Positions 1 to 34,558 of a stretch of DNA of 34,558 bases are shown here, one piece after another. This DNA comes from Candidatus Dadabacteria bacterium (GTDB lineage Bacteria; Desulfobacterota_D; UBA1144; Nemesobacterales; UBA2774), in the NCBI GenBank assembly GCA_020027805.1, contig JAHKKQ010000010.1:1-34558 (forward strand), in the 5' to 3' direction. The notes under the pieces are model-generated. The model was not told the origin of the DNA and did no database searches. It was given only the letters and a program-made list of their open reading frames with translations. Both the position numbers and the translations under genes were made by a program. Within the stretch, counting starts at the first letter, position 1; each line of letters opens with the position of its first letter.

Positions 1-115
1 AAGATTTGAGCTTAAACACAAGATTTTTAGCAAATTATGTAATGTCTTTTCATAAACCACACTACGTGTGTGCTTCTTTTCATCAAGGAAAAGAAGGATA
101 AAAAAATAGTCTTTC
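1..115 (-). repeat. Partial copy of AT-rich MITE-like element (CTTTTCCTTGATGAAAAGAAGCA + CACAC..GTGTG + left arm of long hairpin)
   Basis: Reverse complement contains TTCTTTTCCTTGATGAAAAGAAGCA, GTTTATGAAAAGAC and GCTAAAAATCT..GCTCAAATCTT, matching 13070-13200 and 10275-10394. Confidence 0.75.
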
Positions 116-120
116 ACCTT

Positions 121-162
121 ATGAATAATAAATACTATTACGTTTATATACTGACCAATAGA
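121..162 (+). pseudogene. N-terminal remnant of a small GIY-YIG nuclease
   Basis: Translates MNNKYYYVYILTNR, the typical YYVYIL(T/A)N start of small GIY-YIG proteins; no YIG motif follows and similarity stops at a GTCAT hairpin (163-184). Confidence 0.6.
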
Positions 163-268
163 GTCATCTGCACGCCGGTGCATGTTAGTGCGCTCTTGCG
201 ACCCTTCCCTGTCTCCAGGACTACTGTTTTTTACTTTCCCCGCGTGACTGCATATATTAATTAACATC

Positions 269-811
269 TTGAGGACTTCTCTCTATATTCTGCTTTTTAT
301 GACCGTGATTCTCGCCGGCGAAGCGGCCTTCGCGGTGGGGAAGGAAACGCTCGTCGATATAACGGGCGTCGCCGTCGTTGTGGACGAGGTGCCGCCGACG
401 GCAAGGGAGGACGGGCTCAGTGAAGCCGGCATAAAGGCGCTCGTCGAGGACAGGCTCGCGAGGTCGAACATCGCGGTGCTCGAAGACCGCGAATGGTTCA
501 GCGTATTCGGGGGCTCCTACATGCTCGTAAAGGTGATAGCGTCGAAGGCCGTGAGCGGGGACAGGTACGCGGTCTACATAGACATGGAGCTCTATCAGAC
601 GGTCGTTCTGATGGGGAAAAGGCTCGGGCAGAATATCAACACGGCCGCGGCCACGTGGTCTATAGGAAAGCTCCTGTCCTGCAGCTCCGCCGATATAAAG
701 GACTGCGTCCTAGGCACGGTCTCCGAGCTCACGGGACTCTTTATCAAGGACTACGTAGAGGTGAACACGCTTAAGTGGAAGCAGGAACAGGAGAGGCTTC
801 AGAAGAAGTGA
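269..811 (+). CDS. Exported hypothetical protein (TTG start)
   Basis: 180-aa ORF, signal peptide ending AFA, host-like codon usage. Confidence 0.75.
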   Translation: MRTSLYILLFMTVILAGEAAFAVGKETLVDITGVAVVVDEVPPTAREDGLSEAGIKALVEDRLARSNIAVLEDREWFSVFGGSYMLVKVIASKAVSGDRYAVYIDMELYQTVVLMGKRLGQNINTAAATWSIGKLLSCSSADIKDCVLGTVSELTGLFIKDYVEVNTLKWKQEQERLQKK

Positions 812-847
812 GCACGCGGCGCCCGGAACGACGGGCTATGCGGCCGG

Positions 848-2107
848 TCATTTGTTTCGTGAAGCGAAGTCGAGCGCGCTTCCGATCTCCATCTCTTCCT
901 CCGTGCTCGCGGCCATATTTCTCACCTTCACGACTCCCCGGTTAAGCTCGTCTTCGCCGATAATAAACGTAAGTCCGGCCCCCGACTTGTCGGCGCGCTT
1001 CAGCTGGCTCTTCAAGCTCTTCTGCCCGTAATCGGTCTCGGCCGAGACTCCCCTGCCCCTGAGCTCCGAGGTGAGCGAGAACGCCTTCTTCCGCGCCTCT
1101 TCGCCCATGTGGGCTATAAACACCCTTATTTCCTTTCCGAACCCCCCGGGGAAGGCCATTTGGTGGAGTAGTATGAGCCTCTCCATCCCCACCGCGAACC
1201 CGACGGCGGGCGTGTGCGGTCCTCCCAGCTCCTCGACGAGCCCGTCGTAGCGCCCTCCGGCGGCCACGGCGTTCTGCGATCCGAGCTCTTCGGTAGTTAT
1301 CTCGAATACCGTTCTGGTGTAATAGTCGAGCCCCCTCACTATCCCTGGGTTCAGGACGTAGGGGACGCCCACCGAGTCGAGGCTCTCCCTCACATCGGCC
1401 AGGTGACGGCTGCAGTCCCCGCAGAGGCTGTCTATCATCCTGGGGGCGTGCGCCGCTATTTCGCTACACCCCTTTACCTTGCAGTCGAGTATCCGGAGCG
1501 GGTTCGTCCCGAGCCTCCTCCGGCAGTCCTCGCACAGGCGCTCCTTTTCAGGGGTGAAGAAGGCGATGAGCATCTCCTTGTACTGCGGGCGGCAGTTGCC
1601 GTCTCCGAGGGAGGAGAGCTCGAGCTTCAAGTATTTCGTTATCCCTATACCTTCCAAGAGCTTCCAGACCATGGCAATGAGCTCCGCGTCGGAAGGGGGC
1701 TCCTCCGGCCCCAGCAGCTCGGCCCCTATCTGGTAAAACCCCCTGAAGCGGCCTTTCTGGGGCCTTTCGTGCCTGAACATCATGCCCGTGTAGTAGAGCT
1801 TCGTGACCGGGGATTTGGCCCACATCGAGTTCTCGATGTACGCCCTCACCACCCCGGCCGTGCCTTCGGGGCGGAGCGTGAGCGACGAGCCGTCCCTGTC
1901 GGTGAAGGTGTACATCTCCTTCTCGACTATGTCGGTCGTCGTGCCGAGGCTCCGGGCGAATATCTCGGTGAATTCGAGGACCGGCATCCGGAGCTCGGAG
2001 AATCCGTGGAGCTCGAAGACGGACTTCGCTTTCTCCTCTATATGGTGCCACCTCTTGATTTCCTCGGGCAGGACGTCGTGGAACCCTCTTATAGATCTCG
2101 TTTCCAT
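848..2107 (-). CDS. hisS: Histidine--tRNA ligase
   Basis: RGFHD, LRPEGTAG, FRHERPQKGRFR, RGLDYY, GGRYDGL motifs; start moved to ATG 2107 (METRSIRG) with AGGGAG upstream. Confidence 0.97.
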   Translation of the reverse strand: METRSIRGFHDVLPEEIKRWHHIEEKAKSVFELHGFSELRMPVLEFTEIFARSLGTTTDIVEKEMYTFTDRDGSSLTLRPEGTAGVVRAYIENSMWAKSPVTKLYYTGMMFRHERPQKGRFRGFYQIGAELLGPEEPPSDAELIAMVWKLLEGIGITKYLKLELSSLGDGNCRPQYKEMLIAFFTPEKERLCEDCRRRLGTNPLRILDCKVKGCSEIAAHAPRMIDSLCGDCSRHLADVRESLDSVGVPYVLNPGIVRGLDYYTRTVFEITTEELGSQNAVAAGGRYDGLVEELGGPHTPAVGFAVGMERLILLHQMAFPGGFGKEIRVFIAHMGEEARKKAFSLTSELRGRGVSAETDYGQKSLKSQLKRADKSGAGLTFIIGEDELNRGVVKVRNMAASTEEEMEIGSALDFASRNK

Positions 2108-2319
2108 TCTGCTCCCTTTTGATTGACTGTATGTTCCCCGCGTCGTCCGGGACGGCCGGGCACTCGCGCCCCCGTCAGCCGCGGGTTTATTATATCCAAC
2201 GCCCGGGGCTATTTCTAATAAGCCCGTGAAACCGGGGAAGCGGCCGGCCGGATTCGTCAACGCGCTAATATCATCATATAATAATGGCTGAAGCCGACTG
2301 ACACGGTGCCGGGTCGAAC

Positions 2320-3462
2320 ATGCCGAACGCAACCCCCGAGAGGGTATTCTACATAGGAAGCCCCGAGATCTTCTCGAAGGGCGCGAGCGCCATACACATA
2401 ATGAAGATGTGCCAGGCGATGGGGAGGCTAGGCATAACCGCGACTCTCCTCATCCCGGCTTACCGTACGCCCGGGGAGATGTTCCAGTACTACGGAGTGG
2501 AATCTAATTTCAGGATCGTCTCGTTCCCTTACTCCGGCAACACGACCGTGAGGAACATAATGCACGGCGTCCGCGCCTCCGTCTACGCGGGGAAACGCAG
2601 GAAGCAGTTCGACCTGGCCGTCACCAGGAACATCGTGTTCGCCTCGATCGCGACTAACATACTCGGCGTGCCGACTGTCTACGACGCGCACCATCCGCTC
2701 GTGACCGGCGCGCGCGTGCTCTTCAACTCTTTCAAGCGCTCGGAGCGGCTCGTCCGGTTCTCGACCAATTCGCGCGGGCTGGGCGAGATATACCTTAGCG
2801 AAGGCCTCCCCCCCGAAAAGCTCGTCGTCGCCCACAACGGGGTGGACCTCGAGGGATACAGGTCGCTTCCCGACAAGTCGCGCGCCCGGGCCGACCTCGG
2901 CCTGCCTCCGGATAAGAAGATAGTCTGCTACTCGGGCAACATATACGAGGGCAGGGGTATAGAGCACCTGATAGAGATCGCCCCCGGCATGAGCGGCGTG
3001 CTCTTCCTCATAGTGGGCGGGCTCGAGTCGGACGTCCGGCGCTGCCGCGGTCTCGCCCATGAAAAGAGAGCGGAGAACATCAGGTTTACGAGCTACGTCC
3101 ACCACAATACCGTCCCCCTCTATCTCGCGGCTTCGGACGTCCTCGTCATGCCCTACACGTCGCGCATGACGATAAGGGGCGGGACCATGGCACGCGACTT
3201 CACTTCCCCGATAAAGCTCTTCGAGTACATGGCGTCCGGACGTCCTGTTGTAGCTACATCCATCCCGTCCGTCTCCGAGATACTCCGGGACGGGGTAAAC
3301 GCACTCCTCGTCCCTCCCGACAGCCCGGAGGCGATCGCCGCCGGCATAAAAAGGGCGCTCAATGACCCCGCGCTCGCGAAGGCCCTGTCCGAGAGGGCCT
3401 CCTCCGACGTCAGGGACTATACGTGGGAGGCGAGGGCGAAAAAATTACTTGGAATAGATTAG
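2320..3462 (+). CDS. GT4 (GT-B) glycosyltransferase
   Basis: HNGVD, SPIKLFEYMASGRPVVAT and YTWEARA motifs. Confidence 0.92.
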   Translation: MPNATPERVFYIGSPEIFSKGASAIHIMKMCQAMGRLGITATLLIPAYRTPGEMFQYYGVESNFRIVSFPYSGNTTVRNIMHGVRASVYAGKRRKQFDLAVTRNIVFASIATNILGVPTVYDAHHPLVTGARVLFNSFKRSERLVRFSTNSRGLGEIYLSEGLPPEKLVVAHNGVDLEGYRSLPDKSRARADLGLPPDKKIVCYSGNIYEGRGIEHLIEIAPGMSGVLFLIVGGLESDVRRCRGLAHEKRAENIRFTSYVHHNTVPLYLAASDVLVMPYTSRMTIRGGTMARDFTSPIKLFEYMASGRPVVATSIPSVSEILRDGVNALLVPPDSPEAIAAGIKRALNDPALAKALSERASSDVRDYTWEARAKKLLGID

Positions 3463-3557
3463 CTATTCAGGTTGTATAATTTTTAGGGTATTTTATCACT
3501 TCAATTTTAATCGATTCTCATCAGGATTGATTCTGGCAGCGTGACAAAGGAGAGAAG

Positions 3558-5069
3558 GTGAGGGTGGCGCACAGGTATCTCTTTATATTTTTGTCTCTGA
3601 TCGTCGGAGTCCAGGCGTCGGCCCGGGAGGACGTCCGCGTGGACGAGATGTTCGATTACGCATTCTCCGGGAACGCAGCCACGGGGCAGAAGCAGGACGA
3701 CGAGAAGGACGGGGAATTCGTCACGGGCGAGGAGGGGAAGGAGCGTCTCGGCGTGAACGCGTTCCTCCGCGACTCCGCCATAATGTACTCGGGCCTCTGG
3801 GCGGCCAGGTTTTTCTACGTAAGGAACAAGAACAGCAGGATATTCGATACGTCGTTATCCAAATGGTGGGACAACGTAACCACCGTGCCCGTCTGGGACG
3901 ACGGCGACTCGTTCTTTACCAACTGGGTGACGCACCCCACAATAGGCGCCGTGGAGTATCTGTTTTACAGGGCCATGGGGCACGGCTACCTCGTCTCGGC
4001 CCTGGGCGTGGTGCTGCAGAGCACGCTGTTCGAGTACACCGTCGAGGGCATGGTGGAGGCCCCCTCGCTCGTAGACCTCGTATCGACGCCACTGGTCGGC
4101 GTCCCGATGGGGTTTGCGCTCGAGAAATCCTCCGACTGGCTCGTCTCCACGAACTTCGTTCCGGCGAAGATACTCGGCCACATATTGAACCCCATGAGGA
4201 ACTTCATATACGAGAGGCAGGTCGGAATATATAACCCGTTCTCGAAGACGTTCTTTTCCGTGACCGGGCCGATAGTGTTCACTCCCAATAAGGACATTGC
4301 GATAGACCTCGCGTACCCGTTCTTCATCGAGCAGCCGCTGCCGATGGGCAGGTTCCGGGCGGACCTCGAGGTCGTCAACCTGAAGAAGGACCTGGGCGGG
4401 GAGTTCGTATTCTATTCGCTCCGGGCGGACGTGCCTTCGAAAAACGGGCTCTGGGGCATTTACGTGAAGATTTCGCAGTCGGGCGTGAACGGGGTCTTCG
4501 TTAACGGCGAGGAGGTGAGGGACGGGTTCGAGTTCGCGAACGTGCTCGCGGGAGGGAAGTTTCTCCTCTGGAAGTCCCACAACTCCGCGGTCTCGGGCGG
4601 CTTCGAGCTCCTGCTCCCTACCTCCTACAAGGACAACATCGACAGGCTTACGACGATCACCCTTTTCAGAAGAAACTACCCGGTAAATCTCCAGGGGGCG
4701 TGGACGCTCAGGCCTTATGTAACGGCTGCGGCGTGGGGCGGCATATTCAACGTACAGGCGATGGTGTCGGCGCCGACCGTGCTCAACGCGGGCGATCTCG
4801 AGGGGAATAGCGCCGAGTTCAACGTGGATTACTCGGCCGCGGCCGGGGTCAACTTCCCCGTGATCGCGTCCCCCGTACTCTTCGCCGAATTCAACGGGTA
4901 TTCGTTCCTCACCGCGGATACGTTCAAGAAGACGGACATGTTCGTGACCTCGGGAGTGAGGTTCGGGAGGAAATTCAGCCCCGGCTTCGCCGTGCAGTTC
5001 CCCGTTTACGGCGTGGACAAGGACGTCGACAGATACAGCTACATGTTCGACTTCCAGATAAGGTTCTGA
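3558..5069 (+). CDS. DUF3943-like domain plus C-terminal beta-barrel-like region, exported (paralog 1)
   Basis: Signal peptide; D..N...HP..G..Y...R..G ... FEY..E...PS..DL..TP..G motif; amphipathic strands ending FDFQIRF; AGGAG RBS before GTG. Confidence 0.8.
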   Translation: MRVAHRYLFIFLSLIVGVQASAREDVRVDEMFDYAFSGNAATGQKQDDEKDGEFVTGEEGKERLGVNAFLRDSAIMYSGLWAARFFYVRNKNSRIFDTSLSKWWDNVTTVPVWDDGDSFFTNWVTHPTIGAVEYLFYRAMGHGYLVSALGVVLQSTLFEYTVEGMVEAPSLVDLVSTPLVGVPMGFALEKSSDWLVSTNFVPAKILGHILNPMRNFIYERQVGIYNPFSKTFFSVTGPIVFTPNKDIAIDLAYPFFIEQPLPMGRFRADLEVVNLKKDLGGEFVFYSLRADVPSKNGLWGIYVKISQSGVNGVFVNGEEVRDGFEFANVLAGGKFLLWKSHNSAVSGGFELLLPTSYKDNIDRLTTITLFRRNYPVNLQGAWTLRPYVTAAAWGGIFNVQAMVSAPTVLNAGDLEGNSAEFNVDYSAAAGVNFPVIASPVLFAEFNGYSFLTADTFKKTDMFVTSGVRFGRKFSPGFAVQFPVYGVDKDVDRYSYMFDFQIRF

Positions 5070-5098
5070 TTTTTCCCTCCTGCGATTTTATTACCCCT

Positions 5099-5185
5099 GT
5101 TATTTCGAGCGTATGCGAGAAATCTATTTTTTTTCTTTAATTCCCTCTCCCTTGTGTGGGAAACGATTCCTTCCAGCTCCTCCGC
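5099..5185. repeat. Intergenic repeat cluster: GTTATTTCGAGC..GAGAAATCT, CCCTCTCCC-type half site and reverse copy of the GGAAGGAATCGT tail
   Basis: Similar to 17142-17168, 25522-25560 and 13332-13354. Confidence 0.6.
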
Positions 5186-5373
5186 ACCTGCAATACTCCC
5201 GTGAGTCCGCGGCGGGTCGCCGCCCGGACAAATTTAACGCTCCGCAATAATTCTTCTTTTATTTTCGGTCAATTATTGTTAAAATGTGTCAGGCACCCGA
5301 ACGGGCTCGATAATCGTACTGGCCGGAAAGAGCTGTTCGGGGTTTCCGCTACTTACCTTCTGGGAGGATCGGG

Positions 5374-6882
5374 TTGAGGGCGACAATTGTATGTACCGCT
5401 TTGCTCATGCTTTTTCAGCTCGTCCCCGCCTCGGCCGAGGATAATTCCTACATGTTCGCGGCCGGGGAATCCGCCGCGCCCCACGAACCGGACGACGTAG
5501 TATTGCCCGTAGAGCCGCCGCCGGACGGGAAGCCCGCTCCGAACCCCAGCCTCAGGCCCCCCGGTTTCAAGACCTATATGGAAGACACGGCGATCTGGTA
5601 CGGCGCGCAGTGGGCGGCAAGGCTCTGGTGGGTGAGGGACAAGAACCTGAAGATATTCGACGGCTCGTTCCACACCTTCTGGGACAACCTCACGAGCGAG
5701 CCCATATGGAACGACGGGGACGATTTCGTAGTCAACTGGGTGCTCCACCCGTTCTTCGGCATGCTCCACTACCAGTTCTACAGGGCGAGGGGGCACAGCG
5801 TGTGGGCGTCCGCCCTGGGCTCTGTCATACAGAGCACGCTCTTCGAATACGGGATCGAAGGCTGGGCCGTCAGGCCCTCGGGCATAGACCTCATAGTCAC
5901 GCCCGCACTCGGCGTCCCTCTCGGGTGGACGATGGAGCAGCTCTCCGACTGGCTCATCGAGCAGGACTCGAAGGCCGCGCACGTGGCCGCCTACGTCGCC
6001 AACCCCACGAGGATCTTCGTCAGGGACACGCACTTCGGTCTGATTAACCCGGTGACGGGCTCGTTCCAGTACCAGGGACAGTTCACGATATCGACGACCA
6101 AGGGCAAGTCGCTCGAGCTCGCGTACCCGCACTTCTTCGAGGGCCCCCTGCCTCTCGGCCGTATAGGGATCGACTTCGAGATCATCAAGCTCAAGGAGAG
6201 GCTCGGCGGGGAGTTCATACTATATCCGATGAGGTTCGAGTTCCCGTCCGAGAGCAATTACTGGGGCGTGTACATGGACATACCTTACGGCGGAACGAAC
6301 AACGTGAAGGACGGGGATACGGAGATAAGGGACGGGTTCGAGTTCGGCAACCTCATGGTCGGCGTGAAAACGCTCGCGGCGAAATCGAAAAACTTCGCGA
6401 TATCCGCGGGACTCGAAGCATATTTCCCGACCTCATTCACCGACGACCAGAACAGGCTCCAGCAGATAATAAAATACAGGAGGGACTTCCAGATGTACCT
6501 CTACAAGGCCGCGACCGTTTCGCCGTACCTCACGGCGGGGGCGTGGGAGGGGCCCTTCAGCATACAGGGCGCCCTGGGTACGGACTTCATATTCAACGCG
6601 GATCACTTCGAAGGGCAGGACTTCGAGTTCAGGATCAATTACCACGCGGCCGCGGGGCTAGACGTCCCCATGGTCGGCTCGCCCATAGTTTACTGCGAGT
6701 TCGACGGCTACTCGATTACGACATATGACGGCGCGGGAGGGGGCACGGACCTCTTCCTCACCCCGGGCATTAGGTTCGGTAAAAAGTACAGCCCCGGCTT
6801 CTCGGCCCAGCTCCCCGTTTACGGGCCTACGAAGGACATCGCCGACGCCGATTTCGTGTTCGACTTCCAGCTCCGGTTCTGA
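5374..6882 (+). CDS. DUF3943-like domain plus C-terminal beta-barrel-like region, exported (paralog 2, TTG start)
   Basis: Collinear with 3558-5069 (W.DGD.F..NWV.HP, DGFEF.N, RFG.K.SPGF); ends FDFQLRF; GGAGG RBS. Confidence 0.8.
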   Translation: MRATIVCTALLMLFQLVPASAEDNSYMFAAGESAAPHEPDDVVLPVEPPPDGKPAPNPSLRPPGFKTYMEDTAIWYGAQWAARLWWVRDKNLKIFDGSFHTFWDNLTSEPIWNDGDDFVVNWVLHPFFGMLHYQFYRARGHSVWASALGSVIQSTLFEYGIEGWAVRPSGIDLIVTPALGVPLGWTMEQLSDWLIEQDSKAAHVAAYVANPTRIFVRDTHFGLINPVTGSFQYQGQFTISTTKGKSLELAYPHFFEGPLPLGRIGIDFEIIKLKERLGGEFILYPMRFEFPSESNYWGVYMDIPYGGTNNVKDGDTEIRDGFEFGNLMVGVKTLAAKSKNFAISAGLEAYFPTSFTDDQNRLQQIIKYRRDFQMYLYKAATVSPYLTAGAWEGPFSIQGALGTDFIFNADHFEGQDFEFRINYHAAAGLDVPMVGSPIVYCEFDGYSITTYDGAGGGTDLFLTPGIRFGKKYSPGFSAQLPVYGPTKDIADADFVFDFQLRF

Positions 6883-6929
6883 GGGTCTCATTTTTTCACT
6901 TTAGTCCCGGGTGAATCGCGGCTGCCTGC

Positions 6930-7706
6930 TCACAACCTGAAAAATAACGCATCCGCTTGCAGCGTACGCCCGTCCCTGGGATCGGTGAAGCCCCTGTGTA
7001 TTGACCAGAGTGTAAAGCCTTCGTCCTCGAGGCGCCGGATAATTTCGAGCCAGAGGCGCTGGCCGTCGTAGAGCGGCACCAGCGACAACTCGCAGAGCAC
7101 GCCGCTCATACGCGGGAGTATCGAGCCTGCCCCGTCGAGCACCTGCCATTCGTAACCCTGGGCATCGATTTTCAGGAAAGGTTTATGAGCTTTTTCCAAA
7201 TAGGGCGGCGCGGCCGTGTCCAGCCTGAACATGGGCGCCTTTTCGGCGCCGATATAAGCCGAGCCCGCCGATGCCGATACATGCGACTCCATCATCGGCA
7301 GTATGGAAGATGATACGGAGTTGCCGGCGATGTTAATCTCGACCTCGCCGTCGTACGCGCCGATCGCGCAGCGGGGATGCACTGTCCAGAGGGGGTCACG
7401 CCGAGCAGCTTTCTCCAGCCTCGCATGCGCGCTTGAAAGCGGCTCGAAACTGACCAGACGGCCTTTGTAGCCGAGCCAGAGAAGTTCCCGCGCGAACTGT
7501 CCCTCGTTCGCTCCGACATCCAGGATCAGATCGACCTCGAACCGGTCGATCCCTTTCAGCAGCAGGTTGCCAGCGTTCGATTCATGACCCAGCCTCTGGA
7601 TGTCGTAGCCGGCTAAATTGACCGCCCGCCGAATGACTTTTTGTATGTAACTCACGAAAGGCTCCACATCTTCGGTTTCGATCGGGCGGCTAACCTGCTG
7701 ATACAT
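6930..7706 (-). CDS. FkbM family SAM-dependent methyltransferase
   Basis: LDVGANEGQF, SFEP, LKIDAQGYE motifs; true start may be GTG at 7655 (GGAG upstream). Confidence 0.92.
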   Translation of the reverse strand: MYQQVSRPIETEDVEPFVSYIQKVIRRAVNLAGYDIQRLGHESNAGNLLLKGIDRFEVDLILDVGANEGQFARELLWLGYKGRLVSFEPLSSAHARLEKAARRDPLWTVHPRCAIGAYDGEVEINIAGNSVSSSILPMMESHVSASAGSAYIGAEKAPMFRLDTAAPPYLEKAHKPFLKIDAQGYEWQVLDGAGSILPRMSGVLCELSLVPLYDGQRLWLEIIRRLEDEGFTLWSIHRGFTDPRDGRTLQADALFFRL

Positions 7707-7716
7707 TCCCCAAATT

Positions 7717-8130
7717 TCACATCACCTCGAGCGTGCCCTTCATCCCCTTCTTCAGATGGGAGCCGAGCAGGCCCTTCTTGCCGCAGTAGAACGGGAACTT
7801 GCCTGTCTTGAGCGGGGTGAACGTCACCGTAACGTCCTCGCCCGAGGGTATATCGACGTCCACGTTGAGTCCCGACGCCGGGTCGTCGATGGTGAAATTA
7901 TGGGGGACGAGGGACGTAACGCTCCTCAGTGTCAATTCGACGGGTTTCCCCCCCGCAACTTTTATGGTGTCGGGATCGAATGAATAGCTGTCGACGACGA
8001 TCTCTACTTTCTGGACGTCCGCCTGAGGGGAGGGCGGGCTTTCCTGGGTTTGCCCGGCGTCTGCCCCTGACGAGGCGTAAGCCGAAAAGAGGATTAATAA
8101 TGCGGGAAGGATTGAAGCTGTGAATTTCAT
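7717..8130 (-). CDS. Periplasmic cupredoxin (type 1 copper site)
   Basis: Signal peptide; PHNF...FYC...SH...GMKG supplies His/Cys/His/Met ligands. Confidence 0.88.
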   Translation of the reverse strand: MKFTASILPALLILFSAYASSGADAGQTQESPPSPQADVQKVEIVVDSYSFDPDTIKVAGGKPVELTLRSVTSLVPHNFTIDDPASGLNVDVDIPSGEDVTVTFTPLKTGKFPFYCGKKGLLGSHLKKGMKGTLEVM

Positions 8131-8194
8131 CTGTAACCTCCTTTGCCCCGCGGCTCCCTGGTAAGGGGGGGTGCGGCCCTTGACGGAGCCGGGC

Positions 8195-8476
8195 TCACTC
8201 CGACTGGATGGAGACGTAGTTCTGCACGTCCTGGTCGTAGGCGGTTTTTTCGCCCTGGCATTTCGTCTGGTCGCCTGCGCTTGCGTTCATGCACTGGTCG
8301 AGTGCGCTCCTCGATTTCTCGACCGCCTGCCGCGCCTCGTTGAGCGACTGCTTCTTCTTGGATTCAGTCATCGGGTTGTCTATGGCGACGTCCTTCCCTG
8401 TCTTCAGTGTGCTGCAGCAGACCGCAGGGAGGATCGAGATGACGGTCAGCGATATGAGGAGAATGCGGCGGATCAC
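8195..8476 (-). CDS. Small putative lipoprotein, hypothetical
   Basis: GTG start at 8476 gives MIRRILLISLTVISILPAVCC (lipobox-like) followed by a helical region with a Cys pair. Confidence 0.6.
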   Translation of the reverse strand: MIRRILLISLTVISILPAVCCSTLKTGKDVAIDNPMTESKKKQSLNEARQAVEKSRSALDQCMNASAGDQTKCQGEKTAYDQDVQNYVSIQSE

Positions 8477-8705
8477 TTTATTACCCCCGGGGATATTTGT
8501 TCGACACGAGCTGCGGTCGATTGCAACATTATAATCGATATTTGAGTGAACCGCTAATAAGGGGAACGGCGGATTATAGAACCAGCGGGGACACTCCGGG
8601 CGGAGAAATAAAATATTCCGGACAGGTGAATCTCTCACCCGCCCGGAATTCCATCATCGCCCTTTTAGGAGTTCGGATGCCGGATATGACTAACGTGTAA
8701 CCTTA

Positions 8706-9143
8706 TTAGGCGCTAAAGCGGTTGAAGTATTCACCGAAAAGCGAGAAAGCCTTTTCGATGTTTTCCTGCGCCATGGTGCGGGCGTCCTTCGCGAACTTCT
8801 CGGTCATGGTCTTCGCCGTCTGTATCTGCTCTTTGCGGAATGTGAGATAGCGGTCGAGATGCTCGGATACCTTCTTAGCGCTCCCGTCGTAAGGAAGGTC
8901 CTTTACGAACGGCAGGTCTTTCGGGAAATCCTTGTAGAACCCGCTGACGTTGGTCATGAATTCCTTTTCGAGGCCGAACATGTGTTCGGCCTGAGCGCCG
9001 AGCGCCTTAAGGTTCTGCTCGAAGAGCGAAAACGTAAACTCGAGGCCGTTCAAATAGTTCTCTTTTACGAGACCTGAAAACTCCTTTACCGGCTCTGTAA
9101 ATTCCTTTACTTTTGAAGCTGACTTCTTTGTAGTTTCGGACAT
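8706..9143 (-). CDS. Phasin-like amphipathic helical protein
   Basis: 145 aa, all-helical amphipathic pattern, AGGAGG RBS; family call is inferred. Confidence 0.55.
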   Translation of the reverse strand: MSETTKKSASKVKEFTEPVKEFSGLVKENYLNGLEFTFSLFEQNLKALGAQAEHMFGLEKEFMTNVSGFYKDFPKDLPFVKDLPYDGSAKKVSEHLDRYLTFRKEQIQTAKTMTEKFAKDARTMAQENIEKAFSLFGEYFNRFSA

Positions 9144-9485
9144 GGCGAAACCTCCTGATATGATTTTCTAAGAACAATATAAACAGGAAACGGGCGTTGT
9201 CAAGGGTTTTTATTCGCAATTGCACAATTTGATATTCGTTGTAGAACAGGGTGTTACATATATTAACGCAGTGTTAAGAGACGCATATGCTAATAAAATG
9301 GCAAGTCTCGCCGTAGCCACGGTCTGATTATTGTTAGCGGTTAAGACCGTCCCTCCACCCGGAAGCTCCGGGGGCATGCCCGACACCGGACGAGCGCAAA
9401 GAGACCGGCTCCGGGAGGTGCGGCTAACTTTTAGGTTAGAATGTTGTTTTAAGTGATAATGCCGCCCGGTCGCGGATAGTTCGGA

Positions 9486-10064
9486 ATGAAATACCTAACG
9501 TTAAAATCGGTTCCCGATCTCCTCTGTTACGCGAGGCTCCTCCTGGTCCCGGTGGTGCTGGCGCTCGCCTTGTCGGCCCTGCCCTTCTATGCGGGGATCG
9601 CGCTCCTCGCGGCGGGTATCACGGACGTGCTCGACGGCATTATCGCGCGCAGGTGGAGCATCGCCACCGCTTACGGGAGCAGGCTCGATTCCATAGCGGA
9701 CACGCTCATGGAAGTATCAGCCGCTCTGGCTGTCCTGATTTTGAAGCCCGGGATATTTACGGGCCACGCACTCGTACTCGGCGCGTGGATCGTGATCGAG
9801 GCGTCCTCCATCCTCCTCGGGTGGCTGAAGTTCAGGCGGCTTGCGAACCTCCACCTCTATCTGACGAAGGCTGCGGGCGTAGTAGCGTACGCGTTCGTGA
9901 TATACACGCTCGCCATAGGTTACAACGAAACTTTCTTTTACGTTACGGTTACGCTCCTCATCGTTTCGTCCCTCGAATGCCTCATCCTCCAGCTATTCGC
10001 CCCGCGCGTGGACGAGCACATGAAGTCCATATACCACGCGTACCGGGGCGGGAGGCTCTTTTGA
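9486..10064 (+). CDS. CDP-alcohol phosphatidyltransferase family protein
   Basis: D..DG..AR...G..LD..AD signature (TDVLDGIIARRW...GSRLDSIAD). Confidence 0.92.
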   Translation: MKYLTLKSVPDLLCYARLLLVPVVLALALSALPFYAGIALLAAGITDVLDGIIARRWSIATAYGSRLDSIADTLMEVSAALAVLILKPGIFTGHALVLGAWIVIEASSILLGWLKFRRLANLHLYLTKAAGVVAYAFVIYTLAIGYNETFFYVTVTLLIVSSLECLILQLFAPRVDEHMKSIYHAYRGGRLF

Positions 10065-10077
10065 TGCATTATATTCT

Positions 10078-10571
10078 GTCATCGAGAGACCGTCTTCTGG
10101 TCGTGGCGATCTTGCTTTTCGTTGTCATTCCCGCGGAAGCGGGAATCCATATCTTTAAATCAAAATAAGAAAAGACTGGATTCCCGATTAAAGATTTCGG
10201 GAATGACAGAAAAGAAAAGGGTGAGATTGCCGCGCGCTTCACGCCCTCCGGAACAGAAAAGACAAAAATGTTTTTCTTCTTTTCCTTTATGAAAAGACAC
10301 GCATTGTGTGTTTTATGGAACGACAAAGAAAAGAGAAAGGCTGTTTTGTTATTCTTCTTTTCCTCGATGAAAAGAAGCATAATTCTGTAATGTCGTGAAA
10401 GAAAACTCCGCCCTTCGACCCTTCGACAAGCTTCCGTCTTCGCTATCCTCCTATGCTAAAGCTTCGGAGGATAAAAGGCTACGCCGGACAATCAGGGTGA
10501 ACGGGTCTGGCTTCGTTGCTGGTTTGAGCGGAAGAGATTCGGAAGAATCGTAGAGTCACACTACGTGCGTG
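10078..10571. repeat. Mosaic array of REP-like palindromes
   Basis: GTCATCG..GGCGATCT 10078-10112; inverted pair GTCATTCCCG..GGGAATCCA 10124-10149/10177-10207; CTTTTCC..GAAAAG units; CCCTTCGACAAGCT..CAGGGTGAACGG with nested insert; GGAAGAATCGT..CACAC tail. Confidence 0.85.
10433..10492 (+). mobile_element. 60-nt nested palindromic insert (copy 1)
   Basis: Removing it restores CCCTTCGACAAGCT|CAGGGTGAACGG, which is uninterrupted at 13284-13309. Confidence 0.8.
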
Positions 10572-10573
10572 TT

Positions 10574-11359
10574 TCAATAACTCGAGAGCGTGCCCCCGTC
10601 CACGACGATAACCTCCCCGGTGATGTAGTCGGACGCCCTCGACGCGAGGAGCACGGTCGCCCCCTTCAAGTCGTCCTCTCCCCCGAACCTCCCCGCCGGA
10701 ATCGACGCGAGGAGCTCCGCCCCTTTGTCCATGAATTCGGGGCTGATCACGGGCTCCGTCATGTTGGTCGGGAACCACCCGGGCGCGATCGCGTTTACGT
10801 TGATGTTGTGCTTTATCCACCTCACGGCGAGGTCTTTCGTGAGGGTGACTACGGCGCCCTTGGAGGCCACGTATGCCGGGGCGCTCACGAGGCTCGTCGT
10901 CTGGTAGCCCATGACGGAAGATATGTTGATTATCTTCCCCCGCCCGGCCTTTATCATCTCCTTTGCCGCCTCCCTCGAACAGAGGAACGTGCCGGTCAGG
11001 TTTACGCGGAGGACCTTTTCCCAGTCCTCGAGAGTGGTGTCCTCGGGGAGCCCGCCCATGGCGATGCCCGCGTTGTTGACGAGTATGTCGAGCTTCCCGA
11101 ATTTCGCGGCAGTGTCCGCGACCATCTTTATTACGTCTGCTTCAATGGACACGTCGCATTTGAGCGGGAGCGTCTTCACCCCCGTGCTCTTCGATATCTC
11201 TTCGGCCGCCTTCACGCAGCCGCCCAAGTTCCTCGCGCATACGACGACGTCCGCCCCTGCCTCGGCGAGCGCGAGCGCCATCTGCTTCCCTATCCCCGTG
11301 TACCCTCCCGTGACTACGGCCGTCCTGCCCGAGAGATCGAAAAGCTCTTTTACGTTCAT
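10574..11359 (-). CDS. SDR family oxidoreductase (gluconate 5-dehydrogenase/FabG-like)
   Basis: TGG..GIG, NNAG, YVASK, VNAIAPG, VDGG motifs; AGGAGG RBS. Confidence 0.93.
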   Translation of the reverse strand: MNVKELFDLSGRTAVVTGGYTGIGKQMALALAEAGADVVVCARNLGGCVKAAEEISKSTGVKTLPLKCDVSIEADVIKMVADTAAKFGKLDILVNNAGIAMGGLPEDTTLEDWEKVLRVNLTGTFLCSREAAKEMIKAGRGKIINISSVMGYQTTSLVSAPAYVASKGAVVTLTKDLAVRWIKHNINVNAIAPGWFPTNMTEPVISPEFMDKGAELLASIPAGRFGGEDDLKGATVLLASRASDYITGEVIVVDGGTLSSY

Positions 11360-11408
11360 GCGGTGCCTCCTGTGATGCTCGCAATGACAGGCTTATATTT
11401 TTTAAGGT

Positions 11409-11536
11409 ACCCCCTCACCCTACTATTTTGGCTAAGGCATCGACGTACCGGAATTAATTATCAATTCTGCCTTCGCTGTAAGAGCGACCAATTCCTCGTT
11501 CGCTCGGAATTGTTTCCCCTCGAAGGGGAGAGGGGA
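11409..11536 (+). repeat. CCCCTCACCCT..CCCCT..GGGGAGAGG palindrome carrying a ~92-nt insert
   Basis: Uninterrupted relative at 25522-25560; insert ~11421-11512 ends GACC-AATTCC-loop-GGAATT-G. Confidence 0.75.
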
Positions 11537-11545
11537 ATGTAGTAT

Positions 11546-11569
11546 ATCGCAACTGGAAGCCGCTCCTAC
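11546..11569 (-). repeat. GTAG-type REP
   Basis: Reverse complement GTAGGAGCGGCTTCCAGTTGCGAT; sister at 15237-15260. Confidence 0.8.
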
Positions 11570-11593
11570 AGATGGGAGATCCGGAGCCTCCTC

Positions 11594-13000
11594 CTACTTC
11601 TTCGTACCCGGCTCTGTCATCGACCAGGGGTCCAATAACTGCTTCAGCTTCTCGGCCGGGAGCACCTTCTTCTCGAGCGCGACCTGCCTCACCGTTTTTC
11701 CGGTTTCGTAGGCCTCCTTCGCTATCTTCGCGGCGCTGTCGTATCCGATTACGGGGGCGAGGCTCGTGCACATGGCGAGGCTCTTCTCTATCATCTCCTC
11801 GCACCGCTTTTTATCGGCCTTAATCCCCTTCACGCACTTGTCGGTGAATACCTGGGAGACCTTGCCCAGGAGCTCTATAGACTGGAGCAGGTTGTGTCCC
11901 TTGACGGGCATCATGACGTTAAGCTCGAAGTTCCCGAACTGTCCGCCTATCGTTATGGTGAGGTCGTTCCCGATGACCTGAGCCGCGACCTGGCACACGG
12001 CTTCGGGAATTACCGGGTTCACCTTGCCCGGCATGATCGACGAGCCCGGCTGGACCGCGGGTATTATTATCTCCCCTATGCCGCAGCGGGGGCCGCTCCC
12101 GAGCCACCTTATGTCGTTCGCAATCTTCATCAGGCTCACAGCGAGGGTCTTGAGAGAGCCGCTCGCCTCGACCACGGCGTCCTTCGAGCCCTGGGCCTCG
12201 AAATGGTTCTCGGCCTCATAGAGCCTGGTGCCCGTCATCCTGCTGAGCCTCCCGGCGACGAGCCCGGCGAATTTCGGGTGCGTGTTTATGCCGGTGCCCA
12301 CGGCAGTACCGCCGATTGCGAGCTCCGACAGCTCTTCCCTCGCGTGCTCCACCCTTTTGATCCCGTGCTTTATCATGCTCGCGTAGCCGCTGAACTCCTG
12401 TCCGAGCCTTATGGGCGTCGCGTCCTGGAGGTGCGTGCGCCCGATCTTCACTATCTTGTCGAACTCGCGCGCCTTCGCCGAGAGCGCCTTCTCGAGGTTC
12501 CTTAACGAGGGCAGGAGCAGGTCGTTTATCGCGAGTATTGCGGATACGTGTATGGCGGTCGGGTAGACGTCGTTACTCGACTGCCCCATGTTCACGTGGT
12601 CGTTCGGATGTATCCCCGACTTGTCCCCTTTCTTGCCGCCTATGATCTCGTTCGCGCGGTTGGCTATGACTTCGTTCGTGTTCATGTTCGTCGATGTGCC
12701 TGAACCCGTCTGGAATACGTCGAGCACGAAATGGTCGTCGAGCTTCCCGTCGATGACTTCCCTCGCCGCCCTTACTATAGCGGCCCCGGCCTTCTTGCCG
12801 AGAAGTCCCAACTGCATGTTGGACTCGGCCGCGGCTAATTTAATCATCCCCATGGCCTTTATCAGAAGGCTGTGCTTGCGTATTCCGCTGATGGGGAAAT
12901 TCTCTATCGCCCTCGCGGTCTGGGCTCCGTAATATGCGTTCGAGGGGACTTCCATCTCCCCCATCGAATCGTATTCAGTTCTCGTAGATTTGCTGGCCAT
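11594..13000 (-). CDS. fumC: Class II fumarate hydratase
   Basis: GSGTSTNMN, GQSSND, KIGRTHLQDA, GSSIMPGKVNP motifs. Confidence 0.96.
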   Translation of the reverse strand: MASKSTRTEYDSMGEMEVPSNAYYGAQTARAIENFPISGIRKHSLLIKAMGMIKLAAAESNMQLGLLGKKAGAAIVRAAREVIDGKLDDHFVLDVFQTGSGTSTNMNTNEVIANRANEIIGGKKGDKSGIHPNDHVNMGQSSNDVYPTAIHVSAILAINDLLLPSLRNLEKALSAKAREFDKIVKIGRTHLQDATPIRLGQEFSGYASMIKHGIKRVEHAREELSELAIGGTAVGTGINTHPKFAGLVAGRLSRMTGTRLYEAENHFEAQGSKDAVVEASGSLKTLAVSLMKIANDIRWLGSGPRCGIGEIIIPAVQPGSSIMPGKVNPVIPEAVCQVAAQVIGNDLTITIGGQFGNFELNVMMPVKGHNLLQSIELLGKVSQVFTDKCVKGIKADKKRCEEMIEKSLAMCTSLAPVIGYDSAAKIAKEAYETGKTVRQVALEKKVLPAEKLKQLLDPWSMTEPGTKK

Positions 13001-13069
13001 AAAACTCCTCCTTGGCTTCTGTGTTTAGGGAGAGATAATTATGCCATAACGGGGATATTTTTCTAATTG

Positions 13070-13376
13070 GCACACAAAGTGTGGGTTTATGAAAAGACAG
13101 AGAAAGCTAAATTTATTTCTTCTTTTCCTTGATGAAAAGAAGCAAAAATCATCCGACTACAGTATTAGCTAAAAATCTCACGTACTCGCTAAATCTTCCA
13201 ATTCTGCCCCATCCCGTGGAAGATTTTTAACGCTCGTACAATCGATTTTCTTGACGCAAATTCTGTAATGTCGGAAATAATCACCCTTCGACAAGCTCAG
13301 GGTGAACGGGTTGGTTTCGGTTGATGGTTGAGCGGTGGAGTTGGAAGGAACCGTATATGCGCCACACATTACGTGC
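13070..13376. repeat. Mosaic repeat array: CTTTTCCTTGATGAAAAG unit, ~124-nt imperfect hairpin, empty CCCTTCGACAAGCTCAGGGTGAACGG and conserved tail
   Basis: TCCGACTACAG (13152) pairs with CTGTAATGTCGGA (13263-13275); inner TCTTCCA/TGGAAGA; parts shared with 1-115 and 10275-10571. Confidence 0.8.
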
Positions 13377-13381
13377 TGCGC

Positions 13382-15091
13382 TCACACATTAAAGAACAGC
13401 CTTATCTTCACGTCCTCGTGTTTCGCCGAGGTCTCGATCCTGTCGGGATAGACCCCGGTGAGGAAATCCTTTATGCCGTGGACGAACGCGTCCTCCTCCA
13501 TGAAATGACTGTGCTTCGCTCCGACCGCGGGGAGCGCGAGCAGCGTCCCCTTGTATTCGATTATTATTTCGAGATAGACCTCGTCGTATTCGGCCTCTAT
13601 TTTTATAGGTCCGTGCGGGAGGTTAGCCTCCGTCAGGTGCTCGATTATCTGCTCCGTAGACGAAACGGCGTGCTCGATTATCTCGTCGTCGAGCCTCCAT
13701 TCCCTTTCGCGGGATTTCAGGTGCTCACGGAGGTGCTCGCACGACTGGAGCGACTTATCGTACATGAGCACGTCCTTTTTCTTAATGCCGAGTCTGAATA
13801 TGAGGACGAGGACGACCGACGAGATGAGGGCGAGAGAAAGCGTCGTATCCGTCATGAGCTTAAGCCATTCGGGGAAACTATCGAAATAACCATGGAAAAC
13901 CTTCCTGCCTATCCCGAGGAGGAGCGATACGCCTACGACGTAAGTCATTCTGGAGTCGAGGTTCCTCGTCGTCATTATCTCGATACCGCCCGAGATCATG
14001 AACGCTCCGCTCACGACGAGCGACGCGCCTACGACCGAAAGCGGCAGCATCAGGAAGAGGGCCGATATCTTCGGGAAGAATGCGAGCACGATGAGGAATA
14101 TGCCGGTCGGGAAAGCCATGTAACGGCTCGTCGAGCCCGCGGCCTGCGACAGCCCGACTATTCCCGGCGTCGCGTTCATGCCCGGAGCGCCCATGAGGCC
14201 CCCCAGCATGCAGCCTATCCCGTCCGCCAGCATGCCCTTCTTTATCGGTCCGTAATCGGGTCTCTTCCAGTCCAGATCGTTTATCTTCTCCGCCGTCGTT
14301 ACTACACCTATCGTCCTCAGTGACGCGGCTATTCCCGCCGTAAGGAATGCGGGGATGAGCGAGGCGTTGAAGCTGTAGGATATATAGCTCGGATCGGGGA
14401 GCGCGAATATCGCCGAGTTCTTGAACAATTCGATCGAGCTTGGAGGCACGATGCCCAGGAATATGGCTATCACGAAACCCGCCGCTATTCCGAAAAGCGA
14501 GCAGAGGAGCCTTAGTATCCCTTTGAACCAGATACTGAACCCCATGATGATAGAGATGGCTATGACCCCTACTAGCAGGTTCTCCGTATACTGCGGCTTG
14601 CCGAACCCTTTGACGTCGAGCAGGTTGCCGAGTGCCACGAGGCCGAGCTCGATGCCGATAACGAGCACTATGAAGCCCGAGACCGCCGGAGGGAAAACGG
14701 GTTTCAGCCGCCTGATGAATATCGATACCAGGACCTCGACCGCCCCGGCGAATATGGTCATGGCGAATACCGCCGGGAGCCCGCCCGCCTTGACTGCAAG
14801 AACCGACGGGGCCAGGTATACCGCCGAATAGACCGGGGACGCGAAATATCCGGACCCTATCGGCCCCTTCCACAGGGACTGCAGGATCGTCGCTATGCCG
14901 ATGGCTATCATCCCCATGCTTATGGCGTTCGCCGTCACTTTCTCGGGCACGTCGCCGTAGCTCGCGATGAGCACTATGTAGACGAGTGTGACCGCGATGT
15001 AGACCGTGAACTGGAACCCGAGCGGGATGAGCCTCGCGATCGGGGGCATTTCCGCGACTGAGTATATGAGGTCCTTCGGCTTAGTGGTCAG
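13382..15091 (-). CDS. NCS2/NAT (xanthine/uracil) family permease with soluble C-terminal extension; probable CTG start
   Basis: Many TM segments, FPP.V.G, G.LADG.G, FFPKI motifs; frame extends upstream of ATG 15049 to CTG 15091 (TTKPKDLIYSVAEMPP) with GAGGG 7 nt upstream. Confidence 0.85.
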   Translation of the reverse strand: MTTKPKDLIYSVAEMPPIARLIPLGFQFTVYIAVTLVYIVLIASYGDVPEKVTANAISMGMIAIGIATILQSLWKGPIGSGYFASPVYSAVYLAPSVLAVKAGGLPAVFAMTIFAGAVEVLVSIFIRRLKPVFPPAVSGFIVLVIGIELGLVALGNLLDVKGFGKPQYTENLLVGVIAISIIMGFSIWFKGILRLLCSLFGIAAGFVIAIFLGIVPPSSIELFKNSAIFALPDPSYISYSFNASLIPAFLTAGIAASLRTIGVVTTAEKINDLDWKRPDYGPIKKGMLADGIGCMLGGLMGAPGMNATPGIVGLSQAAGSTSRYMAFPTGIFLIVLAFFPKISALFLMLPLSVVGASLVVSGAFMISGGIEIMTTRNLDSRMTYVVGVSLLLGIGRKVFHGYFDSFPEWLKLMTDTTLSLALISSVVLVLIFRLGIKKKDVLMYDKSLQSCEHLREHLKSREREWRLDDEIIEHAVSSTEQIIEHLTEANLPHGPIKIEAEYDEVYLEIIIEYKGTLLALPAVGAKHSHFMEEDAFVHGIKDFLTGVYPDRIETSAKHEDVKIRLFFNV

Positions 15092-15236
15092 GTTCGGACC
15101 CTCACTCGAAAACGAGATAAACGAATCTACTTAAAGAAGAGCAGCATTTCAACAGGCGGTTGTGCCTTCGTGCGGCTCACTTTTCATCTCGACGCGGCTC
15201 TACGGGTCTTCCTGGAGATTCCCGATCCTCAAATCT

Positions 15237-15260
15237 GTAGGAGCGGCTTCCAGCCGCGAT
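15237..15260 (+). repeat. GTAG-type REP
   Basis: GTAGGAGCGGCTTCCAGCCGCGAT; stem GCGGCT/AGCCGC. Confidence 0.8.
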
Positions 15261-15350
15261 TAAACCCGATTATCGCACCAGGATGGTGCTCCTACAGGGG
15301 TAGGAGAATGACGGAGCAAATGGAGCGTGCGAGGCGGCAGGGCGAAACAT

Positions 15351-15376
15351 TAAAACTTTCTCCCTTTTCCATCGTA
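15351..15376 (+). promoter_or_regulatory. ECF (sigmaW-like) promoter of the sigma gene
   Basis: TAAAAC-N16-CGTA ~40 nt upstream of the sigma start; matches the promoter at 17322. Confidence 0.75.
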
Positions 15377-15417
15377 TAATTAATCGTATATCACATGTGA
15401 TCTGAAACGGGTATCCG

Positions 15418-16053
15418 GTGTTTGGAACAAATACGAAAAGCGGGTTGTCGGACGAAGAAGCGATGCGGAAATTTCAAAACGGCGACGAGGGGAGCTTCGA
15501 CCTCCTCTTGGGCCGGCACGGGGCCGGAGTGCTCAGGTTCGTTATCAGGATGACCGGGGCGGAGAAGGCGCAGGCCGAGGACCTGCTCCAGGAGATCTTC
15601 ATGAAGGTGATAGAGCGGAGGAAGAAGTACGACCCGGGCCAGAAGTTCTCGACCTGGCTCTACAGCATAGCGCGGAACCACTGCATAGATTATCTGCGGA
15701 CGGAGAGCTACAGGAGGCACAGCTCGCTCGACGCACCCATATCGGTTGAGGAGGAGGGCGGGGCGGTCGTAATCGACCTGGTCAGGAGCGGGGACAGGGA
15801 CCAGGAGGAGAGGGCCTTCGACCTCGAGGTGAAGGAGCTTATCGACATTGGCGTGAGAGGGTTGAAAGAGGAGTTCAGGGAAGTATTTTTATTAAGAGAG
15901 ATAGAAGGGCTTTCGTTTGAGGAGATAGCCGCGGTCACGGCGTCGCCGCTCGGCACGGTAAAGAGCCGCTTGAGATACGCGTACAAGGGGCTCCGGCAGG
16001 TGTTCGCGGAGTCCGGGTATTTCGAGGAAAGACAGAAAGCGAAAGGGGTGTGA
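15418..16053 (+). CDS. ECF RNA polymerase sigma factor
   Basis: AEDLLQEIF, FSTWLYSIARNHCIDYLR (region 2), EGLSFEEIA..GTVKSRL (region 4). Confidence 0.95.
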   Translation: MFGTNTKSGLSDEEAMRKFQNGDEGSFDLLLGRHGAGVLRFVIRMTGAEKAQAEDLLQEIFMKVIERRKKYDPGQKFSTWLYSIARNHCIDYLRTESYRRHSSLDAPISVEEEGGAVVIDLVRSGDRDQEERAFDLEVKELIDIGVRGLKEEFREVFLLREIEGLSFEEIAAVTASPLGTVKSRLRYAYKGLRQVFAESGYFEERQKAKGV

Positions 16054-16062
16054 AGGGATAAT

Positions 16063-17070
16063 ATGAACTGCGAGAGATGCAGCGAATCGTTAATAGAATA
16101 CATGCACGGCGGTCTCGACCCCGAGGAAAGGCAGGCCGTGGCCGCGCACTTGGGCGGCTGCGAGGAGTGCGCCCGCGAATTCGAGGAGTACGCCGAGATA
16201 AGGAGGGCCGTGACTGAGGAACCCGTCCTGCCCGAGCCCTCGCGCGAGGTCATGGCCCGGCTGTCGAAGGCGGCAAGGGACGACGTCGCCCGCGAGAGGC
16301 GCCCCTTCTGGAAGAGGCTCCCTCTTTCCCCCATACTGATCCCCGCTCTAACGACCGCCGTAGCGCTCATGGTCTGGTTCTATTACGGACAGGGCGGCGG
16401 GGGGTACATGGATACGATGTCCCGCGACGTAATGGCGAGGAAGATGAAGGAGCAGGACAGCAGTATGGAGACGGCAGGGCAGGCCGCGCCCGAGATGAGG
16501 CGGGAATATCCCGTTGAGGCCGAATCTTCGCCCGCGATGAGCGAGAGAGGGGCGGCTGACGAGGTTATGCCGGCGGCTCCCGCGCCGCCTCAGGCGGACT
16601 TGTATTCCCTTTCCGACAAAGCGCCAGGCGCGTCCGCCGGAACTGAAGAAGATTCGGACGTTAAGGAAGAAGCGCTCTCCGAAACGGCGGCCAAAAAATC
16701 CGCGCCCGCGCTGCCCCTCCCCCAGGCTGAATCGCTATCGGCGGGCGACACAAAGGATTACGGCGGCATCCTGAGCCTCGCGCTCAGGCAGCAGACGGAG
16801 GGGGACTGCGACGCTTCGATAAGGACGAACGAGATACTGCTCCAGTCATATCCCGAGCCCCCCGCGGACATGCAGGCGCGGTCGTACCGCTCTCTCGCCG
16901 AGTGCTACGAGAAGCAGGGGAAGCTCGACCTGGCTGTCGCGAACTACACGCAGCTCCGGCAGATTGCACCCGAAGAGAGCTCGCTCGCCGATACCCGGAT
17001 CCTCGAGATCAGGCAGAGGTCCGTGCATAAGCTCGGGAGCGTCGGCCCCACGCCCGGGCCCGCGGAATAA
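16063..17070 (+). CDS. Zinc-binding anti-sigma factor (zf-HC2) with one TM helix and C-terminal TPR-like region
   Basis: HLGGCEEC (HxxxCxxC); TM ILIPALTTAVALMVWFYY; low-complexity linker; LAECYEKQGKLDLAVANY TPR-like motif. Confidence 0.9.
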   Translation: MNCERCSESLIEYMHGGLDPEERQAVAAHLGGCEECAREFEEYAEIRRAVTEEPVLPEPSREVMARLSKAARDDVARERRPFWKRLPLSPILIPALTTAVALMVWFYYGQGGGGYMDTMSRDVMARKMKEQDSSMETAGQAAPEMRREYPVEAESSPAMSERGAADEVMPAAPAPPQADLYSLSDKAPGASAGTEEDSDVKEEALSETAAKKSAPALPLPQAESLSAGDTKDYGGILSLALRQQTEGDCDASIRTNEILLQSYPEPPADMQARSYRSLAECYEKQGKLDLAVANYTQLRQIAPEESSLADTRILEIRQRSVHKLGSVGPTPGPAE

Positions 17071-17141
17071 CGCCGGTCTCGATTTTTGTTCCTGGAGAAT
17101 CTCTGCCGTTCCGGCTTACCCCACTCGTAAGTCCCTGCGGC

Positions 17142-17221
17142 GTCATTTCGAACGCAGGTGAGAAATCTATATTCTGTTTGTTTTGCTTTAATAACGGATT
17201 TCTCCCTCCGGTCGAAATGAC
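17142..17221. repeat. Inverted pair of GTCATTTCG REP-like palindromes
   Basis: GTCATTTCGAACGCAGGTGAGAAATCT ... GATTTCTCCCTCCGGTCGAAATGAC. Confidence 0.8.
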
Positions 17222-17321
17222 GATATAAAGAATTATCCGTGTCCCGTTCTAAATTAAAAAACTTCACATCCGTGTGGGCGGCTTTCAGCCGCCACATTCT
17301 TAAATACACACATTGTGTGTG

Positions 17322-17347
17322 TGAAACTTTCCGCCCTCCCGTTCGTA
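17322..17347 (+). promoter_or_regulatory. ECF (sigmaW-like) promoter of the pspA-vWA operon
   Basis: TGAAAC-N16-CGTA, the B. subtilis sigmaW consensus, 33 nt upstream of the pspA-like ATG. Confidence 0.8.
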
Positions 17348-17380
17348 CTAATCCTTAAATCCGCAGTAAGGAGAAAAGTT

Positions 17381-18046
17381 ATGGGATTAAAGAAGCGAGT
17401 GGGACTTATCATGAGGTCCCAGTTGAACGACTGGGTGTCGAGGGCTGAGGACCCGGAGAAGATCCTGAACCAGGCCGTGGAGGAGATGGAGGAGGGTCTC
17501 GAAAGGGCGAGGGTGAAGATAGGCGCGCTCAGGTTCAGGATAGACGAGCAGGAGAAGCTCTTAAAGAGGCTCGGGGAGCAGGCGGAGTACTGGCGGGAGA
17601 GGGCGGAGGACTACGTGAAGAGAAATATGGACGAGAACGCGGTCGAGGCCGTAAGAAAAAAGAGGACGCTCGAAGAGAAAGAGAGGAAGCTCGCCCTTAC
17701 GCAGTCAGGCGACAGGGCGAAGCTCACGGACTACGAAGGGCGCTATGCGGACCTCGAGAGGAGAGTGGAGACCGCGAAGACGAAGAGGACGCTCCTTCTT
17801 AAAGAGATCATCGTCATGAAGGGAGCGCCCGCGGGGAAGGAGGATATCACCGGAGGCGCCGGATCCCGCACCAATGAACCATTCGATATTTTCAGGAAGG
17901 TCGAGGAGCGGATCACTGAAGAGACCGTGCTCTTCGCCGCTGACGGTGAAAGGGAGAGGGATGAGCGTGAGCGCGAGGCCCGGCTCGTTCAGGAAGAGGT
18001 GGAAAGCATGAAAAAGAATCTCAGCAAGGGAGGCGGTAAGAAATGA
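17381..18046 (+). CDS. PspA/IM30 family protein
   Basis: AEDPEKILNQAVEEM motif and long coiled coil; AAGGAG RBS before ATG 17381. Confidence 0.88.
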   Translation: MGLKKRVGLIMRSQLNDWVSRAEDPEKILNQAVEEMEEGLERARVKIGALRFRIDEQEKLLKRLGEQAEYWRERAEDYVKRNMDENAVEAVRKKRTLEEKERKLALTQSGDRAKLTDYEGRYADLERRVETAKTKRTLLLKEIIVMKGAPAGKEDITGGAGSRTNEPFDIFRKVEERITEETVLFAADGERERDEREREARLVQEEVESMKKNLSKGGGKK

Positions 18047-19455
18047 ACAGGCTGAACAGCAAGGTCGTAATCGGAATTTTTCTTCTCGTATTAGCCGCGC
18101 TCGCGGGAGGGAAATACATCTCGGCGTTCCCGACAATACCCAAACCGGTGGATAAAGACATGAATACGAAAACGGATTCGAATACGGATACCGTGACGTG
18201 GGACATCAAATTGAGCCACCCATACGTCGAGACGGGCTCACTCAGGGAGCTTATGCTCAATATGAAGATAAAGGGGAAGGACGCGCAATTGAAAGAGAGG
18301 ACCCCTGTAAACCTCGTGCTCGTGATAGACAGGAGCGGGTCGATGGGCGACAAGGGGAAGATCGAATACGCGAGAGAGGCGGCGAAGCAGATAATCGCGG
18401 GACTCGGCAAGGAAGACAGGCTCGCGGTGGTCGCATATTCGACCGACGTCGAGCTTCTATACCCGATACAGTTACTCACGGATAAGGACAGGGCTTCTTC
18501 AGTCGTGAGCGCGCTCTATCCTACCGACTCGACCAATCTGTCGGGAGGGCTCGTCATGGGGATTGAGCAGCTCGATTCGGTCAAGCGGGACGGGTACGTG
18601 AACCGCCTCATCCTCCTCTCTGACGGCCTCGCCAACGCGGGGATTACCGACATCGGCGAGCTCGGCAGGGTCGCGAGCCGGGCGTCCGAGAAGGGCATAC
18701 ACATAACCACCATGGGGCTCGGCGTCGATTACGACGAGAACCTCATGATGAACCTCGCCGAGCACGGTGCGGGCAATTATTACTTCATAGAGTCCCCGGC
18801 GCAGCTTGCCGGAATCTTTCGGAAGGAGTTCGGTCAGATCGCGGCCACGGTCGCAAAGGACCCTGTGATCAGGATCGGGCTCGCGCCGGGCGTATCGATA
18901 GAGGAGGTTTACGGATACACGTTCACGAAAACCCCGGACGGCGTTACCGAGATAAAGCTCGGCGACTTCTTCGGCGGTCAGGAGAGGGACATACTCGTTA
19001 AATTGAAGGTGCCGGCCGGGACTGCAGGACAGAATGACCTCGGGAAAGCCGTGCTCGATTTTAAAGACCTGCTCGATAACGAGAAGCCCGCGGGCCTGAT
19101 ATCCCCGCTCTCTTACGAAGTGACCGGCGACAGGGACAAGGTCGCCCGGAACGAGAACAAGGACGTAACGGCGAGATGGGTTTCGGTCGATGCCTCGGGC
19201 GATTACTACCAGGCGACGACGGCTTACGAAGAGGGAGACAAGGATAGCGCAATTACCAGGCTCAAGAGGGCGTACGAGAACATCACCAGCCTCAACATGA
19301 GTCCCTACAAGAGCGCCAGGACAGTAGAGCAGGAGGCCGAGCTCAGGGACGCCCTCGATGTCATGTCGTCCCCGGCCGCCCCCGCGCCGGCATCGGGTGA
19401 GGGAAAGGCATTGATAAAGGAGCAGAAGGCGAGCGCGAGGGAGGCTCAGAAGTAG
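18043..19455 (+). CDS. Membrane-anchored vWA-domain protein (YfbK-like)
   Basis: MIDAS DRSGSM...T...LSDG; N-terminal hydrophobic anchor; ATGA overlap with the pspA-like gene. Confidence 0.92.
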   Translation: MNRLNSKVVIGIFLLVLAALAGGKYISAFPTIPKPVDKDMNTKTDSNTDTVTWDIKLSHPYVETGSLRELMLNMKIKGKDAQLKERTPVNLVLVIDRSGSMGDKGKIEYAREAAKQIIAGLGKEDRLAVVAYSTDVELLYPIQLLTDKDRASSVVSALYPTDSTNLSGGLVMGIEQLDSVKRDGYVNRLILLSDGLANAGITDIGELGRVASRASEKGIHITTMGLGVDYDENLMMNLAEHGAGNYYFIESPAQLAGIFRKEFGQIAATVAKDPVIRIGLAPGVSIEEVYGYTFTKTPDGVTEIKLGDFFGGQERDILVKLKVPAGTAGQNDLGKAVLDFKDLLDNEKPAGLISPLSYEVTGDRDKVARNENKDVTARWVSVDASGDYYQATTAYEEGDKDSAITRLKRAYENITSLNMSPYKSARTVEQEAELRDALDVMSSPAAPAPASGEGKALIKEQKASAREAQK

Positions 19456-19467
19456 GTTTCCCAGATC

Positions 19468-19632
19468 GTCATTGCGAGTGAAGCGAAGCAATCTCGCTTT
19501 ATTCATGAGATTGCCGCAGTCGCAAAATACTTAAGTTCTCTCGGGTTAATTCCCGGAGCAAATGGACATCTACGCATTGTAAGCACCAGTGACCGGTTCT
19601 TACGCTTGCTCGGAACCGTTCCTCGCAATGAC
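19468..19632. repeat. Inverted GTCATTGCGAG REP pair; right copy carries a 97-nt insert (19524-19620)
   Basis: GTCATTGCGAGTGAAGCGAAGCAATCTC then GAGATTGCCGCAGTCGC-[insert]-CCTCGCAATGAC. Confidence 0.85.
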
Positions 19633-19675
19633 AACTAGTTTTGGTAAAGAGACAAATATCAGTAAGGAGATTCAA

Positions 19676-20290
19676 ATGAAAGCCTCAATAAAATCATTCA
19701 TAGTGCCGGTGCTCCTCTCGGGCGGGTGGGGGGCGGTAACGCTGCTCCTGGGCTATGTCTTTCTGAATAACGTCCCGCTCGGGTACATGTTCTTCTATCC
19801 TATGCTCCTCACGGGGGTAGCAGTCGCTGCGAGCGCCGGTAGGCCGGGGGGCATGTCGTACGCGCGGGCTGGGATAACGGGGCTTGTATCGGGGTTCATA
19901 TACCTCCTGGTCTCGCCCATGTTCCCTGTCTTCGCATCCATACTCGTGGGGGCGTGTCTCGGCGGAGGTCTCTCTCCCGGAGGGGGCAGGTTCGGGGGTC
20001 TTCTCAACGGGACCATCTCGACTCTCAAGGGTATGATAATCATTCCTCTGGTAATAACGTCGGGCGAGTTCCTTGGCGCCGCGATAATGATTTTTCTCGG
20101 CTCTCTGTTGCTGGCGGCGGTCTTCTGGGGCGCGTGGCTCGGTATGGGCGTGTGTCTTATCCGTTTTCCTTTGTTCGGAAAGAAACGCGGGGACGAAGAT
20201 CACCGGCTGATATCCGGGCTCGAAGAGTTCAGATCGGAGTCGAGGGAGATAGCGAGGGACCTCGGGGAGTTTAATGAGAAGGCCGGTTGA
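19676..20290 (+). CDS. Gly-rich multi-pass membrane protein, hypothetical
   Basis: AAGGAG RBS before ATG 19676; about 6 hydrophobic segments, charged C-terminal tail. Confidence 0.8.
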   Translation: MKASIKSFIVPVLLSGGWGAVTLLLGYVFLNNVPLGYMFFYPMLLTGVAVAASAGRPGGMSYARAGITGLVSGFIYLLVSPMFPVFASILVGACLGGGLSPGGGRFGGLLNGTISTLKGMIIIPLVITSGEFLGAAIMIFLGSLLLAAVFWGAWLGMGVCLIRFPLFGKKRGDEDHRLISGLEEFRSESREIARDLGEFNEKAG

Positions 20291-20448
20291 GCGATCCCGA
20301 CCGGGGCTGATTAAAAGCGGTCTGGAAACCGCATTTTGACCCAATCAACTACTCAATATCCCCCGCCGTTTTTATGGCGAAATTAATGTGTTACTAAAGG
20401 TATTCCATATATCCTCGAATTGCTGTAAAATAAGTAAAATAGAGGAGG

Positions 20449-21183
20449 ATGACCGGAATGAGGCACTTCACCCTTATTACACTGCTAATCTTTTCAATGG
20501 CTCTGGTTTATGGGATTACCGGCTCGCCTTATTGTGAAGCGGCCGATACCCGCACTCAATCGGACGCAGTCAGTCCTGACCAGGTTGAGACAATGGACGG
20601 CGCGCTCGAAGTGAAGGAGGAAGACATCGAGCCCGAACCCCAGCGCCTGTACTGCGCCGCGCAGTGGACAATGCTCTATAAGGGGCAAAAGGCGGACATC
20701 GAGGTCACGACGCGGGGGCAGTACAACGAGATCGCGGTATTCAGCTGCCCTGACTGCAGCCTCGACGAGCATTACGTAAAACCGTTCCTCGAGACCGAGT
20801 ACAGGGGCAAGACCGGGCTCACGAGGCTCCACGAATGCGGCTTCACGCAGGCTGTGTTCAAGGGGATGAGGGGGACGGAGGCGATAGTAGTCGACGTGCC
20901 GCGTGTATTCCCCGACCCGAACAGGCTCGTATGCATTGACGACTGGAGTAAGGACTACCAAAAGAATTATCCGACAATACAGATTTCATCGAGGGGCGAG
21001 CTTGACGAGGTAATCGTTTTCTCCTGCCTGAACTGCCCGTTTCAGAAGTCCTTCATCGCGCCCTTCCTGCTCACCGTATCCGACGGCAGGACGGCCATGG
21101 AGCGGATGAAGCAGTGCGGCTTCACCGAGATAGTGTTTACGAACCCCATGGGCACGAGGGAAGTCGTGAGGGAAGTGCGCTAG
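20449..21183 (+). CDS. Exported hypothetical protein with two ~93-aa Cys-containing repeats
   Basis: Signal peptide; RL.C...W, RG...E..VFSC..C, PFL and CGFT each occur twice. Confidence 0.82.
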   Translation: MTGMRHFTLITLLIFSMALVYGITGSPYCEAADTRTQSDAVSPDQVETMDGALEVKEEDIEPEPQRLYCAAQWTMLYKGQKADIEVTTRGQYNEIAVFSCPDCSLDEHYVKPFLETEYRGKTGLTRLHECGFTQAVFKGMRGTEAIVVDVPRVFPDPNRLVCIDDWSKDYQKNYPTIQISSRGELDEVIVFSCLNCPFQKSFIAPFLLTVSDGRTAMERMKQCGFTEIVFTNPMGTREVVREVR

Positions 21184-21272
21184 GCGGCGCTTGACAAAAA
21201 GCCGATTCAGAATAGCTTGCTCATGCGGCCGGCATACTAGGGCGCGATTCCTGAATCCGAGGAGCATAACCT

Positions 21273-21491
21273 GTGGGCGAGGTCGGAACGTTCCCCTTCG
21301 GCTGGGTGAGGGGAGAGGGCAGCGACAACTGGCAGATTATCTGGGACCCGAAGACGAAGACCGTATTCGCCGAGGGCGCTATATCTAAAAGGGTCCTCCG
21401 GTTGGGGGAGTCCTCCACGTGGGAAGACGCCAAGCGTTTCGCCGACACAGTGATGAGCGAGCCCGGGGGTTATTTTTCCGATCCTGCATGA
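21273..21491 (+). CDS. Small hypothetical protein (GTG start)
   Basis: 72 aa, GAGGAG upstream, host-like codon usage. Confidence 0.6.
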   Translation: MGEVGTFPFGWVRGEGSDNWQIIWDPKTKTVFAEGAISKRVLRLGESSTWEDAKRFADTVMSEPGGYFSDPA

Positions 21492-21584
21492 ACCCCTTCC
21501 GTCGAACTATGTCTCGATCAATTATCGAGCTATTCTCCGAACATAATCTCTGCTAAAATAGAGCCTAACCAGTTTTATGCACCT

Positions 21585-21841
21585 GTCATCGCGAGAGCTG
21601 CTCTGATGAATAAGAAGAGCAGGTCGACATTGGCTGAATACTGTGCACCTATATGCTAAGGCACATAGAAGATTAATACAGAATAAAAGTGGTCGTGACG
21701 ATCTGTATTTTTTTCTTGAGATTGCCGCGGTCGCAAAGTAATTTGGTTTATGTGACTCAGGAACATTGATGAAGGGGCTTATTCGCACTTAGCCGAGGGC
21801 GTCCGATTTCTGCGCACGCTCGAAATCGTCCTCGCAATGAC
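21585..21841. repeat. Inverted GTCAT(C/T)GCGAG REP pair, both copies carrying ~93-95-nt inserts
   Basis: GTCATCGCGAGA-[insert]-GGTCGTGACGATCT (empty form 10078-10112) and GAGATTGCCGCGGTCGC-[21735-21829]-CCTCGCAATGAC. Confidence 0.85.
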
Positions 21842-21907
21842 AGTTTAGGATTTGGTAAGGAGTAACCAAGAAATCGTGGATCTTACTGCGTGTGCACGGA
21901 CGGACGA

Positions 21908-22807
21908 ATGAAATACATGGAGCAGGAGCTCGTTGCCATACCCTCGGGAGGGGGAAAGATCGACGGGCTCTACTACCACAGCACGGTCAAGGACGACAGG
22001 GTGCCGGAGAAGGACGTCGGGATAATACACGTCCACGGGTTCCTGGGTAATTTCCTCGACGGGAGCCAGCGGTTCCTCCCCCCGATACTCGCAGAGGCCG
22101 GGTATTCCTCGCTCGCCATAAACACGCGCATGGCGAACTTCGGGCTTTTCTTCGGCTACGGGATCATCGACGACGTTATGCCTCAGATTGACAGCGCCGT
22201 CGATTACCTCGTCGGGCTCGGGTATAAGAACATCATAATTTCCGGTTACAGCCTCGGCACCTGCATGGTGCTCAGGTACGCCTACCTCAGGAACGACCCC
22301 GAGCGCCACCCGCATATAAAAGGCGTCATGTCGCTCGCCACTCCCTATTCCATGCCCGAATCGATCAGGAAGCGGTGGAACAGGTGGGGGAGCGAGCCCT
22401 CCTACGACGAGGTGTACGAGGAATCGAAAGAGATACTGAAGCCCGACCCCTATAACACTCAGCACGACAGGACGATCCTCATCTATAAAGGCCGCGGGAA
22501 TACGTATCTTCCCTGGCACACGGAGATCTACACGTACAAGACCTGGTGGTTCCTGGCGGGACCCGAGGCCGACACGGCGAAGGCTTACCTCAAGATGGAG
22601 AAGATAAAACTGCCGCTCCTCCTGATCCAGGGATGGTACGACGAGGTCGTCAAGCCCGAAGAGACGCACAGCCTCGCGGATATCGCCTTACAGTCCGGGA
22701 ACCCGGACGTCTCCGCCTTCTACGTGAACGCCGGGCACACGTTCGAGGGCAAAGAGGAAGAGCTCGGGGAGATCATCGTAAGGTGGCTCGACAAGAGATT
22801 CAGGTAA
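21908..22807 (+). CDS. Alpha/beta hydrolase (paralog 1)
   Basis: HVHGF oxyanion motif, GYSLG nucleophile elbow, YDEVV Asp, AGH His. Confidence 0.9.
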   Translation: MKYMEQELVAIPSGGGKIDGLYYHSTVKDDRVPEKDVGIIHVHGFLGNFLDGSQRFLPPILAEAGYSSLAINTRMANFGLFFGYGIIDDVMPQIDSAVDYLVGLGYKNIIISGYSLGTCMVLRYAYLRNDPERHPHIKGVMSLATPYSMPESIRKRWNRWGSEPSYDEVYEESKEILKPDPYNTQHDRTILIYKGRGNTYLPWHTEIYTYKTWWFLAGPEADTAKAYLKMEKIKLPLLLIQGWYDEVVKPEETHSLADIALQSGNPDVSAFYVNAGHTFEGKEEELGEIIVRWLDKRFR

Positions 22808-22825
22808 CGAAGCGGACGGTCGGAC

Positions 22826-23740
22826 ATGGTCCCGAGACAGAGAAAGCTCTACAACTTTAACGCCCCGGACGGTTTCCTTATAAACGCCGTGCTTGTTTCG
22901 GGTGAATTCAAAAATACAAAAGAACTCTATAACTCGCCCATAGTGCTCATCGTACACGGGGTGCTCGGGCATTTCCTGGCGAGGGGGACGCCGAGGCTCC
23001 TGCCGAACGCGCTCGTCGAGCGGGGCATAAGCTCGCTCTCGATCAACACGAGGCTCGCGTTCACGGGGCAGATATTCGGGGGAGGCATTTTCGACGACTC
23101 CGTGCTCGACATAGACGCGGCCGTCGAAGCCCTCGCGGAGGAAGGCTTCAAAAAAATCCACGTCCTCGGCTGGAGCCTCGGGGCGAACATCGCCGTATAT
23201 TACGCCGTCCGCGGCGCCCACAAGAACGTAAAGGGCATCATACTGGAAGGGTGCTCTTCGTCCCTCCCGCTCTCGCACAAGCGGCGGCTCGACAAGTGGG
23301 CCAGCATCCCGTCTTACGAGCACATATACGAGATCGCGAAGAAGGTGCTCAAGCCCGACCCGTCCGAGACTAAGAACGACAGGATATTCGTCGTGTACAG
23401 GGCGTGGGGGCCTTCGTTCGATCCGTCCGACTGCGAGATGTTCTCTTACAGGACGTGGTGGTACATGAGGAGCCCGGAGGCGCAGAACGCGAAGACGAAC
23501 GAGATAATCGCGGGCGTTAAGGTCCCCGTGCTCTTCATACACGGGGAGCATGACGACGTCGTCGCTGCCGACGAGGTCAATGAACTACTTGGCATACTGA
23601 AGAAGGCGGGGAACAGGAAGGCCGAGCTCAGGTTCATTCCCGGAGCGAAGCACGACTGCATGGAGAACCCGTCCTTCACTGTAGATACGGTCGTCGAATG
23701 GATCAATAGATCGGCCAGCGGGCGGAAGAAGAAGGATTGA
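22826..23740 (+). CDS. Alpha/beta hydrolase (paralog 2)
   Basis: IVHGV, GWSLG, HDDVV, AKH; collinear with the upstream gene. Confidence 0.9.
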   Translation: MVPRQRKLYNFNAPDGFLINAVLVSGEFKNTKELYNSPIVLIVHGVLGHFLARGTPRLLPNALVERGISSLSINTRLAFTGQIFGGGIFDDSVLDIDAAVEALAEEGFKKIHVLGWSLGANIAVYYAVRGAHKNVKGIILEGCSSSLPLSHKRRLDKWASIPSYEHIYEIAKKVLKPDPSETKNDRIFVVYRAWGPSFDPSDCEMFSYRTWWYMRSPEAQNAKTNEIIAGVKVPVLFIHGEHDDVVAADEVNELLGILKKAGNRKAELRFIPGAKHDCMENPSFTVDTVVEWINRSASGRKKKD

Positions 23741-23761
23741 GCGGTGTCACCTCTTTTTTCT

Positions 23762-24042
23762 GTCATCGCGAGTAGCGACTTGTCCGGTGTAGCCTTTTAT
23801 CCTCCGAAGCTTTTGCATAGGAGGAATGCGAAGCCGGAAGCTACGTGGCGATCTCATCTTTTTCGTCATCCTGAACCATGTCCCGGACCCGATCCGGGAT
23901 CTATTCAGGATCTCATCTTTTTTATCACCATGCCCGTCCTTCGACAGGCTCGGGACGAACGGAGTGGCGAGTCGCCACGGACATACGAGATGTTGGCAGG
24001 GCCGAGGAGGTTGGGAAGGATCGTATATGAGCGCACATCGTG
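23762..24042. repeat. Mosaic REP array with nested inserts, running into the lhgO start
   Basis: GTCATCGCGAG REP with 60-nt insert; GTCATCCTGAAC REP with inner hairpin (23865-23914); CCTTCGACAGGCTCGGGACGAACGG plus tail. Confidence 0.85.
23779..23838 (-). mobile_element. 60-nt nested palindromic insert (copy 2, different host REP)
   Basis: Removing it restores GAGATCGCCACGTAGCT|TCGCTACTCGCGATGAC on the minus strand. Confidence 0.8.
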
Positions 24043-25238
24043 AGCAGGGATGCGACATTCTCATCGTAGGCGCGGGGATAACGGGGCTCGCCGTAGCGCG
24101 GGAGCTCGTCAGCCGCGGGGCGGGCGATATTCTCGTCATAGAGAAGGAGCAGGGGCTCGGGGCGCACGCGAGCGGGAGGAACAGCGGGGTGCTTCACGCG
24201 GGGATCTACTACTCCCCCGGCACGAACAGGGCAAGGTTCTGCGTCGAGGGGAACCGGCTCATGAAGGAGTATTGCCGGGAGAGGGGCCTCACGCTTAAAG
24301 AAACCGGCAAGGTAATCGTGCCGGACACAGATGAGAAAGAAGAAGCCCTCGACGAGCTCAGGCGGAGGGCCGATTCCTCGGGGGCGAGGTCATATCTCAT
24401 CGGCACGAAAGAGCTCCTCGACATAGAGCCGCACGCAGCGCCCAGAGCCAAGGCCCTCTATTCCCCGGACACGGCGGTCGTCGACCCCGTTCAAATCCTC
24501 GGTGAAATGAAAAGGGAGCTGGAAGAAGGGGGAAGGGTGAGGTTTCTTTTCGGCACCTCTTTCGTTTCGCTCGCGGGTACGGGTACGGCTGTGACGAGCG
24601 CGGGGAATATAAAGTTCGCGAAGCTCGTCAATGCCGCAGGCACTTTCGCCGACAGGGTTGCCGGGGCCTTCGGCATAGGCCGGAACTACAGGGTGCTCCC
24701 GTTCAAGGGTACTTATAAAAAACTGAAAAAGGAGAAATCCTATCTCGTCAGGGGGAACATATACCCCGTCCCCGACCTGAGAAACCCGTTCCTGGGCGTG
24801 CACTTCACGAGGAGCGTCCGGGACGACGTGTACATAGGCCCGACGGCGATCCCCGTGCTCGGCAGGGAGGAATACGGGTTCATGGACGACCTCTCTCTTG
24901 AGTCGCTTTCGATACTATTCCGGGACGGAGTCCTCTTCTTCGCGAACGAAGCCTTCAGGGGCGCCGCCCTTACGGAGATAAGGAAGTATTCCGCGCGGAA
25001 TCTCCTGAAAGAGGCGAGGGGGCTTCTTCCCGGGATCGGCATTGACGACATCGAGGACACGCCCAAGAGCGGCATACGCCCCCAGCTCGTCGACTGGGAT
25101 ACGAAAAAGCTCGTGACCGATTTCGTCGTGATAAAGGACGGCGACTCGATCCATATACTGAACGCCATATCCCCCGCATTCACCTGCTCCATGGCCTTCG
25201 CGGGGTATACGGTCGCTATGCTCCTGGGCCACACATAG
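24027..25238 (+). CDS. lhgO: L-2-hydroxyglutarate oxidase-like FAD-dependent oxidoreductase
   Basis: GAGITG, SGRNSGVLHAGIYY, IYPVPD..PFLGVHFT, GIRPQ, NAISPAFT; start moved to ATG 24027. Confidence 0.88.
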   Translation: MSAHREQGCDILIVGAGITGLAVARELVSRGAGDILVIEKEQGLGAHASGRNSGVLHAGIYYSPGTNRARFCVEGNRLMKEYCRERGLTLKETGKVIVPDTDEKEEALDELRRRADSSGARSYLIGTKELLDIEPHAAPRAKALYSPDTAVVDPVQILGEMKRELEEGGRVRFLFGTSFVSLAGTGTAVTSAGNIKFAKLVNAAGTFADRVAGAFGIGRNYRVLPFKGTYKKLKKEKSYLVRGNIYPVPDLRNPFLGVHFTRSVRDDVYIGPTAIPVLGREEYGFMDDLSLESLSILFRDGVLFFANEAFRGAALTEIRKYSARNLLKEARGLLPGIGIDDIEDTPKSGIRPQLVDWDTKKLVTDFVVIKDGDSIHILNAISPAFTCSMAFAGYTVAMLLGHT

Positions 25239-25283
25239 CATGATTTCACGCTCTCGATCTCACTCCGCAGCAAATCATAAGTC

Positions 25284-25560
25284 GTCATGCTGAACTTGTT
25301 TCAGCATCTCGTCTTTTATTCTTTTCTCCCTCCTTTTGTAAAGGAGGGTGAGGGTGGATTTTGCCCTAACGCATTCCGGTCTATTAATACATTCTTCTAT
25401 TTCTAACATAAACTTGATGCTTCTTAAAACCCATATAAAATTACTAGGGTTCGTGAGGGGATAGTTTAAAAATATCATCCTTCGACAAGCTCAGGACGAA
25501 CGGGAATATATAGCTAAGGTGCCCCCTCACCTTAATCCTCTCCCACGCTGGGGAGAGGAA
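25284..25560. repeat. Four different uninterrupted REP-like palindromes
   Basis: GTCATGCTGAACTTGTTTCAGCATCTC 25284-25310; CCCTCCTTTTGTAAAGGAGGG ~25325-25361; CCTTCGACAAGCTCAGGACGAACGG 25479-25503; CCCCCTCACC..GGGGAGAGG 25522-25560. Confidence 0.8.
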
Positions 25561-25608
25561 ATTGTGTATTGGAGATCCAGAGGAGTTTGGTGCGCTCCGA
25601 GGTAGCTG

Positions 25609-26898
25609 ATGCCCGAATTGAGAATATTACGCACGTACGTCGATGTGCCTGATTCGCATACGATCGGTTCATATATATCCCGCGGCGGCTATACGGCGCT
25701 CCCGAAGGCTCTCGGGATGAAGCCTGAGGAAATAATAGAAGAGGTAAAGAAGGCGGGTCTCAGGGGGAGGGGAGGCGCGGGGTTCCCGACCGGGGTGAAG
25801 TGGGGCTTCATACAGAGGGACTCGAAGAAACCGATATACCTCTGCTGCAACGCCGACGAAAGCGAGCCCGGGAGCTTCAAGGACAGGGAGATACTCGAGC
25901 GCGACCCTCACCAGATGCTGGAAGGGATTATAATCGGCTGCTACACGATAAATTCGCACAAGTCATACATATACATAAGGGGCGAGATGCCCTACGGCGC
26001 CAGTATTATAGAGGGTGCGATCGGGGAGGCCTACGAGAAAGGCTACCTCGGGAAGAACATCCTCGACTCGGGCTTCGATTTGGACGTCGTGCTCTTCAGG
26101 GGCGCGGGCGCGTACATATGCGGGGAGGAGACGGGGCTCCTCGAATCCATAGAAGGGAAGAACGGAGAGCCCAGGCCCAAGCCGCCGTTCCCTGCACAGA
26201 TAGGGCTCTTCGGCTGCCCAACTATAGTAAACAACGTGGAAACGCTCGCGTGCGTCCCTCACATAATCAACCGCGGCTCCGAGTGGTTCTCTTCGATAGG
26301 CATACCCAAGAACACGGGCACAAAGATATACGGCCTCTGCGGCAATATTAACAAGCCGGGTCTCTACGAGCTCCCCCTCGGCATCACTCTCCGCGATCTC
26401 ATCAACGTGTACGGCGAAGGTATACCGGGCGGAAGAACCGTGAAGGCGGTATCTCCCGGAGGCTCTTCCGCGGCCGTCCTCTCGGCGGACGAGCTCGATA
26501 TAACTATGGACTTCGATTCCCTTGCCGCCGCCGGATCGATGCTCGGGACGGCTGGCGTTACAGTGATGGACGATACCACGTGCATGGTGAGGGTCGCCCA
26601 GAACCTGGCCCACTTCTACAGGGACGAGTCCTGCGGGCAGTGCGTCCAGTGCAGGGAAGGCACCTGGTGGCTAGAGAAGATGCTAACGAGCATAGAGGAA
26701 GGGAAGGGGAGGATGGAGCACATAGACACGCTCCTCGACGCGTGCTACCAGATGAGGGGGACGACTATCTGCGCGCTCGCCGACGGGTGCGCGATGCCCA
26801 TCGAATCCATAGTCAAGAAATTCCGCCACGAGTTCGAGGACCACGTACGCCTGGGCGGGTGTCCCTTCGAGAGGAAGACATTAGGGGAGTGGGTGTGA
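25609..26898 (+). CDS. nuoF: NADH-quinone oxidoreductase subunit F (stand-alone copy)
   Basis: GLRGRGGAGFPTG.KW, NADESEPG..KDR, GAGAYICGEET.L..S.EG, ESCGQC..CREG...C Fe-S motif. Confidence 0.95.
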   Translation: MPELRILRTYVDVPDSHTIGSYISRGGYTALPKALGMKPEEIIEEVKKAGLRGRGGAGFPTGVKWGFIQRDSKKPIYLCCNADESEPGSFKDREILERDPHQMLEGIIIGCYTINSHKSYIYIRGEMPYGASIIEGAIGEAYEKGYLGKNILDSGFDLDVVLFRGAGAYICGEETGLLESIEGKNGEPRPKPPFPAQIGLFGCPTIVNNVETLACVPHIINRGSEWFSSIGIPKNTGTKIYGLCGNINKPGLYELPLGITLRDLINVYGEGIPGGRTVKAVSPGGSSAAVLSADELDITMDFDSLAAAGSMLGTAGVTVMDDTTCMVRVAQNLAHFYRDESCGQCVQCREGTWWLEKMLTSIEEGKGRMEHIDTLLDACYQMRGTTICALADGCAMPIESIVKKFRHEFEDHVRLGGCPFERKTLGEWV

Positions 26899-27015
26899 GT
26901 CAAAGCGTGGTGCTGCGGGCGCATTACCGCGCCAGTGCGCGAGCCTTTGCTTCCGGAATATGGCTCTTCTTATAGAACTCTCCCAATCCGGTATTCGCCG
27001 GGGCAGCTTTTCTAT

Positions 27016-27171
27016 TTAAACTGACAGCTCGTCGTCCTTCATGGATTTTCTAAACCCTTTTATCCCCTTGCCGAGGGACGCGCCTAGGTCGCCCAGCCTG
27101 CTTGGGCCGAATATAAGAAGCAGTATTACAAGGATTATTAAAAGCTCGGGCAGCCCGAAATGTCCAAACAT
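27016..27171 (-). CDS. tatA: Twin-arginine translocase TatA/TatE subunit (below ORF-track cutoff)
   Basis: [51 protein letters not shown]; GGAG RBS. Confidence 0.93.
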
Positions 27172-27263
27172 GTTCTTATCTCTCCACATATAAAGTACAG
27201 ATGTTCCGGGTCAATGTCAATTATGGTCCCTACGGGGCTCCATGCTTAATCCTACCCATTCAT

Positions 27264-27457
27264 CCTTCGACCCTTCGACCCTTCGACAAGCTTCCGGCTT
27301 CGCTATCCTCCTATGCTAAAGCTTCGGAGGATAAAAGGCTACGCCGGACAAGCAGGGCGAACGGGGCGGCGAGTCGCCGGGGACATACGAAAATGCCGCA
27401 TTTGCCGGTTTAGGCTGAGGAGGTGCGGAAGGATCGTATACGAGCACACAATGTGTG
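27264..27457 (+). repeat. CCTTCGAC(x3)-REP with nested 60-mer and conserved GGAAGGATCGTATA..CACAC tail
   Basis: First half nearly identical to 10411-10504; second half similar to 23958-24042. Confidence 0.85.
27293..27352 (+). mobile_element. 60-nt nested palindromic insert (copy 3)
   Basis: Lies between GACAAGCT and CAGGGCGAACGG. Confidence 0.8.
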
Positions 27458-27494
27458 CCGCAGGTTCCGCGCCCCACCTCACAGCAAATATTCC

Positions 27495-27523
27495 TTGACA
27501 CCCATACGCCTGAGTTCCATACT
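27495..27523 (+). promoter_or_regulatory. sigma70-type promoter
   Basis: TTGACA-N17-CATACT, 21 nt upstream of ATG 27545. Confidence 0.65.
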
Positions 27524-27544
27524 TAATAATAACAGGGAGAAAAC

Positions 27545-27862
27545 ATGAAAGATAACGGACGGGTCAAAGAAAACATTGATACGCTCAAGGATGAAGTGCT
27601 CAGGCTGAAGCAAGAATTCTCGAACGTTTCCGACAACATACTCGATATCAGCCGCAAGGCTTATAAGACGGGGAACAAGAGGCTCGGGCACGAGGCCAAG
27701 AGGCTCCACGCGGAGCTCGGCGAGGGGCTCGAGAGCGCGCGCAGGATCGGCGGCACCGGCATAGACGCCGTCGAGACCAGGATCACGCAGAAACCGCTGC
27801 TCAGCGTATTGATCGCTTTCCTCATAGGCGTGCTCGCCGGAAAGCTGATGGACCGCGATTAA
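27545..27862 (+). CDS. ElaB/YqjD/DUF883-like tail-anchored protein
   Basis: Helical N-terminus and C-terminal KPLLSVLIAFLIGVLAG motif. Confidence 0.8.
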   Translation: MKDNGRVKENIDTLKDEVLRLKQEFSNVSDNILDISRKAYKTGNKRLGHEAKRLHAELGEGLESARRIGGTGIDAVETRITQKPLLSVLIAFLIGVLAGKLMDRD

Positions 27863-27906
27863 AGCCGCAGTTTTCAAAATCGCTTAATTCCGGGGGATGT
27901 GCGAGA

Positions 27907-28392
27907 ATGGATGCAGCACAGATAGCGAGTTCCCTATCTCTCGAGCTAAAGATACTCCTCTATGTCGTCATATCCATGCTCCTGGGCGCGGCTGTGGGCC
28001 TCGACCGTGAGCTCGCGGACAAGCCCGCGGGTATCCGCACGCACATGCTGGTCGCGGGATCGGCGACGCTCCTCGTATGTTTAGGCAAAATCATGGTTCC
28101 GTCCTTCGGCCTGAGCGACGCCGCTCTCGGCTCGGACCCCCTCAGGATAATAGGCGCTATAATCACGGGCGTGAGCTTCCTCGGGGCCGGTACGATAATT
28201 AGAAGTGGAGGAGAGGACAGGGTCAAGGGTCTTACGACCGCGGCCGCGCTGCTCTTCGTCGCATCGGTCGGGATATGCGTGGCCTTATCCAAGCTCCTAT
28301 TAGCCATAGGCGTGACTGTCATCGCGCTCGCGACGCTGAGAGGCGTCGTCTATCTCGAGAAGAAGTTCGGATTCGGGAGGAAGGAATTTTGA
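27907..28392 (+). CDS. MgtC/SapB family membrane protein
   Basis: GLDRE...KPAGIRTH, DPLRI...TGVSFLGAGTI, GLTTAA. Confidence 0.93.
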   Translation: MDAAQIASSLSLELKILLYVVISMLLGAAVGLDRELADKPAGIRTHMLVAGSATLLVCLGKIMVPSFGLSDAALGSDPLRIIGAIITGVSFLGAGTIIRSGGEDRVKGLTTAAALLFVASVGICVALSKLLLAIGVTVIALATLRGVVYLEKKFGFGRKEF

Positions 28393-28555
28393 GAATCCTG
28401 GAAAGACCCAGAGCCGGTTCCTTACGTTTTATAATGCCTCCGAAAACTGAAAAGCGGTTCGTCGTACCTTAAAACCCCGGTTGTGAGAAATCTTGAGATA
28501 TGTTAGGGTTTGTGAAGTGTTTGTATGTCAAATTATGCAATGGGGGTAATGAGAT

Positions 28556-28720
28556 ATGCTTGGTTGGGCTGTCACATTTTTAGTCATAGCGATCGTTGCG
28601 GGCGTGCTCGGCTTCGGAGGAATAGCAGGGGCTGCTACGGGAATAGCGAAGATACTCTTCTTCGTTTTTCTCGTTATATTCATAGTGTCGCTTATTTTCG
28701 GCAGGAAGCCGCGTGTCTGA
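28556..28720 (+). CDS. DUF1328 (YtjA-like) small membrane protein (below ORF-track cutoff)
   Basis: [54 protein letters not shown]. Confidence 0.92.
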
Positions 28721-28748
28721 GAGGACCGGAGACGAGCCTGAGAATCAA

Positions 28749-30077
28749 TCAGTCCCCGTTATTGCCCTTTTTATTCCCGACGAGAGACGACGGGTAATCG
28801 CCCGTTATCAGCCTCACGCCCCTCTTCCTCGTAAAGTAGTTCCACGCCCACTGGAACAGCACGAGTACCTTGCTGTCGAATTCGATGAGATAGCTGATGT
28901 GGACGAAAGCCCATATGAGCCACGCCGGAAAGCCGGATATCCTTATCCTGCCGAGGTCGGCCACGGCCGCGTTCCTCCCTATGACCGAGAGGCTCCCCTT
29001 ATCTGCGTACCTGAAGGGCTTCGTTTCCTTTCCCGAGAGCCTGTCCCTGATAAGCTCCGCGACGTACCTGCCTTCCTGCATGGCGACAGCGGCGACTCCG
29101 GGGAGGGGCGGACCGCCCGGTGGCGAGAAGCTGGCGAGGTCTCCTATGACGAATATGTCCGGGCGGCCGGGGATTGAGAGATCGGGCCCGACGACGACCC
29201 TTCCGCCTCCGTCTAGCACGGCGCCCGCCCTGCTGGCGAGCACCCTGCCAAGCGGCGAGGCCTTTACCCCGGCCGTCCAGAGTATAGTCCTCGACTCTAT
29301 CTCTTCGCGGATGCCGTCCCTGCTGAGGACCGCGGTATTCCCCGCTATGTCCGTAACCATCGTGTCGAGCCTTATGGTAACGCCCAACCTGCGGAGCGAT
29401 TCCGCGGCCTTTTCCGAAAGGTCCTTCGGATATGACGGGAGCACCAGGCCCCGGCCCTCGACGAGAATTATTTCGGCCTTCCCGGTATCGATGTTCCTGA
29501 AGTCCTGCCTGAGCGTGGTGCGCGTGAGTTCCCCGATGGTGCCCGCCATTTCCACCCCTGTCGGGCCGGCCCCGATTATGAGGAACGTCATCCACTCTTT
29601 TTGTACCTCGGGGTCGGGCTCCCGCTCGGCGGCTTCGAACGAGAGGAGTATCTTCCTTCTTATCTCGAGGGCGTCTTCGACGGTCTTGAGACCCGGCGCG
29701 GACCTGGCCCATTCCTCGTGACCGAAATAGTGGTGGCTCGATCCCGTTGCGACTATCAGCGTATCATAGGTGACTATGCCGTCCCTGAGCACGACCGCCT
29801 TTTCGTCGGGCACTATGTCCGTCACCTCCGCCTGAAAAACGCGGGTGTTCTTATACCTGCTCAGCACCATGCGGAGAGGGGAGGCTATCTCCCCGGGCGA
29901 GAGCCAGCCCGCGGCGACCTGATACAGGAGCGGCTGGAAGAGATGGAAGTTCCTCTTGTCTATGAGCGTTACCCTGATTCCGGAACGGGAGAGCGTTTTT
30001 GAGGCATAGAGCCCTCCGAACCCTCCCCCGAGTATGACTACATGGTGATCTCGGCCGCTCTCGTTCGTCACGGGCAT
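28749..30077 (-). CDS. ndh: Type II NADH:quinone oxidoreductase (NDH-2 family)
   Basis: GGGFGG, FQPLLYQVA, GAGPTGVE.AG, IGD, A..AMQEG motifs. Confidence 0.9.
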   Translation of the reverse strand: MPVTNESGRDHHVVILGGGFGGLYASKTLSRSGIRVTLIDKRNFHLFQPLLYQVAAGWLSPGEIASPLRMVLSRYKNTRVFQAEVTDIVPDEKAVVLRDGIVTYDTLIVATGSSHHYFGHEEWARSAPGLKTVEDALEIRRKILLSFEAAEREPDPEVQKEWMTFLIIGAGPTGVEMAGTIGELTRTTLRQDFRNIDTGKAEIILVEGRGLVLPSYPKDLSEKAAESLRRLGVTIRLDTMVTDIAGNTAVLSRDGIREEIESRTILWTAGVKASPLGRVLASRAGAVLDGGGRVVVGPDLSIPGRPDIFVIGDLASFSPPGGPPLPGVAAVAMQEGRYVAELIRDRLSGKETKPFRYADKGSLSVIGRNAAVADLGRIRISGFPAWLIWAFVHISYLIEFDSKVLVLFQWAWNYFTRKRGVRLITGDYPSSLVGNKKGNNGD

Positions 30078-30307
30078 ATATAACTAGTATCCCTGACGGC
30101 CGTGGAATTCAGAAATGGAAATCCACTACGTCCGGAATCTTCCTGATTTACGTCCGCGCCGGAATACCTCTGGATTAAATTCGGGAAAGTTCATACAATT
30201 ATGACAGGCATATCCGCCGGACACGAGCCGGACGGGCCGCGGGGACAGTGTAAATCATCGAAATAGAATAAGGAACGGTAAAACCGGGGGATTCCCGGGG
30301 ACTCTGT

Positions 30308-32134
30308 ATGGGCGAAAGCTTTCTGATCGGATTAGCCGCGATAATAGTGCTCGGCATCGGGGCCTACTGGGTTTCCTGGCGTCTCAGGATACCCGCGATA
30401 CTCCTCCTCCTGGCTTCGGGATTCTTAGCTGGTCCCGTTACCGGGCTGATAGACCCGGACAGGATATTCGGCGATATACTCCTGCCCGTGGTTTCGGTCT
30501 GTGTCGCCGTGATATTGTTCGAGGGCGGCATGAACCTCAAGTTCTCCGAGCTGAGGGAGATAAGGAGGGTGGTCGTAAGCCTCGTAACTATCGGGGTACT
30601 GGTCACGTGGGCGGTGACGGCTATAGCCGCTTATTTCCTCTTCGGTTTCGAGCACCAGATTGCGGTCCTCCTGGGGGCTATCCTCGTGGTGACGGGTCCC
30701 ACGGTGATCATGCCGCTGCTGCGGAACATAAGGGCGTCGGGGAGGATGGACTCGATAATGAAGTGGGAGGGGATAGTGATCGACCCGATAGGGGCGATGC
30801 TTGCTGTCCTCGTGTTCCAGTCGGTAATTGCGGGCGGCGTCCTGGAGGCGTCGGAGCAGGTCGCTTTCAGCGTGCTCAAGACTGTAATCGTGGGAGGCGC
30901 GATCGGAGTAGCCGGGGCGCGGGCGCTCATAACGATATTGAGGAAATACTGGGTCCCCGACTATCTCCAGAACCCGGTCACGCTCATGATACTTATCGTC
31001 TCTTTCGCGCTCTCGGACTATATACAGCGGGAATCGGGATTCGTCACGGTCACTATAATGGGCATAGTTCTCGCAAACCAGAAGACAGTCAGCGTGAAGC
31101 GCATCATGGAATTCAAGGAGACGCTCAGGGTACTCTTCATTTCGAGCCTCTTTATTATTCTAGCTTCGAGGCTCACCTTTAAAGATCTGGATTTTATACT
31201 GACATACAAGAGCGCGCTCTTCCTCGGAGTGTTGATTTTTATCGCGAGGCCGCTTTGCGTATTCCTGTCCACGCGGGGGAGCGGCTTACAGCTGAAGGAG
31301 AAGCTGTTTCTTTCATGGATGGCGCCCCGCGGCATCGTGGCGGCCGCCGTAGCCTCGGTCTTCGGTCTGAAACTTGTGGGCAGCGGGTTCACGCAGGCGG
31401 ATCACCTGGTCAGCATTACGTTCCTGGTAATCACGGCCACTGTGCTCGTTTACGGCCTGACCGCGCCCGCCCTCGCAAAGAAGCTCGGCATCGCCAGGCC
31501 CGACCCCCAGGGAATGCTCTTCGTGGGCGCGCACGACTGGGCGAGGGCTATAGCGAAATTCCTCCAGGATGACGGCTTCAAGGTGTCCCTGGTCGATTCC
31601 CACTGGGAGAACGTGTCCTCCGCGCGCAGGGACGGACTAAACGCCTATTACAAAAATATCGTTCTCGACAACGTAGCCGAGGACATAGACTGTGAAGGCA
31701 TAGGCAAGCTCCTCGCGCTCACGTCGAACGACGAAGTGAACTCTCTCGCGGCGCTCAGCTTCGCCGAGACCTTCGGCAGGTCCGAGGTCTATCAGCTCCC
31801 GAAACAATCTGAACGGCTTGATCCGCATGAAGAGAATTACGTCTCGGATCTTTCGGGGAGGTTCTTGTTCAGCCCCGAAGCGACCTTCGAGAATATCACC
31901 AGGAAGTTCGGCTCCGGCGCGGTGATAAAAAAGACGTATATGACGGCCGAGTTCGACTTCAATGCGTTCAGCGGCCGTTACGGGGATAAAGCCATGCCGC
32001 TCTTCCTGATCAAGGAGAACGGGGACCTCCTCGCTTTCGCCAACGATAACCCGCCCGCTCCGCAGCCCGGCCACTGTCTCGTGGCGCTCGTCGCCGAAAT
32101 CACGGAAGTAGTCAGCGTGAGCGAGCCGGCGTAG
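30308..32134 (+). CDS. CPA1 (NhaP-type) cation/proton antiporter with C-terminal NAD-binding/RCK-like domain
   Basis: ILFEGG, TGPTV, EG..IDPIG, APRGIVAA; soluble C-terminal ~200 aa. Confidence 0.92.
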   Translation: MGESFLIGLAAIIVLGIGAYWVSWRLRIPAILLLLASGFLAGPVTGLIDPDRIFGDILLPVVSVCVAVILFEGGMNLKFSELREIRRVVVSLVTIGVLVTWAVTAIAAYFLFGFEHQIAVLLGAILVVTGPTVIMPLLRNIRASGRMDSIMKWEGIVIDPIGAMLAVLVFQSVIAGGVLEASEQVAFSVLKTVIVGGAIGVAGARALITILRKYWVPDYLQNPVTLMILIVSFALSDYIQRESGFVTVTIMGIVLANQKTVSVKRIMEFKETLRVLFISSLFIILASRLTFKDLDFILTYKSALFLGVLIFIARPLCVFLSTRGSGLQLKEKLFLSWMAPRGIVAAAVASVFGLKLVGSGFTQADHLVSITFLVITATVLVYGLTAPALAKKLGIARPDPQGMLFVGAHDWARAIAKFLQDDGFKVSLVDSHWENVSSARRDGLNAYYKNIVLDNVAEDIDCEGIGKLLALTSNDEVNSLAALSFAETFGRSEVYQLPKQSERLDPHEENYVSDLSGRFLFSPEATFENITRKFGSGAVIKKTYMTAEFDFNAFSGRYGDKAMPLFLIKENGDLLAFANDNPPAPQPGHCLVALVAEITEVVSVSEPA

Positions 32135-32232
32135 GATAGTGTCCGGTTCGCGGCTCGGGAGATTCTTTTTGAACGCATACCCGGAGAAGGAGCCTTAATC
32201 CGAAGGGCCACAAAATAATCCAGGAGGGATAC

Positions 32233-32628
32233 ATGGGAACAGTAACCATCGTGTTAAACGATTCGCCTTATGGGATTGAAAAGCTTTGGAACGCCTTGAG
32301 GTTAGCGCAGGCGCTTATGGTCTCCGGGGAGAAGATCAATTTATTTCTTATGGGGGACTCTGTCGTCGCTGCCAAAGCGGGGCAGGAAACGCCGAAAGGA
32401 TATTACAATGCAGGGGAGATGGTAGCGGATATCGTATCAAAAGACGGCACGGTCAAAGTATGCGGGACGTGTATCAAGGCAAGGGGCATAAGAACCGAGG
32501 AATTGGTGAACGGGGTCCAGGTCGGAAGGATGCTGGAGCTAGCCAGTTGGATCAAAGAAAGCGAGAAGGCGTCGCTTCAGCAATTCCTTCCGCAATTCCT
32601 ACAGCCGCTACACCGGCTCCCAGTATAG
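32233..32628 (+). CDS. DsrE/YchN family protein with apparently replaced C-terminus
   Basis: PYG.E..WNALRLA, FLMGD.V, GQ.TP.GYYN, CGTC..ARG; similarity ends at SEK (~32568). Confidence 0.88.
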   Translation: MGTVTIVLNDSPYGIEKLWNALRLAQALMVSGEKINLFLMGDSVVAAKAGQETPKGYYNAGEMVADIVSKDGTVKVCGTCIKARGIRTEELVNGVQVGRMLELASWIKESEKASLQQFLPQFLQPLHRLPV

Positions 32629-32650
32629 AAACCATAAACACAGGTAATAG
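32570..32650 (-). pseudogene. 27-codon remnant of an MFS transporter N-terminal region
   Basis: LLPVFMVSILGAGVAAVGIAEGIAEAT, preceded by an in-frame stop. Confidence 0.7.
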
Positions 32651-32702
32651 TCATAGAACTGGCCCTCATATATATTATCTGCGGGACTCAGCCTTTTAAA
32701 AA

Positions 32703-33545
32703 TTACATCATTCCCCCTCCCATCTTATCATCGTGGTTAGGGTCGTCCCTGTCCATATCGCCGCCGTCGTGAAAGCCGTCGTGGTCCATGTCACCGTCAT
32801 GGAACCCGTCAAAATTCATATCGTCATCATGAAAGCCGTCATGATCCATATCGTCGTCATAATAACCGTCGTGGTTGTCATCTTCCACATTACCACACAC
32901 ATAATCAGGGTCATCAAAATCCATAATTCCGTCCTCGTCAAAATCTACTTCTTCGAGCGGGTTATTCATCGGCGATGTGAAACTATGGTCCGAATTAACT
33001 GTTACAATCCCCAAATCGACAGGCTCGTCACCATCGGATAAACAAAACTGGTCGTCGGATTCACCCATATGTTCCGGACCGCAGTCAAGAACCATAAAGT
33101 CGAGGAATTCGTCCATCATTTCCTGGCCGGTGTGAGCAGTGAAACTCATTGTATAGCACTCTTCCACCGGGAGCTCCATCATAAACTCTCCTGTCGCGGA
33201 ATCCGTATTGGACTCGTGAACGGAACCGTCCCTTGCTATAGCTGTAACGATAAAAGTTCCGGCTTGGCCTGCAGCCAGCGCGCTTGTAGGTGCTATGGAC
33301 TTAAATAGTGGGTTAGACATAAAGGTAGCAAATAACTTGTCTTTATGGATAGTCGGAGAAATATTCTTTACCGTACCTGTACTGACAGCACCTGTAACCA
33401 CTCTGGTCCGGACTCCCGGATTATCTCCACCGTCCCCTACATCATTTCCGCCGCACCCGCCAATAAGGTAAAAACTCAAGAATACGATTATCAGTGGGAC
33501 AAAAGAAAAAGATTTACTTTTCATGACTTCAAGATTCTTAAACAT
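32703..33545 (-). CDS. Putative lipoprotein with Asp/His/Met-rich DxDxDG decapeptide repeats
   Basis: LIGGC lipobox; C-terminal DDMDHDGFHD-type repeats. Confidence 0.8.
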   Translation of the reverse strand: MFKNLEVMKSKSFSFVPLIIVFLSFYLIGGCGGNDVGDGGDNPGVRTRVVTGAVSTGTVKNISPTIHKDKLFATFMSNPLFKSIAPTSALAAGQAGTFIVTAIARDGSVHESNTDSATGEFMMELPVEECYTMSFTAHTGQEMMDEFLDFMVLDCGPEHMGESDDQFCLSDGDEPVDLGIVTVNSDHSFTSPMNNPLEEVDFDEDGIMDFDDPDYVCGNVEDDNHDGYYDDDMDHDGFHDDDMNFDGFHDGDMDHDGFHDGGDMDRDDPNHDDKMGGGMM

Positions 33546-33710
33546 AATTCACCCCCATTTTATTTCAGCTGTTATAATAATGGGCTGCAATTGACATGCC
33601 ACGAACAACTTATGTAAATCCGGGGAGTTGTAACTGTTCAGTTATTACACCGTTAATGATTAGTGTAGGGAATTAAGACATCTTACAAATTATTTTTTCC
33701 CGGAAGTTCG

Positions 33711-34343
33711 ATGAAGGACGTTGATAAATTCGCTCGGTTTTATGAAAGTGACTTCGGGAAACGTATTCTGGAGAAAGAAGCGGAATATATTCAGAAAGAG
33801 CTTAAAGATTGTGATAAGATACTCGACGTCGGGTGCGGTATCGGTATTTTTGAGGAACGGCTGTCCGGTCTCGACATTACGGGCCTGGATATTTCGGAAG
33901 AGATGATAACGGAGGCCGGGAAAAGAAGCGATAAAAAGTTTGTCGTGGGTGACGCTGAAAATCTGGAATTCGATGACGCGTCTTTCGACGGTGTTTTATA
34001 TGTGGCGGCGTTGGAATTCATAGCCGATTATAAAAAAGCGGTTCGGGAATCGTGGAGAGTGACCAAACCGGGCGGAAAGCTCCTCGCGCTCATGCTTAAT
34101 CCGTCGTCACGGTATTTCCATGAGCAGTCGGAAGATAAGGATTCGTATTTCGGGAGAGTGCTGCACACGGATGTCGATGAGATCAGAGACTACATTGCGG
34201 AACTTTACGAGATTGTAAAGGAAGAATACTTTCTGGGAATTACGGGGAAAGGAGTCTTTGAAACCCGCGATAAAAATATGCGGGCTTGTACGCGGTCGTC
34301 GGGAAAAAGAATCGATAGAGATAATAAGGTAAGCATGATATGA
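33711..34343 (+). CDS. Class I SAM-dependent methyltransferase (possible frameshift near the 3' end)
   Basis: ILDVGCGIG, GLDIS..M, GDAE.L.F, KPGG motifs. Confidence 0.9.
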   Translation: MKDVDKFARFYESDFGKRILEKEAEYIQKELKDCDKILDVGCGIGIFEERLSGLDITGLDISEEMITEAGKRSDKKFVVGDAENLEFDDASFDGVLYVAALEFIADYKKAVRESWRVTKPGGKLLALMLNPSSRYFHEQSEDKDSYFGRVLHTDVDEIRDYIAELYEIVKEEYFLGITGKGVFETRDKNMRACTRSSGKRIDRDNKVSMI

Positions 34344-34558
34344 ACGCCGGGACGAAAGATCATTGGAACCACGTTTACGCCTCAAATGAGATAAACAGCC
34401 TGGGCTGGTATGAAGCGGCTTCAGAACCCTCCATACGCCTGATATCGAAATGCCTGATCGGAAAAGACGACCCCGTCCTGGACGTCGGCGCGGGCGCATC
34501 GACATTGATAGATTATCTTCTCGATCAGGGATACGGGAACGTCACCGCCGTCGATATA
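34340..34558 (+). CDS. Class I SAM-dependent methyltransferase, 5' part (runs off the window)
   Basis: MNAGTKDHWNHVY...LGWYE...PS...VLDVGAGASTLIDYLL..GY..VTAVDI. Confidence 0.88.
   Translation, partial: MNAGTKDHWNHVYASNEINSLGWYEAASEPSIRLISKCLIGKDDPVLDVGAGASTLIDYLLDQGYGNVTAVDI

Follow-up and report, generated by a model that had tools for sequence, protein, structure and literature searches.

The four inserts that interrupt REP-type palindromes in this stretch of DNA (34,558 nucleotides from a Candidatus Dadabacteria bacterium, referred to below as the window) are members of one old and diverged non-coding family of about 92 nt. The explanation that we favour, with somewhat better than even confidence, is that the family is a lineage-specific, non-coding and non-autonomous insertion element. 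Such an element would be orientation-specific, hairpin-targeting and mobile, and would probably be handled as single-stranded DNA.

All four inserts had been noticed in an earlier sequence-only reading of the window, and all four were recovered by the family profile and covariance model used here. The host palindromes, together with short versions at 19468-19495, 25522-25562 and 10078-10112, were likewise as that reading had described them. The features are as follows:

11422-11514 (alternative start 11418), plus strand: element copy 1, 93 nt, found by nhmmer and the covariance model (76.3 bits)
11423-11433, plus strand: 5' motif of copy 1, CTATTTTGGCT
11484-11514, plus strand: GCGACC box, hairpin AATTCC/GGAATT and GTT of copy 1
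11410-11539, plus strand: host palindrome of copy 1, left part CCCCCTCACCCTA (11410-11422), right part TCCCCTCGAAGGGGAGAGGGGAATG (11515-11539)
19526-19620 (alternative start 19523), plus strand: element copy 2, 95 nt, found by nhmmer
19589-19620, plus strand: box and hairpin GGTTCT/GGAACC of copy 2
19507-19632, plus strand: host palindrome of copy 2, left part GAGATTGCCGCAGTCGC (19507-19523), right part CCTCGCAATGAC (19621-19632)
19468-19495: inverted short partner of the copy 2 host palindrome
21596-21687 (alternative end 21692), minus strand: element copy 3, 92 nt, found by nhmmer
21596-21628, minus strand: box and hairpin TGCTCT/AGAGCA of copy 3
21585-21595 and 21689-21705: host arms of copy 3
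21737-21830 (alternative start 21732), plus strand: element copy 4, 94 nt, found by nhmmer and the covariance model (74.3 bits)
21798-21830, plus strand: box and hairpin GATTTC/GAAATC of copy 4
21718-21734 and 21831-21841: host arms of copy 4
25522-25562, plus strand: unfilled short palindrome of the CCCCTCACC type
10078-10112, plus strand: unfilled short palindrome of the GTCAT...GCGATCT type

Against the family profile the four copies have nhmmer E-values of 7e-12 to 2e-16. The earlier description of a G(A/T)CC box, of four stems that differ and still pair, and of a loop ending in GCTC in three of the four copies holds. Copy 2, whose 5' part is the most divergent of the four, is spanned by public DNA contigs from three runs; its host is a CGTC-tagged REP read on the opposite strand, and the corresponding position in the closest relative (G009) holds a REP doublet without an insert. 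Unfilled paralogues of the copy 1 host palindrome are present in the same genome.

Architecture of the family and its hairpin

Three search rounds that started from a profile of 10 copies gave 84 matches in the genome at E ≤ 0.01, with 72 remaining at E ≤ 1e-5, and 55 of the copies are near full length. Read from 5' to 3', the element consists of a TATTTTGG motif, a variable middle, a TTGCAWTCAGCCAAGGGCGWCC box, a covarying 6-bp stem that carries a conserved loop of 10-12 nt, and a terminal GT(T/A). Of the 55 near-full copies, 54 measure 88-94 nt between TATTTTG and their last base, in agreement with the constant core length first reported. The accompanying claim that the cores share little sequence did not survive, since the copies can be aligned almost without gaps, with a median pairwise identity of 49% (1485 pairs). 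Because this identity is so low, the majority of copies may be ancient and no longer mobile. The possibility that the cores are an old, decayed and already catalogued family is correct in its first part, as they do align as one old family; as to its last part, the family is absent from Rfam.

The hairpin is 93.4% paired (53 copies), while controls slid along the alignment are 26-56% paired, and double changes occur in five of its six pairs. There are 94 double-sided changes, compared with 28.4 in shuffled data, and none of 500 shuffles reaches the observed number, which bears out the covariation suspected from the four stems. Further outward, the hairpin is extended by a C:G pair (50 of 53 copies), a conserved C.T mismatch and a W:W' pair (40 of 53 copies, nine double changes) that reaches the last base. 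A second conserved helix was not found, the 5' TTTTGG/AGCCAA pairing being only 68.5% paired; the clear internal stems noted in individual copies do exist there, but are specific to those copies rather than conserved. Terminal inverted repeats are absent (the first and last 16 nt match at 6.0 of 16 positions, vs. 5.8 when shuffled; 54 copies), as is target duplication (the longest junction repeat averages 3.0 nt, vs. 2.6 nt in the control).

Two known classes were considered and rejected on these grounds. A classical MITE, i.e. a deletion derivative of a DDE element, would fit the small size, non-coding nature and many copies, but not the lack of terminal inverted repeats and target-site duplication. 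Integron attC sites are made of paired R''(RYYYAAC) and R'(GTTRRRY) boxes that close a long imperfect hairpin, whereas here the stem is only 6-9 bp, the GTT is followed by pyrimidine-rich host sequence and there is no 5' AAC box.

Insertion sites and spread

An empty orthologous site was sought and was found for copy 1 in G009, where window positions 11422-11516 are missing between flanks that are 93-94% identical and the site reads CCCCCTCACCCT GACCCTC TCCCTCGAAGGGGAGAGGGG. This is the one clean pair of filled and empty orthologous sites; in other intergenic regions turnover is too great for alignment with congeners. When filled and empty sites are compared, about four (3-5) target bases are seen to be replaced, and we know of no transposition chemistry that replaces some four target bases.

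The element has a fixed orientation inside hairpin-forming DNA, which is either a REP-type palindrome or the 3' hairpin of an older copy. There are at least five host palindrome types, with a common CC-N4 motif at the left junction, which falls 4 nt after the CC; of the 55 left flanks, 41 have a C at position -6 and 40 have one at -5 (0.80-0.85 bits, vs. at most 0.25 elsewhere). Twelve of the 55 near-full copies are nested, in every case with the left junction 4 nt into the 5' arm of the older copy, and in nine of them the right side continues with 8 nt left over from the loop, then with the 3' arm and GTT. In another MAG a nest three deep was seen.

When the genome and its relatives were scanned with the covariance model, at least 68 matches were obtained in the genome itself (among 70 scored of 462 candidates), and 31 of 61 relatives were positive, almost all of them within one bacterial family. 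All nine congeners have matches, eight with 58 to at least 70 each and the most fragmented with 21; G006 has at least 142 (150 candidates scored). In 26 of 28 genomes from other families of the same order the model has no match. These counts, together with the covariation of the hairpin and the nearly constant length, rule out a chance resemblance among the inserts. The element is also present on two phage contigs, with 15 copies on the one that encodes a terminase and 7 on the one that has a tail tube gene; these 22 copies in 39 kb correspond to one per 1.4-2 kb. A full-text search of the literature found no description of the ~92-nt family.

The empty site, the self-nesting, the many hosts with one junction motif and the family-wide and phage-contig copies all agree with the non-autonomous, palindrome-targeted element that the sequence-only reading had proposed. 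Pairs of copies with 94-97% identity, whose distal flanks are unrelated to each other, indicate recent movement. In such an element both ends would be cis sites for a recombinase or nuclease supplied in trans, with the middle acting as a fixed-length spacer. The hairpin would be read as a single-strand structure, most likely on the strand opposite to the one written here, to which the excess of A.C over G.T mismatches in the stem (see below) points. The element's own GWCC-N4 may be a target for further insertion, which would explain the Russian-doll arrays.

Conversion and RNA as alternatives

One may also consider that no dedicated enzyme is involved, and that the inserts are a passive mosaic motif of REP arrays (BIME/NIME-like) spread by ectopic gene conversion or replication template switching, which we regard as rather unlikely. 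The motif would have originated within a palindrome, in one or a few events, and spread with or between homologous palindromes, quasi-palindrome correction would maintain the complementarity of the hairpin, and the element itself might be a host protein-binding or spacer site. Element subfamilies do track host palindrome types, and co-amplification or gene conversion of host and insert together gives the same pattern. Several of the nearly identical copies have the entire host palindrome, though not the distal flanks, in common with their partner, as conversion would predict. Conversion is also consistent with the wholesale change of REP content at orthologous sites between congeners, with the failure to find a transposase that tracks the family, and with the ~20-nt conserved box on the left and the loop, arm and GTT on the right of nested copies, which would be enough homology; the NIME arrays of Neisseria are believed to grow through recombination (PMC1797815). 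In contrast, a single insert family is found in at least five unrelated host palindromes, always with the CC-N4 left junction, which argues for targeted events rather than homology, and a single host type carries 4-5 distinct insert subfamilies. Conserved ends and a fixed length despite 49% identity point to selection on the unit itself, and conversion alone would hardly produce the density and single orientation of the copies on the phage contigs.

A cis-acting or small RNA, in which the insert is part of an intergenic transcript and a protein or another RNA binds to its conserved loop, borne by a variable stem, with a role in processing, stability or termination, seems to us improbable. It would account for a covarying stem that bears a conserved loop, for the position of all 22 phage-contig copies on the gene strand and between genes, and for the intergenic location of all 55 near-full copies in the genome (by crude gene calls). 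Yet in the genome the orientation is mixed, with 27 copies in the same and 20 in the opposite direction to the upstream gene and eight antisense to both neighbours. Folding z-scores for the whole element average -0.67 and none of 20 reaches -2, there is no second conserved helix, and Rfam has no match (none at gathering score in the window, none at E ≤ 1 in 20 copy-bearing loci). The earlier suggestion of a guide cassette or structured ncRNA whose sequence is free therefore finds no support, as only the 3' hairpin is conserved and the interior resembles its own flanks no more closely than those of other copies. Stem mismatches also favour the other strand, for in sense orientation there are 6 G.U pairs in all as against 37 A.C mismatches: A.C exceeds G.T by 18 to 5 in the genome (318 cells), and 85 copies taken from phage contigs and other MAGs give 19 to 1 (503 cells), an indication that folding takes place in the complementary strand. 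Finally, an RNA function would leave the nesting in the element's own hairpin and the empty orthologous site unexplained. As to the mismatch bias itself, it could instead reflect strand-biased C>T mutation and not selection on folding.

Mobilising genes and comparison with known elements

No mobilising gene was found in the MAG that contains the window (93% complete). It has no match to Y1 (neither Pfam Y1_Tnp nor tblastn), IS110, reverse transcriptase, TnpB or serine recombinase, only four tyrosine recombinase matches, and no protein family with more than four close paralogues. Among relatives, Y1 is present in three of nine congeners and none of seven genomes of genus g4, and IS110 (DEDD recombinase) matches in three of nine and one of seven, respectively, counts in which IS copies may have been lost from MAGs. 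Three well-assembled, copy-rich genomes (G006, G007 and G013) have neither. Neither Y1 nor IS110 genes follow the distribution of the element family. G003 and G009 have RAYT-like genes or ORFs, and the REP that flanks these is of another, GTAG type.

REPIN/RAYT systems consist of hairpin-centred non-autonomous elements with a GTAG box and strand-specific recognition of structure. Like these and other elements derived from IS200/IS605, the ~92-nt element is short, abundant, long-persisting, non-autonomous and hairpin-based, without inverted repeats or duplication; it too has a conserved short box 5' of the hairpin (GCGWCC in place of GTAG) and signs of strand-specific, structure-based recognition. 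Unlike a REPIN it is not a pair of inverted REPs, its conserved hairpin is at one end only, no Y1 gene tracks it and about four target bases are lost. An IS200/IS605-type element would have subterminal hairpins at both ends, no inverted repeats or duplication and a fixed sequence at the left flank; here a 3' hairpin, the lack of repeats and a CC-N4 left flank were observed and a conserved 5' hairpin was not, and an element of that type would not be expected to lose target bases.

Dependence on IS110/IS1111, either as a MITE moved by a bridge-RNA recombinase (MITEPpu9/ssr9-like) or as a stand-alone bridge/seek RNA gene, appears very unlikely to us. The lead, which came from the sequence-only reading, is right in that an IS110-family element with one of these palindrome types as its target is present in three of nine congeners, in G004 only 4 nt from a resident ~92-nt copy; moreover, IS copies often fail to assemble in MAGs. 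However, this IS (one type in the genus, its ends taken from a full reading of the G001 and G004 copies) starts TGTATCTTAA and ends GACGGTATCT with a CT core, unlike the TATTTTGG... and ...CCGTT of the ~92-nt element. In G001 the same IS lies in an unfilled palindrome with no ~92-nt copy alongside, and by the boundary that it sets, the G004 copy beside the transposase gene is outside the IS, adjoining it by chance; nor does the covariance model match the IS loci of G001, G003 or G017. The ~92-nt element has no core dinucleotide repeated at its two junctions and loses target bases, and there are well-assembled, copy-rich genomes without IS110. Bridge RNAs are two-loop structures, unlike a single conserved hairpin in 92 nt, and when the interior is compared with its own flanks, the longest match averages 4.0-4.3 nt, as it does with the flanks of other copies (a crude test). 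The IS110 element adjoining one copy is thus a separate REP-targeting IS.

Fixed orientation, REP targeting and the lack of inverted repeats and duplication nevertheless agree with the IS110 family, and MITEPpu9 (the ssr9 module) of Pseudomonas putida resembles our element as a small non-coding module within REP palindromes, with fixed orientation and no inverted repeats, found both alone and beside an IS110 transposase gene; it is regarded as a hitch-hiking selfish element, with A'/B' boxes copied from the IS ends, an AG core and 8 copies in one strain group (PMC12288879). Compared with MITEPpu9 as described there, the ~92-nt element has ends that differ from the local IS110, no repeated core and replaced target bases, and it occurs throughout a bacterial family, in tens to hundreds of copies per genome, and nests in its own hairpin.

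The GTCAT...ATCTC host palindromes fit the CGTC-tagged REPs of Di Nocera et al. (2013) in their CGTC/TGTC head, AT-starting stem and short loop. In that paper such REPs are reported inside other palindromes, have no known transposase, and possess an 8-9-bp stem and a 4-5-nt loop, vs. 6 bp and 10-12 nt in the insert (PMC3733652). Neisserial mosaic elements are similar in forming dynamic intergenic arrays of a short palindrome and non-coding units of 50-150 bp, and their dRS3 palindrome is also the target of an IS110-type recombinase; the RS units lie between whole dRS3 palindromes and belong to more than 100 unrelated families (PMC1797815), whereas the ~92-nt inserts are a single homologous family located inside the palindrome, with a conserved hairpin end of their own.

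A repeat family with a homologous core and a covarying hairpin

The window (contig C85 of a 2.35 Mb MAG of 242 contigs, 93% complete) holds four inserts where the sequence-only reading had placed them, each lying between the two halves of a palindrome:

11422-11514, plus strand: copy of the ~92-nt non-coding element
19526-19620, plus strand: copy of the element
21596-21687, minus strand: copy of the element
21737-21830, plus strand: copy of the element

Unfilled versions of such palindromes (i.e. without an insert) are present nearby, at 19468-19495, 25522-25562 and 10078-10112, and each insert closes with G(A/T)CC and a hairpin, the stems differing among copies and yet pairing, as that reading had also described. 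The neighbours are ordinary housekeeping genes, including those for a short-chain dehydrogenase, a VWA protein and a fumarase that has a Dadabacteria MAG among its nearest homologues (70% identity). The feature is real and non-random. Public DNA contigs from three runs bridge the copy at 19526-19620; for population variants at this copy, the joints listed have sides of 20-25 letters and derive from other repeats, and there was no RNA run among the listed public runs that could inform on expression. Unrelated to the element, two adjacent paralogous genes of ~500 aa each (3558-5069 and 5374-6882), a likely tandem duplication, give rise to repeat families at a spacing of 1810-1813 nt.

When the genome was scanned for the GATTGC...CTCGCAATGAC frame, the loops were mostly of 9-29 nt, with a second class near 100 nt whose members align with the four window inserts. 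A DNA profile made from 10 copies matched about 60 genomic places, and after three profile rounds there were 84 matches at E<=0.01 (72 at E<=1e-5), with 55 near full length. The alignment of these 55 copies is almost gap-free, and has the following parts:

5' end: motif TATTTTGG(Y)TT, then a variable middle
box 5' of the hairpin: TTGCAWTCAGCCAAGGGCGWCC
hairpin: 6-bp stem, loop of 10-12 nt (consensus TYGCGCTTGCTC) and return stem
3' end: terminal GT(T/A)

From TATTTTG to the end, 54 of the 55 copies measure 88-94 nt, and pairwise identity has a median of 49% (1485 pairs). Thus, the earlier statement that length and structure are fixed holds, but the statement that the cores are free in sequence does not, since the near gap-free alignment, the fixed length and this level of identity indicate that the cores are homologous. 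Rfam has no match to the element, either for the window or for the loci holding copies, and full-text searches of the literature gave no description of the family; supplementary files or ISfinder might hold one.

Structure was analyzed on 53 of the 55 near-full copies (alignment A1). The hairpin is 93.4% paired, with double-sided changes in five of its six pairs, whereas controls slid along the alignment are only 26-56% paired. The covariation suspected from four stems is borne out by 94 double-change cells vs 28.4 in shuffles, none of 500 shuffles being as high. RNAalifold predicts the 3' hairpin as the only helix, and mutual information over all column pairs is high only there; a long-range helix (TTTTGG/AGCCAA), 68.5% paired and with little covariation, is unsupported family-wide. 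Outwards, the helix is extended by a C:G pair in 50 of the 53 copies, a conserved C.T mismatch and a W:W' pair in 40 of the 53 (nine double changes), the last of which would place the final base of the element inside the structure. Folding energy of the whole element is unremarkable (mean z -0.67, range -1.90 to +0.73, none of 20 copies reaching -2). Mismatches in the stem are A.C rather than G.T, 18 vs 5 in the own genome and 19 vs 1 among another 85 copies, taken from other MAGs and from phage contigs, counts that overstate the evidence because related copies are not independent. As an A.C mismatch is a G.T wobble on the complementary strand, either the complementary strand is the folding one or it receives C>T changes preferentially.

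Insertion sites and nested copies

An empty orthologous site, such as the sequence-only reading had asked to be looked for, exists in the closest relative, G009. Its flanks are 93-94% identical to the window; the match stops at 11421 and resumes at 11517, with 8 nt between, so that G009 reads CCCCCTCACCCT GACCCTC TCCCTCGAAGGGGAGAGGGG where the window reads CCCCCTCACCCT, the insert ACTATTTTGG...GGAATTGTT, and TCCCCTCGAAGGGG. At the position of 19526-19620 the same relative has a REP doublet (short palindromic repeats) without an insert, and at that of 21596-21830 the relatives have very different repeat content or none. No further filled/empty pair was alignable between the whole window and G009, G006, G003 or G007 (all congeners), because the intergenic regions are too rearranged.

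Within the own genome, the family occupies at least five host frames:

GATTGC...GCAATGAC palindromes
CCTGAA...TTCAGG palindromes
ATTTC/ATTCC...GAAAT palindromes
TTCCCGA...TCGGGAA palindromes
CCCCTCACCC.../ATCCACCCTAAC... types

Copy pairs that are 94-97% identical occupy loci with unrelated distal flanks. Counted from TATTTTG, the left flank has a C at -6 in 41 and at -5 in 40 of the 55 copies, the other positions being uninformative; since this holds across all hosts, the common target feature is CC-N4, which the element's own GWCC box also offers. Twelve of the 55 near-full copies are in fact nested in the 3' hairpin of an older copy. Their left junction always lies 4 nt into the older 5' arm (12/12), and in nine of the 12 the right flank consists of an 8-nt loop remainder, the 3' arm and GTT. 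In another MAG, nesting runs three levels deep, and the right-hand remainders of the three follow one another in reverse order.

Comparison of filled with unfilled paralogues shows that a few target bases are missing and none duplicated: CCTGAA ACGAG TTCAGG becomes CCTGAA[...]G TTCAGG on filling, TAAC CCTC CTTT becomes TAAC[...]CTTT, and nested sites have lost two stem and two loop bases. The copies have no terminal inverted repeats, and junction repeats were not above control.

Distribution among genomes and phage contigs

A covariance model of the element (R1) has at least 68 matches in the own genome (among the best 70 of 462 candidates). It matches all nine congeners, with at least 58-70 matches each in eight and 21 in the most fragmented one, all genomes of three sister genera (7/7, 1/1 and 3/3) and, at lower counts, eight of the ten genomes of a fourth genus. 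Outside the bacterial family, one genome had 21 matches and a further one a single weak match; of the 28 genomes belonging to other families of the order, 26 had none. By genus, copy number is high in g1, g4 and g5, g6 has copies too, and none turned up in the single genomes of g3 and g7. When 185,579 species genomes were scanned for exact matches to the most frequent hairpin variant, 39 stretches were found, about half of them titled Candidatus Dadabacteria and the remainder Thermodesulfobacteriota, Spirochaetia, delta proteobacterium or plain "uncultured bacterium", which we take to be of the same lineage.

The same pattern is also found in two IMG/VR contigs (L224 and L225, from G061 and G062), one with a gene for the large subunit of a terminase and one with a phage tail tube gene. 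These have 15 and 7 R1 matches, one per 1.4-2 kb, and all 22 copies are on the strand bearing the long ORFs. In the phage contig that was read, copies lie inside the same palindrome types as on the chromosome, and a nested copy there uses a different loop point. Element density in these contigs is ~10-20x that of the chromosome, and they hold the whole host palindrome repertoire. A blastn search of plasmid and phage record collections gave no match to copy 4.

G006 has at least 142 matches (among the best 150 of 723 candidates), which are clustered and co-oriented by region. Matches are very dense locally on its contigs C10 (75-222 kb; 47 matches, 40 on the minus strand) and C11 (3.5-8.6 kb; 8/8 on the plus strand). 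The strand pattern does not fit two replichores, and these dense, near-uniform-strand regions may be integrated mobile or prophage DNA; the terminase of the phage contig had no match in G006. With many of its copies at the ends of contigs, the family breaks MAG assemblies; it also cleanly marks genomes of the Dadabacteria type and their phages.

Candidate movers, readings of the mechanism and other repeats

Searches of the own genome for Y1_Tnp, IS110, reverse transcriptase, TnpB zinc ribbon and resolvase were negative; of its four matches to tyrosine recombinases, two have Xer-like scores and the two non-Xer ones are on contigs C4 and C24. No protein family there exceeds four close paralogues and none of these is a transposase, the largest clusters being HD-domain, SDR, glycosidase-like and radical-SAM proteins, and a gene with copies on both sides encodes a DnaB-like helicase. 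Across 61 genomes, neither Y1 nor IS110 tracks the element: Y1 is found in 3/9 congeners and 0/7 genomes of genus g4, IS110 in 3/9 and 1/7, and both are absent from the copy-rich, well-assembled G006, G007 and G013, as well as from the two viral records (both fragments). RAYT-like Y1 ORFs (~154 aa) occur in G003 and G009, but are flanked by a GTAG-type REP (ATCGC..CTGGAAGCCGCTCCTACAG) rather than by the element, and have no counterpart in the own genome; a RAYT was accordingly rejected as the mover. This REP type is also present in the window (11546-11578 and 15228-15297) and at loci L167 and L168.

In the related MAG G004, an R1 match lies directly 3' of an IS110-family gene and the palindrome halves flank the whole unit, which made this IS a candidate parent. 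However, its copy in G001 (77% protein identity) ends 4 nt earlier, at ...GACGGTATCT, inside an unfilled palindrome, TCCCT^AACCC. The IS is therefore a separate REP-targeting element that inserted 4 nt from a resident copy, and its ends do not resemble those of the insert. The IS itself (L163, G001:C119, 1245-2471; L162, G004:C15, ~2186-970, minus strand; recombinase of 327-338 aa) occupies the ATCCTCCCTAACCCTCC...GGAGGG palindrome at TCCCT^AACCC, and its ~200-nt left non-coding end holds a target-like segment (AATCCTCCCTTAG) and a segment like its own right end (GGACGGTATCTTAGG), an arrangement expected of a bridge RNA. A guide cassette, as suggested by the sequence-only reading, found no support, the interior showing no match specific to its own flank; an IS110-dependent or guide-RNA module, having failed every test run (IS ends and own-flank matches), is thus very improbable.

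The other suggestion of that reading, insertion, is supported, and on balance we regard the element as probably non-autonomous and orientation-specific, with conserved ends acting as cis sites and a hairpin that would be read as structure on single-stranded nucleic acid. Junctions without repeats, an orientation that does not vary, and asymmetric mismatches together with the restriction of phage-contig copies to one strand favor a single-strand, HUH-like or structure-directed process over a double-strand DDE one. Its weak points are that no enzyme was found and that we know of no chemistry giving a constant ~4-base loss. The main rival, which we consider rather unlikely, has the element spreading from palindrome to palindrome by conversion or template switching, the arms being kept complementary by quasi-palindrome correction. 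This would account for subfamilies that go with host types and for the absence of a transposase, but leaves the common CC-N4 junction in unrelated hosts unexplained. An RNA role might be read into the single orientation in phage contigs, yet is improbable given that chromosomal copies are oriented 27 same vs 20 opposite, that G.U pairs are nearly absent on the sense strand and that folding is weak.

A more specific form of the insertion reading, which we put forward as speculative, is that the family is a long-lived "hairpin-homing" replicator with a mechanism not described so far. A single-stranded copy would be pasted 4 nt 3' of CC, on the 5' side of a DNA hairpin, replacing four target bases, and would be handled by an unrecognized enzyme or by host replication and hairpin-processing functions. 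Nested arrays would then arise because the element's own GWCC-N4 hairpin is a target, and the element would have invaded its hosts' phages, with all copies on one strand.

The element is best filed among small palindrome-associated mobile repeats. The nearest described case is MITEPpu9/ssr9, a small REP-located module that depends on the transposase of ISPpu9 (IS110) and is found on its own as well (PMC12288879). The palindromes that host the present element belong by their features to the superfamily of CGTC-tagged REPs, a large class that has no known transposase and in which REPs inside other palindromes have been noted (PMC3733652); neisserial NIME arrays (PMC1797815) are a looser parallel. 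Two oddities deserve follow-up, namely that ~4 target bases are replaced and that phage contigs are so heavily loaded with copies in a single orientation. In many uncultured bacteria the intergenic DNA is full of small palindromic repeats. The present family is unusually readable among them, since its ends are clear, its target motif is defined, the small loss of target bases is constant and nested insertions record the order of events. The enzyme or process, if found, would explain the spread of such repeats and might reveal a compact, structure-directed DNA insertion system.

A third palindrome type in the window (CCCTTCGACAAGCT...TCAGGGTGAACGGG; 10411-10505 and 27271-27365, 97% identical, and inverted at 23779-23842) carries a different loop insert of ~60 nt, which contains a GCTACGCCGGACAA motif and a hairpin of its own (CCTCC...GGAGG), and is a second kind of filled REP. 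A hairpin family, TTCTTCTTTTCCTYGATGAAAAGAAGCA, lies at 71-104, 10274-10307, 10352-10385 and 13117-13150, the last followed by a conserved stretch of ~120-150 nt (13151-13275) whose end in G009 is the GGGCGTCC-hairpin module also seen in the 92-nt element; this 3' module thus seems to be common to a second, longer family. Just upstream of palindrome arrays there is a motif, AATTCTGTAATGTCGG (10385-10400 and 13258-13275; also L194, L205 and L225), that occurs in the own genome, other MAGs and a phage contig.

Follow-up and report, generated by a model that had tools for sequence, protein, structure and literature searches.

Among described systems, those closest to the nested hairpins reported here are the REP/REPIN elements, the cyanobacterial SDRs and the Ssn-related motifs. 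SDR4-6 of the Nostocaceae (Elhai et al. 2008, Genome Res 18:1484) are reportedly hairpin-like modules of 21–27 nt that have exact insertion points and are found nested, and they are not known to have an enzyme. We set beside them T30, the name given here to a family of hairpins of about 30 nt that contains two types, A and B, which together form a 60-mer. The likeness is that T30 units, like the SDRs as reported, are very small modules nested at exact positions; the two differ in lineage, apparently in sequence, and in target, which is HIP1 for SDR5 and GCY in a hairpin loop for T30. According to a passage in PMC4390886, SDR5 inserts exactly between bases 3 and 4 of HIP1.

REPs are thought to move as single-stranded hairpins by means of an HUH enzyme, and T30 and its host hairpin, H, share with REP/REPIN elements a short, imperfectly palindromic form, a high copy number, a mostly intergenic location and covarying stems (passages of PMC3116915, PMC3479197, PMC6006769 and PMC3733652). 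The occurrence of REPs inside other palindromes has also been reported (in part of PMC3733652). The differences are several. REP/REPIN elements have the foot 5' GT[AG]G, which T30 lacks: its stem starts T/C-C-N and the foot of its other strand is CTTG, TTTA or CTCG. REP copies flank their cognate RAYT gene, whereas T30 and H do not flank the RAYT genes of this genus, and REPINs are inverted doublets, whereas T30 units are single hairpins. Unlike REP/REPIN elements, T30 has a conserved loop with a variable stem and nests within itself to four levels. The RAYT junction is placed between C and T, the Escherichia coli enzyme cutting there and requiring a 5' GTAG in the passages of PMC3479197 cited here, whereas T30 junctions follow GCT.

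Elements of the IS200/IS605 group and their gene-less derivatives resemble T30 in inserting 3' of a short word in a fixed orientation, with no target duplication, and in having hairpin ends. These ends, however, are two different subterminal hairpins (LE and RE) with guide sequences (both statements from parts of PMC3479197 and PMC6006769), whereas T30 is a single 30-nt hairpin with cut sites 0 and 4 nt from the stem. Members of the group need a TnpA gene in the genome, whereas a PF01797 search found none in the genome studied here (G000). MITEs carry terminal inverted repeats and a target-site duplication, and no duplication is present at the mapped T30 junctions. Beyond general form, T30 has none of the defining features of REP-RAYT or IS200/IS605; its insertion pattern resembles single-strand (HUH-type) transposition. 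Ssn nucleases, finally, cut single-stranded DNA near their own hairpin motifs, and where SsnA was tested, cleavage fell outside the loop, upstream of the palindrome by a few bases (passages of PMC11893778).

Layout of the 60-mer and its hosts

The window, by which we mean the whole 34,558-nt stretch analysed (contig JAHKKQ010000010.1 of Candidatus Dadabacteria bacterium), contains at 27293–27352 on the forward strand a 30-nt hairpin (the inner unit, type B) that splits a related 30-nt hairpin (the outer unit, type A). The pair lies in the loop of H at 27261–27365. A preliminary description had proposed that a 30-mer is inserted here into a relative of itself and that, with the host, there are three levels of nesting. 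We confirm this layout, our data support its origin by insertion, and the three levels stand because H also exists empty. The features of the window are as follows.

27261–27292, + strand: left arm of host H, with CCTTCGAC three times in tandem; its end, ..GACAAGCT, is the insertion point
27293–27305, + strand: left arm of the outer unit (A), stem TCCGGC and loop half TTCGCTA
27306–27335, + strand: inner unit (B), stem TCCTCC/GGAGGA, loop TATGCTAAAGCTTC, tail TAAA
27336–27352, + strand: right arm of the outer unit (A), loop half AGGCTAC, stem GCCGGA, tail CAAG
27353–27365, + strand: right arm of host H, CAGGGCGAACGGG
10410–10505, + strand: second H[A[B]] copy, with the dimer at 10433–10492 (two mismatches) and the inner unit at 10446–10475
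23779–23838, − strand: third dimer copy (four mismatches), with the inner unit at 23796–23825, at the tip of a different hairpin
23762–23778, + strand: left arm of this second host hairpin, GTCATCGCGAGTAGCGA
23839–23856, + strand: right arm of the second host hairpin, AGCTACGTGGCGATCTCA
13282–13310, + strand: empty H, the reference for an unoccupied target
25476–25504, + strand: empty H

When the arms of the outer unit are joined by script, inner and outer units align without gaps and are identical at 20 of 30 positions, with the same consensus string as had been given earlier. Twenty identities were never attained in 200,000 shuffles, and among 300,000 sampled random genomic 30-mers a count of 20 or more arose at a rate of about 1 in 100,000. 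Within the 14-nt loop the two agree at ten positions (P = 0.0006). Their stems, TCCGGC/GCCGGA in the outer and TCCTCC/GGAGGA in the inner unit, are different and each is self-complementary, which bears out the compensatory stems noted before. Removal of the inner unit allows the outer arms at 27293–27352 to rejoin as an intact member of the family. Calculated with DNA parameters, the fold of the 60-mer is a single extended hairpin of −12.4 kcal/mol (z −3.2), and that of the 103-nt composite that includes H has −22.4 kcal/mol (z −3.7).

The dimer had been said to recur as a unit three times. This is the case in the window (27293–27352, 10433–10492 and 23779–23838), and there are no copies in the rest of the 2.35-Mb assembly. 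Its placement within the host REP holds for the copies at 27293 and 10433, while the third lies in another kind of hairpin. The first two are flanked by ..CTTCGACAAGCT and CAGGGYGAACGGG, and empty H reads ..CTTCGACAAGCT^CAGG.., where ^ marks the junction. Comparison of filled with empty copies places the insertion point in H at AAGCT^CAGG, between T and C, with no base duplicated or lost. A duplication of the target for A in H, with GACAAG on both sides, was considered and rejected because the filled H lacks the CT that it needs. Beside the third dimer, at 23862–23915, we note another nested pair, in which a GTCATCCTGAAC...TTCAGGATCTCATC hairpin encloses CCCGGACCCGATCCGGG.

G000 has 36 empty copies of H by a tolerant regular expression and 20 by an exact IUPAC pattern. 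All ten genomes of the genus contain empty H (2–68 copies), but outside the genus only four of 51 do so (1–2 copies). Copies of H with a 26–70-nt insert occur in 7 of 61 related genomes, all within the genus, and in none of the 51 genomes of 20 other genera. The H 24-mer is nevertheless found in very many other lineages, in at least 126 stretches and an estimated 37,000 or so (one genome per species). Exact H (CTTCGACARGCTCAGGRYGAACGG) was seen in sphingomonads, Burkholderiales, Chloroflexota, cyanobacteria and Methylococcales, among others; within the window's relatives, amplification of H is restricted to this genus. Five genomes of other lineages carry 89–352 copies of its 15-nt core (reversed control, 0), and these five show no T30 inserts. 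Outside the window's relatives the copies are often inverted doublets, as seen at the loci viewed and at paired places in G064. A literature search with H motif strings found no publication that prints the H sequence, and no Rfam family reaches its gathering score anywhere in the window.

Shorter inserts also occur in H loops at the same point in G000: 15-nt inserts (CAGGACAGGCAAGCT) on contigs C5, C127, C144 and C237, and 17-nt inserts (CAGGACAGGCTCCTGCT) on C12, C20, C107 and C205. Their boundaries are ambiguous because the insert ends repeat the flanks. The H variant with the 15-nt insert recurs in one of the five genomes of other lineages, G062 (Chloroflexota).

The T30 family, its free members and its nests

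T30 units are built of a variable 6-bp stem, a conserved 14-nt loop (T-T-C-G-C-Y-A-A-R-G-C-T-N-C) and a 4-nt tail. When the ten genomes of the genus were searched with the H arms and a gap, the occupants found were A alone, A with B, and A or B with a third 30-mer, type C (e.g. TCGGACTCCGCTAAGGCTTCGACCGACGAG), which is carried inside A or B. A 36-nt unit, D36, was found at three kinds of place: behind the 3' stem of A, in the loops of T30 units and within another D36. The nests of higher order that the preliminary description had suggested looking for do exist, up to H > A > B > C, that is host, outer, inner and third 30-mer (e.g. L033, L036 and L041).

Filled H copies were dissected with a recursive script that removes a contiguous unit (at least five of six stem pairs, at most five loop mismatches) and rejoins the flanks. 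By this procedure 38 of 63 were reduced fully to intact 30-nt or 36-nt units, through up to four levels. The resulting set comprises 67 T30 units, 43 of them distinct, and 23 D36 units. Stem positions of the T30 units are paired in 86.4% of cells, compared with a shuffled mean of 71.9% (maximum of 2000 shuffles, 77.1%); several stem positions have changed on both sides, and the loop is conserved. Inspection by eye for a wobble-type bias in the stems (A.C versus G.T) gave no discrimination.

In G000, A occurs uninterrupted five times (up to six mismatches) and once more in degenerate form (C54), in every case at one and the same point of the H loop, and two further copies carry the 36-nt unit (C153 and C90). 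In a search of 41 genomes of the same order with up to three mismatches allowed, B was confined to the genus, where it occurs in G000 and in six of the nine other species. Type-A arms enclose all 13 copies, always at the same position, and no free B was found in G000 or in these relatives. The exact 26-nt core of B was found in 15 metagenome stretches, one of which is A inside H. In the other 14 it has no A arms and unrelated flanks, and these free copies do not follow GCT. In five stretches (L232, L233, L235, L236 and L241), two of them on one contig, the free core has the same flanks of about 60 nt, and it is therefore part there of a longer repeat in some other organism. Whether monomeric 30-mers exist had been set beforehand as a test: with A uninterrupted in this genome and the B core free in metagenomes, both do. 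The two are also combined variously, B being seated in at least seven distinct A sequences, and in G009 identical A sequences occur with B (L036, L037 and L041) and without it (L227), and likewise with B at L040 and without it at L224.

Insertion sites and orthologous loci

T30 units lie next to GCT or GCY in a hairpin loop and are always oriented as their host. Of the 67 units, 46 are in H after RGCT^, a share that follows from the design because the sample was collected through H. The 21 insertions of T30 into T30 comprise eight after GCT^, 12 after GCCA^ or GCTA^ and one after CTT^, and for the 12, GCY^ is an equally good reading if the A is counted as part of the element (an ambiguity of 1 nt). 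The inner unit had been said to follow GCT. This holds in the window, where the target reads GCTA^ with the same 1-nt ambiguity, but the rule is better stated as GCY^: in relatives the target of inner in outer is GCCA^ in 10 of 12 parsed cases, and the one nested unit after CTT^ departs from it. Insertions into the second hairpin family follow AGCT^ in the window and CGCT^ in G003 (L004). Every T30 loop carries the GCT/GCY target, which explains the self-nesting. Orientation agrees with that of H in all 39 listed cases of T30 in H. The D36 units differ in their sites, 18 of 23 lying after the 3' stem of A, three inside D36 and two in T30 loops.

The right boundary falls after the tails CAAG, TAAA or CGAG, which have no homology with the sequence that follows. 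Unit boundaries are alike in the unrelated flanks provided by H, the second hairpin and the T30 loops, so flank homology cannot define them. A target-site duplication is absent at all mapped junctions. A cut at C^T, as made by the E. coli RAYT, was also tried and rejected: left junctions read GCT^N and right ones tail^N, and the filled sequences cannot be obtained from a cut at C^T.

Within the genus, the sequences on either side of the third dimer are conserved. The G007 ortholog of the 23779–23838 site is an uninterrupted hairpin, GTCATCGCGAGTAGCGAAGCTACGTGGCGATCTC, in which the stretches flanking the G000 insert, 20 nt on its left and 16 nt on its right, directly adjoin each other; G003 likewise has an uninterrupted variant. 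The 60-nt gap relative to G007 was set by an exact-match test, and a MAFFT alignment did not place it. Since the flanks are contiguous in G007, the 60-mer is an exact indel at the hairpin tip with no target duplication, and it can occur as one unit in a new site. At the H ortholog of 27281, for which orthology is positional, the species carry the following.

G000: A[B]
G004: A, sharing the rare left arm TTCGCTA, with D36 and without B
G006: a 17-mer
G003: another 30-mer
G008: empty, with a 20-nt core inverted between CCCGTTC and GAACGGG
G009: H absent at the site

The inverted-core H of G008 (L177, the ortholog of window 27255–27365) reads CCCGTTCATCTGAGCCTGTCGAAGGACGAACGGG; either the inner hairpin has flipped here or an insertion took place in the opposite orientation. 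The H at 10421 shares its A arm (TCCGTCTTCGCTA) and B with its G009 ortholog, which additionally has type C inside B and extra D36 units. The units are thus discrete, exactly bounded and orientation-specific cassettes that are present or absent as exact indels at orthologous sites.

No excision product or population polymorphism was seen in Logan contigs, which break at repeats and are distinct from reads. Contig joints from 23741 to 23909 (X2) and from 27292 to 27358 with 20 other letters (X5, side 20) are indistinguishable from other loci or strains. We note that contigs of two runs from different studies (X1 and X2) have 26 extra bases behind 25589 that are absent from the window and resemble the ATCGTATATGAGCGCACA-type repeat module of the intergenic mosaics elsewhere.

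Explanations for the nesting

The data support the view that the nesting at 27293–27352 reflects insertion. In our view the 60-mer is best regarded as two T30 hairpins, tiny non-autonomous mobile elements cut and pasted in single-stranded form by a trans-acting, strand-specific enzyme, and we would put the probability of this reading at about 60%. B would have been inserted into the loop of A, and A into the loop of H, each mobilized as a single-stranded hairpin by that enzyme. The likeliest type would be an HUH/Y1 enzyme working in a 'peel-and-paste' manner, a mode of transposition marked by fixed orientation, insertion 3' of a short word, hairpin ends and the lack of a target duplication. 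Presence and absence as clean indels in sister species mean that the units behave like some of the smallest mobile DNA elements.

Several observations count against this reading. D36 sites differ from T30 sites, and one rule does not cover all; the free B cores of the metagenomes do not follow GCT; the contigs gave neither an excision product nor a population polymorphism; the C^T cut and 5' GTAG of the E. coli RAYT do not match T30, and a single hairpin with adjacent cut sites is unlike the two-ended IS200/IS605 elements; and no transposase is linked to the T30 elements in G000 or the genomes of the genus. No Y1 transposase was found in G000 (93% complete) or in six other genomes of the genus, one of which, G007, is in ten contigs and yet contains six T30-filled H. 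RAYT genes are present in G009 and G003 (NF047646, 124 and 118 bits) and an IS200-like gene in G005. Both RAYT genes have inverted REPs of a different family, GTAGGAGCGGCTTCCAGCCGCGA, on their two sides, and neither T30 nor H flanks them. In favour of the reading, these two genomes have the most H-left/gap/H-right matches (16 places in G003 and 26 in G009, counts that include adjacent H pairs as well as filled loops). In the five genomes of other lineages, H doublets lie near one of nine loci with RAYT-like genes (L252; a tenth locus, L256, was left out), an uninformative result. A search of the genus, ten genomes in all, found no gene for a GxxExxY nuclease. The GTAGGAGCGGCTTCCAGCCGCGA REP also has copies in the window, at 11546–11578 and 15228–15297; a RAYT gene was not found in this assembly.

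A broader version of the mobile-element reading is more speculative, and we advance it tentatively. T30 and H may belong to a widespread, undescribed superfamily of loop-conserved, stem-variable hairpins that act as autonomous cassettes of about 30 nt, carry in their loops the target for a further copy, grow in a fractal manner to four levels and travel as variants between unrelated genomes. The enzyme activity, likewise undescribed, would cut after GCY in the loop and again 4 nt 3' of the stem, and would rejoin the ends in a strand-specific manner.

An account that needs no transposition is unlikely, though it survives best of the alternatives. Here rare composite hairpins would be copied by gene conversion or template switching, the shared arms serving as homology. 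A is almost always in H at one position, B in this genus is always in A, and the two H[A[B]] copies of the window are 97% identical over exactly the 95 nt bounded by H, all of which such copying would produce. The 60-mer is nevertheless inserted precisely into a hairpin of a different family, whose shared sequence is limited to AGCT on one side, with a further case after CGCT in G003; one orthologous H has four different inserts in four species; and in 14 of the 15 metagenome contexts the B core stands free. Template switching as a general cause was rejected because the right boundary, after the CAAG, TAAA and CGAG tails, has no flank homology.

Less likely still is that an Ssn-type GIY-YIG enzyme or another host nuclease nicks the extruded hairpin, which a hairpin oligonucleotide then repairs, so that the units are by-products. 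What brings such nucleases to mind is the family of the second host hairpin (GTCATYGCGAG...GCRATYTC, 38 copies in G000), which flanks on each side both of the small GIY-YIG genes found in this genome; T30 and H do not flank them. The genes are placed as follows.

G000 C77:103–393 (L244): small GIY-YIG gene
G000 C178, about 1444–1735 (L245), minus strand: small GIY-YIG gene with one in-frame TGA

This arrangement is similar to the motif–gene–motif layout of the Ssn nucleases (passages of Chenal et al. 2025, PMC11893778), enzymes whose cutting of single-stranded DNA near hairpin motifs is what this explanation calls for. The cut of the tested SsnA, however, was upstream of the palindrome. The published degenerate SRM pattern has 18 matches in the whole G000 genome and none in the 60-mer with its flanks, empty H or the second host; by this pattern, as given in the part of PMC11893778 cited, T30 and H are not NTS/Ssn-related motifs. 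A nuclease alone would also leave the exact joining at both ends unexplained. The brackets of the GIY-YIG genes are GTCATTGCGAG...GCAATCTC hairpins in inverted orientation, one with a loop insert of about 90 nt. Elsewhere in the window, at 10124–10149 and 10178–10207, we observed two inverted hairpins (GTCATTCCCGCGGAAGCGGGAATCC and a partner) that are near-identical to the Neisseria NTS consensus and one base off the published degenerate pattern (both as printed in passages of PMC11893778).

We give about as little weight to the proposal that the hairpins are kept mainly as functional RNA or DNA structures, such as REP-like mRNA stabilizers or attenuators, with nesting as tolerated loop expansion. 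The covarying stems show that structure is kept, and the composite folds as one long rod. As is reported for REPs in part of PMC3733652, H also avoids regions of divergent promoters: of the 27 intergenic cases in which both neighbours could be called (crude ORF calls), one lay in such a region. Against this, functional structure leaves unexplained the discrete 30-nt cassettes with fixed ends, their unrelated hosts and the exact indels between species, and the window has no Rfam match. Function and mobility of the hairpins are not exclusive. The weakest alternative, in which the 60-mer itself is primary and internal duplication with divergence gave rise to its inner half, is scarcely credible and already largely refuted. 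In its favour, the dimer recurs three times in the window and has moved as a unit into a second hairpin, and B is never outside A in the genus, but A occurs without B in this genome and its relatives, the same A is found with and without B, B sits in several A variants with its core free elsewhere, and other 30-mers occupy the same slot.

The locus gives an unusually clean view of 30-nt cassettes entering hairpin loops, with empty and filled orthologous sites, a target, an orientation and combinatorial nests. If they are mobile in their own right, the T30 units would be among the smallest mobile elements, and their cut sites would be a testable substrate for a candidate single-strand DNA enzyme. 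There is interest in using nucleases and joiners that act on single strands at specific sites as tools, as passages of PMC11893778 indicate.
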